Virus record (IMG/VR): IMGVR_UViG_2537561830_000002
Direction: 5' to 3' (one strand)
Length of the DNA stretch: 52,488 bases
DNA from: a virus
Taxonomy: Duplodnaviria; Heunggongvirae; Uroviricota; Caudoviricetes
Positions 1-52,488 of this stretch are shown piece after piece. The position numbers were made by a program, and so were the translations under genes. The first letter of the stretch is position 1. The number at the start of each line of letters is the position of its first letter. The notes under the pieces are model-generated. The model was not told the DNA's origin. It saw only the letters and a program-made list of their open reading frames with translations, and ran no database searches.

Positions 1-1254
1 ATGCTGGAACAAATGGGCATTGCCGCGAAGCAAGCCTCGTATAAATTAGCGCAACTCTCCAGCCGCGAAAAAAATCGCGTGCTGGAAAAAATCGCCGATG
101 AACTGGAAGCACAAAGCGAAATCATCCTCAACGCTAACGCCCAGGATGTTGCTGACGCGCGTGCCAATGGCCTTGGCGAAGCGATGCTTGACCGTCTGGC
201 ACTGACGCCCGCACGGCTGAAAGGCATTGCCGATGATGTGCGCCAGGTGTGTAACCTCGCCGATCCGGTGGGGCAGGTAATCGATGGCAGCGTACTGGAC
301 AGCGGCCTGCGTCTTGAGCGTCGTCGCGTACCGCTGGGGGTTATTGGCGTGATTTATGAAGCGCGCCCGAACGTGACGGTTGATGTCGCTTCGCTGTGCC
401 TGAAAACCGGTAATGCGGTGATCCTGCGCGGTGGCAAAGAAACGTGTCGCACTAACGCTGCAACGGTGGCGGTGATTCAGGACGCCCTGAAATCCTGCGG
501 CTTACCGGCGGGTGCCGTGCAGGCGATTGATAATCCTGACCGTGCGCTGGTCAGTGAAATGCTGCGTATGGATAAATACATCGACATGCTGATCCCGCGT
601 GGTGGCGCTGGTTTGCATAAACTGTGCCGTGAACAGTCGACAATCCCGGTGATCACAGGTGGTATAGGCGTATGCCATATTTACGTTGATGAAAGTGTAG
701 AGATCGCTGAAGCATTAAAAGTGATCGTCAACGCGAAAACTCAGCGTCCGAGCACATGTAATACGGTTGAAACGTTGCTGGTGAATAAAAACATCGCCGA
801 TAGCTTCCTGCCCGCATTAAGCAAACAAATGGCGGAAAGCGGCGTGACATTACACGCAGATGCAGCTGCACTGGCGCAGTTGCAGGCAGGCCCTGCGAAG
901 GTGGTTGCTGTTAAAGCCGAAGAGTATGACGATGAGTTTCTGTCATTAGATTTGAACGTCAAAATCGTCAGCGATCTTGACGATGCCATCGCCCATATTC
1001 GTGAACACGGCACACAACACTCCGATGCGATCCTGACCCGCGATATGCGCAACGCCCAGCGTTTTGTTAACGAAGTGGATTCGTCCGCTGTTTACGTTAA
1101 CGCCTCTACGCGTTTTACCGACGGCGGCCAGTTTGGTCTGGGTGCGGAAGTGGCGGTAAGCACACAAAAACTCCACGCGCGTGGCCCAATGGGGCTGGAA
1201 GCACTGACCACTTACAAGTGGATCGGCATTGGTGATTACACCATTCGTGCGTAA
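1..1254 (+). CDS. proA: gamma-glutamyl phosphate reductase (full length, 417 aa)
   Basis: [14 protein letters not shown]...GDYTIRA matches E. coli ProA from memory; host-like GC; ends 115 nt upstream of thrW. Confidence 0.95.
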
Positions 1255-1368
1255 ATAAAACCGGGTGATGCAAAAGTAGCCATTTGATTCACAAGGCCAT
1301 TGACGCATCGCCCGGTTAGTTTTAACCTTGTCCACCGTGATTCACGTTCGTGAACATGTCCTTTCAGG

Positions 1369-1444
1369 GCCGATATAGCTCAGTTGGTAGAGCAGCGCAT
1401 TCGTAATGCGAAGGTCGTAGGTTCGACTCCTATTATCGGCACCA
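1369..1444 (+). tRNA. thrW: tRNA-Thr (intact, 76 nt, ends CCA)
   Basis: Sequence gccgatatagctcagttggtagagcagcgcattcgtaatgcgaaggtcgtaggttcgactcctattatcggcacca read directly; cloverleaf-compatible; classic P22/SfV-type attB. Confidence 0.9.
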
Positions 1445-1445
1445 T
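1399..1445. repeat. attL core: 47-bp direct repeat (3' part of thrW)
   Basis: attcgtaatgcgaaggtcgtaggttcgactcctattatcggcaccat is repeated exactly at 40857-40903. Confidence 0.85.
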
Positions 1446-1458
1446 TAAAATCAATAAG

Positions 1459-2622
1459 TTACACATCATTAGTACCTTCCTTATTTTTTAACTGGGACAA
1501 ATTTGGGACCGATGGGTTCAGGATCGAGTCTATTTGCCGTGCGTGTTCGGTAAGGTGATTAGGTGCAAGGTGAGCATATCGACGAACCATTTCGATAGAC
1601 TCCCAGCCTCCCATTTCCTGTAACACTGACAACGGGACTCCGGCTTGAACCAGCCAACTTGCCCAGGTGTGTCTCAAGTCGTGAAATCTGAAATCATCAA
1701 TACCAGCCCGTCTCAGCGCCGCTTTCCAGGCTGTGTTTGCGTCATACCGCATCTTCCTTACTGTTGGCGCTTTCGTTCCGTCTGGTTTGGTACAGCTTTC
1801 CTTGTACACAAATACCCAACGGTGATGATTCCCGATTTGTTTTTTCAAAACGCGACATGCAGTATCATTCAGCGCAACGCCAATTGCGCGGTTTGATTTA
1901 CTCTCTTCCGGGTTTATCCATGCCACCCGGCGCTGCATGTCTATTTGTTGCCATTCAAGGTTGATGATGTTCGAGCGTCTTAAGCCTGTTGCCAGTGCAA
2001 ATTCAACAACAGACTTTAATGGCTCCGGACATTCATCAATCAGCCTTTGTGCTTCATGGGGCTCCAGCCAGCGGATCCGTTTATTCTTTGGTTGAGGCAC
2101 TTTAATAATTGGTGCCTTATCCAGCATTTTCCATTCACGCTCTGCGGCTCTTAGTAGGGCCTTTATAAATGAAAGATGCGTAGCCTTCGTTGCAACGGAC
2201 GCTGGTTTTGGCGTGTATTCTGGAACAGGTTTCCCTTTTTTTCTGCATGCTTCTGCCCTGAGTCTCCAGTTTTCCTCATGACGCCGGTTCGTCATTTTCT
2301 GCATTGCTGAATAAATTTTTGATTCAGTAATGTCTCTTAGTTGCATTCCTGCGAAATGTTGAAGCCAGAATCCGATCCGGCTTTTGTCATCGTCCAGTGA
2401 TTTTTTATGTGCTTTCTCTTCAAGCCACCTGACACACGCTTCCTCGAACGTTATATCAGGTATTTCACCAAGTTTGCTGACCCGCCATGCTTCAGCCTTT
2501 AGCTTGTCATGGAGTTCTGTCGCCTGCCTTTTGTCCTTTGTTCCAAGAGACTGTTTAAATCTTTTACCGTTCGGCAATGTGAAACTGGCGTACCATATTT
2601 CACCTCTGCGGAAGAGTGACAT
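1459..2622 (-). CDS. int: tyrosine integrase (P22 Int-like, 387 aa)
   Basis: [22 protein letters not shown]...[17 protein letters not shown]...RYAHL; near-identical to P22 Int from memory; RBS AGAGGAAAG upstream. Confidence 0.95.
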
Positions 2623-2849
2623 TTTCTTTCCTCTGTTATGCCATCACCCGCGCTCACCTGGACAGTATGCAGCGGAGACTGAAGAGCCGCAATGCAGGCT
2701 TGTCGTGTTGTGAGGTAAGGAGATTTATTCTTAGTGGGATCTTTGCGTGTTGCCTGAAGACGCCCTGTGCGTATCCAGTTAATGGCAGTCGGTCTGGATA
2801 TCTTGAGAAAATGACAGGCCTCATCGAGTGTGAGGCTGTATGGCTCCAT
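2499..2849 (-). CDS. xis: excisionase (P22 Xis-like, 116 aa)
   Basis: Internal Met start [33 protein letters not shown]; 3' end overlaps int start as in P22/lambda. Confidence 0.85.
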
Positions 2850-3154
2850 TATTTCACCTCTTGCTGTGACATTGTTGAAAAATGGATACCAGCTCGTTGC
2901 TGCCAGACGATCCAACCGAGAGTCATATCCCATGCCATGTATTCGTTATCGCCGTTTTTTGCTCTCCGACGATCTACTAAGTCACCGAAACGCTTTTCCA
3001 TGAATAATTCATAAGCTTCGCGTTCATCTGGTTCTACTTCCAGAGATAGGAGTGCGATTTCATAAGCACGGCGCTCAATATCGTCTCGCACGTCAAGGCT
3101 GCTGATACGCTCTTTAATTTCTTTAATCAGTTCTTTGTCGGTAAAAGTGGTCAT
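2849..3154 (-). CDS. hypothetical early-left protein (101 aa)
   Basis: ORF whose stop overlaps the xis start by 1 nt and whose start overlaps the upstream stop; acidic helical sequence. Confidence 0.55.
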   Translation of the reverse strand: MTTFTDKELIKEIKERISSLDVRDDIERRAYEIALLSLEVEPDEREAYELFMEKRFGDLVDRRRAKNGDNEYMAWDMTLGWIVWQQRAGIHFSTMSQQEVK

Positions 3155-3516
3155 TATGCTCCAGCCTCCGGTGCTTTTGGCATTACTGCCCAGTGAGTGA
3201 TATTGACGTTTTCAAGGTCCCCGACCTGAAATGTCCACTGCCATTCTCCGGTTTCTTTTTGTCCCCAGGTGTACCAGAGAGAACGCCAACCAATTAGCCA
3301 GCCTTCTCCGTTAGCATCGAATAACAAAACACTTTCATTTGCTGGTGGCAGTTCAGTTGACACTGGTATTACTTTGTTTTCCTGTGCTGCACATTTAGCT
3401 TCAAGCGCATCGAATTTACGCACCAGGTATTCAGCATCTGTTTCATTTACTTTCAGATCTCGCGGTACACATCTCCCACGAAGAAACCCTTCCATTTCGA
3501 AAACATTCATGCGCAT
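3154..3516 (-). CDS. hypothetical early-left protein (120 aa)
   Basis: Tightly packed in the leftward operon; Trp-rich C-terminus typical of small lambdoid early proteins. Confidence 0.6.
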   Translation of the reverse strand: MRMNVFEMEGFLRGRCVPRDLKVNETDAEYLVRKFDALEAKCAAQENKVIPVSTELPPANESVLLFDANGEGWLIGWRSLWYTWGQKETGEWQWTFQVGDLENVNITHWAVMPKAPEAGA

Positions 3517-4043
3517 TTGCGTAACTCCGATAACTCGTTAAAGCGTTCCATAAACATCCCGTAGGCATGGCCCGGTGCCAGTGGAATCACGTTGAACATC
3601 TCTGTTGCCGGGATACCTTCCAGTACAGGCCAGAAAGAGCCATCATCAAGCCCGAGATCGCGGCGTTCGGTTGCCAGCATGATGAGATCGGCATATTTCA
3701 CGGGCGTACTCATAACTGGGGGTAACCCGTATTTCTCACGGATTACGGCGTCTATTTTTTCTTCCATTTGTTTATAGTCAGGAAGAAGGCGTTTCAGTGG
3801 TGCGGGAATGTCCTGGCAATACGCTTCTGTTGCATCATGCATTAACGCTTCAAAAGCAAATTCCTGCGGCACCAACTGGCTGCAAAGAACCGCATGTTGG
3901 GCGACGCTGTAGAAGTGCGAAAGATGACCGGCAAAGCGACAGATATTTGAAAGGGAAACCGCGATATCGTTAATATCGATGTCGTCTTTATTTATCCTGT
4001 CATAATAAAAATGCTTCCCGGAAAAAGTTTTAATAAATGACAT
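3507..4043 (-). CDS. HD-domain phosphohydrolase / 5'-deoxynucleotidase (YfdR-like)
   Basis: MSFIKTFSGKHFYYDRINKDD...HDATEAYCQDIPAPLKRLLPDY; matches CPS-53 YfdR from memory; ATG at 4041-4043 with GGAGAA RBS. Confidence 0.8.
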   Translation of the reverse strand: MSFIKTFSGKHFYYDRINKDDIDINDIAVSLSNICRFAGHLSHFYSVAQHAVLCSQLVPQEFAFEALMHDATEAYCQDIPAPLKRLLPDYKQMEEKIDAVIREKYGLPPVMSTPVKYADLIMLATERRDLGLDDGSFWPVLEGIPATEMFNVIPLAPGHAYGMFMERFNELSELRKCA

Positions 4044-4170
4044 TTTGTTCTCCACGTATATGCGCTGCACCGCGCTGAATTTTGGTTAAAGAAAACCCTC
4101 GCCATCAGGCGATTATTGAGTTAATTACGTTTCCATAAATGCCCCCGCAGGGGCATTTGCAGTAATGAAA

Positions 4171-4995
4171 TCAGGCGGTGAAAGTACCAATAAAGGTTTC
4201 TACTTTGCTGTCTTTGAATTTTTCAACAAGCAGATTACGAAATTCGTTAGCCATTTCTTCCTGTACTGCTTCCAGCTGAATAATGCGCAGAACCAGTACA
4301 GGGCGATCACCAGTGATAATGCTGAGGCGTAATTTAAACGGACGTTCTTTCAGGCCTTCAAACGGAACGCATTTAAACTCAAATGCTACTGGCATAATGT
4401 CTTTAGTTTTCGCTTCGACAGACTCCATCAGAGAGCGTTTGCCGCTGAAGTCATTGTCTTCAAAATCAGCGGTCTGGTTTGCTTCAATCGTGATTTTACG
4501 GACCGCCGCAGCCGCTTTTGTTGCCTGAATGGCGTCACCATTAGCATCAAAGCCCACAAGGTAGTCGGCCCAGTCTTCAATCCATTCTGCCAGTGACTTC
4601 TGGGAGTTACGCTCGCCGTTAACAGACAACAGGGCAGAGAACGGTGCTGTCTTTTTCAGTTTGAGAGTGGCGGTGTTATCTGCGTGACCTGGTTCATCAA
4701 TAGTACCCAGGTTAAGCACACTGACGGCTCGCATATTATCAGCATCGATAAAGCAGCGGGTGCCTTCATCTGCAAGATCTTTAGAATAACGGGTAAAGTC
4801 ATCGATGCTGGCAGTGGAAAGCGCACCACGGAAACGGAAGCGATTTAAATTAAATTTTTCCAGATCATGAATGCGGAAATTCTCAGGCAATGCCACAGCA
4901 TCGGCACCAATCTTACTGATAATTTCATTAACACCCTGAGCAGAAATAAGGGCATGGATTTGATTAATTGCGGTTGCGTCTAAGTTCTGAGACAT
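4171..4995 (-). CDS. YfdQ-like protein (DUF2303 family, 274 aa)
   Basis: [22 protein letters not shown]...; recalled as the CPS-53 YfdQ family; GAGGA RBS. Confidence 0.75.
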
Positions 4996-5060
4996 AATAA
5001 GTCCTCACTATATAAAGATATTCAGTGATGAGATAAATAATCAGTTAATTAAAAACGATA

Positions 5061-5423
5061 TTAACGACCTGCTGCGCGGAGTTTTCCGTCAGGTTCACCG
5101 GCAAGAGTCAGTAACTGTCCCTGGTCTTCCTGCAGAATAGTCAGGCGACCACCGCGATTGACATACATCGGCGTTTCGGTGGTGTCTTCTTCGGAAATTT
5201 TCCCGCGGTTAGTCGGGCGAACATATGAGAGTTTGTGTTTGATTTTCACACGGTTCTCATCAAATGGTTCGATTTCCAGGTTGAGTGAGACCTTACCTTT
5301 GGTTTTCGTGTTCATCACACCGGAAGCGACTTCACTGAGAACTGCGCCGATTTTGGTTTCAAATACGCCGCCGTCCAGCTCCCCGATAAATGCCTGCACA
5401 TCAGTACTGCGTTCGCTAGCCAT
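5061..5423 (-). CDS. YfdP-like protein (120 aa)
   Basis: Internal Met MASERSTDVQAFIGELDGGVFETKIG with GAGGAG RBS; the longer 197-aa ORF has a low-complexity N-terminal extension and is rejected. Confidence 0.7.
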   Translation of the reverse strand: MASERSTDVQAFIGELDGGVFETKIGAVLSEVASGVMNTKTKGKVSLNLEIEPFDENRVKIKHKLSYVRPTNRGKISEEDTTETPMYVNRGGRLTILQEDQGQLLTLAGEPDGKLRAAGR

Positions 5424-6029
5424 TTTGCTGCTCCTCATCATATCGACCCTGTAAGGTCGGTTAGTTTCTCCACAAAACAGAGAAGAACACCTGCGGTGGC
5501 AGCCGCCCGGATGGATTGGGTTATGAGCCCGTCGTCCGGTGATGCTCTTCTCTGTTTTGTAAAAAGAGCGGTACCAGCCGGAAGCAAGGGTACAAACTGG
5601 TACCGCCAAAGCAGTGGCTGTTGTGGTGGGGTTGTCACTCAGGCGTATGGTCAACCTGACAATCCGGTGTCCTCAACGGGGAAAGAGTAACCCCGCCATA
5701 CTTACCGCCGCGCCATTTCGCGGATTACCACAACGCTGAGAGCACTTAGCCAGTTACGGCACCACACTTTGTCGCGGCTCCATAAATGCCCTCATCGTTG
5801 CACCCTGGTCTCTTCCCAGGCGTCAAACCGAATCGCCACGCTGGTTAGGCGTCTTATCAGCATCATCATTGACTTGCACATTCCGGCTACCTGGTTTGTT
5901 TGCCCGAGCAAGGAGTGGATTGTCCCCTTTAACGTCCCCAGACCGCTAACGACGCATGTGCCATACGCCGTGTTACAACCAAATTTTGTTAGTACCTTGT
6001 TTGTTTGTCTGGAAAGAAAGATAAAATGA

Positions 6030-6080
6030 AGTTGCGCATTATGCAAGTGTTTTTGTTGCGAGATATGCAATTTAAAGGGT
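6030..6080 (-). promoter_or_regulatory. candidate oL/pL operator-promoter region
   Basis: Imperfect palindromes of the TTGCG...GCAA type, similar to those between the repressor and cro genes; position left of the repressor terminator. Confidence 0.35.
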
Positions 6081-6105
6081 AATGAAAAGCCACCTTTGGG
6101 TGGCT
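6081..6105 (-). terminator. rho-independent terminator after the repressor gene
   Basis: GC stem agccacc/ggtggct with a 3-nt loop, followed on the minus strand by TTTTCATT. Confidence 0.5.
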
Positions 6106-6125
6106 AATTGATGAGGAGGTAAGGG

Positions 6126-6818
6126 TTAATTGTGTCGCTTAAGGGTTTGTGACTGGCTGATTAAGACCTTTCCAAAGACCATAAACCGGTGTTCATTTTC
6201 GCTGGTAATTCCCCATTCACGGTAAATCTGGTTATCAGAAATCACCAGTAGTTTGTCAGGTATCATTTGCAGTCGTTTGACATAAATTTTATCATCAAAA
6301 CCAAATACATAGATACCATCTCCATCAAACTGATTGATACTGACATCAACGAAGATGAGATCTCCTGGCTCAATGGTTGGACACATACTGTCCCCACGAA
6401 CGTTGATAACTTTAATGTGATTGGCTGGCCGTCCGCCAAACATCGATACAGCATTATCAGTTCTGTATTCAATGGCATGAATCACATCAATGACATCACC
6501 GCCCTGGATAAGGCCATTTCCCGCACTGGCACTGACATCCAGCATTTCAATACGGAATACATCCTTCACCTGCGCAACATCCTCACTAATACTGTTTTTA
6601 CATACAGTATTACTTTTGACGTCTGAGGTAAAGAGATCAGCAATATCAACACCTAAGCTCCTGGCAATATTACTCAGGGCTTGTTCAGTGAATTGTTTCT
6701 GCTTACCTGTTTCCAGGCGTGAGATATTCGCCGCATCCACTCCTATTGCTTCAGCGAGATCGGCGATTTTCATGTTCTTCGCCTGGCGAAGTTGTCTGAC
6801 TCGGTTTCCTATGTTCAT
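6126..6818 (-). CDS. CI-type repressor (HTH plus S24 LexA-like peptidase domain)
   Basis: N-terminal HTH (KIADLAEAIGVDAANISRLETGK), Ala-Gly cleavage site, GDSM serine and downstream lysine of the autocleavage dyad. Confidence 0.9.
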   Translation of the reverse strand: MNIGNRVRQLRQAKNMKIADLAEAIGVDAANISRLETGKQKQFTEQALSNIARSLGVDIADLFTSDVKSNTVCKNSISEDVAQVKDVFRIEMLDVSASAGNGLIQGGDVIDVIHAIEYRTDNAVSMFGGRPANHIKVINVRGDSMCPTIEPGDLIFVDVSINQFDGDGIYVFGFDDKIYVKRLQMIPDKLLVISDNQIYREWGITSENEHRFMVFGKVLISQSQTLKRHN

Positions 6819-6915
6819 GCGTTTATTACATTTCTTTAATGCGCGTTAAGCAAATCAACTTGCGCAAAATATTTGCGTGAAATAATATGCTCATCACGCA
6901 ATATGTGGAGGTCAT
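6819..6915. promoter_or_regulatory. oR / pR-pRM divergent operator-promoter region
   Basis: Intergenic region between divergent repressor and cro genes containing near-palindrome CGCAAAATATTTGCG and a related repeat. Confidence 0.5.
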
Positions 6916-7176
6916 ATGCAATCACCATTACGGAATGTGCGTAAGGCGCACGGATTTACTTTGCAGCATGTTGCTGCTGGCGTTCAGGTCAATCCAGCGA
7001 CGCTGAGTCGTATTGAAAGACTGGAACAAATTCCATCTATCGATCTTGCAGAACGTCTGGCCAATTTTTTTAAGGGTGAAATCAGCGAAATGCAGATTCT
7101 TTATCCGGCACGTTTTCAATCTAGCCAAAACCAGAATGGGTTTAAACCACAGGAACAGGAGGTAAGCCGTGGGTAA
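6916..7176 (+). CDS. Cro-like HTH regulator (86 aa)
   Basis: HTH GFTLQHVAAGVQVNPATLSRIER; divergent from repressor; GGAGG RBS. Confidence 0.8.
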   Translation: MQSPLRNVRKAHGFTLQHVAAGVQVNPATLSRIERLEQIPSIDLAERLANFFKGEISEMQILYPARFQSSQNQNGFKPQEQEVSRG

Positions 7177-7726
7177 TCATCACTGGAAAGTGGAAAAACA
7201 GCCTGAGTGGTACGTGAAAGCTGTCAGAAAAACTATCGCGGCGTTGCCGGGGGGTTACGCTGAAGCTGCTGAGTGGCTGGATGTAACAGAGAACGCATTA
7301 TTTAACCGCCTTCGTGCCGATGGCGATCAGATTTTCCCGCTGGGATGGGCAATGATTTTACAACGTGCTGGTGGCACTCACTTCATTGCCGACGCTGTGG
7401 CGCAGTCTGCAAATGGCGTCTTTGTGTCTCTTCCTGACGTCGAGGATGTGGACAATGCCGATATTAACCAGCGTTTACTGGAAGTCATTGAACAGATCGG
7501 CAGTTATTCAAAACAGATTCGTTCGGCAATCGAAGACGGTGTAGTGGAACCGCATGAGAAGACAGCAATTAACGACGAGCTGTACCTCTCAATTTCGAAG
7601 CTGCAGGAGCATGCAGCACTTGTCTACAAAATTTTTTGCGTTTCAGAAAGTAATGACGCCCGCGAGTGTGCAGCTCCGGGCGTCGTGGCGTCGATTGCTT
7701 CTGGTTGTGGAGAAACTAACGCATGA
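7169..7726 (+). CDS. CII-like phage regulatory protein (CP76-type), GTG start
   Basis: Position immediately after cro; AGGAGG RBS 7 nt upstream of the GTG; family assignment is from recollection only. Confidence 0.65.
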
Positions 7727-8081
7727 ACAGTTTAACAACACACTACCGTCGCTCGCAACTGATTGCGCTTCCTGTACCGGGTGGAAAAGCGAAGGTAGAG
7801 TATTGCTATGCAGTAAATGTACCAGGTGACAGGGAAATTGTAACCCACAGCTTTGCAGAGTGGGCTGTGGGTGATTTCAACCGGCAGAAGGAGACAGTCC
7901 TTTGCGACAAGTTAACCGCTGGTTCAAAGATCACTACGGAGTGCCCGTCAGAGTCATTCGTTGGGAGCCGGAAACACAACGGGTTATCTACCTCCGTGAA
8001 GGCTATGAGCATGAGTGCTTCAGCCCGCTCGAACAGTTTCGTCGTAAATTCAGGGAAATAGAGGTCGGTCATGAGCACTAA
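7723..8081 (+). CDS. small gene(s) in two frames: possible frameshifted gene or two small ORFs
   Basis: ATGA-coupled ORF from 7723 turns Ser-rich after about 7900, while the -1 frame (TTG 7902 to TAA 8081, preceded by GAAGGAGA) encodes a well-composed peptide [23 protein letters not shown]... Confidence 0.3.
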
Positions 8082-9012
8082 ATTAACCGGCTATGTATGG
8101 GATGGTTGCGCTGCGTCAGGCATGAAATTATCCAGCGTGGCAATTATGGCCCGCCTGGCTGATTTCAGTAATGACGAAGGTGTGTGCTGGCCATCAATTG
8201 AAACCATTGCCCGTCAGATTGGCGCGGGGATGAGTACCGTCAGAACGGCTATCGCACGGCTGGAAGCAGAAGGCTGGTTAACGCGTAAGGCGCGTCGCCA
8301 GGGTAACCGCAATGCGTCGAATGTTTATCAGCTTAACGTTGCGAAGCTTCAGGCAGCGGCATTTTCTCAACTGTCAGATTCTGACCCGTCAAAATCTGAC
8401 GCATCAAAATCTGACCCGTCAAAATTTGATGCGTCGAAATCTGGCAAAAAAGCGGGTTTTCACCCGTCAGAATCTGGCGGGGATCCGTCAGTAAAATCAA
8501 AACATGATCCGTCAGATAAAAAAACTTCTCGTCCGGACGCTTCGCAACCGGACACGCAGACGGCTGAACAGGAGTTTTTAACTCGCCATCCTGATGCGGT
8601 TGTATTCAGCCCTAAAAAGCGCCAGTGGGGGACGCAGGATGATTTGACCTGCGCACAGTGGCTCTGGAAAAAAATCATCGCCCTGTACGAGCAGGCTGCC
8701 GAATGTGACGGCGAGGTGGTTCGTCCCAAAGAACCGAACTGGACAGCCTGGGCAAACGAAATTCGCCTGATGTGTGTGCAGGATGGTCGTACTCACAAAC
8801 AAATCTGCGAGATGTACAGCCGCGTCAGCCGCGATCCGTTCTGGTGCCGTAACGTGCTCAGCCCGTCGAAGCTGCGGGAAAAATGGGATGAGCTTTCCCT
8901 GCGCTTATCGCCGTCCGTAAGCACGTACACCGAAAAACGCGAAGACCCGTACTTCAAATCCAGTTACGACAACGTGGACTACAGCCAGATCCCGGCAGGA
9001 TTCAGGGGGTGA
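8071..9012 (+). CDS. replication initiation protein (lambda O-like) with internal iteron region
   Basis: N-terminal winged-helix region, central SDSDPSKSDASKSDPSKFDASKSG repeat encoded by iterons, C-terminal domain. Confidence 0.8.
   Translation: MSTKLTGYVWDGCAASGMKLSSVAIMARLADFSNDEGVCWPSIETIARQIGAGMSTVRTAIARLEAEGWLTRKARRQGNRNASNVYQLNVAKLQAAAFSQLSDSDPSKSDASKSDPSKFDASKSGKKAGFHPSESGGDPSVKSKHDPSDKKTSRPDASQPDTQTAEQEFLTRHPDAVVFSPKKRQWGTQDDLTCAQWLWKKIIALYEQAAECDGEVVRPKEPNWTAWANEIRLMCVQDGRTHKQICEMYSRVSRDPFWCRNVLSPSKLREKWDELSLRLSPSVSTYTEKREDPYFKSSYDNVDYSQIPAGFRG
8371..8525. repeat. iterons (candidate replication origin) within the O-like gene
   Basis: About 7 copies of a ~15-bp unit ccgtcaaaatctgac and variants at regular spacing. 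Confidence 0.6.
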
Positions 9013-9014
9013 TT

Positions 9015-9503
9015 ATGAGTCTTTTGAATGAAGTTCAGAAATTCATTGAAGCCCATCCGGGGTGTACTTCCGGAGACATTGCGGATGCTTTTGCTGGTTA
9101 CTCACGGCAGCGCGTTCTGCAGTCAGCAAGCAAGTTACGTCAGAGTGGGCGTGTGGCTCACCGTTGTGAAGGGGATACACGCAGACATTTCCCGCGCCTG
9201 ACTGAGAGAGCGCAGGATCCGGAACCACAACCAGTTCGTGAAACCAGACCTGTGCGCAATTTCTATGTCGGCACTAACGACCCGCGGGTGATTTTGTGCC
9301 TGACCCGCCAGGCGGAAGAACTGGAGTCCAGGGGCTTATACCGTCGTGCTGCAACGGTGTGGATGGCGGCATTCCGTGAAAGCCACTCCCAGCCAGAACG
9401 AAACAATTTTCTGGCGCGTCGTGAACGGTGTTTACGGAAAAGCAGTAAGCGGGCTGCATCAGGTGAAGAGTGGTATCTCTCAGGGAATTACGTGGGGGCT
9501 TAA
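9015..9503 (+). CDS. hypothetical DNA-binding/regulatory protein (163 aa)
   Basis: ATG just after the O-like stop; N-terminal winged-helix-like segment; arginine-rich C-terminus; family uncertain. Confidence 0.5.
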   Translation: MSLLNEVQKFIEAHPGCTSGDIADAFAGYSRQRVLQSASKLRQSGRVAHRCEGDTRRHFPRLTERAQDPEPQPVRETRPVRNFYVGTNDPRVILCLTRQAEELESRGLYRRAATVWMAAFRESHSQPERNNFLARRERCLRKSSKRAASGEEWYLSGNYVGA

Positions 9504-10156
9504 TGAGTAATAAATATTGCCAGGCGCTGGTGGAACTGCGGAACAAACCAGCCCATGAACTGAAGGAAGTGGGCGATCAGTGGCGCACGCCGGACAACAT
9601 TTTCTGGGGAATTAACACCCTGTTTGGCCCGTTTGTTCTGGATCTGTTCACTGACGGTGATAACGCCAAATGTGCTGCGTATTACACGGCGGAAGACAAC
9701 GCGCTGGCGCATGACTGGTCAGAACGCCTTGCGGAGCTTAAAGGTGCTGCCTTTGGTAATCCCCCATACAGCCGCGCCAGTCAGCATGAGGGGCAATACA
9801 TCACCGGCATGCGTTACATCATGAAGCATGCCAGTGCCATGCGTGATAAAGGCGGGCGCTATGTTTTCCTGATCAAAGCTGCCACCAGCGAAGTGTGGTG
9901 GCCGGAAGATGCAGATCATATTGCTTTTATTCGCGGGCGTATTGGTTTTGAACTGCCTGCCTGGTTTATCCCGAAGGATGAGAAGCAGGTGCCGACAGGC
10001 GCTTTCTTCGCTGGTGCTATTGCTGTTTTCGACAAGACCTGGAAGGGACCGGCAATCAGCTACATCGGGCGCGATGAACTTGAGGCATGTGGTGAGGCCT
10101 TTCTGGCGCAGGTTCGCCATCAGGCAGAAAAACTGGTCAGGGAGATGGCGGCATGA
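9503..10156 (+). CDS. orphan phage DNA N6-adenine methyltransferase
   Basis: FGNPPYS catalytic motif; TAATG overlap with the upstream gene; no partner endonuclease nearby. Confidence 0.85.
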   Translation: MSNKYCQALVELRNKPAHELKEVGDQWRTPDNIFWGINTLFGPFVLDLFTDGDNAKCAAYYTAEDNALAHDWSERLAELKGAAFGNPPYSRASQHEGQYITGMRYIMKHASAMRDKGGRYVFLIKAATSEVWWPEDADHIAFIRGRIGFELPAWFIPKDEKQVPTGAFFAGAIAVFDKTWKGPAISYIGRDELEACGEAFLAQVRHQAEKLVREMAA

Positions 10157-10479
10157 CGACGTTAACTCAATGCCAGCAGCAGGTGCTGGATATGCTGATT
10201 TCTTATCAGCAAGAACGTGGCTTCCCGCCAACCAATCAGGAGGTGGCAACCATGCTGGGATACCGTTCAGTGAATGCAGCGGTGGAGCATCTTCGCGCAC
10301 TGGAGAAAAAAGGCGTCATCACGATAAAGCGTGGCGTGGCCCGGGGGATAACGCTTCATACCGCGGTGAAGGACGACGACAGCGAGGCGGCCGGGATTAT
10401 CCGCGCACTGCTTGCTGGTGAGGAAAACGCCAGGCTGCGTGCAGCCCACTGGTTACATGAGAGGGGGCTGAAAGTATGA
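10153..10479 (+). CDS. LexA-like winged-helix DNA-binding protein (108 aa, no peptidase domain)
   Basis: CQQQVLDMLISYQQERGFPPTNQEVATMLGYRSVNAAVEHLRALEKKGVI resembles the LexA N-terminal domain; ATGA coupling. Confidence 0.65.
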   Translation: MTTLTQCQQQVLDMLISYQQERGFPPTNQEVATMLGYRSVNAAVEHLRALEKKGVITIKRGVARGITLHTAVKDDDSEAAGIIRALLAGEENARLRAAHWLHERGLKV

Positions 10480-10865
10480 AGCTGATTCTGCCTTTTCCAC
10501 CCAGCGTGAACACCTACTGGCGACACCCCAACAAAGGGGCATTTGCTGGTAAGAGCCTGATAAGCGCGGCGGGGCGAAAATTCCAGAGTGCGGCGTGCAC
10601 AGCAATAGTTGAGCAGTTACGTCGTCTGCCGAAACCAACGTCAGCACCTGCTTCAGTGGAGATCGTGTTGTTTCCTCCGGATAACCGGATCCGCGATCTG
10701 GACAACTATAACAAGGCGCTGTTTGACGCCCTGACCCACGCGGGTGTGTGGGAAGACGACAGCCAGGTGAAAAGAATGTTGGTGGAGTGGGGACCGGTTA
10801 TCCCGGAAGGGAAGGTCGAGATCACTATCAGTAAGTACGAGAAACCGGCGGGTGCAGCCGCCTGA
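10476..10865 (+). CDS. rusA: RusA Holliday-junction resolvase
   Basis: MKLILPFPPSVNTYWRH...DLDNYNKALFDALTHAGVWEDDSQV is the characteristic RusA sequence. Confidence 0.85.
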   Translation: MKLILPFPPSVNTYWRHPNKGAFAGKSLISAAGRKFQSAACTAIVEQLRRLPKPTSAPASVEIVLFPPDNRIRDLDNYNKALFDALTHAGVWEDDSQVKRMLVEWGPVIPEGKVEITISKYEKPAGAAA

Positions 10866-10884
10866 TCAAGAGGAGAAACGAAGT

Positions 10885-11682
10885 ATGAATAATCTGATGG
10901 TCATTGATGGTATTGAAGTTCGTCGTGATGCTTATGGGCGTTACAGCCTGAACGATCTGCACAGGGCTGCCGGTTCTCTGGATAAGCATAAGCCTGCATT
11001 CTGGCTCCGCAATGAGCAAACTGAACGTTTAATAAGCGAGTTGCAGATTTGCAACTCGGTCAATATAGAGCCAGTTAACGTTATTCGTGGCGGAAATAAC
11101 CAGGGGACGTATGTCTGCAAAGAACTGGTGTATGCCTATGCAATGTGGATCAGCCCGTCATTCCATCTGAAGGTGATCCGTACTTTCGATATGGTAACCA
11201 GCACACCGGAAAAAATATCCGGGCAGGCTGCTGACAAGATGCAGGCTGGCGTGATCCTGCTGGACTTTATGCGCAGGGAATTAAACCTGTCTAACTCATC
11301 AGTGCTTGGAGCCTGTCAGAAGCTTCAGGAGGCTGTTGGCTTACCGAATCTGGCACCGCGCTATGCCATTGATGCTCCTGCTGACGCGCCTGATGGCTCA
11401 AGTCGCCCCACGCTGTCGCTGAGTGCACTGCTGAAACAGTATGGTATCCGCCTTACGGCTAATCAGGCATATCACCAGATGGTGAAGCTGGGGATCGTTG
11501 AACAACGCGAACGATACAGCCGTACCGCAATTAACAACATTAAAAAATTCTGGTCGCTGACGGCGAAAGGCTGCATGTTCGGCAAGAACATCACCAGTCC
11601 CGCAAATCCGCGCGAGACGCAGCCGCATTTCTTCGAATCCCGATTCCCTGAGCTGTTAAAGCTGCTCGATACCGTTCATTGA
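10885..11682 (+). CDS. KilA-N domain protein
   Basis: MNNLMVIDGIEVRRDAYGRYSLNDLHRAAG... N-terminal KilA-N-like region; AGGAGA RBS. Confidence 0.7.
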   Translation: MNNLMVIDGIEVRRDAYGRYSLNDLHRAAGSLDKHKPAFWLRNEQTERLISELQICNSVNIEPVNVIRGGNNQGTYVCKELVYAYAMWISPSFHLKVIRTFDMVTSTPEKISGQAADKMQAGVILLDFMRRELNLSNSSVLGACQKLQEAVGLPNLAPRYAIDAPADAPDGSSRPTLSLSALLKQYGIRLTANQAYHQMVKLGIVEQRERYSRTAINNIKKFWSLTAKGCMFGKNITSPANPRETQPHFFESRFPELLKLLDTVH

Positions 11683-11683
11683 G

Positions 11684-12679
11684 GTGACCGTGAGAGCACT
11701 ACTGACCCCTGAAATAGCCCCGCGTATGGGGATCGTATTGTTCAGGCCAGGTTCAGAGCTGATGCCCCTGTTTATGCAGGGGCGTGTTCTGCTGGAGCCT
11801 GAGCCGGAGCGTTATTCATCTTTCGCCAGTGGTGCCGTTCCTGCGGCATCACAACCGCTGGCGGATGATCCTGCCGTTCTGGCCGTGTTCCGTAATGAGG
11901 CAGTGATTCGTCGTGCTGGTGGGGTGGAATGTCTTGAAAGCTGGTTACTTCGTGAAAAAGGCTGCCAGTGGCCTCATTCCGACTGGCACAGCGAGAACAT
12001 GACCACAATGCGACACGCGCCGGGCGCAATCCGTCTGTGCTGGCACTGCGATAACCAGCTTCGCGATCAGTTCACGGAACGGCTGGAATCAATGGCAACG
12101 GATAACTGTGCCCGCTGGGTGTTGTCTGTTGTGCGTCGGGATCTCGGTTTTGATGATAGTCACGTTGTGACAATGCCGGAACTGTGCTGGTGGCTGATTC
12201 GTAATGATCTGGCAGATGCCTTACCGGAAAGTGCAGCCCGTAAGGCACTGAGATTACCGAAGCCTGTTGTGCCGTCTGTCACCCGGGAAAGTGATCTTGT
12301 GCCTTCGGTTCCTGCCACCAGCATCATCCAGGATAAGGCGAAAAAGGTGCTGGCGCTGAAAGTGGATCCGGAGTCGCCGGAGTCTTTTATGTTACGCCCA
12401 AAACGCCGCCGCTGGGTTAATGAAAAGTACACGCGCTGGGTTAAGACACAGCCGTGTGCATGTTGTGGAAAGCCTGCTGATGATCCCCACCACCTGATAG
12501 GCCATGGTCAGGGTGGAATGGGTACAAAAGCGCATGACCTCTTTGTGTTGCCTTTGTGCAGAAAGCATCACGACGAGCTGCATGCGGATACCGTGGCATT
12601 TGAAGAGAAGTATGGTTCCCAGTTGGAGCTGATATTTCGTTTTATCGATCGTGCGCTGGCAATTGGCGTGCTGGCCTGA
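11684..12679 (+). CDS. DUF968 family phage protein (YdfU-like)
   Basis: C-terminal Cys/His cluster CACCGKPADDPHHL...CRKHHDELH; GTG start uncertain (ATG at 11726 is an alternative). Confidence 0.7.
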   Translation: MTVRALLTPEIAPRMGIVLFRPGSELMPLFMQGRVLLEPEPERYSSFASGAVPAASQPLADDPAVLAVFRNEAVIRRAGGVECLESWLLREKGCQWPHSDWHSENMTTMRHAPGAIRLCWHCDNQLRDQFTERLESMATDNCARWVLSVVRRDLGFDDSHVVTMPELCWWLIRNDLADALPESAARKALRLPKPVVPSVTRESDLVPSVPATSIIQDKAKKVLALKVDPESPESFMLRPKRRRWVNEKYTRWVKTQPCACCGKPADDPHHLIGHGQGGMGTKAHDLFVLPLCRKHHDELHADTVAFEEKYGSQLELIFRFIDRALAIGVLA

Positions 12680-12697
12680 TTTTTTCGGAGAAAGTTG

Positions 12698-13084
12698 ATG
12701 CGTAATATACAGATGATCCTTGAACGTTGGGGGGCATGGGCAGCGAGTGATAGCTCAGGAGTTGACTATTCGTCTATAGCTGCTGGGTTTAAGGGGCTTC
12801 TTCCATATACCAGAAAGACACGTCTAGCTTGTTCAGATAGTGATGCATTAATTATTGAAGGTAGCCTTGCTCTTCTTAAGAAGAGAAAACCGTACGAACA
12901 TTCTTTGATTGTGGCTCATTACCTGTATGGCATCTCGAAAAGAAAGATCGCAAAGGCACGTAATAAAGACGAAAAATTGATACGTATCGAGATACAGGTT
13001 GCTGAAGGTTTTATCGATGGCTGCCTAAGTATGCTGGATGTGAAACTTGAAATGGATGACTACTCTGAGTCTCCTGTAGCATGA
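12698..13084 (+). CDS. late-gene antiterminator Q (P22 gene 23 type)
   Basis: MRNIQMILERWGAWAA...SIAAGFKGLL matches the P22 gp23 family from memory; GGAGAAAG RBS. Confidence 0.8.
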   Translation: MRNIQMILERWGAWAASDSSGVDYSSIAAGFKGLLPYTRKTRLACSDSDALIIEGSLALLKKRKPYEHSLIVAHYLYGISKRKIAKARNKDEKLIRIEIQVAEGFIDGCLSMLDVKLEMDDYSESPVA

Positions 13085-13695
13085 AATAATGAAACGACCA
13101 TATGTCTTACATAATATGGTTGATTTGTAGCTGGATGCAATGTTGTACTCATGAATCGCAAGGGATTATCCTCGTCGGTTGTAATTTTTGCATCAGCTAC
13201 TTCCTGCTGAAGATGCTTTCGCCAGTCATCAAGTCTCTCGCCAGATTTCTTAATTTTACAGTAAATGATAATGCCACCATGGTTGTCACGCGCAGTGCCT
13301 GTGCCATATCGCTCGTTGAGCTGGTTCCATCCACCTAAGATGTACGCAGGACCTTTCCATAATTTAGCTTCGCCAATCCATGCAAATCGGCCGAGCTGAT
13401 GTTTAACTAATATATCTATATGCCCTCCATGCTGAGTGTCATGTTCAGCGTCATAATTACGGCCTTTCAAAAAAGCAATAATAACTGATGTGAGCTCATC
13501 TTCACCCCACTGCTGTGTTTGATACATATGTTTTTGGGTTTCCAAAACATACATCGCGTCATCAAGGTCAACGTAAAGTTGCTTCACGAAATCGTCGTGA
13601 CTTGCTGCAAATTTTCGCTTAAGAAAACCAGACAATTCAGGGTCAAATTGACTTAAGGTGTCTAATTGGGCAAGGTTGAAATTACATTCACTCAT
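13060..13695 (-). CDS. cassette gene C: hypothetical protein with PD-(D/E)xK-like nuclease motif (211 aa)
   Basis: Motif E84..D94 (GGHIDILV)..E109-A-K111 (WIGEAKLW); strong GGAGG RBS; AT-rich; 3' end overlaps the Q 3' end convergently by 25 nt. Confidence 0.7.
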   Translation of the reverse strand: MSECNFNLAQLDTLSQFDPELSGFLKRKFAASHDDFVKQLYVDLDDAMYVLETQKHMYQTQQWGEDELTSVIIAFLKGRNYDAEHDTQHGGHIDILVKHQLGRFAWIGEAKLWKGPAYILGGWNQLNERYGTGTARDNHGGIIIYCKIKKSGERLDDWRKHLQQEVADAKITTDEDNPLRFMSTTLHPATNQPYYVRHMVVSLFHATGDSE

Positions 13696-14110
13696 GTAAT
13701 TCCTCCAAAGCCTCAGTAGGAGTGAAGTATGGGAACAAATAATGATTATAATTATCGACTAATTGACCACTGTAAGGATGATAAAACTTACCTGTATGAA
13801 GCGCATGAGACACGTCATCATCATCGACGGGAATAGGATCACTATCGTCAGACTCGATATACTGGAAATGCATATCTAGCAAGTGCATTCTGTTGCTCGA
13901 AAGATAGTCAGTTACTTTGATCAGTAAAACTTTGGCATCGTTATTTTGCACATCAAGCTTAGTACCATTAACCAAACTTACATATGTTATGTGTTTCAGT
14001 GACTTAGCTTCTTTGCTGGTTAAAAAATCAACCACAACACGACATAAATCTCCAACCGGCCCATGTAGGTCGTGGTTGATTTTCGAGTATATGTCGTGTT
14101 TAGTTAACAT
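13688..14110 (-). CDS. cassette gene B: hypothetical protein (140 aa)
   Basis: ATG at 14108-14110 (the track ORF starts on TTG at 14116); stop overlaps gene C start by 8 nt; acidic stretch DSDPIPVDDDD; no motif recognised. Confidence 0.65.
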   Translation of the reverse strand: MLTKHDIYSKINHDLHGPVGDLCRVVVDFLTSKEAKSLKHITYVSLVNGTKLDVQNNDAKVLLIKVTDYLSSNRMHLLDMHFQYIESDDSDPIPVDDDDVSHALHTGKFYHPYSGQLVDNYNHYLFPYFTPTEALEELHE

Positions 14111-14120
14111 AATCAACTCT

Positions 14121-15218
14121 TTATGCAGCCTCGTCAGTGGCTCGCTTTCTCTGTATGCTTGATAGTGACTCTAACATCTTGTTGATTACAAACAAAATAT
14201 GCTCAATTGAGGAGCAACGATCTATGATTGCATCATAAAGGTGACTGTTCGGTTTATCAATCATAGCCCGTTTACCTGGCAGTATTAATTCTACAGGGAA
14301 AACTTGAGAAGCTGAATCAGTCAGATCCCAAATTTTACCGAGTTTGTATTTCGTTAGTATGGGACTTGCCTCTTCGCCCCCATGATGGTAGCTGTCTGAG
14401 CGCAAGCAGCTTTCACCCGGACGGAGTTTTAATGAGCTGGTGTTTCCATCTGATGTAAGAAATGACATCTGCGAGATTCTACCATCTGTTTGCTCGTACA
14501 TTTCTTGTACTAATCCAAAGAGGTCAATGGGCGCAGGTAAAGTCAAACCAGTAGTAGTTCTAATAAACTGATCAAGCAAAAATTGCTGTCGTTCCGACTC
14601 TGAACGAGGCATCACAGATAAATCAACAGTGAGCGCAAGTAAATGCAACTCGGGTAGAATCATTATTGTATTAAAGCACTGTGTAACTTCACGTGTTTTA
14701 CATTTGATTTCACCACCATTGGAGCGAAGAGCTAGCCCAGCATCGCTTAAATGGGTCGCGTCGAGTTCAATAGTTTCTGTGTAGTATGCTTTCGACGTAA
14801 GAATCGTTGTTTCTAAAGAAACTTTGTTTACGACAGAAAATGTAGTTTCTAAAAAATGAAGATCTGTATCAGCTGCAAGCAACACATCTTTAGGCAAAGG
14901 ATATGGATAGCTTTCGCAAAAAACGGATTCGTCTCTTTCTAGGGCATTTATATTCTCCCGTAGAGTTTGCACTTCTTCCGGTTCTAACTTATACAGCTTA
15001 ACTAAACGGGTCCCACTCAATAGTAAATTTTGCCATACTTCACCTATATGAGTACTTACAGCTTCCTGATCTACATCTTCTGTTGCTTGGAGCCTCGCGA
15101 TAAATGGGTCAAGGCCAACTGATGTGACACCAAGTGGTTCCCCCACAATTTTTTTTGTGAGCTTCCATCCAACACGTTCGGTGATATCTCTTAAAAGGTT
15201 GATCGTTTGCTCATTCAT
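14121..15218 (-). CDS. cassette gene A: hypothetical protein (365 aa)
   Basis: ATG at 15216-15218 (the track ORF starts on TTG at 15260); 10-nt gap to gene B; no Walker or other motif recognised; AT-rich. Confidence 0.7.
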   Translation of the reverse strand: MNEQTINLLRDITERVGWKLTKKIVGEPLGVTSVGLDPFIARLQATEDVDQEAVSTHIGEVWQNLLLSGTRLVKLYKLEPEEVQTLRENINALERDESVFCESYPYPLPKDVLLAADTDLHFLETTFSVVNKVSLETTILTSKAYYTETIELDATHLSDAGLALRSNGGEIKCKTREVTQCFNTIMILPELHLLALTVDLSVMPRSESERQQFLLDQFIRTTTGLTLPAPIDLFGLVQEMYEQTDGRISQMSFLTSDGNTSSLKLRPGESCLRSDSYHHGGEEASPILTKYKLGKIWDLTDSASQVFPVELILPGKRAMIDKPNSHLYDAIIDRCSSIEHILFVINKMLESLSSIQRKRATDEAA

Positions 15219-15299
15219 AAGAAACCCTTTTTTGTATTTTTTTGTACTTTTTGAAGGCAATTTAGATAGTCCTTAACATACTAAATTAACGAACATATT

Positions 15300-15340
15300 T
15301 CATTAGCACGGTCCGCAAAAAGTGATGTATCATGTTAAGA
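15300..15340 (+). promoter_or_regulatory. candidate late promoter pR' / Q utilisation region
   Basis: -35-like TTAGCA and -10-like TATCAT upstream of a short-transcript terminator, as in lambdoid late regions; weak. Confidence 0.3.
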
Positions 15341-15363
15341 GTGGTTACTTCGCCACACAACTT

Positions 15364-15387
15364 AAACCCGCCGTCGAGCGGGTTTTG
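15364..15387 (+). terminator. rho-independent terminator (tR'-like) upstream of the holin gene
   Basis: aaacccgc-cgtcga-gcgggttttg: GC stem plus T-run on the plus strand. Confidence 0.55.
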
Positions 15388-15536
15388 TCATTTCTAGGCC
15401 TTGGTATTCGTTGGGCTTGGTCTATCTGGTACTTATCCATTGGCTCGACTTCTTTTACGTTTCCGCTTCTGATTTGCGGTACATGATGTTCCCTCAATTT
15501 GCACCTCCTGTATTGCGAGGTGAGAGATAACTACAA

Positions 15537-15863
15537 ATGCCTCATAACCCAAATACCTGGCTGGACTTGGTCCAGAGCTGGTGGCGTGGAGACACACCGC
15601 TGGGTGCAGTGATTATGTCGATCGTTATGGCTGGTTTGCGCATCGCCTATTTTGGCGGTGGTGGTGGCTGGAAGCGAAAAACGCTCGAGATTTTGCTATG
15701 TGGCGCTCTGACGCTGACCTTTGCATCCGCTCTTGAGTATGTCGGATGGCCTAAATCGCTTTCTGTTGCCATTGGTGGTGGCGTGGGGCTGATCGGTGTC
15801 GATGCTATTCGTGGGGCTGCAATGCGAGTAATCGGTAACAAATTTGGTAGCTCGAAGGAGTAA
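15537..15863 (+). CDS. holin (108 aa)
   Basis: Three hydrophobic segments with Gly-rich turns; directly upstream of the endolysin gene. Confidence 0.8.
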   Translation: MPHNPNTWLDLVQSWWRGDTPLGAVIMSIVMAGLRIAYFGGGGGWKRKTLEILLCGALTLTFASALEYVGWPKSLSVAIGGGVGLIGVDAIRGAAMRVIGNKFGSSKE

Positions 15864-15866
15864 TTT

Positions 15867-16343
15867 ATGCAGGCACTAAATTCCCAGCGTAAAGCTTTCC
15901 TGGATATGGTGGCATGGTCAGAAGGAACGGATAACGGGCGACAACCGACACGTAACCACGGTTATGATGTTATTGTTGGTGGTGAACTGTTCACTGATTA
16001 CTCCGATCACCCTCGCAAACGTGTCACGCTAAACCCCAAACTCAAATCAACAGCCGCCGGACGTTATCAGCTTCTTTCACGCTGGTGGGATGCTTACCGT
16101 AAGCAGCTTGCTCTGAAAGACTTCTCTCCGAAAAGCCAGGATGCTGTGGCATTGCAGCAGATTAAGGAGCGTGGCGCTTTACCGATGATTGATCGCGGTG
16201 ATATTCGTCAGGCAATTGACCGTTGCAGCAATATCTGGGCTTCACTGCCGGGCGCTGGTTATGGTCAGTTCGAGCATAAGGCTGACAGCCTGATTGCAAA
16301 ATTCAAAGAAGCAGGCGGAACGGTCAGAGAGATTGAGGTATGA
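15867..16343 (+). CDS. R: endolysin, lambda R-type lytic transglycosylase
   Basis: [47 protein letters not shown] is nearly identical to lambda R. Confidence 0.95.
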
Positions 16344-16801
16344 GCAGAGTAACCGCGATTATTTCCGCTCTGGTTATCTGCATCATCGTTTGCTTGTCAT
16401 GGGCTGTTAATCATTACCGCGATAACGCCATTACCTACAAAGCCCAGCGCGACAAAAATGCCAGAGAACTGAAGCTGGCGAACTCGACAATTACTGACAT
16501 GCAGATGCGTCAGCGTGATGTTGCTGCGCTCGATGCAAAATACACGAAGAAGTTAGCTGATGCGAAAGCTGAAAATGATGCTCTGCGTGATGATGTTGCC
16601 GCTGGTCGTCGTCGGTTGCACATCAAAGCAGTCTGTCAGTCAGTGCGTGAAGCCACCACCGCCTCCGGCGTGGATAATGCAGCCTCCCCCCGACTGGCAG
16701 ACACCGCTGAACGGGATTATTTCACCCTCAGAGAGAGGCTGATCACTATGCAAAAACAACTGGAAGGAACCCAGAAGTATATTAATGAGCAGTGCAGATA
16801 G
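16340..16801 (+). CDS. Rz: i-spanin Rz
   Basis: N-terminal transmembrane anchor, coiled-coil periplasmic domain; ATGA coupling to the endolysin gene. Confidence 0.9.
16560..16742 (+). CDS. Rz1: o-spanin Rz1 (lipoprotein embedded in Rz, +1 frame)
   Basis: Signal peptide with lipobox LVVVGC and Pro-rich mature part, entirely inside Rz. Confidence 0.85.
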
Positions 16802-16832
16802 CGCTGCCCATATCGATGGGCAACTCATGCAA

Positions 16833-17126
16833 TTATTGTGAGCAATACACCCGCGCTTCCAGCGGAGTATAAATGCCTAAAGTAATAAAACCGAGCAATC
16901 CATTTACGAATGTTTGCTGGGTTTCTGTTTTAACCACATTTTCTGCGCCGCCACAAATTTTGGCTGCATCAACAGTTTTCTCCTGTCCAATTCCCGAAAC
17001 GAAGAAATGATGGGTGATGGTTTCCTTTGGTGTTACTGCTGTCGGTTTGTTTCCAACAGTAAACGTCTGTTGAGCACATCCTGTAATAAGCATTGCCAGA
17101 GCGGCAGAAAACAACATTTTTTTCAT
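16833..17126 (-). CDS. bor: Bor lipoprotein (lysogenic conversion)
   Basis: MKKMLFSAALAMLITGC... near-identical to lambda Bor; lipobox LITGC; AGGA RBS. Confidence 0.9.
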   Translation of the reverse strand: MKKMLFSAALAMLITGCAQQTFTVGNKPTAVTPKETITHHFFVSGIGQEKTVDAAKICGGAENVVKTETQQTFVNGLLGFITLGIYTPLEARVYCSQ

Positions 17127-17509
17127 CTTATTATCCTGCATTGTTAAAAACGGCAGAATCCTATGTGACAACAATTAAACGATAGTTAAATGGATTGATG
17201 AAAATTAAAACTATATAGGTGTACGGTCAGACTATTGGAGGTAGTCAGGATTTGAATGTCAGTCTGTTGTCGGCATTCTGGCAATGCAATTTGGATAAAG
17301 CGGGGATTAAAAAGATAGAGGCGAGCCGGTCAGGTAGAAATGAATCAGGCTCAAAGTGAAGCGGAAAAGGTCTGTGGTACAAGCTGATGCAGCCATAATT
17401 ACAGCCTGATGATTTGTGGAATGAAACATGTTGAACCTCCTTAATTGATGTTATTCGAGTGATGAAGGCATTCTGTCCTTCTATAGTGTCCAGTAAATCA
17501 AACAGGAAA

Positions 17510-17531
17510 CTTGTCCAACGTGTTGGACAAG
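17510..17531. promoter_or_regulatory. perfect 10-bp palindrome, candidate terminase recognition / cos-proximal site
   Basis: cttgtccaac gt gttggacaag lies between the lysis module and the HNH-terminase genes. Confidence 0.3.
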
Positions 17532-17651
17532 CCTCTCCATTAGTGAGTTGTATTGATCACAACTCTACAAAGAATTCATTACTGGGTAGATGAAAATAGT
17601 TTCACGATGAATGGAGGAGGCTATGTCGGTGGCTTCTTCATTGGAGTACAT

Positions 17652-18002
17652 ATGCCATCACGAATCCCAAAAGCCTGCCGTGTTCGTGGCTGCCGCCATA
17701 CCACCACAGACCCGTCAGGCTATTGTGAAAGCCACAAAAGCGAAGGCTGGAAGCAATACAAGCCAGGACAATCCCGTCATCAGCGCGGTTATGGTTCGAA
17801 GTGGGATGTTATCCGCGTGCGTGTGTTGAAGCGTGACAAAGGACTGTGCCAGTTATGCCTGCGTGCCGGTGTGGTGCGTGAAGCGAAAACCGTTGACCAC
17901 ATCATCCCTAAAGCGCATGGCGGCACTGATGCCGACAGTAATCTGCAGAGTCTGTGCTGGCCGTGTCATAAGGCGAAGACGGCCCGTGAACGGTTGAAGT
18001 AA
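17652..18002 (+). CDS. HNH endonuclease (terminase-associated)
   Basis: VDHIIPKAHGGTDADSNLQSLCWPCHKAK HNH motif with zinc-binding cysteines; GGAG RBS; immediately upstream of terminase. Confidence 0.85.
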   Translation: MPSRIPKACRVRGCRHTTTDPSGYCESHKSEGWKQYKPGQSRHQRGYGSKWDVIRVRVLKRDKGLCQLCLRAGVVREAKTVDHIIPKAHGGTDADSNLQSLCWPCHKAKTARERLK

Positions 18003-18028
18003 GAACCAGTTCCCACTGCCAGAGGGGA

Positions 18029-18088
18029 GGGGCGGGTCAAATCCCTGTGACCTGACGTCTTCCGGACTGCCCGCCCCATCGTTTTTTT
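18029..18088 (+). terminator. structured GC stem plus T7 run after the HNH gene (candidate terminator)
   Basis: ggggcggg...cccgcccc followed by ttttttt; the loop is long. Confidence 0.45.
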
Positions 18089-18127
18089 ATACCCGCGAAA
18101 AATGAAATTTAACCAGGAGTGCCGCAT

Positions 18128-18622
18128 ATGGCTGGAACGGCGGGGCGTTCCGGGCGTCGCCCCAAGCCAACGGCGCGCAAGGCGCTGGCCGGAAACCCCG
18201 GCAAGCGAGCCCTGAACAAAGATGAACCTGTTTTTACGCCCATCAAAGGTGTTGAGCCACCGGAGTGGTTCGCAGAAGAAGATCTCCCTCTCGCCACGAT
18301 CATGTGGCAACTGACAACCAAAGAACTCTGCGGTCAGGGCCTGCTGTGCGTGACTGACCTGGCGGTACTTGAGCGGTGGTGCGTGGCCTATGAGTTCTGG
18401 CGACGTGCCGTGAAAAATATTGCCAGCCAGGGCAACACCATCACCGGTGCAATGGGCGGCAGGGTCAAAAACCCGGAGCTGACCGCCAAGAAAGAACAGG
18501 AGTCCGAGATGAGCAGCACGGGGGCAATGCTCGGACTCGACCCCAGCAGCCGCCAGCGTCTGATAGGCCTGGCGGGGCAGAAGAAAGCCACTAACCCGTT
18601 TCTGAAAATCATCGAATCATGA
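18128..18622 (+). CDS. terminase small subunit (P27 family)
   Basis: [34 protein letters not shown]; AGGAG RBS; stop overlaps the large subunit start. Confidence 0.85.
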
Positions 18623-20352
18623 GCCGGAAATCTTACCCCAACGTAAATGCTGCCAATCAGTATGCCCGTGATGTCGTGCGGGGAAAGATTGTGGCCTGCC
18701 AGTTTGTGATTCAGGCCTGCCAGCGCCATCTTGATGACCTGATGGCGGAAAAAAGTAAGTCGTTTCGTTACCGCTTCGACAAGGACCTGGCTGAACGGGC
18801 CGCCAAATTTATTCAGCTGTTGCCGCACACCAAGGGTGAGTGGGCATTTAAGAGGATGCCCATCACGCTGGAGCCGTGGCAGCTCTTTGTGATCTGCTGC
18901 GCGTTTGGCTGGGTCAATAAAGGCTCCCGGCTGCGCCGCTTCCGTGAGGTGTATACCGAAATCCCCCGTAAGAACGGCAAATCGGCAATCTCTGCCGGTG
19001 TCGCCCTGTATTGTTTTGCCTGTGATAACGAGTTTGGCGCGGAAGTGTATTCCGGTGCCACGACAGAGAAACAGGCGTGGGAAGTCTTTCGCCCGGCGCG
19101 ACTGATGTGTAAACGCACACCCATGCTGACGGAAGCGTTCGGGATTGAGGTTAACGCCTCAAACATGAACCGTCCGGAGGATGGCGCGCGGTTTGAACCG
19201 CTGATCGGTAACCCCGGTGATGGATCATCACCCCACTGTGCGGTGGTGGATGAATATCACGAGCACGCCACCGATGCGCTTTACACCACGATGCTTACCG
19301 GGATGGGGGCGCGACGTCAGCCACTGATGTGGGCCATTACTACTGCCGGGTACAACATTGAGGGGCCGTGCTACGACAAACGGCGGGAAGTTATCGAGAT
19401 GCTCAACGGTTCGGTACCCAACGATGAACTGTTCGGGATCATCTATACCGTTGACGAAGGTGACGACTGGACCAACCCACAGGTGCTGGAAAAAGCCAAC
19501 CCGAATATCGGGGTGTCGGTTTACCGTGAGTTTTTGTTAAGTCAGCAACAGCGTGCGAAAAATAACGCCCGTCTGGCAAACGTCTTTAAAACAAAACACC
19601 TCAATATCTGGGTGTCGGCGCGTTCGGCGTATTTCAACCTGGTGAGCTGGCAGAGCTGCGAGGATAAATCACTGACTCTTGAGCAATTCGAGGGGCAGCC
19701 GTGCATTCTGGCCTTTGACCTGGCGCGTAAACTGGATATGAACAGCATGGCGCGACTTTATACCCGCGAGATTGACGGTAAAACGCATTACTACAGTGTG
19801 GCTCCGCGCTTCTGGGTACCGTATGACACGGTGTACAGCGTCGAGAAAAATGAAGATCGCCGGACAGCCGAACGCTTTCAGAAATGGGTGGAAATGGGCG
19901 TTCTGACCGTTACCGATGGTGCGGAAGTGGATTATCGCTACATCCTCGAGGAGGCCAAAGCGGCGAACAAAATCAGCCCGGTCAGTGAGTCACCCATCGA
20001 CCCCTTCGGGGCGACCGGGTTGTCACATGACCTTGCTGATGAAGACCTGAATCCCGTCACTATCATTCAGAACTACACCAACATGTCCGACCCGATGAAA
20101 GAGCTGGAAGCGGCAATTGAATCGGGGCGCTTTCATCATGATGGCAATCCCATCATGACCTGGTGTATCGGCAATGTGGTCGGCAAAACCATTCCGGGTA
20201 ACGATGATGTGGTGAAACCCGTCAAAGAGCAGGCGGAAAACAAAATTGACGGTGCAGTTGCGCTGATTATGGCGGTTGGCAGAGCCATGCTGTACGAGAA
20301 AGAAGACACGCTGTCTGACCACATTGAGTCCTATGGGATCCGCTCGCTTTAA
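18619..20352 (+). CDS. terminase large subunit (HK97 Terminase_1 type)
   Basis: 577 aa; ATPase and nuclease regions; position after the small subunit. Confidence 0.95.
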
Positions 20353-20363
20353 CTGAGGTAATT

Positions 20364-20546
20364 ATGATCATGCTGATTCTCGCGCCTCTGGTGGGCGTGC
20401 TGGGGGCGCTTTTGCTGGCGTATGGTGCCTGGCTGATTTATCCCCCGGCGGGGTTTGTTGTTGCCGGGGCGTTGTGCCTGTTCTGGTCGTGGCTGGTGGC
20501 GCGATATCTCGACCGTACACAGTCGTCTGTCGGCGGAGGTAAATAG
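20364..20546 (+). CDS. small hydrophobic membrane protein (60 aa)
   Basis: Two predicted transmembrane helices; GAGGT RBS; sits between terminase and portal. Confidence 0.5.
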
Positions 20547-21787
20547 TGTTCTTTTCGGGATTATTTCAACGAAAAAGTGACGCACCGGTGACCACGCCAG
20601 CAGAGCTGGCGGATGCTATCGGGTTGTCCTACGACACCTATACCGGAAAGCAGATCAGCAGCCAGCGGGCCATGCGACTGACGGCGGTTTTTTCCTGCGT
20701 CAGGGTGCTGGCAGAGTCGGTCGGGATGTTGCCCTGCAATCTGTATCACCTGAACGGCAGCCTGAAACAGAGAGCCACCGGCGAGCGTCTGCATAAGCTG
20801 ATCTCCACGCATCCCAATGGCTATATGACGCCGCAGGAGTTCTGGGAGCTGGTGGTCACCTGTCTGTGCCTGCGGGGAAACTTTTACGCCTACAAAGTGA
20901 AAGCATTTGGCGAAGTGGCTGAACTGCTGCCCGTCGATCCCGGCTGTGTGGTACCGAAGCTTAACAGTAGCTGGGAGCCGGTCTATCAGGTCACATTCCC
21001 GGACGGCTCCACGGATGTACTGAGCCAGGAAGATATCTGGCATGTGCGCACGCTGACGCTGGACGGTCTGGTGGGGCTGAATCCCATCGCCTATGCCCGC
21101 GAGGCAATATCGCTGGCAGCTGCGACCGAAGAGCACGGGGCCAGACTGTTCAGCAATGGTGCGGTGACGTCCGGTGTGTTGCGTACAGAGCAGACGCTGT
21201 CGGATCAGGCTTATGAGCGCCTGAAGAAAGATTTTGAGGAGCGTCACACCGGGCTTGGCAATGCTCACCGCCCGATGATCCTTGAGATGGGGCTGGACTG
21301 GAAGTCGATGGCGCTGAACGCCGAGGACAGCCAGTTCCTGGAAACCCGCAAGTTTCAGCTTGAAGAAATCTGTCGTCTGTTCCGGGTGCCGTTGCACATG
21401 GTGCAGAACACCGATCGCGCCACCTTCAACAATATCGAAGAGCTGGGGCTGGGATTTATCAACTATTCACTGGTGCCGTATCTGACCCGCATCGAACAGC
21501 GGATCAACACCGGACTGGTACGAAAAAGTAAGCAGGGCGTTTATTACGCCAAATTTAACGCCGGGGCGTTACTGCGCGGGGATATGAAGTCCCGTTTTGA
21601 AGCCTACGCCACCGGGATCAACTGGGGAATTTACTCTCCCAATGACTGCCGCGACCTGGAAGATATGAATCCGCGTCCCGGTGGTGATGTCTATCTCACA
21701 CCGATGAACATGACCACGAAACCCTCCGATGGCAGTAAAGCCGGTAAGCAGAAGGATAACGCCAATGCAGACGAAACAACGTCTTGA
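20546..21787 (+). CDS. portal protein (HK97 family), GTG start
   Basis: 413 aa; conserved SQRAMRLTAVFSCVRVLAESVGMLP portal region. Confidence 0.9.
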   Translation: MFFSGLFQRKSDAPVTTPAELADAIGLSYDTYTGKQISSQRAMRLTAVFSCVRVLAESVGMLPCNLYHLNGSLKQRATGERLHKLISTHPNGYMTPQEFWELVVTCLCLRGNFYAYKVKAFGEVAELLPVDPGCVVPKLNSSWEPVYQVTFPDGSTDVLSQEDIWHVRTLTLDGLVGLNPIAYAREAISLAAATEEHGARLFSNGAVTSGVLRTEQTLSDQAYERLKKDFEERHTGLGNAHRPMILEMGLDWKSMALNAEDSQFLETRKFQLEEICRLFRVPLHMVQNTDRATFNNIEELGLGFINYSLVPYLTRIEQRINTGLVRKSKQGVYYAKFNAGALLRGDMKSRFEAYATGINWGIYSPNDCRDLEDMNPRPGGDVYLTPMNMTTKPSDGSKAGKQKDNANADETTS

Positions 21788-22415
21788 TGTACCGCTGAGT
21801 CTGAAATCTGTCAGTGACTCCGGTGAGTTTGAAGGGTATGGCTCCGTCTTTGGTGTAAAGGACAGCCACGATGATGTGGTGATGTCCGGGGCATTTGCTG
21901 CTTCCCTGCGGGCGTGGAGTGACAGAAAAGCGTTACCTGCGCTGCTCTGGCAGCACCGCATGGATGAACCCATCGGTGTTTACACCGAAATGAAGGAAGA
22001 CGATGTCGGGCTTTACGTCAGGGGACGGTTGCTTATTGATGATGATCCCCTCGCAAAACGCGCACATGCACACATGAAGGCCGGTTCGTTAACCGGCCTT
22101 TCTATTGGGTACGTCCTGAAAGACTGGGAATACGACCGGAGCAAAGAAGCCTTTCTGCTGAAAGAAATCGACCTCTGGGAAGTCAGCCTGGTGACGTTCC
22201 CGTCTAACGACGAGGCGCGGATCAGCGACGTCAAGAACGCACTGGCCCGCGGGGAAATCCCCGAACAGAAAAAAATCGAAAGAGTCCTGCGTGATGTCGG
22301 ACTCTCCCGTACCCAGGCCAAAGCATTCATGGCCGGGGGCTATGGCGCACTGTCCCTGCGCGACGCTGAGGATGTGGGCTCTGCACTGAATGCACTGAAA
22401 AATCTGAACTTCTAA
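21765..22415 (+). CDS. prohead protease (HK97 family)
   Basis: Internal ATG with AAGGA RBS; overlaps the portal 3' end; S/H catalytic-region context. Confidence 0.85.
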   Translation: MQTKQRLDVPLSLKSVSDSGEFEGYGSVFGVKDSHDDVVMSGAFAASLRAWSDRKALPALLWQHRMDEPIGVYTEMKEDDVGLYVRGRLLIDDDPLAKRAHAHMKAGSLTGLSIGYVLKDWEYDRSKEAFLLKEIDLWEVSLVTFPSNDEARISDVKNALARGEIPEQKKIERVLRDVGLSRTQAKAFMAGGYGALSLRDAEDVGSALNALKNLNF

Positions 22416-22429
22416 TCAGGAGAAATACG

Positions 22430-23635
22430 ATGGCGGTTGATATTAAAGATGTCGAACAGGTCGCGCAGGAGCTGCAGCAGAAGTTTGACGACTTCAAAGC
22501 AAAGAACGACAAGCGCGTGGATGCGATTGAGCAGGAAAAAGGCAAGCTTGCCGGGCAGGTGGAAACCCTGAACGGGAAACTCAGCGAGCTGGAAAATCTC
22601 AAAAGCGACCTTGAAAAAGAGCTGCTTGAGCTGAAACGTCCGGCAGGTGGAGCGCAAAATAAACTGGCCACCGAGCATAAAGAGGCGTTTGTGGGCTTCC
22701 TGCGTAAAGGCCGTGAAGACGGTCTGCGCGATCTGGAGCGTAAGGCATTGCAGGTGGGTACCGATGAAGACGGTGGCTACGCCGTGCCGGAAGAACTGGA
22801 TCGCAACATTCTTAACCTGCTGAAAGATGAAGTGGTGATGCGTCAGGAAGCCACGGTGATCACCGTTGGCGGTTCCGACTACAAAAAACTGGTGAATCTG
22901 GGCGGTACGGCTTCCGGATGGGTGGGGGAAACGGATACGCGATCCCAGACTGCCACCTCCAGACTGGAGCTGATTGAACCTCTCATGGGGGAAATCTACG
23001 GCAACCCGCAGGCTACCCAGAAAATGCTGGACGATGCCTTCTTCAACGTGGAGGCCTGGATCAACAGCGAGCTGGCAACCGAATTTGCCGAACAGGAAGA
23101 AATTGCCTTTACCTCAGGCAATGGCACCAAGAAGCCGAAAGGGTTCCTGGCGTATGAATCCACGGATGAAACCGACAAGGTCCGGGCGTTCGGCAAACTT
23201 CAGCATATTGTATCCGGCGAAGCGACCGCGGTGACCGCAGACGCCATTATCAAACTGATTTACACGCTGCGTAAGGCACACCGCACTGGCGCGAAGTTCA
23301 TGATGAACAACAACAGCCTGTTTGCCATACGTCTGCTGAAAGACACCGAGGGTAACTATCTGTGGCGTCCGGGGCTGGAACTGGGGCAGCCGTCCTCTCT
23401 GGCGGGTTACGGTATCGCTGAAAACGAACAGATGCCGGATATCGCCGCTGATGCGAAAGCCATTGCATTTGGTAACTTCAAACGGGGTTACACCATCGTT
23501 GACCGTATCGGCACCCGCATTCTGCGTGACCCGTACACCAATAAACCGTTTGTCGGTTTTTATACCACCAAGCGCACCGGCGGGATGCTGGTCGATTCGC
23601 AGGCCATCAAACTGCTGAAGATTGCAGCGGCGTAA
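22430..23635 (+). CDS. major capsid protein (HK97 fold) with N-terminal delta/scaffold domain
   Basis: 401 aa; coiled-coil N-terminus then capsid domain; AGGAGA RBS. Confidence 0.9.
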   Translation: MAVDIKDVEQVAQELQQKFDDFKAKNDKRVDAIEQEKGKLAGQVETLNGKLSELENLKSDLEKELLELKRPAGGAQNKLATEHKEAFVGFLRKGREDGLRDLERKALQVGTDEDGGYAVPEELDRNILNLLKDEVVMRQEATVITVGGSDYKKLVNLGGTASGWVGETDTRSQTATSRLELIEPLMGEIYGNPQATQKMLDDAFFNVEAWINSELATEFAEQEEIAFTSGNGTKKPKGFLAYESTDETDKVRAFGKLQHIVSGEATAVTADAIIKLIYTLRKAHRTGAKFMMNNNSLFAIRLLKDTEGNYLWRPGLELGQPSSLAGYGIAENEQMPDIAADAKAIAFGNFKRGYTIVDRIGTRILRDPYTNKPFVGFYTTKRTGGMLVDSQAIKLLKIAAA

Positions 23636-23642
23636 TCACTCA

Positions 23643-23662
23643 GGGGCGCGGAACCGCGCCCC
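23643..23662 (+). terminator. GC-rich hairpin after the capsid gene (attenuator-like)
   Basis: ggggcgcgg-aa-ccgcgcccc; no strong T-run. Confidence 0.4.
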
Positions 23663-23684
23663 CTGTTCTGACGGGTGAAGAATC

Positions 23685-23885
23685 ATGATCCTGAAACAAG
23701 ATCTGAAATGGTCACCGGACGGTATGCGTGTTGAGGTCATTCGGGCCGGTGAGTATGACGACGGGGCGCTTCCTGCCCGGGTGCAGGAGATTGCACTTCA
23801 GGCCGGGTTAGCAGAGCGCGGAATCAGTGCAAAAAGCAGTAAAGCGGCAAAAGAGAAAAAAGCCACGACCAGTAAAGAGGGCTGA
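23685..23885 (+). CDS. hypothetical small head-associated protein (66 aa)
   Basis: ORF between the capsid and connector genes. Confidence 0.5.
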   Translation: MILKQDLKWSPDGMRVEVIRAGEYDDGALPARVQEIALQAGLAERGISAKSSKAAKEKKATTSKEG

Positions 23886-23887
23886 GT

Positions 23888-24211
23888 ATGCTTCTGACAA
23901 TGGAAGAGATTAAAGCCCAACTCCGGCTGGATGAGGATTTCGATGCTGATGACCGCCATCTGCAACTGCTGGCCTGTGCGGCACAAAAGCGGACGGAAAC
24001 GTATCTGAACCGGAAGCTCTATGCACCGGATGAAACCATTCCGGACAGCGATCCGGACGGGCTGCACCTGCCGGATGATATTCGTCTGGGGATGCTGATG
24101 CTTATCAGCCATTTTTACGAAAACCGCTCGTCGGTTACGGAAGTGGAGAAACTCGACATGCCGCAGAGTTTTGGCTGGCTTGTCGGCCCGTACAGGTACT
24201 TTCCGCAATGA
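23888..24211 (+). CDS. head-tail connector (gp6-like)
   Basis: MLLTMEEIKAQLRLDEDFDADD...; position and size. Confidence 0.7.
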   Translation: MLLTMEEIKAQLRLDEDFDADDRHLQLLACAAQKRTETYLNRKLYAPDETIPDSDPDGLHLPDDIRLGMLMLISHFYENRSSVTEVEKLDMPQSFGWLVGPYRYFPQ

Positions 24212-24618
24212 AAATTCGTCAGGCGCAGACCAGCGCAACCTACATTCTGCCGGACCCCGGTGAACTGAATAAACGCGTCCTGATCCGCCAGCGGGTGGAT
24301 ATGCCCGCGGATAACTTTGGCGTGGAGCCTCAATACCCGGTTACGTTCCGGACATGGGCGAAGGTTATCCAGACCAGTGCCACCACCTGGCAGGAAACCG
24401 CGCAGACCGGGGACGCCATCACCCATTACATCACCATTCGTTACCGCCGGGGGATCACTGCTGATTATGAGGTGGTCTGTGATGACAGTGTGTACCGGGT
24501 GAAACGTCAGCGTGATCTGAACGGGGCGCGGCGCTTTCTGCTGCTGGAGTGTACGGAGCTGGGCGAATGTAGGCAGAGTCACGGAGGCAGCAATGGCGAC
24601 TCCCTTTTTTCACGTTGA
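24208..24618 (+). CDS. head-tail joining / head closure protein
   Basis: ATGA coupling; position in the head-completion module. Confidence 0.6.
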   Translation: MKIRQAQTSATYILPDPGELNKRVLIRQRVDMPADNFGVEPQYPVTFRTWAKVIQTSATTWQETAQTGDAITHYITIRYRRGITADYEVVCDDSVYRVKRQRDLNGARRFLLLECTELGECRQSHGGSNGDSLFSR

Positions 24619-25099
24619 TGTTCAGCAGCCCGCCGAGATGCGCTTTAACCGCGCCCGTGTCCGGAGGGCGTTTGTCACGATTGGGCAGCGTCATATGCGT
24701 GATGCCCGTCGGCTGGTGATGCGCCGTGCGCGGTCGGCACCGGGTGAAAACCCCGGTTATCAGACCGGACGCCTGGCTCGTTCGATTGGTTATATGGTGC
24801 CGAGAGCCAGTAAAAAGCGAGCCGGTTTTATGACACGCATTGCCCCTAACCAGCGCAACGGGAAGGGGAACCGGATGATCTCTGGTGACTTCTATCCGGC
24901 GTTTCTGTTTTTTGGTGTCCGGGGAGGAGCAAAACGTCGTCGTAGTCATCATCGTGGTGCATCCGGTGGCAGCGGCTGGCGACTGGCTCCACGTAATAAC
25001 TTCATGGTGGAAACTCTTGAAAAGAACCGCAGCTGGACACGCTATTTTCTGGCGCGGGAATTGCGTAAATCACTGAAGCCGGAGAGACGACACAGATGA
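24593..25099 (+). CDS. neck/tail-completion protein (HK97 gp10-like)
   Basis: GGAGG RBS; position; arginine-rich. Confidence 0.6.
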   Translation: MATPFFHVDVQQPAEMRFNRARVRRAFVTIGQRHMRDARRLVMRRARSAPGENPGYQTGRLARSIGYMVPRASKKRAGFMTRIAPNQRNGKGNRMISGDFYPAFLFFGVRGGAKRRRSHHRGASGGSGWRLAPRNNFMVETLEKNRSWTRYFLARELRKSLKPERRHR

Positions 25100-25656
25100 A
25101 ACTGACGCCTGTTATTGCTGCGCTGCGTGCCCGCTGCCCGTATTTTGAAAACCGGGTGGCAGGCGCGGCACAGTTCAAAAATCTGCCGGAGGTCGGAAAG
25201 CTGAGACTCCCGGCGGCGTATGTGGTACCGGGTGATGACTCTCCGGGAGAAAACAAAAGCCAGACCGACTACTGGCAGGAGCTGAAAGAGGGCTTCTCCG
25301 TGGTTGTCATACTGAGTAACGGGCGTGATGAGCGCGGTCAGTTTGCCTCGTATGATGTGGTGGACGATGTCCGGCAGATGCTCTTTAAGGCCCTGCTGGG
25401 CTGGAACCCGGAAGCGTGCGGTAACCCGATTACCTATGACGGCGGCACGCTGCTGGATCTGAATCGTCATGAGCTGATTTATCAGTTCGATTTTTCGGTC
25501 ATCAGCGAGCTGACTGAAGACGATACCCGCCAGCAGGATGATCTGAACAGTCTGGATGAACTGCAAACGCTGGCGATTGATGTTGATTATCTCGAGCCCG
25601 GTAACGGGCCTGACGGCGATATCGAACATCACACCGAAATAACCCTTCCTTCCTGA
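25096..25656 (+). CDS. tail terminator/completion protein (Mu-type tail module)
   Basis: ATGA coupling; directly precedes the sheath region. Confidence 0.6.
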   Translation: MKLTPVIAALRARCPYFENRVAGAAQFKNLPEVGKLRLPAAYVVPGDDSPGENKSQTDYWQELKEGFSVVVILSNGRDERGQFASYDVVDDVRQMLFKALLGWNPEACGNPITYDGGTLLDLNRHELIYQFDFSVISELTEDDTRQQDDLNSLDELQTLAIDVDYLEPGNGPDGDIEHHTEITLPS

Positions 25657-25664
25657 GAATCTTC

Positions 25665-25835
25665 ATGTTTGTGAAACCTGTTAAAGGGCGGTCAGTGCCT
25701 GACCCTGCCCGCGGTGACCTTTTGCCCGTCGAAGGGCGAAATGTTGACGAGAACAACTACTGGCTGCGCCGTGAAGCAGCGGGTGATATCCGGCGCGTGA
25801 ATAAAAAGGTGAACACCGATGACGATAAGCTTTAA
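25665..25835 (+). CDS. small conserved protein preceding the sheath gene (DUF2635-like, 56 aa; below the ORF-track cutoff)
   Basis: MFVKPVKGRSVPDPARGDLLPVEGRNVDENNYWLRREAAGDIRRV read manually; overlaps the sheath start by 17 nt. Confidence 0.5.
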   Translation: MFVKPVKGRSVPDPARGDLLPVEGRNVDENNYWLRREAAGDIRRVNKKVNTDDDKL

Positions 25836-27315
25836 CACCATTCCGTCGAATACGCTGGTTCCGCTGTTTTATGCGGAAATGGATAACCAGGCGGCGAATA
25901 CTGCACAGGACAGCGGAGCATCGCTGCTGATTGGTCATGCCAATAACGGTGCAGAGATTGTTGCCAACAGTCTGGTACTGATGTCGTCGGCAGACTATGC
26001 ACGCCAGATTTGTGGTGCGGGAAGTCAGCTGGCGCGTATGGTCGAGGCTTATCGCCAGACTGACCCGTTTGGCGAGCTGTATGTGATTGCCGTTCCTGAA
26101 TCCACAGGCGCGGCGGCAACGGTTACGCTGACGGTGACCGGGGCGGCAACCGAAACCGGCACGGTGAATGTGTATGTGGGACGTACCCGCGTGCAGGCAC
26201 CGGTGACTAACGGCGATAACGTCACGATGATTGCCAGCAGTATCCAGGATGCCATCAATGCCGTTCCGACCCTGCCGTTTACGGCTTCATCTTCGGCAGG
26301 CGTGGTCACACTGACCGCGCGTCATAAGGGGCTTTGCGGGAATGAAATTCCTGTCAGCCTCAATTACTACGGCTTTGGTGGGGGCGAAGTGCTGCCAGCG
26401 GGCGTACAGATTGCCGTGGCGACGGGTACCGCCGGAACGGGTGCTCCGGTTCTCACCGGCGCGGTGGCTGCAATGGCGGATGAGCCGTTTGATTATATCG
26501 GCCTGCCGTTCAACGACACGGCCTCCGTTAACACGCTGGTGACCGAGATGAACGATACCAGCGGTCGCTGGAGCTATGCGCGTCAGCTGTACGGTCATGT
26601 GTATACGGCAAAGATCGGCACGCTGTCAGAACTGGTGACCGCTGGTGACCAGTTTAACCAGCAGCACATTACCCTGGCGGGGTACGAAAAAGAGACCCAG
26701 ACGCCTGCCGACGAGCTGGCGGCAAGCCGTACCGCCCGCGCAGCGGTGTTTATCCGCAACGATCCGGCACGTCCCACGCAGACCGGTGAGCTGGTGGGTA
26801 TGCTGCCTGCGCCGAAGGGGAAACGGTTCACGATGACCGAGCAGCAGACCCTGTTGTCTCATGGCGTGGCAACGGCGTATGTCGAAAGCGGGGTGCTGCG
26901 CATTCAGCGTGATGTCACCACGTACAGGAAAAATTCTTACGGGGTTGCGGATAACAGCTACCTCGACAGCGAGACGCTGCATACCAGTGCGTATGTACTG
27001 CGCAAACTGAAATCCGTCATTACCAGTAAGTACGGGCGTCACAAGCTTGCCAGCGACGGTACCCGCTTTGGTCCCGGTCAGGCGATTGTCACCCCGGCGG
27101 TAATCAAAGGGGAACTGCTGGCAACCTACCGTCAGCTTGAGCGTGCGGGGATCGTGGAAAACTACGAACTGTTTAAGCAGTACCTGGTTGTGGAGCGTGA
27201 TGCCAGCGATCCGAACCGCCTGAACACGCTGTTCCCGCCTGACTATGTTAACCAGTTGCGTGTTTTTGCCGTGGTTAACCAGTTCCGTCTTCAGTATTCA
27301 GAGGAGTCTGCATAA
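25819..27315 (+). CDS. contractile tail sheath protein (Mu gpL-like)
   Basis: 498 aa; followed by tube, chaperone pair and tape measure in canonical order. Confidence 0.9.
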   Translation: MTISFNTIPSNTLVPLFYAEMDNQAANTAQDSGASLLIGHANNGAEIVANSLVLMSSADYARQICGAGSQLARMVEAYRQTDPFGELYVIAVPESTGAAATVTLTVTGAATETGTVNVYVGRTRVQAPVTNGDNVTMIASSIQDAINAVPTLPFTASSSAGVVTLTARHKGLCGNEIPVSLNYYGFGGGEVLPAGVQIAVATGTAGTGAPVLTGAVAAMADEPFDYIGLPFNDTASVNTLVTEMNDTSGRWSYARQLYGHVYTAKIGTLSELVTAGDQFNQQHITLAGYEKETQTPADELAASRTARAAVFIRNDPARPTQTGELVGMLPAPKGKRFTMTEQQTLLSHGVATAYVESGVLRIQRDVTTYRKNSYGVADNSYLDSETLHTSAYVLRKLKSVITSKYGRHKLASDGTRFGPGQAIVTPAVIKGELLATYRQLERAGIVENYELFKQYLVVERDASDPNRLNTLFPPDYVNQLRVFAVVNQFRLQYSEESA

Positions 27316-27671
27316 TGGCCCGTATCGGGGGAACCTGTTATTTCAAAATTGACGGTCAGCAGCTATCGCTGACCGGCGGCATTGAGGTGCCCATGAACAG
27401 GACGGTCAATGATGACATCATCGGCCTGGACGGTTCAGTGGACCGCAAGGAAACTCACCGTGCGCCTTATGTCAAAGGGACCTTCAAGGTGCCGAAGAAT
27501 TTTCCGGTGAGCAAAATCACCTCGTCTGATGAGATGACCATCACTGCTGAGCTGGCGAACGGTCAGGTCTATGTATTGTCGTCAGCCTGGCTGCACGGCG
27601 AAGCGAACCATAATGCCGAAGAAGGCACGGTTGATCTTGAGTTCCACGGTGAAGAAGGGGATTACCAGTAA
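27315..27671 (+). CDS. tail tube protein (Mu gpM-like)
   Basis: 118 aa; TAATG coupling to the sheath gene. Confidence 0.85.
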   Translation: MARIGGTCYFKIDGQQLSLTGGIEVPMNRTVNDDIIGLDGSVDRKETHRAPYVKGTFKVPKNFPVSKITSSDEMTITAELANGQVYVLSSAWLHGEANHNAEEGTVDLEFHGEEGDYQ

Positions 27672-27940
27672 TGAAAGAGCTTGAGTTAAAGAAACCGATT
27701 ACCGCTCATGGCGAGACACTCTCCGTACTGGAGTTTGATGAGCCCACCGGGAAAGATGTCCGCGAGCTGGGGTATCCCTACCAGATGAATCAGGATGAGT
27801 CCGTCAGACTTCTGGCGCATGTTGTATCGAAATACATTGTGCGGCTGGCGAAAGTGCCGCAAAGCTCTGTCGACCAGATGTCTCCGGCAGACCTGAATGC
27901 AGCGGCGTGGCTTGTGGCTGGTTTTTTCCTCCAGGCCTGA
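27671..27940 (+). CDS. tail assembly chaperone (short form)
   Basis: Small acidic ORF immediately before the tape measure gene. Confidence 0.7.
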   Translation: MKELELKKPITAHGETLSVLEFDEPTGKDVRELGYPYQMNQDESVRLLAHVVSKYIVRLAKVPQSSVDQMSPADLNAAAWLVAGFFLQA

Positions 27941-28089
27941 CGGCTGAATACCTCACTGATCGCTTCTTTGACTGCGCCAGCTACTGGCGCATTAATCCCT
28001 TCGAATTGCTGAATATGCCGATCAGTGAAATTCCCTTGCTGGTCAGTCAGGCAAACAGGATAGAGCAGGAGAAACGCACACATGGCTGA
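27907..28089 (+). CDS. -1 frame extension of the tail chaperone (frameshift product tail)
   Basis: Slippery heptamer T_TTT_TTC at 27922-27928 in the zero frame; -1 frame open to 28089. Confidence 0.55.
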   Translation: MACGWFFPPGLTAEYLTDRFFDCASYWRINPFELLNMPISEIPLLVSQANRIEQEKRTHG

Positions 28090-29914
28090 ATTTGAGCTTA
28101 AGGCGTTGATCACCGGTGTCGACAGGCTTTCTCCCGCGCTGTCGAAAATGCAAAAGAAAATCCGGGGATTTAAACGCCAGGCGGAAGAGGCGTCACAGGG
28201 TGGGCTGGCGCTTGGTGGCGGACTGGCAGCGGGTCTGACGCTTTCCCTGAAATCTTATGCCGATCAGGAAAACGCCGCCACCGGGCTGAAAGTCGCCATG
28301 ATGGATGCGAACGGCGAGGTCGGAAAGAGCTTTCAGGACATCAATAAACTGGCTATTGGCCTGGGTAACCAGCTACCCGGTACAACGGCTGATTTCCAGA
28401 ACATGATGCAGATGCTGGTGCGTCAGGGGATCCCGGCAGAAAATATTCTTGGCGGTGTGGGTAAAGCGACAGCTTATCTTGCGGTACAACTGAAAAAAAC
28501 ACCGGAAGCGGCTGCTGAGTTTGCTGCAAAGATGCAGGATGCTACCGGAACGGCGTCAGAAGACATGATGGGGCTGTTCGACACTATCCAGAAGGCGTTT
28601 TATCTGGGCGTTGACGATACCAACATGTTGTCCTTCTTCACTAAAACCAGTTCTGTTCTGAAGATGGTGAACAAGGACGGTCTTCAGGCTGCACAGAGCC
28701 TTGCCCCCATCAGCGTCATGATGGATCAGATGGGGATGAACGGGGAGTCGGCAGGTAATGCCCTGCGAAAAGTTATCCAGTCCGGATTAAGCGTTAAGAA
28801 AATCAGGGACGTCAATAAAGTTATGGCCCGTCAGAAACTCGGGGTACAGCTCGATTTTACTGACGGCAAAGGAAGTTTTGGCGGTCTTGATAACATGTTT
28901 AAGCAACTGGCAAAGCTGCGAAAACTTACCGACGTTAAGCGAACAGGTGTACTTAAGGCAATATTTGGTGATGATGCCGAAACCCTTCAGGTGGTCAATG
29001 CGCTGATCGATAAAGGAAAGGATGGTTACGATCAGATCCAGCAAAAGATGAATAAACAGGCCAGCCTGAATAAACGTGTTCAGGCACAGCTTGGTACGCT
29101 GTCCAACCTGTGGGAGGCAATGACGGGGACCGCAACTAACGGCCTTGCGGCTATTGGCGGCGCATTTTCTGGTGACGCCAAAAATATCACGCAATGGCTG
29201 GGGGAGTTGGGGGAAAAATTCACGAAGTTTGCGGATGAAAATCCCCGGGTTATTCGCGGCGTCGTCGGGCTTGCTGCCGGTCTTGCGATTCTGAAACTGG
29301 GATTGATGGGCGTGGGCAGTGCCATCAGCATTGTCAGCAGGATCATGTCGATGACGCCGATTGGCATGATTGCGACGGCGATAGCCCTGGCTGCGGGATT
29401 AATTATCACTAACTGGGATGTTGTCGGACCTTATTTCAAGAAGCTCTGGGAAACCATTGGTCCTTATTTTGAGGCTGGCTGGGAACTCCTTAAGAAAGTT
29501 TTTGCCTGGTCGCCGATGGGGATGGTGATCAATAACTGGGGGCCGGTTGTTAAGTGGTTTCAGGATATGTGGGACAAGCTGAAGCCAATTATTGAGTGGT
29601 TTACCGACAGTTCCGGTGACACGGTCGATGCCATTAACTCTGCGCAGTGGGGCGCGGGTGCTTATGATGCTTATGGGACGGGAATACCGGCACGGGGATA
29701 CACTCCTTATCCGGCGGTGGATCCGGCTCAGGCAAACAACGCCTCCGATGCCACAGGCTCGAATCCCTTCATGATTAATAAAGCTACCGCGCCAAAAGTT
29801 GATGGTGAGATCAAGGTATCATTTATAAATATGCCACCAGGTATGCGGGTTACGGAAACACGCTCCAGTGGCATTGATATAAATCACGATGTTGGCTATA
29901 CCCGATTTTGGTAG
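28082..29914 (+). CDS. tail tape measure protein
   Basis: 610 aa; helical with Gly/Ala-rich hydrophobic segment and Trp-rich C-terminus. Confidence 0.9.
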   Translation: MAEFELKALITGVDRLSPALSKMQKKIRGFKRQAEEASQGGLALGGGLAAGLTLSLKSYADQENAATGLKVAMMDANGEVGKSFQDINKLAIGLGNQLPGTTADFQNMMQMLVRQGIPAENILGGVGKATAYLAVQLKKTPEAAAEFAAKMQDATGTASEDMMGLFDTIQKAFYLGVDDTNMLSFFTKTSSVLKMVNKDGLQAAQSLAPISVMMDQMGMNGESAGNALRKVIQSGLSVKKIRDVNKVMARQKLGVQLDFTDGKGSFGGLDNMFKQLAKLRKLTDVKRTGVLKAIFGDDAETLQVVNALIDKGKDGYDQIQQKMNKQASLNKRVQAQLGTLSNLWEAMTGTATNGLAAIGGAFSGDAKNITQWLGELGEKFTKFADENPRVIRGVVGLAAGLAILKLGLMGVGSAISIVSRIMSMTPIGMIATAIALAAGLIITNWDVVGPYFKKLWETIGPYFEAGWELLKKVFAWSPMGMVINNWGPVVKWFQDMWDKLKPIIEWFTDSSGDTVDAINSAQWGAGAYDAYGTGIPARGYTPYPAVDPAQANNASDATGSNPFMINKATAPKVDGEIKVSFINMPPGMRVTETRSSGIDINHDVGYTRFW

Positions 29915-30005
29915 CCAGGATTCCCCTCACATGTATTGCTGGTTGTAAGTCATAAATAGAGTGATAGAATTAATGCACATTTAGAAAAATGTTAATAGGC
30001 GAAAA

Positions 30006-30536
30006 ATGAAAGGCTATATCACAGCAAGTGTAATTCTTGGAGCAGCGGCTATTTTTTCATCTCTCATAATCTCTGGCAACATCTCCTTTAAAGATGAACA
30101 TATTATTCAGTTATCTGGAGGAGCCATAAAACTTGGTGATGTTTATAAAGAAAATAAATTAATAAGTGCAAAGATTATTTTTCCAGATAATCAGGGTGAA
30201 CAGATTCTTGTTGTCGACGGCAATCCTGAAAACTTTAAGGAGGATTTTCAGGAGAAATTAAATAAAGTAATAAAAACTTTAAATGCGTCAAAGAAAAAAG
30301 ATGAAGAGAAAGTTAGCCTGGATAATTTAAGTGTTATTGAAGAGTCTAAACTAGAGCTCGTTTCTGCGGTGCGTTACTCTGCTCAGTATGTTCCTATGTT
30401 TACTCTGACGCTGGACAAAAAAGAAATTACCATGCCTAAAAATACGGTAATATTTCCATTTGCCAGCGATGAAACAGCTAAGTATTTAAATGAACAACAG
30501 CAAAAGTATAAAGATTCGTTGTTTCTGACTCGCTAA
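30006..30536 (+). CDS. AT-rich moron: signal-anchored/secreted hypothetical protein (176 aa)
   Basis: N-terminal hydrophobic helix ITASVILGAAAIFSSLIISG; Lys/Asn-rich; own terminator; marked AT shift versus flanking tail genes. Confidence 0.65.
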   Translation: MKGYITASVILGAAAIFSSLIISGNISFKDEHIIQLSGGAIKLGDVYKENKLISAKIIFPDNQGEQILVVDGNPENFKEDFQEKLNKVIKTLNASKKKDEEKVSLDNLSVIEESKLELVSAVRYSAQYVPMFTLTLDKKEITMPKNTVIFPFASDETAKYLNEQQQKYKDSLFLTR

Positions 30537-30553
30537 TTAATAAAATTCATTAC

Positions 30554-30582
30554 AAGGCCACCTTCTAATAGGTGGCTTTTTA
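30554..30582 (+). terminator. rho-independent terminator after the moron
   Basis: aaggccacc-ttctaata-ggtggcttttt. Confidence 0.6.
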
Positions 30583-30597
30583 ATTTTCGGAGTATAT

Positions 30598-31926
30598 ATG
30601 ACGTGGAAAGACAGACTTCAGGACGCGTCATTTCGCGGTGTGCCGTTTAAGGTTGAAGAAGAAAGTGCGGGAACCGGTCGTCGTGTGGAAACGCACGAAT
30701 ACCCAAACCGCGACAAACCCTATACCGAAGACCTGGGGAAAATCACTTTCCGCCCGTCCATCACGGCTTATGTGGTGGGAGATGACTGCTTTGACCAGCG
30801 CGATCGCCTGATTGACGCGCTGAATAAACCCGGTCCCGGCACGCTTGTCCATCCGACTTACGGTGAGCTGAAAGTCTGTGTTGACGGAGAGGTTCGGGTC
30901 AGCACATCGAAGAGTGAAGGGCGTATTGTCCGCTTTGACCTGAAGTTTGTCGAAGCGGGAGAACTCTCTTACCCCACATCAGGTGCGGCGACGGCGCAGA
31001 CGCTGATGTCATCCTGTTCTGCACTGGATGACTGCATCAGTGACAGCTTCAGCGGTTTCAGTATCGATGGCGTGGCGGATTTTGTGCAGAACGACGTCGT
31101 CGGTAATGCCAGCACAATGCTTGGGTATGTTTCTGATGCGATGAAAGTGGTGGATTCTGCCGTATCGGATGCTGCCAAGCTGTTGCAGGGGGATATCTCG
31201 GTACTTCTGCCGCCACCATCGTCAGGCAAAAATTTCGTTGAGCAGGTGCAGAAAATGTGGCGTACCGGGAAACGCCTTTATGGTAACGCCAGCGACCTGG
31301 TCACCATGATCAAAACGCTTTCCGGTGTCAGCCTCGGCAGCGATCTGCAACCGCGCGGCGTCTGGAAAACGGACAGTAAAACCACCGCCACGGCGACGCA
31401 GCAGCGTAATGTGGTTGCCAGCACCCTTCGTACGACCGCAATCAGTGAAGCGGCGTATGCCGTCACCCGATTGCCTGCGCCAACAACTTCCGCGGTGATG
31501 CAGAATTCCGCAGTGGGGCAGGCAACAACACCTGCGCAGAGCACTGGCTGGCCTTCCGTCACGCATCCGGCACTGAACAATGCACCGGCGGTGAAAAACA
31601 CGGTTGATCTGCCGACGTGGGAAGAACTGACTGACATTCGCGACACACTGAATACGGCAATTGATAAGGAGTTGTCCCGTACAACCAGTGATGCGCTGTT
31701 TCTGGCGCTGCGCCGGGTGAAAGCAGATCTGAATGCGGATATCAACACGCGCCTTGAACAGTCTGCACGGATCATTCAGCGCACACCGGATGAGGTTTTA
31801 CCCGCGCTGGTGCTGGCGGCGACCTGGTTTGATAACGCGGCGCGTGACGCGGACATTATCCGGCGTAATGCCATTACGCATCCCGGCTTTGTGCCGGTGA
31901 TCCCTCTGAAGGTGCCAGTGCAATGA
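30598..31926 (+). CDS. DNA circulation protein (Mu gpN-like)
   Basis: N-terminus WKDRLQDASFRGVPFKVEEE...THEYPNRDKPYTEDLG typical of the family. Confidence 0.85.
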   Translation: MTWKDRLQDASFRGVPFKVEEESAGTGRRVETHEYPNRDKPYTEDLGKITFRPSITAYVVGDDCFDQRDRLIDALNKPGPGTLVHPTYGELKVCVDGEVRVSTSKSEGRIVRFDLKFVEAGELSYPTSGAATAQTLMSSCSALDDCISDSFSGFSIDGVADFVQNDVVGNASTMLGYVSDAMKVVDSAVSDAAKLLQGDISVLLPPPSSGKNFVEQVQKMWRTGKRLYGNASDLVTMIKTLSGVSLGSDLQPRGVWKTDSKTTATATQQRNVVASTLRTTAISEAAYAVTRLPAPTTSAVMQNSAVGQATTPAQSTGWPSVTHPALNNAPAVKNTVDLPTWEELTDIRDTLNTAIDKELSRTTSDALFLALRRVKADLNADINTRLEQSARIIQRTPDEVLPALVLAATWFDNAARDADIIRRNAITHPGFVPVIPLKVPVQ

Positions 31927-33002
31927 ACGATAACGTCACGCTACGGGTAAATGGCCGGGAGTGGAATGGCTGGACATCGGTGCGCATCGGTGCCGGTGTT
32001 GAACGACTGGCGCGGGATTTCAGTGTGGAGATCACCCGCCAGTGGCCGGGAGATGAGGGTATCACCACGCTTCAGCCGCGCATTAAAAACGGTTCAAAAG
32101 TGGAAGTGCTGATTGGTGATGAGCTGGTGATCACCGGCTGGGTGGAGGCGACGCCCGTTCGTTACGATGCCCGTTCGGTCAGCACCGGTATTGCCGGACG
32201 CAGTCTGACCGCTGATCTGATTGACTGTGCAGCCGAACCGACACAGTTTAACGGACGATCGCTGGTACAGATTGCGCAGGCGCTTGCTGCGCCCTTCGGC
32301 ATTGAGGTGGTGAACAACGGTGCGCCGTCGGGTGTTATTCCTGACGTCCAGCCTGATCACGGTGAAACGGTGATTGAGGTAATCAACAAAATACTCGGTC
32401 AGCAGCAGGCACTGGCTTACGACGACCCGCACGGCAGGCTGGTGATTGGCGGTATTGGCTCAACGCGGGCACATACCGCGCTGGTACTTGGGGAAAACAT
32501 CCTTTCCTGTGATACGGAGAAGAGTATCCGGGAGCGGTTTTCAGTTTATCAGGTGGCGGGGCAGCGTGCCGGAAACGACGATGATTTTGGTGAGGCCACC
32601 ACCACCGTGCTGCGGGCCCGCACAGAGGACGCATTTATTGCCCGTTACCGTCCGATGTATATCAGGCAGACAGGGCAGGCCACGGGGGCAGGCTGTATTG
32701 CGCGTGCTGACTTTGAAGCCCGACAACGGGCGGCGCGGACGGATGAAACCACCTATGTGGTGCAGGGCTGGCGACAGGGTAACGGTACGCTGTGGCAGCC
32801 CAACCAGCGGGTGATTGTCTTTGATCCGGTCTGTGGTTTCGACAATACCGAACTGCTTGTTTCGGAAGTCACGTTTACTCAGGACCAGAACGGCACCCTG
32901 ACGGAAATCCGTGTCGGCCCGCCTGATGCTTATCTGCCTGAACCCGAAGATCCCGGCGCGCTGAAAAAGAAAAAAGCCAGAGTACAGGAGGACCCGTTCT
33001 GA
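31923..33002 (+). CDS. tail/baseplate protein (Mu gpP-like)
   Basis: ATGA coupling; order N-P-V-W-J as in Mu-type tails. Confidence 0.8.
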   Translation: MNDNVTLRVNGREWNGWTSVRIGAGVERLARDFSVEITRQWPGDEGITTLQPRIKNGSKVEVLIGDELVITGWVEATPVRYDARSVSTGIAGRSLTADLIDCAAEPTQFNGRSLVQIAQALAAPFGIEVVNNGAPSGVIPDVQPDHGETVIEVINKILGQQQALAYDDPHGRLVIGGIGSTRAHTALVLGENILSCDTEKSIRERFSVYQVAGQRAGNDDDFGEATTTVLRARTEDAFIARYRPMYIRQTGQATGAGCIARADFEARQRAARTDETTYVVQGWRQGNGTLWQPNQRVIVFDPVCGFDNTELLVSEVTFTQDQNGTLTEIRVGPPDAYLPEPEDPGALKKKKARVQEDPF

Positions 33003-33550
33003 TGAGGGCGATTGAAACCATACAGCGACAACTCCTCGGGCTGATTGGGCGGGCCGTGGTGAAAAGCATCAGTGCCGCCACGAAATGTCAGACCGTGGAT
33101 GTGTCTCTGATTGCCGGTGAACCCAAAGCCGGGGTTGAACATCTTGAACCTTACGGTTTTACCGCAAGGGCAAACAGCGGTGCGGAAGCGGTGGTGTTGT
33201 TTCCGGATGGTGACCGTTCTCATGCGGTGGTTGTTACGGTGTCGGATCGGCGTTACCGCCTGAAAGGGCTGCAGACGGGTGAGGTGGCTGTCTATGACGA
33301 TCAGGGGCAGTCCGTGACGCTGACCCGGGAGGGGATCGTGGTGGACGGTGCAGGTAAAACGATCACGTTTCGCAATTCACCTAAAGCACGTTTTGAAATG
33401 GACCTGGAAGTGACAGGACAGGTGAAAGACCTGTGCGACTCTAGCGGCACCACCATGTCAGCGATGCGGCTTGCCTATAACGGGCATTGTCACAGAGAGA
33501 ACGGTCAGGGCAGTAACACCGACAAACCTGATAAAGCGATGGAGGCATGA
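33002..33550 (+). CDS. baseplate assembly protein V (spike)
   Basis: 182 aa; position in the baseplate module. Confidence 0.8.
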   Translation: MRAIETIQRQLLGLIGRAVVKSISAATKCQTVDVSLIAGEPKAGVEHLEPYGFTARANSGAEAVVLFPDGDRSHAVVVTVSDRRYRLKGLQTGEVAVYDDQGQSVTLTREGIVVDGAGKTITFRNSPKARFEMDLEVTGQVKDLCDSSGTTMSAMRLAYNGHCHRENGQGSNTDKPDKAMEA

Positions 33551-33975
33551 TGGAACTGTGGCTGACGGTGAACGGTAAACGCACCTGCGCCAGCGCACCG
33601 CTGGATCCGCTGACCCGCGCCGTGGTGATTTCCCTGTTTACCTGGCGGCGGGCGGAGCCTGATGACAACGCCGACGTCCCGATGGGATGGTGGGGGGATA
33701 CCTGGCCTGCGGTACAGAATGACCGTTACGGCTCCCGACTGTGGCTGCTTCAGCGCAGCAAACTGACCAATCAGCTGGTGCAGACGGTAAGGGGGTATAT
33801 CCGCGAATGCCTGCAATGGATGATTGATGACGGCGTGGTGTCCCGTATTGATCTGGATATCCGCCGCACCGGGATTAATGAACTGGGTAACAGTATCACT
33901 CTCTGGCGTCGTGACGGACCGGTAATGATTTCTTTTGATGATCTGTGGAGTGCGATAACGCATGGCGGACAGTGA
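33547..33975 (+). CDS. baseplate protein (GP46/gpW-like)
   Basis: 142 aa; ATGA coupling. Confidence 0.75.
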   Translation: MMELWLTVNGKRTCASAPLDPLTRAVVISLFTWRRAEPDDNADVPMGWWGDTWPAVQNDRYGSRLWLLQRSKLTNQLVQTVRGYIRECLQWMIDDGVVSRIDLDIRRTGINELGNSITLWRRDGPVMISFDDLWSAITHGGQ

Positions 33976-35020
33976 ATTTCAGCGCCCGACGCTGGCAGAA
34001 AATATCAGTATGCTCCGTAACGATTTATTCGCCAGGCTGGACGTCAGCGACACGCTCCGGCGCATGGATGAAGACGTGCGGGCAAAGGTGTATGCGGCGG
34101 CGCTGCATACGGTTTACGGGTACATCGATTATCTGGCAATGAACATGCTGCCTGACCTGTGCGATGAGTCCTGGCTGGCGCGACATGCTGCGATGAAACG
34201 GTGTCCGCGCAAGGGGGCCACGACTGCCAGCGGGTATATGCGCTGGGAAGGCGTCAGCGATGGCCTGAAGGTGACCGCCGGGAGTGTTATTCAGCGCGAT
34301 GACCTGGTTCAGTACACGGCAACTGCCGATGCAACCAGCGCCGGTGGTGTCCTGCGCGTGCCGATCGCCTGCTCAAGTGCAGGCGCGGTCGGTAACGCTG
34401 ACGACGGTACGTCATTAATCCTGGTCACGCCGGTTAATGGTCTGCCGTCTTCCGGCGTGGCAGACACTCTGACAGGTGGATTTGATACTGAAGATCTGGA
34501 AACGTGGCGCGCCCGCGTCATTGAGCGGTATTACTGGACTCCTCAGGGCGGGGCTGACGGGGACTATGTTGTCTGGGCTAAAGAAGTGCCCGGCATTACC
34601 CGCGCATGGGCATACCGTCACTGGATGGGAACGGGGACTGTCGGTGTAATGATTGCCAGCAGTGACCTGATTAATCCCATTCCGGAAGAATCAACGGAAA
34701 CGGCGGCAAGACAACATATCGGGCCACTGGCCCCGGTGGCAGGCTCTGATTTGTATGTGTTCAGGCCGGTGGCGCATACGGTGGATTTTCATATCCGTGT
34801 GACGCCGGATACACCGGAAATACGGGCTGCCATCACCGCGGAGTTGCGTTCGTTCCTGCTGCGTGATGGTTATCCGCAGGGAGAACTGAAGGTGTCGCGT
34901 ATCAGTGAAGCGATTTCCGGTGCGAACGGGGAATACAGCCATCAGTTGCTTGCACCGGCGGAAAATATCTCCATTGCAAAAAATGAACTGGCGGTTCTGG
35001 GGACGATTTCATGGACGTGA
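33962..35020 (+). CDS. baseplate J-like protein
   Basis: 352 aa; position in the baseplate module. Confidence 0.8.
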
Positions 35021-35595
35021 CAAACGATGATTACATCCGTCTGTTGTCGGCACTGCTGCCGCCCGGTCCGGCGTGGTCAGCCAGCGATCCGGCGATTGCC
35101 GGTGCGGCACCGTCATTAACCCGCGTTCATCAGCGTGCGGATGCCCTGATGCGGGAGCTGGATCCGCGCACCACCACCGAACTGATAAATCGCTGGGAGC
35201 GTCTGTGCGGCCTGCCGGATGAATGTATTCCCGCAGGAACACAGACCCTTCGCCAGCGTCAGCAACGACTGGATGCGAAGGTTAACCTGGCGGGCGGCAT
35301 CAACGAGGATTTTTATCTTGCACAGCTTGCTGCCCTGGGCAGACCAGATGCCACCATCACGCGATACGACAAAAGCACGTTCACCTGCTCATCGGCCTGT
35401 ACTGACGCTGTGAACGCGCCTGAATGGCGGTATTACTGGCAGGTCAACATGCCAGCCGCCACCAACACCACCTGGATGGCATGTGGCGATCCCTGTGATT
35501 CCGCACTGCGTATCTGGGGCGACACCGTTGTCGAATGTGTGCTTAACAAACTCTGCCCGTCGCATACCTACGTAATTTTTAAATATCCGGAGTAA
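35011..35595 (+). CDS. tail protein (Mu gp48 / YmfQ-like, DUF2313)
   Basis: 194 aa; directly before the tail fibre gene. Confidence 0.75.
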
Positions 35596-35598
35596 TCC

Positions 35599-36582
35599 AT
35601 GCATCGTATAGACACGAAAACCGCGCAGAAGGATAAGTTCGGCGCGGGTAAGAACGGTTTTACCCGTGGTAACCCCCAGACCGGCACGCCTGCCACCGAT
35701 CTGGATGATGACTACTTTGACATGTTGCAGGAGGAGCTTTGCAGCGTTGTGGAGGCGTCCGGTGCCAGCCTGGATAAGGGGCGGCACGACCAGCTACTTA
35801 CCGCGCTTCGCGCGCTGCTGTTAAGCCGCAAGAATCCGTTTGGCGATATCAAATCGGATGGCACGGTGAAAACGGCTCTCGAAAACCTTGGTTTGGGAGA
35901 AGCCAGATTCTCTGGTCGTTTGTTAAACACGAATATTTTTAAAAGCTCTGGAAAATATATCCCAACACCAGGGACAAAAAAGATAAGGGTCATTGCCTCT
36001 GGTGGCGGTGGCGGCGGCGGTGGGGTTCCTGAAACAACAGAAAATCAGCAGGCAACAGCCGGAGCTGGATTGAGCGGCGCATTTATTGAAGCATTTTTCG
36101 AGGTTGATAATGATTTCGAAGTCAACGTTATTATCGGTGCTGCAGGTAAAGGTGGGGGAGCCGGAAGAAATTCAGGTAGTGAAGGTGGCACAACTTATTT
36201 CGGTTCCATGATAACTGCACCTGGTGGTACAGGCGGTGGCGCGGGGGGAGCATCTGCAAACACATCATATATTCAGGGTATTTCATGGGGTGCCAGTCCG
36301 ACATCGTCCGGTACTGTACTAAGAGCATTTCGCTGTAGTGCAAAAACACCAGGAGCAATGGTTATCTCTGTTAAAGCTGTAGCAGGTGGTACCGGGGGGG
36401 ATACACCATTAGGTTCAGGCGGTATAGGTGGTGCAAGTTCTTCATCATTCAGCGGACGTGGTGGTGGTAAAGCTGAGGGCTTTGGTGCTGGCGGAGGCGG
36501 AGCCTGCGCACCTGCTGGAAGTGAGGCTCAATCGGGAGGTGACGGTGCCCCGGGAATAGTTATTGTTGAGGAGTATGCCTGA
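35599..36582 (+). CDS. tail fibre protein: conserved N-terminus fused to a Gly-rich variable C-terminus inside an invertible segment
   Basis: N-terminus [40 protein letters not shown]; composition shifts after codons LGLGEAR at the inverted repeat. Confidence 0.8.
35888..35908. repeat. left inverted repeat / recombination crossover site of the tail-fibre segment
   Basis: ttggtttgggagaagccagat is a perfect reverse complement of 37324-37344. Confidence 0.75.
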
Positions 36583-36848
36583 TGAGTAATTTTGCTCTGA
36601 TTGAACATGGCGTGGTGAAAAATATTATTATCTGGGATGGAGAGGGTGATTTATTCTCTAATTGCGAAATTATAAATATTGATCATATAGATGCAGGCGT
36701 CGGTTGGTTCTATTCTGACGGAGAGTTTATAGCACCACCGGAACCGGAAATGACTGAATATGATGTTGGTAATATCGACGCGGTGATGGAAGCAGATACC
36801 AGCACCGCGCCGGGGGTTATCTGGCCAGTTCCACCTGAGATGGTTTAA
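36582..36848 (+). CDS. putative tail fibre assembly/chaperone protein (U-like, 88 aa)
   Basis: ATGA-coupled to the tail fibre gene, inside the invertible segment. Confidence 0.5.
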   Translation: MSNFALIEHGVVKNIIIWDGEGDLFSNCEIINIDHIDAGVGWFYSDGEFIAPPEPEMTEYDVGNIDAVMEADTSTAPGVIWPVPPEMV

Positions 36849-37104
36849 TCTCAATCAGAATGGGTTCGCCCTTCTTGTTAACAGATATTTCCATTCCTTC
36901 AGGGATTTCAGATGCAGTAAAAAACCAGTTATCTTCTGGTAATTCCACAGCCCCGGTCACGTCATGAAGACCGGGGATTACTTCAGTCAAAGTAACAGGA
37001 TTAAACAGGCGCACAATAAACTCTCCAGGAAAAAGCACTTGTTGATGGTCTTCCGTCGTACATCTGGCAGCGGACATAAAAACCTGTATTACTGACCTGG
37101 TCAT
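36817..37104 (-). CDS. alternative U'-like ORF or frameshifted part of the alternative fibre end
   Basis: Minus-strand ORF converging on U and overlapping the alternative fibre ORF by about 100 nt in another frame. Confidence 0.35.
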   Translation of the reverse strand: MTRSVIQVFMSAARCTTEDHQQVLFPGEFIVRLFNPVTLTEVIPGLHDVTGAVELPEDNWFFTASEIPEGMEISVNKKGEPILIEIKPSQVELAR

Positions 37105-37344
37105 CCACGATCATTGAAACGTGAACGTTATTAGGTGTGGCTTCGTAATCTGTTCTTATTCTTTCCGCTATGCTGATAAAACGTGAAAGTTTAGGTAGTG
37201 CAATTGGATAAACGACTTTAGCCAGCCCATTATCATTGGAACCACCAGTTCCAAATACTTCTATTGCACCATCTGACCAGCGTATCCATGCACCATTGAC
37301 ATTAGCTCCTCGCTGAATGACATATCTGGCTTCTCCCAAACCAA
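37001..37344 (-). CDS. alternative tail-fibre C-terminal segment (Sv'-like), no own start codon
   Basis: Minus-strand ORF beginning at the right inverted repeat with the same GLGEAR junction as the plus-strand fibre. Confidence 0.6.
37324..37344. repeat. right inverted repeat / recombination crossover site
   Basis: atctggcttctcccaaaccaa; perfect 21-bp inverted partner of 35888-35908. Confidence 0.75.
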
Positions 37345-37410
37345 CGTTTATGAAAATGCAGAAATAACGAGCAAATGGCATCATTCCTGCTTTTGTCAGG
37401 GAGATCTACC

Positions 37411-37965
37411 ATGCTTATTGGCTATGTACGTGTGTCAACAAATGACCAGAACACAGATCTACAACGTAATGCGCTGAACTGTGCAGGATGCGAGCTGATT
37501 TTTGAAGACAAGATAAGCGGTACAAAGTCCGACAGACCAGGACTGAAAAAGCTGCTCAGGACATTATCGGCAGGTGACACGCTGGTGGTCTGGAAACTGG
37601 ACCGACTGGGGCGCAGTATGCGGCATCTTGTCGTGCTGGTGGAGGAGTTGCGCGAACGAGGCATCAACTTTCGTAGTCTGACGGATTCAATTGATACCAG
37701 TACCCCAATGGGGCGCTTTTTCTTTCATGTGATGGGTGCCCTGGCTGAAATGGAGCGTGAACTGATTGTTGAACGAACAAAAGCTGGACTGGAAGCAGCT
37801 CGCGCACAGGGACGAATTGGTGGACGTCGCCCCAAACTTACACCAGAACAATGGGAGCAGGCCGGACGATTAATTGCATCAGGCGTTCCTCGCCAGAAGG
37901 TGGCGATCATCTATGATGTTGGTATATCGACACTGTATAAGAAGTTTCCGGTCGGAGATAAATGA
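37411..37965 (+). CDS. serine DNA invertase (Pin/Gin/Hin family)
   Basis: MLIGYVRVSTNDQNTDLQRNAL...LVVWKLDRLGRS...MGRFFFHVMGALAEMERELIVERT; catalytic Ser in GYVRVST. Confidence 0.9.
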   Translation: MLIGYVRVSTNDQNTDLQRNALNCAGCELIFEDKISGTKSDRPGLKKLLRTLSAGDTLVVWKLDRLGRSMRHLVVLVEELRERGINFRSLTDSIDTSTPMGRFFFHVMGALAEMERELIVERTKAGLEAARAQGRIGGRRPKLTPEQWEQAGRLIASGVPRQKVAIIYDVGISTLYKKFPVGDK

Positions 37966-38025
37966 AACCGTAGCACGTCGTATGCAAGAAGATCGTGCTG
38001 CGGTTTATGCTTATCACTTAAAGAC

Positions 38026-38895
<870 letters not shown>

Positions 38896-38964
38896 CTAAG
38901 TCTTTGAATTTACATAGTACAAAAAAAATACTTTTCCTCATAATGTGAATTAATTTTATGTTTC

Positions 38965-39030
38965 GTTTGATGATTGGACCGGTCTCGAAAACCGGAGTAG
39001 GGGCAACTCTACCGGGGGGTCAAATCCCCC
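38965..39030 (+). pseudogene. 3' fragment (about 66 nt) of a tRNA-Ser(CGA)-like gene; att-site scar
   Basis: ggaccggtctcgaaaaccggagtaggggcaactctaccggggggtcaaatccccctctctccgcca matches the serU 3' half from memory with one T-loop substitution; no 5' half present. Confidence 0.7.
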
Positions 39031-39623
39031 TCTCTCCGCCACTTTATCAATGACTTATCTCCCGACTTCCCGCCTTGCTTTTCCTAAACAGAACAATCGT
39101 AGAATATTCTTGAAGGGTTAGATCGTCACTGTTTTCTGTTCGATACTGTGACATTCAGCACTTGATTCGCTATGGATCTGACAGGAAGGTTTCGAGCGAA
39201 AATCTGCAGTTATTCAGTCGTTTTCTTATCGGTCACCATTATTCTTTTAGACATTGATCCTACAAAGCTGCCGCAAAGTTGGTGGTGGGAACTGAAGTTG
39301 CGTAGAGAAGGGGTCAATACCCGGGGGCAAACATGGGCTGGCAAAAGTGTAGCGGTATTAGGCGCAGCTATTTAGCCTAGTTATGTTTTATGAAAACTTG
39401 ATATCATATAAGTGTCTTACTTATTGGCTGTAAATAAGTTTTTCCTAAGGAATTGTTTCTTGAGTATCATTTGTAACTGTAACGGAATTTATAATCCTTT
39501 GCTTTATTGTTACGGTATTTTTTATCACACCCTATTTTTAGTGGTTTTTTATACTGAAGTTTGGCAAAGTGAACTTTATATACATATACTTCATCCTGGT
39601 TTCAGTTAAATTGGGTGGATGAT

Positions 39624-40367
39624 ATGGCAACTACATGTTCAGTTATATTGATTTTGGAGTCCTTTGATGTTTATTTCGGAAAAGAGATTGTGTTTCTGGA
39701 GAGAGGTTCATCTGTACTTGTCGACTCTAGCTCTAGAGATTTTTTCCTGACATATCCTGAAAGAGTGATAGTGGCGGATTTTGGCGCTGAGTTTATTAGT
39801 CGCTATTTGAAAGCTAATAACTTAAGGGATATTTCTGATTGTAGGGAATATCCATCTTATTTAAAAATAAACTTTGCTGACTTCAGTTTAATTAAAGGAT
39901 TAATTAGTTGGGCTAATCACTGTGCTGAATACATAGAAATTTTTGATGAGTCTATTGCTTTTACATGTCTCTCTGCATTTTCTTCTGAAAAACAATTTGG
40001 AGTATTTCTGTTTGGATGTTTGAAAAGCACAGGGGCTAAAGTTAAAACGATTATTCATACGGATTTATCTGCACCATGGCGTCTTAAGGATATATCATCA
40101 AGATTATATCTCAGCGAAAGTTTACTAAAGAGGAAATTGAAAGAAGAGGGGGTATCATTCAGTAAGATCATACTTGATGAGAGGATGCAAATGGCTGAAT
40201 ATTTACTCAGCACTCGTTGTTATCCTATTAGTAAAGTAGCTAAGGTCTGTGGTTATGCCAGTGTCTCATACTTTACTTATGTATTTAGACGTTATTTTGG
40301 TGTTTCTCCAAGTCAATACTCTCAGAGGAGTTCAGAAAGTAAAATTCTTACTCACCAGGGAATCTGA
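39624..40367 (+). CDS. AraC/XylS-family transcriptional regulator
   Basis: C-terminal double HTH (ISKVAKVCGYASVSYFTYVFRRYFGVSPSQY); AT-rich; alternative GTG start at 39615. Confidence 0.8.
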   Translation: MATTCSVILILESFDVYFGKEIVFLERGSSVLVDSSSRDFFLTYPERVIVADFGAEFISRYLKANNLRDISDCREYPSYLKINFADFSLIKGLISWANHCAEYIEIFDESIAFTCLSAFSSEKQFGVFLFGCLKSTGAKVKTIIHTDLSAPWRLKDISSRLYLSESLLKRKLKEEGVSFSKIILDERMQMAEYLLSTRCYPISKVAKVCGYASVSYFTYVFRRYFGVSPSQYSQRSSESKILTHQGI

Positions 40368-40408
40368 TCATTGTTCTTGCCCCCTTATTTCCAGACAGGG
40401 GGTGTATC

Positions 40409-40636
40409 TTAAGTTAACGTTACCCGCTGACGTCGATATTCTCGCAGAGAGCGATAACCCAACGCACTGTGCGGATGGTTTTCATTGTAATGTTCGATCG
40501 CCACTGCAAGATTATGCAATGCCGTTCTTACATTCGGTTTCGGCATGAACGCGATGTAGTCTTCCTTCATCGTTTTCACGAACCTTTCTGCCATTCCATT
40601 ACTCTGAGGACTGCTGATTGCCCATGAGGAGTACAA
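40409..40636 (-). pseudogene. IS3-family transposase (OrfB) C-terminal remnant
   Basis: [17 protein letters not shown]...[20 protein letters not shown] is an integrase-core C-terminus; no N-terminal part. Confidence 0.7.
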
Positions 40637-40856
40637 TTAAACGGGTTAATCAGTTTCTCCATTTGAAAGAAAAAAGACTTCTGTACTGTTTGATATCACC
40701 GCTATTTTCTTATTTTCTGTGCAGGTCGTAGTGGGACAAAACTGAGACACATAAGGCCTCACAATGGCTTGCAAGGCTTTACATGTTTTGATGTGGTGGG
40801 ACGTGTGAGCGCAGTGTTGATGGGGTAATGCTTTGAATTAGAAGCGGATTCTTATA

Positions 40857-40903
40857 ATTCGTAATGCGAAGGTCGTAGGTTCGACTCCTATTATCGGCAC
40901 CAT
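40857..40903. repeat. attR core: 47-bp direct repeat of the thrW 3' end
   Basis: Exact copy of 1399-1445. Confidence 0.85.
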
Positions 40904-41543
40904 CAACAGAAAACCCCGTAAAAGCTGCATTGTTTAGCATGTTTATCTAACGGTTTGTAACTTCTGTTCTAACGTCCGCTATCACTTACAAACGCCTATA
41001 CGTTGTTATGGGCTTTGGTAGTGTAACACGTATGGGCGAGTAGTTCCCAGGCTCAACCTCGTAACAAGTTCCTTTGAAGCTGGAAGACGTGCCACCGTCT
41101 CTAAACCTTCTACCAAAACTCTTAGCAAGATGTTCCACACCTGGCGCGGTGTCCAATGATGCTACACGTCGTGAGACGTTGCAGAGGATAAACAGGCTAA
41201 ATGATGGGAAGAGTTTTAAGTGCAATAGTGGATCAAAGCCCACCTCTTCAAAACCTAACTTGATCGGGAAAGAATCAAGCTCTAGCACGGTTTCGTCCAC
41301 CGGAGTACAACGGGTGCCTGATAAGAGAAGAACTGCTAAGACTTCATAGCTTTTGTGAAAAAGCCCTTTTTAGTGGATACGCCTACGGCGCTTATTTTTT
41401 GGTATAACCATCAAAGGCGCTTTATGGCTCCTATTGTCTTGAAAATGTATCTTTACTTGTATTGTGTTTTATGCGTAGTCTCCCTGTGTAGTATGTAACT
41501 TGTTAATTTTCATATGAATACAGAGGCAACACGATGAAAAACA

Positions 41544-41696
41544 TTGCAGCTATAAAACGTAATAACCGCAAGATTCACGCTCGTAAGTTCCTGTCTACGC
41601 CAGAGGGAAAAGCCTGGCTAGAGCGTAAACAGCGAGAGAACGAAGAAAGAAAACTCCTTAGTGAGTTGAAATGGCTTAAGGATTGAATCACCAGTA
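41544..41696 (+). CDS. small basic ORF (50 aa), hypothetical
   Basis: AGAGG RBS; Lys/Arg-rich; below the ORF-track cutoff. Confidence 0.35.
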
Positions 41697-42236
41697 GGCG
41701 CATAACACATCCAGCGATCAAAGATGTGTTTATGCGCCTGATAGTGAAATTATTAAAGTTTTTTAGTTAATGTAGCCATTGCATGAACGATGATCGCTAG
41801 TGAATCGATTTTATCTCGAGGGGTAAAATAGATGAGGTATATGATGGTAACAATTACAGCTAAAGTAATTGTGGTTCTGCAGGTTTTTAAAATGGATGAG
41901 ATAAAGCGCATAGATACCCCCTATTGATTTAACAATAGCAAAGTATCATTTATTTTTTATTGCACGCAACATGCAAATTTTCACATATAATAGTTTACTA
42001 TTCACTTTGTATGGTGTCAACAAGATGATGTGTTGTTTTGTTTGATTTGTTCAAGATAATGTTTCATTTTCTCATCTATATAACTTGTGTTTTAGATAAT
42101 TTCACTAATTGTAAAAGTTACGTATTGCTTAATAGCTACCTTTTTATCTGAAATCGGCGCAGACGTGATCAATGTTTAACGCGAAGATCAGCGGCGTCAG
42201 GTCCACGCAGCGACAATTCTCAAATATCAGGAGGCA

Positions 42237-42788
42237 TTACGCTTCCTGCTCTTTCTTAATACGTTGCACTGTCTGTGTGCTGACACTGAAATCTTTTGCT
42301 ACGCTCCGAATTGATCCACCATTCGCGAGAGCGGCAACAATTCCCGCTCGATCAATTGCTTTTCCATTACCACGTTTTGCTATACGCCCAGCTGCCTTAG
42401 CTGCGGCGATCCCTTCACGTTGACGCTCAAGCATCATTTCACGTTCCATTTGTGCCACTGCTGCAAGCACTGTGAGCATCATATTCCCTGCGGGAGAGTT
42501 CTTCCCTGTCTTAAAGTCTTCTTTATGGAAATGCACAGACACGCCGCGCTCTGTTAATTGCTCAACCGTTGCCAGTAGGTCGGCTGTATTACGGCAAAGT
42601 CGATCAATGCTGTGAACATGCAAAACATCACCTTCACGCACATAGTTCATCATTGCCTCAAACTGTGGGCGCTGGGTATTCTTGCCTGACGCTTTATCTT
42701 CAAAGACTTTATCAAGAGTTACTCCAGCTAATTGACGGTCTGTGTTTTGTTGGACAGTCGATACCCTAATGTATCCAATATTAGCCAT
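42237..42788 (-). CDS. small serine recombinase (resolvase/invertase family, 183 aa)
   Basis: MANIGYIRVSTVQQNTDRQ... catalytic Ser motif; C-terminal HTH; GAAGGAAA RBS. Confidence 0.85.
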   Translation of the reverse strand: MANIGYIRVSTVQQNTDRQLAGVTLDKVFEDKASGKNTQRPQFEAMMNYVREGDVLHVHSIDRLCRNTADLLATVEQLTERGVSVHFHKEDFKTGKNSPAGNMMLTVLAAVAQMEREMMLERQREGIAAAKAAGRIAKRGNGKAIDRAGIVAALANGGSIRSVAKDFSVSTQTVQRIKKEQEA

Positions 42789-43296
42789 TTTCATTTTCCT
42801 TCTGTGTTGATTTGTGTGTAGTGATTATTGATCGTGTTGATTAGGTGTGTAAAGGACTTTTTTCACTACGAAATTCGAAGGTTTTTAGTGTGGTGATTTA
42901 GCCTGCTTTATCACTACACGTCTTGCATGAGAATCATGTGGTTACGTTTTGGTAAAATTAGCAAGCTATTAAATAGTGTGTTTATTTTGAAAAAATAATT
43001 TTTTGTTGCATTAAAGAAAACTTGTTCGACAGATAATAGATTGATTTTTAATCAATAATTTCTGATAGTGCTCTGTAAGCCGCATTACACAAGGATTTGC
43101 GAAAGTGATGTAAAAGTGAAGAAAGCTAACATTGCACTTTTTAAGCTACTTTTCATTGAATTTTTAGTATGGAATTACATAAGGATTAATCATCAATTAA
43201 TCTTGAATTTAAGCCTGTTTTAGATGTTTAATTTTGGTAGCAAGAAACACTTTTAGAAGATCATTGCACAGATGTTATGTGATAAATGGATGTAAC

Positions 43297-43349
43297 GGTA
43301 GGTCACTGTGAGCTAGGGGGTAGGTCACTGTGAGCTAGGGGGTAGGTCA
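43297..43349. repeat. 2.4 tandem copies of a 22-bp unit (iteron-like)
   Basis: ggtaggtcactgtgagctaggg repeated head to tail. Confidence 0.7.
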
Positions 43350-43486
43350 ATTTGAACCACAATAAGACTAACGATAATACTAATAATAAAACTAACTATT
43401 AAACTATATAATATAATTCTTTTTTATCTTTATAAGAATAATTATAGGGATACCCGTTAGGGAGTCTAACGACTATCCCTTAATCT

Positions 43487-43514
43487 ATTGGCATTCGCCA
43501 GAACCTTGCACAAG
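43487..43514. repeat. left arm of an imperfect 28-bp inverted repeat
   Basis: attggcattcgccagaaccttgcacaag matches the reverse complement of 43830-43857 at 25 of 28 positions. Confidence 0.5.
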
Positions 43515-43829
43515 TTAGACTGATACTTCTCATAACACATAGTTTTTTGTTTGTTGATGTTAGTTAGTAGATCTATGTTCGCTAATGCCGCTCACAACGA
43601 ATATGTAATCTACTATGTGCAAATAGCCTACGGCTTGCGTAAGGCTAAATAGTCTTGCGCTGTGCGCAGAACGATAATTAACTAACTACCATCTAACGAT
43701 TGAAATTTACTTGTGCAATAACCTGAGCGTAAGCGAATGGTTGTTAGTGTCTATGCGCTGTGCGCTTCAATAGTTCCATTGATGAGGCTTACGCCAATCT
43801 AACGATCATCAATCATCTAAAATAAATTT

Positions 43830-43857
43830 CTTGTGCAATGTTCTGGCGAATGCAATT
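43830..43857. repeat. right arm of the imperfect 28-bp inverted repeat
   Basis: cttgtgcaatgttctggcgaatgcaatt. Confidence 0.5.
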
Positions 43858-44147
43858 AGAGTAGCGTTACCCCTTTGGGGATGCTAACGCATAACTATAG
43901 ATCAACCATCAAACAGACAAAAAAGAAAAATATGGTTTAAAGATGTTAGGTAGTAGATGAGATTCTACCCCTTAAATAAGCCTCTGGCGAGCTAAACAGC
44001 CTCTACATAAGGGAATGTATTGTTTTTATCAAAACCTCGTTAGAACGCATTTTAGAGCGTTTTAGAGAATAAGGAAGAATAGGAGTACTCGTAAGAGCAC
44101 GAATTGCTCGTAAGTGCATGAAAAAGATCGATTTTTTTCGGAAATGG

Positions 44148-44182
44148 TATTGACAAACGTCTCTTTCTGTGCAATAATAGGT
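44148..44182 (+). promoter_or_regulatory. candidate sigma-70 promoter for the small-gene operon
   Basis: TTGACA, 17-nt spacer, AATAAT; about 120 nt upstream of the first ORF. Confidence 0.4.
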
Positions 44183-44302
44183 ATTAGAGGGACAGGAATA
44201 GATTCTTATCCTCTAAATAATTAAACCAATGCACCGCACTTTGAAGCCCAAGGCTTGCAAGGTGTCTTTTTCTTTTAACCAAATAGAATAGGAGGTTAAT
44301 TA

Positions 44303-44485
44303 ATGAAATATTTCACTCCACAGGATGTAGTAGAAGCCTGGAAACGTGGTGAGATCAACCGCTTTAAAGTAAGGATGTATAGAAACACCGCTCGCCGTTG
44401 TGGTTATCCAGAGCGTGAAAAATGCTTTGACGATGCACTAAAAATTATTGATGAACTGCGTAAGGCAGAAGCAGAGAAAGAATAA
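44303..44485 (+). CDS. hypothetical small protein (60 aa)
   Basis: Strong RBS TAGGAGG; AT-rich. Confidence 0.5.
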   Translation: MKYFTPQDVVEAWKRGEINRFKVRMYRNTARRCGYPEREKCFDDALKIIDELRKAEAEKE

Positions 44486-44506
44486 TAACAGGAGAAGGAG
44501 AAAACT

Positions 44507-44674
44507 ATGAGCGAAACCAAGAAACCAATTCCACGCACTTACCTACACGTTGACCCTGAAATTTTCAAGATTTTATTTGCTGAAGCCAAGAAAAGGCAAA
44601 TTATGGTCAGTGATTTGATGTTAGAAATCATTACTGAAGCAGCAGAGAACATCAAACAAAAAAAGGGTAAGTGA
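44507..44674 (+). CDS. small ribbon-helix-helix-like DNA-binding protein (55 aa)
   Basis: Beta-strand-like PRTYLHVD followed by two amphipathic helices; RBS GGAGAAGGAG; assignment by pattern only. Confidence 0.45.
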   Translation: MSETKKPIPRTYLHVDPEIFKILFAEAKKRQIMVSDLMLEIITEAAENIKQKKGK

Positions 44675-44725
44675 TCCTCATTCACTTTAGTAGCGCATTA
44701 AGCGTGATTTATAAGGAGATTTTTA

Positions 44726-45352
44726 ATGATAAACCAGCCAACTTTTACAAAACACTATAACACGTTTGATAATATATCAAAGATTTACTCTAATGAATTT
44801 CCAGAAGGTAAGGTTTTAGATTTATTGCACATTGTTCTTTATTATAGATTTCTTAGTTATCAGGAAAATGGTCTTAATTGTTATGAAAGTCACGAAACAT
44901 TAGCTAAGATTTTTAAGTCTTCACCATCAACAATTAAACGTAAGATAAACGATCTTAAAGAGATGGGATTATTAGAAACATCCCCACATCCTGATCCGTA
45001 TATTTCATCTTTGATTTACAATGCTCTCCCTCTCACAGATGCACATATTACTCCCCCAGGAGAGTCATCACTACCTGATCCTTCTGAGAAAGAAAACGAA
45101 TCTAATGAAATATTGAATGTTTCAGAAATCATCGTTGAAGAAGAAAAACAGGAATCAGAGTTCCCTGAGCGGCCCGAAATTTTTACTTGGCTTCTTTCCC
45201 TTGATAAGAAGAAACCACCGCACGAAGAAACAGAAGATTTTGTAAAACGAGCATTAGATTCAAAGAATATCTATCTTTGTGAAAATGATTTTGACTCTTT
45301 GATAATTGATCTCAAAAGTGAGAGCACAATATATGATTCACTACCCTTTTAA
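44726..45352 (+). CDS. hypothetical protein with winged-helix-like N-terminus and acidic C-terminus (208 aa)
   Basis: AAGGAG RBS; LAKIFKSSPSTIKRKINDLKEMGLLE HTH-like segment. Confidence 0.5.
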   Translation: MINQPTFTKHYNTFDNISKIYSNEFPEGKVLDLLHIVLYYRFLSYQENGLNCYESHETLAKIFKSSPSTIKRKINDLKEMGLLETSPHPDPYISSLIYNALPLTDAHITPPGESSLPDPSEKENESNEILNVSEIIVEEEKQESEFPERPEIFTWLLSLDKKKPPHEETEDFVKRALDSKNIYLCENDFDSLIIDLKSESTIYDSLPF

Positions 45353-45661
45353 GGAGAATAAATGGCTTATAACATCACTATAGGAAACAAAACTATTGAA
45401 ATAACTGAGAGCGGATACCACATTTTAAAAGCTATTTTGGAAATAGAGTTCTCACCGCCGACAGTGGTTAGCTTTTAGGGTTTAGCTCCTATCATCATTT
45501 TTTGGGATTTAACGCTTTCAATAATTGTGTAGGTGGTGCATCGGAAGTCGATCTGATGGCTCATTTAGAATGATACATTAGCTTCTAACAAACGTTCTAA
45601 CTAATAAAATGATGGGCGTATGTATAAGCGCCCAATGAAAATATTCAAAAAAGGAAAAATA

Positions 45662-45865
45662 ATGATTGGCTATATTCAAGAAACACAATTATTTCAGATG
45701 ATCCTGTCTGATGCAAAAAACTATGCTGAGTTAATCCGACTGGCAAAAGAAACAGAAGACTACGAAGCATTAGAGCGTTATCGTGATGAAGTGCTGACGC
45801 TCAAGACACCTTTTAACATCGTATTGAATATGATTAATGATGCATTACAAGGAGAAGCCGCATAA
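45662..45865 (+). CDS. hypothetical small protein (67 aa)
   Basis: AAGGA RBS; helical. Confidence 0.45.
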   Translation: MIGYIQETQLFQMILSDAKNYAELIRLAKETEDYEALERYRDEVLTLKTPFNIVLNMINDALQGEAA

Positions 45866-46173
45866 TGGAAGAAGATATTAGCAATGCAATGGAACAACTT
45901 TTAGATCTGACTATCTCACTACAAACAAGAATAAATCAAGCCTATTCAGATTTATGCGATTACACGCTCTCTCAATGCGTTATTAGCTTAATGAAGGTGA
46001 ATGTAAGCCTTGACGATTTTATCTCTCTGGTGAGCGATTTAGAGCTAATTGAGGACGATGCCAAGATGTGCACTCAAATCATCACAGACACCGCCAGCAC
46101 GTTAAAGGCTGCAAGTGAAGAGATTCAGCAATTAGTAGATGATTTAGCAAAAAGTGCTATTTCTTCTAAGTGA
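45865..46173 (+). CDS. hypothetical acidic protein (102 aa)
   Basis: TAATG coupling to the previous ORF. Confidence 0.5.
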   Translation: MEEDISNAMEQLLDLTISLQTRINQAYSDLCDYTLSQCVISLMKVNVSLDDFISLVSDLELIEDDAKMCTQIITDTASTLKAASEEIQQLVDDLAKSAISSK

Positions 46174-47077
46174 TAATGAAAATCATTTGCATTTATAACG
46201 ATTTCATTATATAATGATATTAGGGGTAGATAAAAAGGTTTTGACTGGTGTTAATCCTTCTACTGTCATAAATCCCTGCATATGGAAGGTGATAGCCTCA
46301 AAGGTTGAGTGGCATTAACCTCTAACAAATATTACCTTCCATCTCTCAAGAAGTTTTAGAATAATCATAACTCCCTCTTTGATTGTTGATTGTTTCTACG
46401 TTGTGTTGATGAATGTTGTTAGGCATTGTGCTTAATTTTGATAAAAGCGGGTAGGTGTTATCTCCTTGCCCTTCCCGCTCTTATTTTTCATCTATGCTTA
46501 TCCTAAAGCTCCTTATTTTGTCAGAAAACATTAAAGAGCCTTACACTGATAGTTATATTTTATAACTATTTACTAACATCATTAAACTATTATTTAATGA
46601 CAGAAGTTAGTAACAGAATAATCTATTAAGTTGTTGTCAAAAACAATCATCTGCATAGCGTTAGCCGCAAGCAGAGAGAGTTTAGCTAAGAATGGTGCAA
46701 TAAACTTTGGAAATATTGATAGCAAAACGGGTTTTATAGAATGCGGATCTATAAGCTTTGGTTGTAAAAACGATTTTCTGAAACGGTAGATTACTGTTGG
46801 TGTAGTTAATCATTATTAAAAATTTAATCTGTGAGTAGATTGGAATAGTGATTCCTTAAAATCTGACTGGTGCATCCACACCATGAAAGATAGCGGTTGG
46901 CCACCGCGCCCCGAATAGATATTCCTGATTGATTCCGCATGTTTTCCTAAGAGCATGTTTTCAGGAGTATCTATTCACCCTTTAAGCATATCATCAAGTA
47001 TATTTAAAAAGTGTATTTGCTGATATGTTTAATCCTCTTATAGTTTAACTTATCAATTATGTAATTGCCCGCACGTT

Positions 47078-47127
47078 AAAGCCCCTTTGCTGGTCAGAAT
47101 TAACCTCTTACGGCATTGGGGCTTTTT
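47078..47127 (+). terminator. candidate terminator (GC stem plus T-run, long loop)
   Basis: aaagcccc...ggggcttttt. Confidence 0.35.
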
Positions 47128-47157
47128 ATTTGTCTGGCACTAACAGGAACGTTATTT

Positions 47158-47355
47158 ATGAAACAAGAAATGATTATCAGCAAAGACGGGGAAACGATGA
47201 TTGTTAGTGATGAAAACCTCATTAAGGTTGCCGCACTGTTGGGAATTACTCCCGAAAGTCTTCGTTCTACCACTGCTCAATTATTTAAATCGGCTGATGC
47301 GGTTAGTCTTGCTGATGCCCTTAAATCTAAAATTAAACAACTGAAAGGAAAATAA
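47158..47355 (+). CDS. hypothetical small protein (65 aa)
   Basis: AGGA RBS; first gene of a compact plus-strand cluster. Confidence 0.45.
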   Translation: MKQEMIISKDGETMIVSDENLIKVAALLGITPESLRSTTAQLFKSADAVSLADALKSKIKQLKGK

Positions 47356-47359
47356 TCTT

Positions 47360-47743
47360 ATGGCTAACCCATATGGAAAATTAAAAGCAGTGAATGCGGA
47401 TAACTCCCGTTCACGCTGTAAGGTAGTAGCTTACGCTGCTGATCCAGTGCTGCAAGATCGCCTCGTCAAACTGGCTTCACCTCTCACTGACGATCTTATT
47501 GTCGGGGCTTTGCTGAAAGCCGATGGCACCAAAGCAACAACCGCATCTGATATTGCTCACATAGTAGTTGAACCGGCTTATGAAGGACAGGAAAGCGTAG
47601 TGGTTGCACATCCTACTTTCGTTATTCTGGCTGAAGATGGGATTGAATTTAACAGCATGGAAAAGGCAAGTGTTATTGCAAAACTGCAATCTCTCGGCTT
47701 TGTAATTGCTAGTTATGAAGAACTTGCGATCCCTACGACTTAA
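47360..47743 (+). CDS. hypothetical phage-like protein (127 aa)
   Basis: Tight spacing with neighbours; AAAGGAAA RBS. Confidence 0.5.
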   Translation: MANPYGKLKAVNADNSRSRCKVVAYAADPVLQDRLVKLASPLTDDLIVGALLKADGTKATTASDIAHIVVEPAYEGQESVVVAHPTFVILAEDGIEFNSMEKASVIAKLQSLGFVIASYEELAIPTT

Positions 47744-47757
47744 CAAGGAAAATAATA

Positions 47758-48789
47758 ATGAATGATTTATCAACATATTTTGGCGTTAATACTGCGGTAG
47801 TAACTCCATTTGCTTATGAGAATGCACTTAATACCCTGATTACTAATCTCGATCTGTTCGATGTGCAATATCATACAGAAAACAGCATTCTTCTTACCGA
47901 CCTGATTGATCAGTTTGTGCAGGTAGCTGGGGAAACCTCACCTTACGCTCAAAGCGACTGGAACGCCTCTAAACGTCAGGAATGGTCAAACAAACTTTTC
48001 CAGATGAAACACGTCGGCAGTATTAACGCTGTTACTTCTCGTGACCTGGAACAATACAGCCGCCAATATCCAAACCGTTCTGATGCTATGCTGGTAGCGG
48101 TTAATGATTTCTCTGAGGCTCATTACCGTTCACACGCAAACCGTGTTGAAGTGGATCTGATTACCGCGCTGCTGGGCCTGAAAGTTGAATCTGAATATGC
48201 CGGACAAGGTGATCTCGACTTCCTCGACGGTCAGGCTAAAACCACGGTACCCGCTATCGACTTTGCATCGACAACTGTTAACCCGTTCCTTGCTATTCGT
48301 AAAGCGGTGCGCTTACAGAGTGAAAAGCTGGGGTCTGGTCTTGCTGCAAAGCGAACTGGTGTAATTATCTTTGCTGCTGGCGCTGCTGCTGATGGTTTGT
48401 CATCTAACCCGCTGATCAGTGACATGGTGAAATATGCAGGCGATGCGAGTGCTACGGCCCTGTTTACCCGTATGGTTGATTCTAACCCAGCCTATGACTC
48501 TTTCCAGATTGGTGGGATCACTGTTATTGATGTGTCAATGTTTCCTGAGATTGTTGCTCACATCGGAGAGAACGGTTTCGCAATTGTTCCGGTAATGGAT
48601 AAAGCGGCACAGTGTTACCAGCTTCATAGCGGCGTTGGTGTGCGTCATGCTGAGTTAGGTCAAGATGCCGTGTTGCATCACCAATATCTAATCAAGGATG
48701 AATTCCAATTCCCATCTGTGGTTACTGAGACATCTTATCTGCCAGTAAACAACATTCCGCAAGCTATCATCTTCGGATCTGCTGCGTAA
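47758..48789 (+). CDS. putative phage structural protein (major capsid or major tail-like, 343 aa)
   Basis: Size, composition and position upstream of a tape-measure-like gene; no direct family match recognised. Confidence 0.5.
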   Translation: MNDLSTYFGVNTAVVTPFAYENALNTLITNLDLFDVQYHTENSILLTDLIDQFVQVAGETSPYAQSDWNASKRQEWSNKLFQMKHVGSINAVTSRDLEQYSRQYPNRSDAMLVAVNDFSEAHYRSHANRVEVDLITALLGLKVESEYAGQGDLDFLDGQAKTTVPAIDFASTTVNPFLAIRKAVRLQSEKLGSGLAAKRTGVIIFAAGAAADGLSSNPLISDMVKYAGDASATALFTRMVDSNPAYDSFQIGGITVIDVSMFPEIVAHIGENGFAIVPVMDKAAQCYQLHSGVGVRHAELGQDAVLHHQYLIKDEFQFPSVVTETSYLPVNNIPQAIIFGSAA

Positions 48790-48940
48790 TAAAGCGTTAA
48801 TAGACGATTCCCCATCGGGGCAATAAGGGTAAAGGGATTAACTAACCTGTAGGCGCAAATACAGTAACGAATCTCTTTGCCCTTTTTGTTTTTCTACTGT
48901 CTACAAACCCAAATAAAAATATATATGTGAGAGAAAACCA

Positions 48941-49138
48941 ATGAATACAGAAAACCCACAATCCTTTATTCTTAAGGCTGTAAAAGAACTGGCAGCTATT
49001 AGCGATGACTCAATAATCAATGTCAGTGCCTTATGCAGAATGCTTTCAATTGATGCAAATAATGTGCGGCAGCGTGTGTTTCAGACTGGGTGCAGCACTT
49101 TTGAGGCAATCCAATATTATTGCTCTAAAAAACAATAA
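48941..49138 (+). CDS. hypothetical small protein (65 aa)
   Basis: GAGAG RBS. Confidence 0.4.
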   Translation: MNTENPQSFILKAVKELAAISDDSIINVSALCRMLSIDANNVRQRVFQTGCSTFEAIQYYCSKKQ

Positions 49139-49172
49139 CAAACAATAATCATAATACAGGGAAACAATTAAC

Positions 49173-51074
49173 ATGTTAGAAATTACCGCCTCACGAATTA
49201 GTAATGTTGTGACATTTACCACTGATTTCAAGAGCTTACAGAAAGCTAAGAATGAAGTGGATAAGCTACAAAAGAAGATGCAGGGGATCAAACCTGTGCA
49301 AGTGGCGGCAGCACGTCAGAAAGATTTACAGAGGCTGGGAAAAGAGATTCAGCGCCAGCATGATCAGCATGTTAAGCGGGCTGTTAAATCTGAGACACAG
49401 GCATCTAAAGCCAGCACTAAACAGAAGCTACAGGAAGCTAAAAACCTCGCTAAAGCACAGGCTAAACAAGCCTCAATTGCTGAAAAGGCAGAGATCAAGC
49501 GCCTTGCATCATATCGCCAGTTACAAGGCATCAAGAACAATTCCCGCTATGGCGAAGGGATGGATATTAAGAAATATCACGATGCTCTACGTTACATTAA
49601 GGAACAAACCCGCCTCTATGAATCCGGCGCTATATCGCAAGCGAAGATGAATGCCCTGATCCGTGACCGCATCACATTAGAAAGACGAGCCGCAGCCGCT
49701 GCTACGCGTCGTAATGCTGCCGCTGGGGGTGTATATCCAGTTACTTCTAAGAAGCTCCACAAAGAAGGTGTTAGCGGCGGTGGCGCGTTAATGATGGGCG
49801 GTGTTGGTGGCATTATCGGCGGCGCTGCCGTTGGCTTAGGAAGTATGGCTGTATCTGCTGGAATGGAAAAAGCCCGTGAACGTATGGAATTGCAGAAGAT
49901 GAGCGATCTGGTAGGCGCAGACTCCAACCAGGTGGCTGCAATGGTTAATTGGGGGAGGGCAAACGGTGTATCAAGTGCAAGCGTGGACAAGACCACTGAC
50001 AATATCAAAGACTTAAACGAACGCATTGGTCATCAAAGCCGAACTGCTGAATGGGATAGTAAGAAAAAAGAGTGGCGAGGCGGGGAAGGATCATTAAATG
50101 ATATTCAGAATGCCTTTGCATGGAACAAAGATAAGATAGCTTCCTACCAGGGGCGACCGCTGCAACTCCTGCAAGACGTGGTGAGAGAAGGTGAACGCCG
50201 AGGAATGACTAAAGAAGCCATCATATCCCTGATCGAACCATTAGCAGACGATGCCAGCCATTATCTCAAGATGTTTTCCCGTGATGGGGAAGAGTTCCGT
50301 AAAACGATGGTTGATATGGAAAACAACGGGCAGCTACTGACAGAAGCACAGAAAGAGCAATATCGCGCAGCTAACAAGACAGCTACAGCCTTTGACCGTC
50401 TGACAGATGGACTATCGAATCAGGCTATTTTGGGCTTCTTTGATGGCATAGCCAACATGCCAGCACTCAAACCGGAAGAAAGCAAAGCCTTACAGAATGC
50501 AGCTTATGGTGTTGGTGCATCGTTCGGGGATTTGGCTAAACAAGGCGCTGTATTACTGACCTCTATGACTTCTTACGGGAATCAAATCACAAGCTGGATT
50601 AATAAACATCTTAGCCGTGGTGAGAATGATAACCGACCTGAGACACAAAAGGTTATGGACGCTGTTACAGATGGGGAATGGTCGCCATCAACGATTATCA
50701 ATGAAGGTATTCGTTATGCAACTGGACTCGATACGAAAGATGTAGGGCGTATTGTGCGCGGTGAGGAAACACAGTCCGGCGTTCCAGGGTGGTGGACTGA
50801 TTTAATTAATGGCAATGCTAACAGCTACGGATCAACCCTTGTTGCACGTAAAGCAGAAGCCTATCAGCCGACTGTAAGCCTACAACGTCAATACGCAACT
50901 CCTGTTAACGTGAATGCACAGGTTACGGTGCCGAGTGATATGATCTCTGTTAACGTCATCCCTAACGGTCCCGGCTTTCAGGATTTAATCCGCACTGAGA
51001 TCAGAGCGAACAACAATCAGTTTAGTTCGAATCTGATTCTTAGCACGTTGTCAGGACAGAGTAGCGTTAACTAA
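49173..51074 (+). CDS. tape-measure-like protein (633 aa)
   Basis: Long helical Lys/Ala/Gln-rich N-terminus, Gly-rich hydrophobic block GGGALMMGGVGGIIGGAAVGLGSMAVSAG. Confidence 0.6.
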   Translation: MLEITASRISNVVTFTTDFKSLQKAKNEVDKLQKKMQGIKPVQVAAARQKDLQRLGKEIQRQHDQHVKRAVKSETQASKASTKQKLQEAKNLAKAQAKQASIAEKAEIKRLASYRQLQGIKNNSRYGEGMDIKKYHDALRYIKEQTRLYESGAISQAKMNALIRDRITLERRAAAAATRRNAAAGGVYPVTSKKLHKEGVSGGGALMMGGVGGIIGGAAVGLGSMAVSAGMEKARERMELQKMSDLVGADSNQVAAMVNWGRANGVSSASVDKTTDNIKDLNERIGHQSRTAEWDSKKKEWRGGEGSLNDIQNAFAWNKDKIASYQGRPLQLLQDVVREGERRGMTKEAIISLIEPLADDASHYLKMFSRDGEEFRKTMVDMENNGQLLTEAQKEQYRAANKTATAFDRLTDGLSNQAILGFFDGIANMPALKPEESKALQNAAYGVGASFGDLAKQGAVLLTSMTSYGNQITSWINKHLSRGENDNRPETQKVMDAVTDGEWSPSTIINEGIRYATGLDTKDVGRIVRGEETQSGVPGWWTDLINGNANSYGSTLVARKAEAYQPTVSLQRQYATPVNVNAQVTVPSDMISVNVIPNGPGFQDLIRTEIRANNNQFSSNLILSTLSGQSSVN

Positions 51075-51147
51075 GTTTAACGATAACTAATAATAAAGCG
51101 GGGGCAATATTTATTGCTTTCCGCTCATTACACAAGGATTAATATAA

Positions 51148-51439
51148 ATGGTTATCAAAGAAAGTCAGATCAACAGCACATCTAACATTAATACATCTAA
51201 CAGCAAGGTTAAATCTGATAACGGATTTGCCATTATATGTAGCAACCTGAATAACGAAAATGCATCAACGATAGCCAGTTATAAAGCTATTACTTTTGAC
51301 GCTGTTCCGGCAACTAAGGTTTCACGTTCTGCCGATGTTACATCGTATCCTGTGCAGGATGGTAATGATGTATCTGATAATGTCAGGATCAAGAATAATA
51401 AACTTATGCTTTCAGGCATTATTACAGAAACACCATTAG
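51148..51439 (+). pseudogene. tail-protein-like gene truncated by IS5 insertion
   Basis: ORF runs into the IS5 left end at 51440; only about 97 codons of native sequence. Confidence 0.5.

Positions 51440-52488
<1,049 letters not shown>

Follow-up and report, generated by a model that had tools for sequence, protein, structure and literature searches.

The closest described counterpart of the locus studied here is PatE, an AraC/XylS regulator encoded by z0321 on O-island 8 of EDL933 (PMC10877973) and listed elsewhere as 'putative regulator (prophage CP-933H)' (PMC2907692). As recounted in PMC10877973, which cites Bender et al. 2012, a patE-null mutant exhibits lower expression of gadB, gadC, gadE and hdeAB, a PatE-responsive cis-element is located at the hdeA promoter between -132 and -45, and 18 genes, six LEE genes among them, were found by microarrays to be negatively regulated by PatE. 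Z0321 is highly expressed in EDL933 and this expression is six-fold RpoS-dependent (log2 12.4 versus 10.0; PMC2907692), while overexpression of a homologue from E. coli Nissle, named PatE by a 2025 preprint, raised survival at pH 2.5 (10.1101/2025.08.01.668021). Two further prophage-encoded AraC/XylS regulators of EDL933, PsrA and PsrB (z1789 and z2104, on O-islands 50 and 57, respectively), act positively on gadE/hdeA expression and negatively on type III secretion, and PsrB binds the same -132 to -45 region of hdeA as PatE, although both are separate genes on separate prophages from patE (PMC10877973). Similarly, AppY of the cryptic K-12 prophage DLP12 is a prophage AraC/XylS regulator which, like PatE, induces gadE and the AR2 regulon, and the same paper gives an independent account of PatE and PsrB as AraC/XylS regulators that are encoded on prophages and control AR2 (PMC10057817). 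The regulators YdeO, GadW and GadX belong to the same branch of the family as PatE, share its two-domain layout and length with an N-terminus that can be aligned from residue 1 (MxxxCSVI...), and act according to the literature on the same gadE/hdeAB regulon; these are, however, core-genome proteins that are 33-35% identical to PatE, which is phage-borne and accessory. A more distant comparison is provided by Rns, CsvR and ToxT, fatty-acid-responsive virulence regulators of the AraC family with solved full-length structures, which represent the same overall two-domain fold class as PatE but control another regulon.

The gene analysed here is located in a stretch of viral DNA of 52,488 nucleotides, hereafter the window, and an earlier note, made from the letters alone, had described its product as a 247-aa protein with the C-terminal double helix-turn-helix of AraC/XylS regulators and an N-terminal domain of unknown ligand, encoded at low GC on a prophage and possibly modulating host gene expression in the lysogen. 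The length is borne out: the open reading frame at 39615-40367 on the plus strand opens with a GTG that would yield 250 aa, an in-frame ATG at 39624 yields 247 aa and is preceded at a distance of 4 nt by the Shine-Dalgarno-like motif GGTGGA, and the identical 744-nt CDS is called by RefSeq from this same start in O157 genomes. The reading frame is intact, and the antisense strand within patE holds no ORF of more than 52 aa. The GC content of the CDS is indeed low, at 35.1%, whereas the remainder of the prophage has 51.3% and the flanking core gene proA 54.3%. [quoted passage not shown] No Pfam family matched the N-terminal ~135 aa, for which a domain of unknown ligand is still a fair description.

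The homology search which the earlier note had proposed established that 246 of the 247 residues are identical to WP_000246059.1 of EDL933. The two genes agree at 743 of 744 nt, the single change (T65G) corresponding to I22 here and S22 in EDL933, at a column that is variable in the family alignment. The EDL933 gene (309101-309844 of NZ_CP008957.1) lies at the right end of the shortened thrW prophage CP-933H, and was equated with z0321 by elimination rather than by a locus-tag cross-reference, since it is the only AraC-family gene on CP-933H/O-island 8; the gene count from the integrase also fits z0321. The order pin, GIY-YIG gene, AraC gene and IS3 remnant is common to both loci, positions 37329-40622 of the window are syntenic with EDL933 and FRIK944 at 97-99% DNA identity, the DNA upstream of patE is 98.6% identical to that of EDL933, and many O157:H7 chromosomes match a 1.2-kb region around patE at 99.8% identity. 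On the strength of these alignments the gene is assigned to be intact patE, an orthologue of z0321, which has been characterised since 2012 and is thus already known. EDL933 and the window therefore share the same gene in the same thrW-linked element with the same neighbours, but the prophage is complete here (SfII-type, ~39.5 kb) whereas the EDL933 copy has a deletion that extends from the replication genes up to the tail fibre, and the island beyond attR is the P4-like CP-933I in O157 and a low-GC, resolvase-containing island here.

We consider, at a probability of about 0.88, that patE in the window is a prophage-carried AraC/XylS regulator which acts in lysogenic conversion on acid-resistance genes of the host. 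The target genes, the acid-resistance phenotype and the RpoS dependence are carried over from the literature on the EDL933 orthologue and would apply here by analogy, and the I22 variant would be expected to act in its own strain like the S22 form. The suggestion that the gene is host-regulatory cargo with a bearing on acid resistance and virulence is thereby supported, as such a role has been demonstrated experimentally for the orthologue PatE, as recounted in PMC10877973. The idea was correct yet not novel, the gene having a name and a literature of its own; its label in RefSeq and other sources is merely the generic 'AraC family transcriptional regulator', and scans will therefore go on rediscovering patE. 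The window gene represents one more copy of patE, in a non-EDL933 background, to whose description the serU attR fossil, the PD-T4-3 neighbour and carriage by isolated phages, all presented below, are modest additions.

The window starts with proA (1-1254), which is followed by the tRNA-Thr gene thrW (1369-1444) as called by ARAGORN and Rfam, and a thrW repeat that is conserved at 49 of 50 positions encloses the integrase, a full phage genome and patE (Table 1), in agreement with the description of the gene as prophage-borne. Because the two copies of this repeat, at 1399-1448 and 40857-40906, are attL and attR, the AraC gene is separated from attR by ~500 bp, on the prophage side. The structural module at 18.6-35.9 kb exhibits 97% identity to the thrW-integrating serotype-converting myoviruses SfII, SfI, SfIV and SfV of Shigella. 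Homology to SfII ends at 35903 and resumes at 40732, which delimits a variable cargo bay, and positions 40732-40903 share 97.7% identity with the spacer between gtrA and int of SfII, that is, with an arm of its attP. In SfII the same bay is filled with an acyltransferase, an IS and gtrABC, and patE is absent. The gene is thus probably a moron, its composition being unlike that of the phage genes and its presence varying among near-identical backbones. The slot resembles that of appY in K-12, which is likewise found directly after tail-fibre-assembly genes near the right end of its prophage, albeit in another prophage type, at another integration site and with a product that is just 28% identical to PatE. 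The cargo neighbour of patE, outside the patE cassette, is a gene matching the anti-phage system PD-T4-3, the protein of which also matches Pfam LEM-3_GIY-YIG.

Table 1. Features of the thrW prophage and of the patE cassette (positions in the window)
Feature	Position	Strand	Evidence or remark
attL in thrW (gene 1369-1444)	1399-1448	+	50-nt direct repeat; ARAGORN/Rfam tRNA
Integrase, SfII-type, thrW-specific	1459-2622	-	ORF; 98.4% DNA identity to SfII int region
Variable cargo bay	35904-40731		Tail-fibre C-terminal/assembly genes, Pin, PD-T4-3, patE cassette
Pin invertase	37411-37965		Within invertible tail-fibre end of cargo bay
GIY-YIG nuclease-like protein, PD-T4-3 match	38026-38799	-	PADLOC 464 bits, E 2.4e-140, full length
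tRNA-Ser(CGA) serU 3' fragment (native nt 25-90), putative fossil att core	38976-39046	+	Cassette left edge
Native serU-yodB intergenic flank, core E. coli DNA	39047-39319	+	Inside phage cassette
IS630-family 3'-terminus fragment, 55 bp (tentative)	39320-39374	+	91% identity, E 6e-10; short match
Leader/promoter region of patE, AT-rich	39375-39623	+	Co-travels with patE in every carrier
patE CDS	39624-40367	+	247-aa AraC/XylS-family regulator; ORF, Pfam, EDL933 identity
IS3-type transposase remnant (integrase-core C-terminus), cassette right end	40409-40636	-	Pfam rve_3, E 6.6e-16
attR, partial thrW copy	40857-40906	+	49/50 direct repeat of 1399-1448

Local BLAST comparisons established that the unit shared between patE carriers corresponds to positions 38980-40622, or ~1.6 kb, with a DNA identity of 98.8-98.9% to the phages ev099 and mEp332 and of 99.1% to strain 673 up to 40436. 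Following a flank of host DNA, the cassette comprises a putative IS630 end, a private leader of ~250 bp, patE and the IS3 remnant. The leader is common to all carriers at 98-99%, WY517-2 included, in which homology sets in at 39328. The IS630 match is to the end of the transposase CDS and the terminal sequence on plasmid pJNE23-001_1; the junction between the host flank and this fragment (directly after CAATA) was considered as an IS630 TA target site and rejected: the fragment represents the 3'-terminal part of the IS, oriented with its outer end towards patE, so that the element is truncated internally where it meets host DNA. The IS3 remnant is annotated in RefSeq as 'integrase core domain-containing protein, incomplete', and homology of the cassette stops within it at 40622. 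In the lambdoid siphoviruses ev099 and mEp332, patE and the transposase remnant are flanked by a tail-fibre assembly gene and int. Strain 673 carries the cassette in a lambdoid prophage of the IntS type that is integrated at argW, and in WY517-2 patE adjoins IS1 and rclA. Among isolated temperate phages, PhiR70_1, mEp332 and ev099 encode copies with 98-99% amino acid identity. More distant relatives, namely a variant at 84% and paralogues at 53%, occupy another classic moron slot, between antiterminator Q and holin; paralogue clusters at 47-55% identity to PatE, which may be candidates for PsrA/PsrB, lie in this Q-holin slot of lambdoid prophages. Evidently, patE moves between unrelated phage backbones as a ~1.6-kb cassette.

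This mobility bears on the question of which genes PatE controls. AraC-family regulators often control adjacent genes, and in the window patE and the PD-T4-3 gene are divergently oriented over a 770-bp spacer, so that PatE could in principle be directed mainly at its own prophage, for instance at PD-T4-3, the tail-fibre inversion module or lysogeny, instead of at the host. The chance of this is almost negligible in our estimation. The cassettes of ev099, mEp332 and strain 673 follow lambdoid tail-fibre genes and have neither the PD-T4-3 gene nor pin beside patE, the copy of WY517-2 has IS1 and rclA as its neighbours, and ~345 bp of the spacer between patE and PD-T4-3 are captured host DNA. Because the neighbours differ among carriers, PatE has no conserved local target, and the targets published for it, as recounted in PMC10877973, are host genes. 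On the favoured reading, PatE would be a trans-acting regulator of chromosomal genes of the host rather than of phage genes.

With respect to family placement, the best NCBIfam model was YdeO (NF007407), which aligned over the full length with 147.3 bits as compared to a cutoff of 348; GadX (NF007432; 110.7 bits, cutoff 500) aligned over the C-terminal half only. Pairwise identity of PatE was 34.7% to YdeO, 33.5% to GadW and 28.4% to AppY, and, for the C-terminal part only, 35.4% to GadX (35% over 161 aa) and 38.6% to EnvY. The low identities together with equivalog scores far below their cutoffs argue that PatE has no orthologue among the core regulators, and assignment of patE as YdeO in particular was ruled out (147.3 of the 348 bits, 34.7% identity), this being a paralogue; PatE is accordingly placed as a distinct paralogue in the YdeO/GadW/GadX/AppY branch. 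The earlier note had stated that a disrupted or unexpressed gene, or clear orthology to a core-genome regulator with a known local target, would speak against its idea; instead the gene is intact, its orthologue in EDL933 is strongly expressed, and its core-genome relatives are paralogues. The DNA-binding domain of PatE matches that of GadX (3mkl) in sequence (E 3e-24, 43% identity) and superposes on the corresponding domains of GadX, MarA, SoxS and AraC, with a TM score of 0.91 for GadX when normalised to the target.

The whole of PatE also aligns with CsvR, Rns and ToxT by sequence and profile (E 1e-16 to 1e-22, 18-22% identity), and these were the top Foldseek matches of an AlphaFold2 model of PatE (E ~1e-10, TM 0.39, with the N-terminal domain and linker at low confidence). 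As fatty acids are held between the two domains in these three regulators, the likeness over the full length raises the possibility that a gut fatty acid turns PatE off, and the repression of six LEE genes by PatE in microarrays, as recounted in PMC10877973, is consistent with a main role in adhesins or type III secretion to which acid resistance would be secondary. We regard such a Rns/ToxT-type ligand-gated switch as unlikely. The model was derived from an alignment of 11 sequences and has a pLDDT of 67.6 and a pTM of 0.47, being good for the DNA-binding domain, poor (<50) for the linker at residues 100-132 and of low confidence for the N-terminal domain, and because it is of moderate quality the fold search backs only membership of the Rns/CsvR/ToxT class and not a pocket. 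No counterpart of H20 of Rns is present in PatE, the alignment starting at about residue 44 of Rns and PatE being ~26 aa shorter at its N-terminus, while R75 of Rns and CsvR aligns to a variable V/R position. A fatty-acid pocket in PatE is thus unsupported, the H20/R75 contacts not being evidently conserved. Moreover, the closest relatives of PatE, namely YdeO, GadW and AppY, are not known as ligand-controlled regulators.

The distribution of patE extends well beyond the window and EDL933. Among the 5426 complete E. coli genomes, 645 (~12%) contain at least 80% of a 1.2-kb patE query, the exact protein is found on ~40 contigs, the 90% cluster has 1788 members, and PatE is near-invariant, at no less than 97% amino acid identity, over ~1,900 database sequences. 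Moreover, patE was retained in EDL933 despite the deletion of most of CP-933H. Owing to this spread over complete genomes, the size of the cluster and the retention in EDL933, patE appears to be under conserving selection. Given its carriage by ~12% of complete E. coli genomes and by isolated phages, tuning of acid resistance by lysogenic conversion may be more widespread than the literature on O157 suggests.

These data have to be set against the appearance of the locus itself. IS debris in low-GC DNA is often silenced by H-NS, and patE, at 35% GC and flanked by truncated IS630-type and IS3-type elements, could be regarded as a silent passenger that hitch-hikes among IS remnants, is silenced, for example by H-NS, and is without effect on the host. 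Promoter and terminator scans speak neither for nor against this: the promoter-like site TTGGCA-18-TATACT at 39561-39590, 5' of patE, is not above chance, sigma-70-like sites 5' of patE are fewer than in shuffled controls, and the terminator scan predicted none 3' of the stop codon. The predicted site at 39561-39590 may nonetheless serve as the promoter. A silent passenger is very unlikely, however, in view of the intact frame, the near-invariance of the protein and its presence in 12% of complete genomes, and of the persistence of patE in EDL933 after most of the prophage was lost. In addition, expression of the orthologue is high and depends on RpoS (PMC2907692), and deletion of the orthologue lowers expression of acid-resistance genes, as recounted in PMC10877973.

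For a functional host regulator, the following sequence of events is proposed by analogy with the EDL933 orthologue. PatE would be produced by the lysogen, chiefly during stationary phase and under RpoS, and its C-terminal double helix-turn-helix would bind AT-rich promoters of acid-fitness genes of the host such as hdeA and gadE. Binding would raise expression of gadE and hdeAB, thereby providing more of the glutamate-dependent acid-resistance system and of the periplasmic chaperones, and in hosts that have LEE/type III secretion genes PatE would lower these indirectly.

The left end of the cassette holds a record of where patE may have been acquired. Its first 344 bp (38976-39319) align ungapped, at 97.4% identity, with nt 25-90 of K-12 serU followed by 278 bp of the serU-yodB spacer, and this end matches the native serU locus of 5405 out of the 5426 complete E. 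coli genomes; the serU fragment, being partial, escapes tRNA calling. The serU locus of the O111:NM strain 14614 is occupied by a lambdoid prophage (J, lom, tail fibre, nleC), the right junction of which begins exactly at the base that corresponds to position 38980 of the window, from where the same flank continues into yodB. A 196-bp phage-side arm of this O111:NM junction is also present in ev099, mEp332 and strain 673, which match O111:NM over 536 bp at 96-97% across the serU junction. These three carriers are therefore best read as holding a complete fossil attR of serU, consisting of phage arm, core and bacterial arm; in an attP, phage DNA would be found on both sides of the core. The window and the O157 copies keep only the bacterial part of the serU junction, and their DNA further to the left differs.

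It is rather probable that the cassette represents the fossil of an event resembling specialised transduction, in which patE lay beside a serU prophage, was taken up by aberrant excision and then spread among phages. In this scenario, patE would have been a chromosomal gene immediately outside the attR of a serU-resident lambdoid prophage, would have been captured by aberrant excision, as in the lambda-bio phages, and would subsequently have been recombined into unrelated backbones at other sites, such as the SfII-type prophage at thrW and the IntS-type prophage at argW. A donor with this layout in situ, that is, with patE beyond the attR of a serU prophage, was not found, and a search of the literature on serU, prophages, AraC regulators and O157 returned nothing relevant. 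If true, the route by which a host-regulatory moron was born and spread would here be documented with unusual clarity, and the serU attR scar provides a concrete, testable history of its origin and of its movement across phage lineages. The same scar accounts for a minor feature of the RNA annotation: at gathering thresholds Rfam identified thrW only in the window, while the sub-threshold matches upstream of patE (a tRNA-Sec at 25.6 bits and a plastid UTR model at an opposite-strand T-arm) were dismissed as artefacts of the serU fragment.

The backbone of the thrW-integrated prophage is of the SfI/SfII/SfIV/SfV type (97% identity), and it is between the tail fibres and attP that the window prophage departs from its SfII relative. 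The cargo bay of SfII carries O-antigen-modification genes (an acyltransferase and gtrABC), whereas the same bay in the window prophage holds Pin, PD-T4-3 and the AraC/XylS-family regulator gene patE; the cargo of this one slot has clearly been exchanged. The neighbour of patE is the PD-T4-3 gene, so that the bay combines anti-phage defence with host regulation in two adjoining genes, and this pair is likewise present in the O157 prophage CP-933H. In EDL933 (300-311 kb), the whole stretch of CP-933H from the replication genes through the tail fibre is deleted, with pin, PD-T4-3 and patE left intact, unlike the complete prophage of FRIK944 and of the window; this pattern of loss fits selection acting on the cargo and not on the phage.

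Features of the prophage and of the island beyond attR, in window coordinates
Feature	Position	Strand	Remarks
Replication-initiator-like ORF	8071-9012		contains the iterons
Iterons	8359-8481		five to six tandem copies, 15 bp
Low-GC block	13060-15260	-	40% GC; three ORFs (211, 142, 379 aa)
176-aa ORF	30006-30536	+	42% GC dip
Cargo bay, tail fibres to attP	35904-40731		SfII counterpart NC_021857.1 17.3-24.7 kb
PD-T4-3, single-gene anti-phage defence system, GIY-YIG nuclease-like	38026-38799	-	full-length match, 464 bits
3' two-thirds of tRNA-Ser serU plus ~275 bp serU-yodB spacer	38976-39319		97.4% to K-12
IS630-family 3'-terminus fragment, 55 bp	39320-39374		91% identity; tentative, match short
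Second island	40907-51500		
Serine recombinase/resolvase	42237-42794	-	
Exact tandem duplication, 22 bp	43297-43340		
HTH protein	44726-45352		
Several ORFs, 35% GC	47360-51074		
Dit-like fragment	51148-51462		
IS	51508-end		

Directly 5′ of patE, inside the prophage, lies core E. coli chromosomal DNA derived from the serU region. In the lambdoid carriers of the patE cassette (phages ev099 and mEp332 and the argW prophage of strain 673), the 196 bp adjoining the serU part match the phage arm of the attR of a serU prophage in O111:NM; phage arm and serU segment therefore together constitute a complete fossil attR, which suggests aberrant excision as the route of capture. The IS630-type fragment separates the captured host flank from the leader of patE, the outer end of the IS facing patE; the family assignment of the fragment is tentative because the match is short.

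Relatives of PatE are found elsewhere in lambdoid prophages, as both an 84%-identical variant (locus L010, 6001-6735) and a cluster of 53%-identical paralogues that may correspond to PsrA/PsrB (locus L015, 5001-5732) are encoded between antiterminator Q and holin, the same slot that is used by Shiga-toxin genes. Together with patE itself, located after the tail fibres, these relatives place the regulator family in both of the classic moron positions. The location of patE is paralleled by that of K-12 appY, a prophage AraC-type acid-resistance regulator which directly follows the tail-fibre-assembly genes tfaD and tfaX, near the right end of DLP12 (582-585 kb).

The ORFs of the low-GC block upstream of the lysis genes matched no Pfam family and gave only a weak candidate match in PADLOC (PDC-S54, 23.8 bits), and the block may represent further cargo or a defence system. 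The 176-aa ORF, situated between the tape-measure and DNA-circularisation genes, matches no family, and the equivalent spot of the otherwise collinear prophage of O157 FRIK944 is without an annotated gene. The iterons (TCAAAATCTGACxCx) resemble a lambdoid replication origin.

After attR begins a second, different island, in which the 35% GC ORFs matched no Pfam or PADLOC family. In O157 the corresponding place is occupied by the P4-like satellite CP-933I instead of the resolvase island of the window, at least 80% of whose length was found in 112 complete genomes.

What the first reader, a model, noticed from the sequence alone, without database searches (positions are those of the whole stretch)
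41400..51439. Second AT-rich island downstream of attR: recombinase, repeats, small-gene operon and phage-like structural genes, truncated by IS5
Seen: immediately beyond the prophage attR the composition becomes strongly AT-rich. The island holds a 183-aa serine recombinase (minus strand), a 1.5-kb gene-poor region dense in tandem and inverted repeats, a plus-strand operon of small proteins (including an RHH-like one and a winged-helix-like one), then a cluster with a 343-aa structural-like protein and a 633-aa tape-measure-like protein, ending in a tail-like gene cut by IS5. No tyrosine integrase or second thrW repeat is visible within the window. Inference: a degenerate or tandemly accreted phage-derived or phage-plasmid/satellite-like element of different origin from the thrW prophage.
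Basis: partly seen in the sequence, partly recalled or inferred. Interest (0 to 1): 0.6.

Follow-up and report, generated by a model that had tools for sequence, protein, structure and literature searches.

The report
Damaged copy of a predicted phage satellite

Summary
Beyond the prophage attR (47-bp thrW repeat, 40857-40903) lies a separate AT-rich element. It holds a small serine recombinase, a 1.5-kb non-coding stretch with repeats, a small-gene operon with a winged-helix Rep-like protein, an HK97-fold major capsid protein (343 aa), a tape-measure protein (633 aa) and a Dit-like baseplate gene cut by IS5 at 51439/51440.

Intact relatives are 12.7-14.3 kb. They are bounded by 20-23-bp tRNA repeats and end in a tyrosine integrase. 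They occur in 744 of 5,426 complete E. coli genomes and in about ten other enterobacterial genera.

The tail genes resemble only those of virulent ~150-kb Stephanstirmvirinae phages (baseplate 64%, tape measure 32% identity). Four such phages carry a nuclease whose DNA-binding domains were copied from the island's Rep-like gene.

This is the putative satellite family of Barth, Dunham and Seed 2023 (PMC10448857). The first 255 nt of one of their listed elements match window 40981-41235 exactly. It is therefore already known, though only by computation.

This copy is degraded by IS5 and a 490-bp deletion. Two additions here: both DNA-binding domains of the phage nuclease have satellite counterparts, and candidate origin repeats change with the Rep allele.

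The parts
40857..40903 (+). 47-bp copy of the thrW 3' part. It is the attR of the upstream prophage and also the proximal (attL-side) boundary of the island.
   Evidence: 100% match to thrW nt 31-77. In C8 the island starts at thrW itself.
40981..41235 (+). Conserved left end of the element, non-coding or of unknown coding status.
   Evidence: Exact 255-nt match to the start of the CP023349.1 satellite sequence in Table S6 of PMC10448857.
41534..41686 (+). 50-aa ORF conserved in relatives, function unknown.
   Evidence: Annotated in C8 and C6 (WP_000788776). Homologues at 74-78% identity in Citrobacter, Kluyvera and Raoultella elements.
41753..41911 (-). 52-aa ORF, function unknown.
   Evidence: Annotated in C8 and C6. 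No Pfam hit.
42237..42794 (-). Small serine recombinase of the resolvase/invertase type.
   Evidence: Pfam Resolvase 1e-38 and phrog_125 2e-62. 100% identical in the tRNA-Gly variant L007. Flagged 'Resolvase' in Table S6 for a close relative.
43297..43445 (.). Candidate replication origin: three 22-nt direct repeats (GGTAGGTCACTGTGAGCTAGGG, third copy degenerate) followed by an AT-rich block.
   Evidence: Different repeat sets occupy the same position in elements with different Rep-like alleles. The origin function is inferred.
43481..43863 (.). Segment bounded by 34-nt inverted repeats (88% complementary). Function unknown; no evidence that it inverts.
   Evidence: A synthetic flipped query found no flipped copy in 695 genomes. 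86% conserved in L007. No Rfam match.
44150..44178 (+). Sigma-70-type promoter-like site (TTGACA, 17 nt, TG, AATAAT) upstream of the small-gene operon.
   Evidence: 11-of-12 consensus match. Consensus match only.
44303..44485 (+). 60-aa protein, the most conserved small gene of the family, function unknown.
   Evidence: 60-82% identical across variants, dN/dS 0.07-0.17.
44507..44674 (+). 55-aa protein, possible small DNA-binding regulator. The same gene is present in phages inny and muut.
   Evidence: 98% identical to inny_185 and muut gp095 at DNA and protein level. No family hit.
44726..45352 (+). 208-aa winged-helix Rep-like protein (RepA_N-type in the 2023 paper), the presumed replication initiator.
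   Evidence: HTH_36 and replication-initiator PHROGs. 36% identical to domain 1 of the phage nuclease inny_184. The allele is distinct from those captured by phages.
45470..45603 (+). 3' remnant of a conserved ~127-aa gene, left by a 490-bp deletion relative to C8.
   Evidence: Window lacks L001 22108-22597. The full-length gene is conserved in L007, C6 and Klebsiella.
45620..46173 (+). Two small ORFs (81 or 67 aa, and 102 aa) of unknown function.
   Evidence: No family hits.
47116..47355 (+). 79-aa ORF (65 aa in the C8 annotation), first gene of the structural block, preceded by a terminator-like hairpin.
   Evidence: 59% identical in L007. A hairpin precedes this gene in all four variants examined.
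47360..47743 (+). 127-aa protein in the position of a head-decoration gene.
   Evidence: Same order and size as phAPEC8 gp115, which precedes the capsid gene. Conserved across genera at 42-70% identity. Fold not confirmed: model pLDDT 46, no sequence hit. The paper labels it Dec from HHsearch.
47758..48789 (+). 343-aa HK97-fold major capsid protein of the lambda gpE family.
48941..49138 (+). 65-aa ORF directly upstream of the tape measure, possible chaperone.
   Evidence: A ~62-67-aa gene occupies this slot in all variants. Function inferred from position only.
49173..51074 (+). 633-aa tail tape-measure protein.
   Evidence: phrog_16051 at 3.6e-72. Residues ~197-632 are 32-34% identical to tape measures of Stephanstirmvirinae phages.
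51148..51439 (+). 5' part (97 codons) of the Dit-like baseplate / tail-tube-initiator gene, cut by IS5.
   Evidence: The intact 218-aa C8 homologue hits PF21821 at 5e-28 and is 64% identical to phAPEC8 gp103. Junction shown.
51440..52488 (+). IS5, running off the end of the window.
   Evidence: IS5 terminal repeat GGAAGGTGCGAACAAG at 51440. Transposase hits DDE_Tnp_1 at 1.6e-35.

Best explanation
The region is a damaged member of a family of ~13-kb integrative elements of E. coli and other Enterobacteriaceae. Barth, Dunham and Seed (2023) predicted this family to be satellites of virulent phi92/phAPEC8-like myoviruses (Stephanstirmvirinae).

Shown here:
- The element is discrete. It integrates at tRNA genes by a distal tyrosine integrase, giving 20-23-bp direct repeats.
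- It carries a Rep-like DNA-binding protein next to allele-specific direct repeats and an AT-rich block.
- It encodes its own capsid protein, a decoration-position protein, a tape measure and a Dit-like baseplate protein.
- It has no terminase, portal, protease, neck, sheath or tube genes.
- Its tail genes resemble only those of Stephanstirmvirinae.
- Four such phages carry a nuclease whose DNA-binding domains were recently copied from the element's Rep-like gene.

Inferred:
- On infection by such a phage the element excises and replicates from the repeat-bearing origin using Rep plus borrowed replication proteins.
- It uses its own capsid and tail-core proteins together with the phage's remaining virion proteins to make particles for itself, at the phage's expense.
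- Phages answer with an Odn-like origin-directed nuclease.
- Elements escape by swapping the Rep allele together with its repeats.

The copy in this window is older than the prophage that later inserted at thrW. It is probably immobile: IS5 sits in the baseplate gene, a conserved ~127-aa gene is deleted, and no integrase or distal att site is in view.
For: Identity with the published family
- Exact 255-nt match of window 40981-41235 to a Table S6 element.
- The close relative ZJ3920 (96.7% identity over 90% of the region) is listed in Table S6.
- The paper's description matches gene for gene.

Discreteness and mobility
- In C8 the element lies alone next to thrW with an integrase and att repeat.
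- Four intact elements measure 12,689-14,263 bp and have tRNA repeats.
- They use thrW and tRNA-Gly(ccc) sites in E. coli, Klebsiella, Citrobacter and Raoultella.
- 744 of 5,426 E. coli genomes have a match.
- The same gene order recurs in ten further species.

Selection
- All ORFs are intact in four deeply diverged variants. dN/dS is 0.17-0.27 where synonymous change is not saturated.

Link to Stephanstirmvirinae
- The Dit-like protein is 61-64% identical to theirs and under 32% to anything else.
- The tape measure hits 134 phage records, almost all ~145-155-kb phages of this group.
- Gene order matches phAPEC8: decoration, capsid, small ORF, tape measure, gp103.

Conflict with phages
- inny_184 is made of a C6-type Rep N-domain (97.8% nt), an L007-type Rep N-domain (90.8% nt) and a T5orf172/GIY-YIG-type nuclease.
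- The Odn precedent is experimentally established in ICP1/PLE.

Origin
- Three Rep alleles pair with three different repeat sets at the same position.
Against: - No experiment shows excision, replication, packaging or interference for any member. The 2023 description is also purely computational.
- No packaging-site similarity to the phages was found.
- No circular or virion-derived copy was found.
- How a capsid protein only ~20-23% identical to the phage's would work with the phage's portal, protease and terminase is unexplained. So is the benefit of a private tape measure.
- The decoration assignment rests on position and on the paper's HHsearch, not on anything confirmed here.
- The Rep-like protein only reaches Pfam HTH_36 at the cut-off.
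Confidence: 0.75

Rival explanations
1. It is a non-transducing anti-phage island. The capsid, tape-measure and Dit homologues act as poison subunits that spoil head and tail assembly of Stephanstirmvirinae phages, protecting the population. The element spreads by other means.
For: - The structural genes are partial sets that cannot build a particle alone.
- They resemble the phage's interacting parts most closely at the baseplate (64%).
- Phages carry a counter-measure directed at the element.
- The Rep module also occurs in an island with GmrSD and no structural genes.
- Tail-assembly interference is a known defence theme in satellites (PMC11364771 abstract).
Against: - No hit to any PADLOC defence model.
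- The narrow size range of 12.7-14.3 kb and a private capsid gene are what packaging into a small head would predict.
- Defence and satellite life-style are not exclusive: PLE does both.
Confidence: 0.18
2. It is a decayed remnant of an ordinary prophage that lost most of its genes.
For: It has phage-like structural genes and an integrase at a tRNA site. This particular copy carries IS5 and a deletion.
Against: - The same compact gene set and order recur in many genera and at different tRNA sites.
- ORFs are intact and under purifying selection.
- The nearest phage relatives are strictly virulent 150-kb phages, not temperate ones.
Confidence: 0.03
3. It is a phase-variable element. The serine recombinase flips the segment bounded by the 34-nt inverted repeats to switch the downstream operon on and off.
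For: A Hin/Gin-type invertase (phrog_125 at 2e-62) lies next to a 383-bp segment with 34-nt inverted repeats, upstream of the operon.
Against: - None of 695 genomes carries the flipped arrangement.
- The strong promoter-like site lies outside the segment.
- Variants without this recombinase, or with a tyrosine recombinase in the same slot, exist.
Confidence: 0.03

Closest known systems
[quoted passage not shown] 8 and Table S6)
   Same: It is the same element family.
- It lies next to a tRNA gene.
- It has the Rep (RepA_N-type), capsid, decoration, tape-measure and baseplate genes.
- It has the optional serine recombinase.
- It lacks terminase, protease, alpA and Pri-Rep.
- Its left end matches a listed element exactly over 255 nt.
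   Different: - This copy is cut by IS5, lacks 490 bp of a conserved gene, and shows no integrase or distal att in the window.
- Its Rep allele is not one matched by any phage nuclease in the phage collection.
PLE of Vibrio cholerae and its helper ICP1, with ICP1 Odn
   Same: - It works alike in outline: an ~13-18-kb island tied to one virulent ~125-150-kb myovirus.
- It has a Rep plus iteron origin with swappable alleles.
- The phage has a nuclease built from a captured Rep DNA-binding domain and a T5orf172 domain.
   Different: - No sequence relationship of the elements was seen.
- PLE remodels ICP1's own coat protein with an external scaffold (PDB 8g1r title; PMC10945586 abstract). This family carries its own capsid protein and also a tape measure and a Dit-like gene.
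- PLE is experimentally proven. This family is not.
Capsid-forming PICIs (cf-PICIs)
   Same: Both are small integrative elements that encode their own HK97-fold capsid protein.
   Different: - No alpA, Pri-Rep, terminase, portal, protease or head-tail adaptor genes were found here.
- cf-PICIs carry no tape measure or baseplate gene and use temperate helpers.
Structural module of phAPEC8 and phi92 (Stephanstirmvirinae)
   Same: - Same order: decoration, major capsid, small ORF, tape measure, Dit-like gp103 (phi92 gene 135).
- Identities are 64% (Dit-like), 32% (tape measure) and 23% (capsid).
   Different: - The island lacks the ~10 genes lying between and around these (neck, sheath, tube, chaperone, hub, spike, fibres).
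- It also lacks all replication, packaging and lysis genes of the 150-kb phage.

Membership tests
Barth et al. 2023 putative E. coli satellites | Sequence identity to listed elements | tested here: met
   The first 255 nt of the CP023349.1 entry in Table S6 match window 40981-41235 exactly. The listed ZJ3920 element matches the region at 96.7% over 90%.
Barth et al. 2023 putative E. coli satellites | Rep protein whose N-terminal DNA-binding domain is homologous to that of the phage T5orf172 nucleases | tested here: met
   o208 residues 10-122 are 36% identical to inny_184 residues 30-140 (E 8e-14). Short 93-97% nucleotide patches are shared with inny and Mt1B1_P17. The allele is not the cognate of any known phage nuclease.
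Barth et al. 2023 putative E. coli satellites | Own major capsid protein and decoration protein | tested here: inconclusive
   The capsid protein is confirmed. The decoration protein is supported only by position and size; the fold could not be confirmed.
Barth et al. 2023 putative E. coli satellites | Tape-measure protein and a baseplate component, but no other tail genes | tested here: met
   phrog_16051 at 3.6e-72. Dit_like PF21821. No other tail family among the ORFs.
Barth et al. 2023 putative E. coli satellites | Flanked by att repeats next to a tRNA gene, with a tyrosine integrase at one end | tested here: inconclusive
   The proximal thrW repeat is present at 40857-40903. The integrase and distal repeat are not in the window because IS5 and the window end intervene. 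They are present in C8, C6, L007 and Klebsiella relatives.
Phage satellite (functional definition) | Helper-dependent excision, replication, packaging and transfer | not testable with these tools
   No experimental data exist for any member. No circular or virion-derived contigs were found.
cf-PICI | alpA, Pri-Rep, small and large terminase, portal, prohead protease and head-tail adaptors alongside the capsid gene | tested here: not met
   None detected by Pfam or PHROGs in any island ORF. No unassigned ORF is long enough for a portal or large terminase.
P4-like satellites | Alpha primase-helicase, sid, psu, delta and a cos site | tested here: not met
   No primase or helicase, and no Sid or Psu family hit. 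A cos site was not searched for specifically.
PLE | Homology to Vibrio PLE genes (RepA, TcaP, CapR, NixI and others) | not tested
   No PLE sequences were compared directly. The resemblance is functional only.
Hin/Gin-type invertible switch | Segment between inverted repeats found in both orientations | tested here: not met
   None of 695 genomes carries the flipped form.

The most novel reading that the evidence does not exclude
The family would be a mechanistically new class of satellite. It would supply its own capsid shell and tail core (tape measure plus tube initiator) and take everything else from a virulent 150-kb phage.

It would be locked in a replicon-swapping arms race with phages whose nucleases carry two captured Rep DNA-binding domains, each aimed at a different satellite origin type.

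The second half goes beyond the 2023 paper, which reported no satellite counterpart for the second domain. Here that domain is 90.8% nucleotide-identical to the Rep gene of the tRNA-Gly-integrated variant, and the match starts 3 nt after the first captured block ends.

The window's own Rep and repeat allele has no matching phage nuclease among 50,697 phage records. It could be an escape allele.
Probability: 0.45. Interest if true: 0.65.

Novelty: already known. Interest (0 to 1): 0.35.

Why it matters
If these elements are working satellites, E. coli and its relatives carry a PLE-like parasite of a major group of therapeutic-candidate lytic phages (phAPEC8 and phi92 relatives). About one complete E. 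coli genome in seven has some match to the element. That would affect phage host range and phage-therapy choices, and would give a tractable E. coli model for satellites of virulent phages.

For this window the practical message is annotation. The region is a second, older, damaged mobile element at thrW. It is neither part of the prophage nor random phage debris.

Tried and rejected
- Invertible switch. A synthetic query with 43481-43863 flipped found no genome with that arrangement.
- Structured RNA in the non-coding stretches. No Rfam match at E <= 1 over 40500-51600.
- Packaging-site mimicry. Sensitive blastn of 42795-47360 against 50,697 phage records found only the o55/o208 patch.
- Relation to the yagK-intF end of K-12 CP4-6, also at thrW. 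No protein similarity.
- Adjacent prophage as source or helper. No similarity except invertases at 41%.
- Known defence systems. No PADLOC or NCBIfam hit for the structural genes.
- Free or packaged forms. IMG/VR hits are prophage calls from isolate genomes. The island-sized Phytobacter and Kluyvera contigs have no terminal overlap.
- Fold of the 127-aa protein. The single-sequence model has pLDDT 46 and is unusable, and the profile hits to PDB are spurious.
- Shared late-promoter motif between the island and phAPEC8 intergenic regions. Nothing convincing by eye; only terminator-like hairpins in equivalent places.
- What lies beyond IS5. No genome in the collection shares the junction.
- Several literature searches on satellite and phage-group terms missed the prior paper. 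It surfaced only with the term T5orf172.

Full report
**What is in the window**

The window is E. coli. tRNA-Thr(CGT), thrW, lies at 1369-1444. It is followed by a tyrosine integrase and a complete-looking myovirus prophage with large terminase, portal, capsid, sheath and tape measure.

A perfect 47-bp copy of the thrW 3' part at 40857-40903 closes that prophage. From there to the IS5 end at 51440 the sequence is a separate element. GC falls to 0.35-0.41 over 41-48 kb and is 0.46-0.47 over the structural genes.

The true left boundary is about 40904, not 41400.

**It is a discrete mobile element**

- Megablast finds the region in 744 of 5,426 complete E. coli genomes, 86 of them with at least 80% coverage.
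- In strain C8 the element sits directly beside thrW with no prophage. It ends with a 425-aa tyrosine integrase (Phage_integrase plus DUF6538) and a thrW repeat, just before yagP/paoD.
- Four intact elements are bounded by 20-23-bp repeats of a tRNA 3' end and measure 12,905, 13,252, 14,263 and 12,689 bp.
- They lie at thrW or tRNA-Gly(CCC).
- The window copy matches C8 at 94-99% up to the IS5 junction. It lacks 490 bp that include most of a conserved ~127-aa gene.
- The prophage lies between thrW and the island, so it probably integrated later (inference).

**Gene content**

- The 343-aa protein is a major capsid protein. Homologues at 42-49% identity in Klebsiella, Citrobacter, Cronobacter and Enterobacter carry Pfam Phage_cap_E, and 11 of 15 aligned members hit it.
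- A profile search of PDB gives a capsid protein (E 0.0097) and phi92 gp124 (E 0.67).
- The 633-aa protein hits tape-measure phrog_16051 at 3.6e-72.
- The last gene is Dit-like.
- The 208-aa protein is winged-helix with replication-initiator PHROG hits.
- No terminase, portal, protease, neck, sheath or tube gene is present.
- The 127-aa protein sits where a decoration gene would be, but I could not confirm its fold.

**Link to one phage group**

- The tape measure's C-terminal two-thirds is 32-34% identical to tape measures of ~150-kb virulent Stephanstirmvirinae (phAPEC8 and phi92 relatives).
- The Dit-like protein is 61-64% identical to theirs and under 32% to anything else.
- The gene order mirrors phAPEC8: decoration, capsid, small ORF, tape measure, gp103.
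- A 240-bp patch covering the 55-aa gene is 96-98% identical in phages inny and muut.

**The phage counter-measure**

- The next phage gene, inny_184, has two winged-helix domains and a C-terminal T5orf172/GIY-YIG-type endonuclease.
- Its first 162 residues are 96% identical to the Rep-like protein of a thrW element in strain C6. The nucleotide match is 97.8% over positions 12-723, and up to 99% in strain 135.
- Residues 160-267 are 75% identical to the Rep-like protein of the tRNA-Gly variant. The nucleotide match is 90.8% and starts 3 nt after the first block ends.
- Only four distinct phages carry such a gene: inny, muut, Mt1B1_P17 and BI-EHEC. Their first domains differ from one another.
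- This is the architecture of ICP1 Odn, which cuts the PLE origin at its iterons.

**Candidate origin**

Just upstream of a shared AT-rich block, elements with different Rep alleles carry different repeats:

| Element | Repeat set |
|---|---|
| Window and C8 | GGTAGGTCACTGTGAGCTAGGG, three copies |
| tRNA-Gly variant (L007) | TTCCTACCTACCCAAGAAATGAG, 2.3 copies |
| C6 and strain 135 | five GTAACG-N5-GTTAC palindromes |
| Klebsiella | a 32-nt repeat |

The window's Rep allele is only 29-36% identical to any phage nuclease domain.

**Family breadth and selection**

- The same order (Rep-like, ~125 aa, ~345 aa, ~65 aa, ~620 aa, optional Dit, integrase) occurs in Klebsiella, Citrobacter, Buttiauxella, Phytobacter, Kluyvera, Scandinavium and Raoultella, and more distantly in Yersinia.
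- ORFs are intact throughout. dN/dS is 0.17-0.27 where measurable.
- Modules are shuffled. C6 and C8 share a 99%-identical integrase, but their capsid proteins are only 19% identical.
- The window and the tRNA-Gly variant share a 100%-identical recombinase, but their capsid proteins are 56% identical.

**Prior knowledge**

Barth, Dunham and Seed (2023; PMC10448857) already reported the Inny, Muut and Mt1B1_P17 nucleases as odn homologues. They traced them to 224 putative E. coli satellites with capsid, decoration, tape-measure and baseplate genes, tRNA-adjacent att sites, a tyrosine integrase and sometimes a serine recombinase.

The first 255 nt of one Table S6 entry equal window 40981-41235. 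A close relative of the window's element is also listed.

The work is computational, and I found no follow-up. A December 2025 commentary on satellite diversity does not list this family.

**Verdict**

The satellite mechanism remains inferred. The main rival is a non-transducing defence island that uses poison subunits. A prophage remnant and an invertible switch are effectively excluded.

Small additions here:
- the satellite counterpart of the second nuclease domain
- a fourth phage carrying the nuclease
- allele-specific origin repeats
- spread of the family beyond Escherichia

Noticed in passing
L002 3233-4336 (phage inny gene 184) versus L007 6183-6443: The second DNA-binding domain of the phage nuclease is 90.8% nucleotide- and 75% amino-acid-identical to the Rep-like gene of the tRNA-Gly-integrated element. 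The 2023 paper states that this second domain has no detectable satellite counterpart.
   Followed up: yes
L010 1781-9982 (E. coli strain 135, NZ_CP080260): The recombinase, non-coding stretch, o60/o55 and Rep-like module occurs without any structural genes in a different island. That island carries a GmrSD-type restriction gene and is inserted at the thiM TPP riboswitch, which is duplicated at both ends.
   Followed up: partly
window 1399-40903: A complete-looking myovirus prophage lies at thrW: integrase 1459-2622, large terminase 18619-20352, portal, capsid, sheath and tape measure 28082-29914. It is bounded by 47-bp thrW repeats and is unrelated to the island.
   Followed up: partly
window 37375-37965 and 38026-38850: The prophage's distal end has its own Hin-type invertase (Resolvase at 1.6e-51), 41% identical to the island's recombinase. 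Next to it is a minus-strand 274-aa protein with a LEM-3-like GIY-YIG nuclease domain.
   Followed up: no
window 39615-40636: Just inside the prophage attR is an AT-rich AraC-type regulator gene (39615-40367). It is followed by a 75-aa fragment of an IS3-family transposase (rve_3 at 6.6e-16, 40409-40636, minus strand).
   Followed up: no
window 43481-43514 / 43830-43863: A 34-nt inverted repeat flanks a 315-nt spacer rich in TCTAACGA and CTTGTGCAAT motifs. It is 86% conserved in the tRNA-Gly variant and mostly absent from C6-type elements. It does not invert in 695 genomes, and its role is unexplained.
   Followed up: partly
L001 26290-28190 (strain C8): The tape-measure gene is annotated as two ORFs (205 and 427 aa) in C8 but is a single 633-aa ORF in the window. 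This suggests a frameshift in C8, so 'intact' reference copies can carry their own lesions.
   Followed up: no
NZ_CP126937 and NZ_CP126938 (APEC E19019; hits H10, H13): This strain shows the element both on the chromosome and on a 166-kb record labelled plasmid, with several IS3-family insertions. This could be a second copy or an assembly artefact.
   Followed up: no
window 47040-47115, 48790-48940 and 51075-51147; same positions in L007, L009 and L004: Terminator-like hairpins precede the structural block and follow the capsid and tape-measure genes in all variants. phAPEC8 has terminators annotated after its capsid and tape-measure genes. The structural genes therefore look like separately controlled units.
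   Followed up: partly

What the first reader, a model, noticed from the sequence alone, without database searches (positions are those of the whole stretch)
43487..43857. Imperfect 28-bp inverted repeats flanking about 315 bp near the serine recombinase: possible invertible switch
Seen: attggcattcgccagaaccttgcacaag (43487-43514) and cttgtgcaatgttctggcgaatgcaatt (43830-43857) are inverted copies matching at 25 of 28 positions. Copies of the core cttgtgcaat also recur in direct orientation at about 43713 and (as ctgtgcaat) about 44164, the last overlapping a good TTGACA-17-AATAAT promoter. A serine recombinase gene lies about 700 bp upstream. Established: serine invertases drive promoter or gene inversion between inverted sites. 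Inference: an invertible regulatory segment, or a set of repeated operator sites controlling the downstream small-gene operon.
Basis: partly seen in the sequence, partly recalled or inferred. Interest (0 to 1): 0.5.

Follow-up and report, generated by a model that had tools for sequence, protein, structure and literature searches.

The report
Fixed inverted repeat, not a switch
The inverted repeat is real, but about 190 related E. coli sequences all carry the segment in one orientation, so it looks like a fixed part of the repeat-rich control region next to the replication origin of a small satellite-like island, not an invertible switch.

Summary
Observation confirmed. The arms at 43481-43514 and 43830-43863 match at 30 of 34 positions, far above chance, and the other core copies, the promoter and the recombinase distance are as described.

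Invertible switch: not supported.
- 128 complete E. coli genomes carry the region in the window's orientation. None matches a synthetic inverted version.
- All 60 fetched loci with this module have the same order and orientation.
- The recombinase gene is missing from at least eight loci that keep the repeat.
- The left arm never varies. The right arm has four alleles, and the commonest is only about 70% complementary, with no compensating change.

What is there: a 1.5-kb non-coding control region of a roughly 12-kb integrative, phage-satellite-like island found in about 13% of complete E. coli genomes. It has 22-bp iterons that co-vary with the Rep-like gene, an AT-rich tract, hairpins and two ~100-bp direct repeats. 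An 8-bp box, ATT(A/G)CAC(A/G), points one way left of the origin (108 vs 2) and the other way right of it (62 vs 0). The last box overlaps the operon promoter's -10.

The right arm is the end of the second direct repeat. The left arm is a lone opposite copy. I read the arms as static recognition sites; the factor that reads them is unknown.

The parts
43481..43514 (+). Left arm of the inverted repeat. It contains a TGGC-ATTC-GCCA mini-palindrome and a degenerate box, CTTGCACAAG.
   Evidence: I1. Identical in all 34 type-1 loci examined.
43830..43863 (-). Right arm of the inverted repeat. It is also the end of direct-repeat unit B and carries GTGCAAT and ATGCAAT 17 bp apart.
   Evidence: Four alleles; the commonest, ATTGTGCAATACTCTGACGAGTGCAATAACCTT, is only about 70% complementary to the left arm.
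43437..43480 (.). Hairpin outside the left arm (GGGATA..CGTTAG-loop-CTAACG..TATCCC). It is dispensable and unstable.
   Evidence: I5. Precisely deleted in L002-4, L009 and L026. Inner stem lost in L008 and L016. Loop flipped and stem made perfect in L013.
43864..43895 (.). Hairpin outside the right arm (GCGTTA-CCCC-TTT-GGGG-ATGC-TAACGC).
   Evidence: In the other right-end allele it is TGTGCTA-CGC-GTTA-GCG-ATGT-TAGCACA, the same shape with two double-sided pair changes.
43515..43829 (.). Segment between the arms. It holds a GTTAG array, the hairpin at 43565-43615 with CCGCTCACAACGAA (43588-43601) in its loop, a second hairpin region, and two ~100-bp direct repeats (about 43652-43722 and 43749-43842). 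Each repeat reads TGCGCTGTGCGC ... ATCTAACGAT ... AAATTTnCTTGTGCAAT.
   Evidence: Length varies from 218 to 332 nt through 82-106-bp deletions between the internal repeats. No ORF above 33 aa.
43297..43362 (+). 22-bp iterons (GGTAGGTCACTGTGAGCTAGGG, two full copies and one partial). Probable binding sites of the Rep-like protein, that is, the origin.
   Evidence: D1. Copy number is larger in L002 and L006, where four extra copies are inserted relative to the window. Three unrelated iteron types go with three Rep-like alleles.
43363..43436 (.). AT-rich tract next to the iterons.
43084..43091 (+). Box ATTACACA. CATTACACAAGGAT recurs exactly at 51126-51139.
43263..43270 (+). Box ATTGCACA.
43712..43719 (-). 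Box ATTGCACA at the end of direct-repeat unit A.
43832..43839 (-). Box ATTGCACA inside the right arm.
44168..44175 (-). Box ATTGCACA overlapping the -10 of the operon promoter.
44150..44178 (+). Sigma-70-like promoter TTGACA-17-(TG)-AATAAT of the small-gene operon.
42237..42794 (-). Small serine recombinase of the resolvase/invertase group. It is a separate, dispensable module.
   Evidence: Absent from L002-4, L006, L012, L014-15 and L017, which keep the repeat.
42816..42919 (.). Four GTG(T/G)(A/G)GTGA(T/A)-type half-sites in alternating orientation, directly upstream of the recombinase gene. A better candidate for that enzyme's own site.
   Evidence: I4, D3, D6. Homology to recombinase-less loci starts only at about 43013.
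44726..45352 (+). Rep-like HTH protein (208 aa).
   Evidence: Pfam HTH_36 and PHROG replication-initiator families.

Best explanation
The repeat is a fixed architectural element of the cis-acting control region of a roughly 12-kb integrative, phage-satellite-like island. It is not a recombination substrate.

Shown:
- The region holds an iteron origin: 22-bp repeats that co-vary with the island's Rep-like gene, followed by an AT-rich tract.
- Arrays of an 8-bp box, ATT(A/G)CAC(A/G), flank that origin. Every box left of the origin points one way and every box right of it points the other way.
- The last box overlaps the -10 of the operon promoter.
- The right arm is the terminal ~30 bp of the second of two ~100-bp direct repeats, each of which ends in such a box.
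- The left arm is a single, oppositely oriented, slightly degenerate copy of that terminal piece, placed just right of the AT-rich tract.

Inferred:
- The boxes and arms are recognition signals. They could be read by a sequence-specific DNA-binding factor, encoded by the island, a helper phage or the host. Or they could be strand-specific signals read by replication or transcription moving away from the origin.
- They couple origin activity to the operon promoter.
- The two facing arms may bracket or loop the hairpin-rich 220-330-bp segment.

The factor is not identified.
For: No inversion:
- The natural query 43200-44150 finds 128 genomes with at least 80% cover in one place.
- The same query with 43481-43863 inverted finds none.
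- All 60 type-1 loci share the same order and orientation.

Independence from the recombinase.

No selection for arm-to-arm pairing:
- The left arm is invariant.
- The right arm has four alleles with up to seven uncompensated differences.

Modular repeat structure and indels between internal repeats.

Box enrichment in the gap:
- ATT[AG]CACA: 5 copies against 0.23 expected.
- GTTAG: 15 against 2.
- TCTAACG: 4 against 0.2.

Box polarity in 26 distinct loci: 108 plus and 2 minus left of the origin, 0 plus and 62 minus right of it. This holds in both unalignable module types.

Iterons co-vary with the Rep allele, while the repeat module does not.

One box lies on the promoter's -10.
Against: - No binding protein is identified. 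None of the island proteins compared across loci co-varies with module type. The one compared protein present in every locus with full-length matches in nearly all of them (60 aa) models as a plain three-helix bundle with no informative structural match.
- The box has only 8 informative positions and no conserved flanks.
- The promoter-proximal copy can be explained by the extended -10 (TGnAATAAT) alone.
- The loci are related, so the polarity counts are not independent. Perhaps 14 independent site families point the expected way.
- The left arm has the opposite polarity to every other box on its side, which the model does not predict.
- Near-identity of the inner segment across loci could reflect recent recombination rather than constraint.
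Confidence: 0.55

Rival explanations
1. The region is transcribed into a structured non-coding RNA. The two arms form the closing stem of a roughly 380-nt domain, or the hairpins act as RNA elements, for example in immunity or antisense control as in satellite P4.
For: - Folding is well below shuffles on both strands (z -6.5 and -7.4).
- The two unalignable module types share one layout: a hairpin presenting CCGCTCACA in its loop, a second hairpin, then the GCGC-TGT-GCGC mini-hairpin. The stems have different sequences.
- The right-hand hairpin keeps its shape through two double-sided pair changes.
- A leftward promoter-like site, TCGCCA-17-TAGAAT, lies at 43990-43962 in a block conserved in both types.
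Against: - The arm-to-arm stem is not maintained: up to seven uncompensated changes in the commonest allele.
- The few substitutions inside the type-1 hairpins break pairs rather than compensate.
- The left hairpin is deleted in several loci.
- No Rfam family matches even at E = 5.
- No terminator is found for such a transcript.
- Palindromic DNA sites show the same apparent covariation.
- The low folding energy comes mostly from the repeat itself.
Confidence: 0.15
2. The repeat is a relic of an inverted duplication or of template switching at a palindrome-rich origin region. It has no function of its own.
For: - Similarity extends about 95 nt outward at about 65% identity, as after an old inverted duplication.
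- All seven differences between the window's right arm and the commonest allele go towards complementarity with the left arm, as templated conversion would give.
- The neighbouring hairpin shows palindrome-type mutations: precise deletion, loop flip and stem perfection.
- Only 7 of 33 loci carry the strong repeat.
Against: - The left arm is invariant in 34 loci whose flanks differ.
- Both right-end alleles keep the same layout: two GTGCAAT-type boxes 17 bp apart, then a hairpin, then an A-rich tract.
- The boxes inside the arms belong to a polar, enriched family.
Confidence: 0.15
3. The module is the packaging or hijacking signal (pac- or cos-like) by which a helper phage's terminase recognises the island. 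The two module types would match different helpers.
For: - No terminase or portal was recognised among the island genes examined here, but the island does have lambda E-like capsid, tape-measure-like and Dit-like genes, so it must borrow packaging functions.
- The module is swapped as a unit between otherwise similar islands.
- Arrays of short repeats in both orientations resemble small-terminase binding regions (established knowledge for lambda cosB and SPP1 pac; not tested here).
Against: - No similarity to any of 50,697 phage records, even in sensitive mode.
- No lambda cosN-like sequence above chance.
- The island has a second 0.94-kb non-coding gap at 46174-47115 that could equally hold such a site.
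Confidence: 0.1
4. One reading: the serine recombinase inverts the 315-bp segment between the arms and switches regulation.
For: - A small serine recombinase lies 693 bp away. PHROG calls it a DNA invertase.
- A significant inverted repeat is present.
Against: - 0 of 128 genomes and 0 of 60 loci are inverted.
- The recombinase is absent from at least eight loci that keep the repeat.
- The arms are only about 70% complementary in most loci.
- The arms have no 12-bp dyad half-sites.
- The enzyme is marginally closer to Tn3 and gamma-delta resolvases (E 1e-27) than to Gin (7e-25).
- It has its own repeat set directly upstream.
Confidence: 0.03
5. The segment is a MITE-like insertion bounded by terminal inverted repeats.
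For: Terminal inverted repeats bound a non-coding segment of about 380 bp.
Against: - No target-site duplication at the boundaries.
- No second copy anywhere in the window.
- No hits outside this island family in plasmids or phages.
- No empty site among type-1 loci. The alternative module is a different sequence of similar layout, not an empty site.
Confidence: 0.02

Closest known systems
Hin/Gin/Cin/Pin invertible segments (serine invertase, hix/gix sites, Fis-bound enhancer)
   Same: A small serine recombinase lies near a pair of inverted repeats that flank a few hundred bp upstream of an operon.
   Different: - One orientation only in about 190 sequences.
- The recombinase is dispensable for keeping the repeat.
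- The arms are not dyad-symmetric 26-bp sites and diverge freely.
- The recombinase gene is neither inside nor abutting the segment.
Iteron-type origins with separate inverted-repeat sites (pSC101, F, R6K; lambda ori with iterons, an AT-rich tract and a palindrome)
   Same: - Tandem iterons matched to a Rep allele, followed by an AT-rich tract and then palindromic elements.
- A promoter close by carries a related repeat.
   Different: - The arms are 315 bp apart, not adjacent half-sites.
- The arms are unrelated in sequence to the iterons.
- The arms do not co-vary with Rep.
E. coli oriC, with two oppositely oriented arrays of DnaA boxes in its two halves
   Same: Short boxes of opposite polarity lie on the two sides of an origin.
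   Different: - The box ATT(A/G)CAC(A/G) fits TTATNCACA only partly.
- The arrays spread over about 1 kb per side with irregular 50-350-bp spacing.
- The binder is unknown.
Satellite phage P4 ori and crr (two 120-bp direct repeats carrying initiator-binding octamers), and P4 leader-RNA immunity
   Same: - A satellite-like element with a long non-coding control region.
- Two ~100-120-bp direct repeats that carry short boxes.
- An operon leader containing a terminator.
   Different: - No sequence similarity to phage records.
- No P4-type alpha primase.
- RNA pairing between the repeated sequences is not conserved here.
Tn3/gamma-delta res sites (three dyad subsites upstream of the resolvase gene)
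   Same: The recombinase resembles these resolvases. A cluster of four alternating half-sites lies directly upstream of its gene, at 42816-42919.
   Different: - That cluster, not the reported repeat, is the res-like candidate.
- Subsite spacing and function are untested.

Membership tests
Serine-invertase switch (Hin/Gin type) | Both orientations of the segment occur among cells or strains. | tested here: not met
   128 genomes match the natural orientation at 80% cover or more. None matches the synthetic inverted version. 60 of 60 fetched loci are collinear.
Serine-invertase switch (Hin/Gin type) | The recombinase gene is linked to the invertible segment wherever the segment occurs. | tested here: not met
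   The recombinase is absent from L002-4, L006, L012, L014-15 and L017, which keep both arms.
Serine-invertase switch (Hin/Gin type) | Two near-identical crossover sites, each an imperfect dyad of about 12-bp half-sites around a 2-bp core. | tested here: not met
   Each arm has only a 4+4 dyad (TGGC-ATTC-GCCA) by direct reading. In 18 of 34 loci the arms are about 70% complementary.
Serine-invertase switch (Hin/Gin type) | A recombinational enhancer with Fis sites, and recombinase binding to the arms. | not testable with these tools
   Needs footprinting or in vitro inversion.
Iteron-type replication origin | Tandem direct repeats next to an AT-rich tract, with specificity matched to a Rep protein encoded nearby. 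| tested here: met
   22-bp repeats at 43297-43362 plus an AT-rich tract. Three iteron types go with three Rep-like alleles. Rep-like HTH_36 and PHROG initiator hits. Origin activity itself is not tested.
Structured non-coding RNA | Base pairs maintained by compensatory changes across homologues. | tested here: inconclusive
   - The arm-to-arm stem is not maintained.
- The right hairpin has two compensated pairs.
- The hairpin layout is shared by the two module types.
- Single substitutions in type 1 break pairs.
- Only two module types exist in 118 loci.
Structured non-coding RNA | Membership of a curated RNA family. | tested here: not met
   Rfam 15 gives nothing in this gap at gathering score or at E up to 5, apart from one chance snoRNA hit.
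MITE or IS-derived element | Terminal inverted repeats with a target-site duplication, and multiple dispersed copies. | tested here: not met
   No duplication at the boundaries. A single copy in the window. No hits outside the island family.
Phage satellite (PICI, cfPICI or P4-like) | Integrase, replication module and helper-dependent packaging, plus family marker genes (AlpA with Pri-Rep; Psu, Delta, Sid and alpha; or a full capsid module with terminase and portal). | tested here: inconclusive
   - Present: a tyrosine integrase at the far end in strain C8, a Rep-like protein, lambda E-like capsid, tape-measure-like and Dit-like genes.
- None of the family marker genes was recognised.
- Helper dependence cannot be tested here.

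The most novel reading that the evidence does not exclude
The 0.6-0.9-kb hairpin- and repeat-rich module, with its strictly origin-polar 8-bp boxes, could be a new kind of cis-acting signal in an undescribed family of E. coli phage satellites. These islands carry their own lambda D/E-like capsid genes and occur in about 13% of complete E. coli genomes.

The signal could be a helper-sensing or packaging signal, or strand-specific priming or antitermination signals read by forks or transcripts leaving the origin. The facing arms would delimit the functional unit.
Probability: 0.2. Interest if true: 0.6.

Novelty: new member of a known kind. Interest (0 to 1): 0.3.

Why it matters
- As an invertible switch it would have been a new phase-variable regulator in a common E. 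coli island. The population data say it is not one.
- What remains is more modest. It is a map of the control region of a widespread, apparently undescribed satellite-like island, showing its origin, polar box arrays and promoter.
- The map gives concrete targets for asking how such islands replicate and sense helper phages.
- It is also a caution: a small serine recombinase near an inverted repeat does not make a switch.

Tried and rejected
Searches and tests that gave nothing:
- Rfam, at gathering score and at E up to 5: nothing in the gap.
- DNA similarity to phages (near and distant) and to plasmids (distant): only the same E. coli island.
- The capsid-like protein against phage records: no match.
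- The search for related loci with the Rep-like protein in species-representative genomes: no relative.
- Lambda cosN-like sequence: not above chance.
- Four literature searches for this island or a matching satellite family: nothing relevant.

Searches that gave less than hoped:
- The motif-pair scan of genomes, viral contigs and metagenomes brought 97 more loci but only the same two module types. Covariation power stayed low.
- The 60-aa first operon protein has only Escherichia homologues. Its confident three-helix model (pLDDT 88) has no informative PDB match, so it cannot be named as the box binder.

Ideas I dropped:
- That the box variant (G or A at position 4) and the promoter-proximal box co-vary with a protein allele. 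L049 combines a type-2 module with a window-like promoter and first gene.
- Reading the boxes as DNA-binding protein DnaA's sites. They fit the consensus only partly.
- The TTGTGCAAT count over the whole window is not above chance. Only its local clustering and polarity are.

Full report
**Observation**

- The repeat finder extends the repeat to 34 nt: 43481-43514 against 43830-43863, 88% complementary, 315 nt apart.
- An ungapped inverted-repeat score of 22 compares with a mean of 10.7 (sd 1.1, maximum 16) in 200 dinucleotide shuffles of the gap.
- The 24-nt arm core occurs exactly twice in the 52-kb window, once on each strand, where 0 are expected.
- The CTTGTGCAAT copy at 43710-43719, the CTGTGCAAT copy at 44166-44174, the TTGACA-17-AATAAT promoter at 44150-44178 and the recombinase ORF at 42237-42794 (minus strand) are all confirmed.
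- Weaker similarity continues about 95 nt outward and includes one hairpin on each side.

**Context**

The repeat lies in a 1.5-kb gap without ORFs (42795-44302).
- On one side is a small serine recombinase. On the other is a rightward operon: a 60-aa protein, a 55-aa RHH-like protein (my reading, no family hit), a 208-aa Rep-like HTH protein, several unknowns, a 343-aa lambda E-like capsid protein, a 633-aa tape-measure-like protein and a Dit-like protein.
- In E. coli strain C8 the same roughly 12-kb unit sits between tRNA-Thr and a tyrosine integrase. In other strains it sits next to tRNA-Gly or tRNA-Leu.
- In this window it follows a 39-kb prophage. A 47-bp copy of the tRNA-Thr 3' end (1399-1445) recurs at 40857-40903, so the two elements are integrated in tandem.
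- DNA matching 43200-44150 occurs in 695 of 5426 complete E. coli genomes.
- I found no description of this island in four literature searches. No phage or plasmid record carries it other than E. coli chromosomal-type copies.

**Test of the switch**

If the segment inverted, finished genomes would show both orientations.
- The natural sequence 43200-44150 finds 128 genomes with at least 80% cover in one collinear place.
- The same query with 43481-43863 reverse-complemented finds none. Its best places are the two flanks only.
- In the 60 fetched loci that carry this module, the order is always the same: left arm, inner segment, right arm, promoter.
- The recombinase gene is missing from at least eight loci that keep the arms. 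There it is replaced by an unrelated 183-aa ORF, a different integrase fragment or nothing.
- Homology between recombinase-bearing and recombinase-less islands begins only at about 43013. So the recombinase and the 218 bp upstream of it form a separate module.
- That 218 bp holds four GTG(T/G)(A/G)GTGA(T/A)-type half-sites in alternating orientation at 42816-42919, including a perfect 10-bp inverted pair. This is a more natural candidate for the enzyme's own site.
- By sequence the enzyme is slightly nearer Tn3 and gamma-delta resolvases than Gin.

**Variation in the arms**

- The left arm is identical in 34 loci.
- The right arm has four alleles. The commonest (18 loci) differs from the window's at seven positions within the arm. 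All seven lower complementarity to the left arm, and the left arm shows no matching change.
- Only 7 of 33 loci have both copies of the 24-nt core.

Pairing between the arms, as DNA or RNA, is therefore not being maintained. What both right-end alleles keep is a layout: two GTGCAAT-type boxes 17 bp apart, then a hairpin of the same shape but different sequence (two double-sided pair changes), then an A-rich tract.

**Anatomy of the gap**

From left to right:
- Boxes ATTACACAAGG and ATTGCACAG.
- 22-bp iterons at 43297-43362. There are two full copies and one partial here; L002 and L006 carry four more.
- An AT-rich tract.
- A dispensable hairpin.
- The left arm.
- A GTTAG array.
- A hairpin at 43565-43615 that presents CCGCTCACAACGAA in its loop.
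- A second hairpin region.
- Two ~100-bp direct repeats, each reading TGCGCTGTGCGC ... ATCTAACGAT ... AAATTTnCTTGTGCAAT. The second one runs into the right arm.
- The right hairpin.
- A conserved block, CCCCTTAAATAAGCCTCTGGCGAG.
- The promoter.

Further points on the anatomy:
- Deletions of 82 to 106 bp between the internal repeats explain why the distance between the arms ranges from 218 to 332 nt.
- Three unrelated iteron types go with three Rep-like alleles, while the repeat module is shared across them. So the iterons, not the arms, are the Rep sites.

**The second module type**

A second module (L019 and 15 of the first 50 loci) cannot be aligned with this one.
- It keeps the same hairpin layout and the same two short motifs.
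- It has its own ~105-bp direct repeats.
- It has about a dozen ATTACAC(A/G) boxes, but no long inverted repeat.

The inverted repeat is therefore not a conserved design feature of the family.

**The boxes**

- ATT[AG]CACA occurs 8 times in the window. All 8 are inside the island, and 5 are in the 1.5-kb gap, where 0.23 are expected.
- GTTAG occurs 15 times against 2 expected, and TCTAACG 4 times against 0.2.
- Across 26 distinct loci of both module types, boxes left of the AT-rich tract are 108 plus and 2 minus. Boxes right of it are 0 plus and 62 minus.
- The loci are related, so this amounts to roughly 14 independent site families. All of them still point the expected way.
- The last box overlaps the promoter's -10, where it coincides with an extended -10 (TGcAATAAT).
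- The box has no conserved flanks.
- The left arm's copy (CTTGCACAAG) is the one box with the wrong polarity for its side. That is what creates the inverted repeat with the right-hand copies.

**Interpretation**

I conclude that the repeat is a static pair of oppositely oriented copies of a ~30-bp composite site, set in an origin-plus-promoter control region.

The polarity fits three readings, and I cannot separate them with these tools:
- A directional DNA-binding factor.
- Promoter-like elements firing away from the origin.
- Signals on the lagging-strand template of forks leaving the origin.

Rivals, and why each ranks lower:
- Structured RNA. The hairpins are real and partly compensated. 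However, the arm stem is not maintained, there is no Rfam match, no terminator, and single changes break pairs.
- Functionless relic of an inverted duplication. The palindrome-type mutations nearby support this, but the left arm's invariance argues against it.
- Packaging signal. The island lacks a terminase, but nothing resembles any phage record.
- MITE. There is no target-site duplication and no dispersed copies.

**Dead ends**

- The 60-aa protein, present in every locus, gave a confident three-helix model but no structural match.
- No protein allele tracks the module type.
- The metagenome scan added loci but no new module type.

**Verdict**

- The switch interpretation is not supported.
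- The fallback, repeated regulatory sites, is broadly right.
- Novelty is modest: a new member of the known kind of repeat-built origin and operator regions, set in an island family that deserves study in its own right.

Noticed in passing
window 1399-1445 and 40857-40903: A 47-bp exact repeat of the tRNA-Thr 3' end brackets a roughly 39-kb prophage. The satellite-like island starts right after the second copy. So two mobile elements are integrated in tandem at one tRNA gene.
   Followed up: partly
window 40904-52488; L001 and other loci: This is a roughly 12-kb island family.
- It carries a Rep-like gene, lambda D/E-like capsid genes, a tape-measure-like gene, a Dit-like gene and a tyrosine integrase. 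No terminase or portal was recognised among the genes examined.
- DNA matching 43200-44150 is present in 695 of 5426 complete E. coli genomes.
- It is highly mosaic and sits at several tRNA genes.
- No description was found in the literature searched.
   Followed up: partly
window 43297-43362; L008 2600-2760; L010 about 4580-4730: There are three unrelated iteron types: GGTAGGTCACTGTGAGCTAGGG, TAACAGAAnnCTGTTA-type and CCTAGGAAATGATTTCC-type. Each goes with a different allele of the Rep-like protein (100%, about 51-57% and about 61% identity).
   Followed up: partly
window 42816-42919: Four GTGTAGTGAT-like half-sites in alternating orientation lie directly upstream of the recombinase gene. They are present only where that gene is present. 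This is a candidate res-like site.
   Followed up: partly
window 44185-44277: The operon's leader folds into a hairpin (44185-44215) and a terminator-like hairpin (44236-44265) followed by UCUUUUUCUUUU, all before the first start codon. The terminator is conserved, with a changed loop, in the type-2 locus L019. This could be an attenuator or a ~90-nt small RNA.
   Followed up: partly
L013 about 4620-4680; L002-4, L009, L026: The hairpin left of the left arm shows palindrome-type mutations. In L013 the loop is flipped and the stem is made perfect. In five loci the hairpin is precisely deleted.
   Followed up: partly
window 46174-47115: A second large non-coding gap (0.94 kb) lies inside the island, between the early genes and the capsid-like genes. 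Its content was not analysed.
   Followed up: no
window 43083-43096 and 51126-51139: The 14-nt sequence CATTACACAAGGAT occurs exactly twice, 8 kb apart. The second copy lies between the tape-measure-like and Dit-like genes. The same box family may mark other control points in the island.
   Followed up: no
window 43968-43991; L005, L006, L007, L011, L012: The block CCCCTTAAATAAGCCTCTGGCGAG is shared by both module types. In several loci it is duplicated around a ~200-bp insertion. A leftward promoter-like site, TCGCCA-17-TAGAAT, overlaps it.
   Followed up: no
window 44088-44122: Direct repeats CTCGTAAGAGCACGAA and CTCGTAAGTGCATGAA, 19 bp apart, lie roughly 30 bp upstream of the promoter's -35. 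They look like another operator-type pair (D15).
   Followed up: no
L022, L025: Two contigs labelled 'MAG: Bacillota bacterium' carry this Escherichia island almost unchanged. They are probably mis-binned contigs.
   Followed up: no
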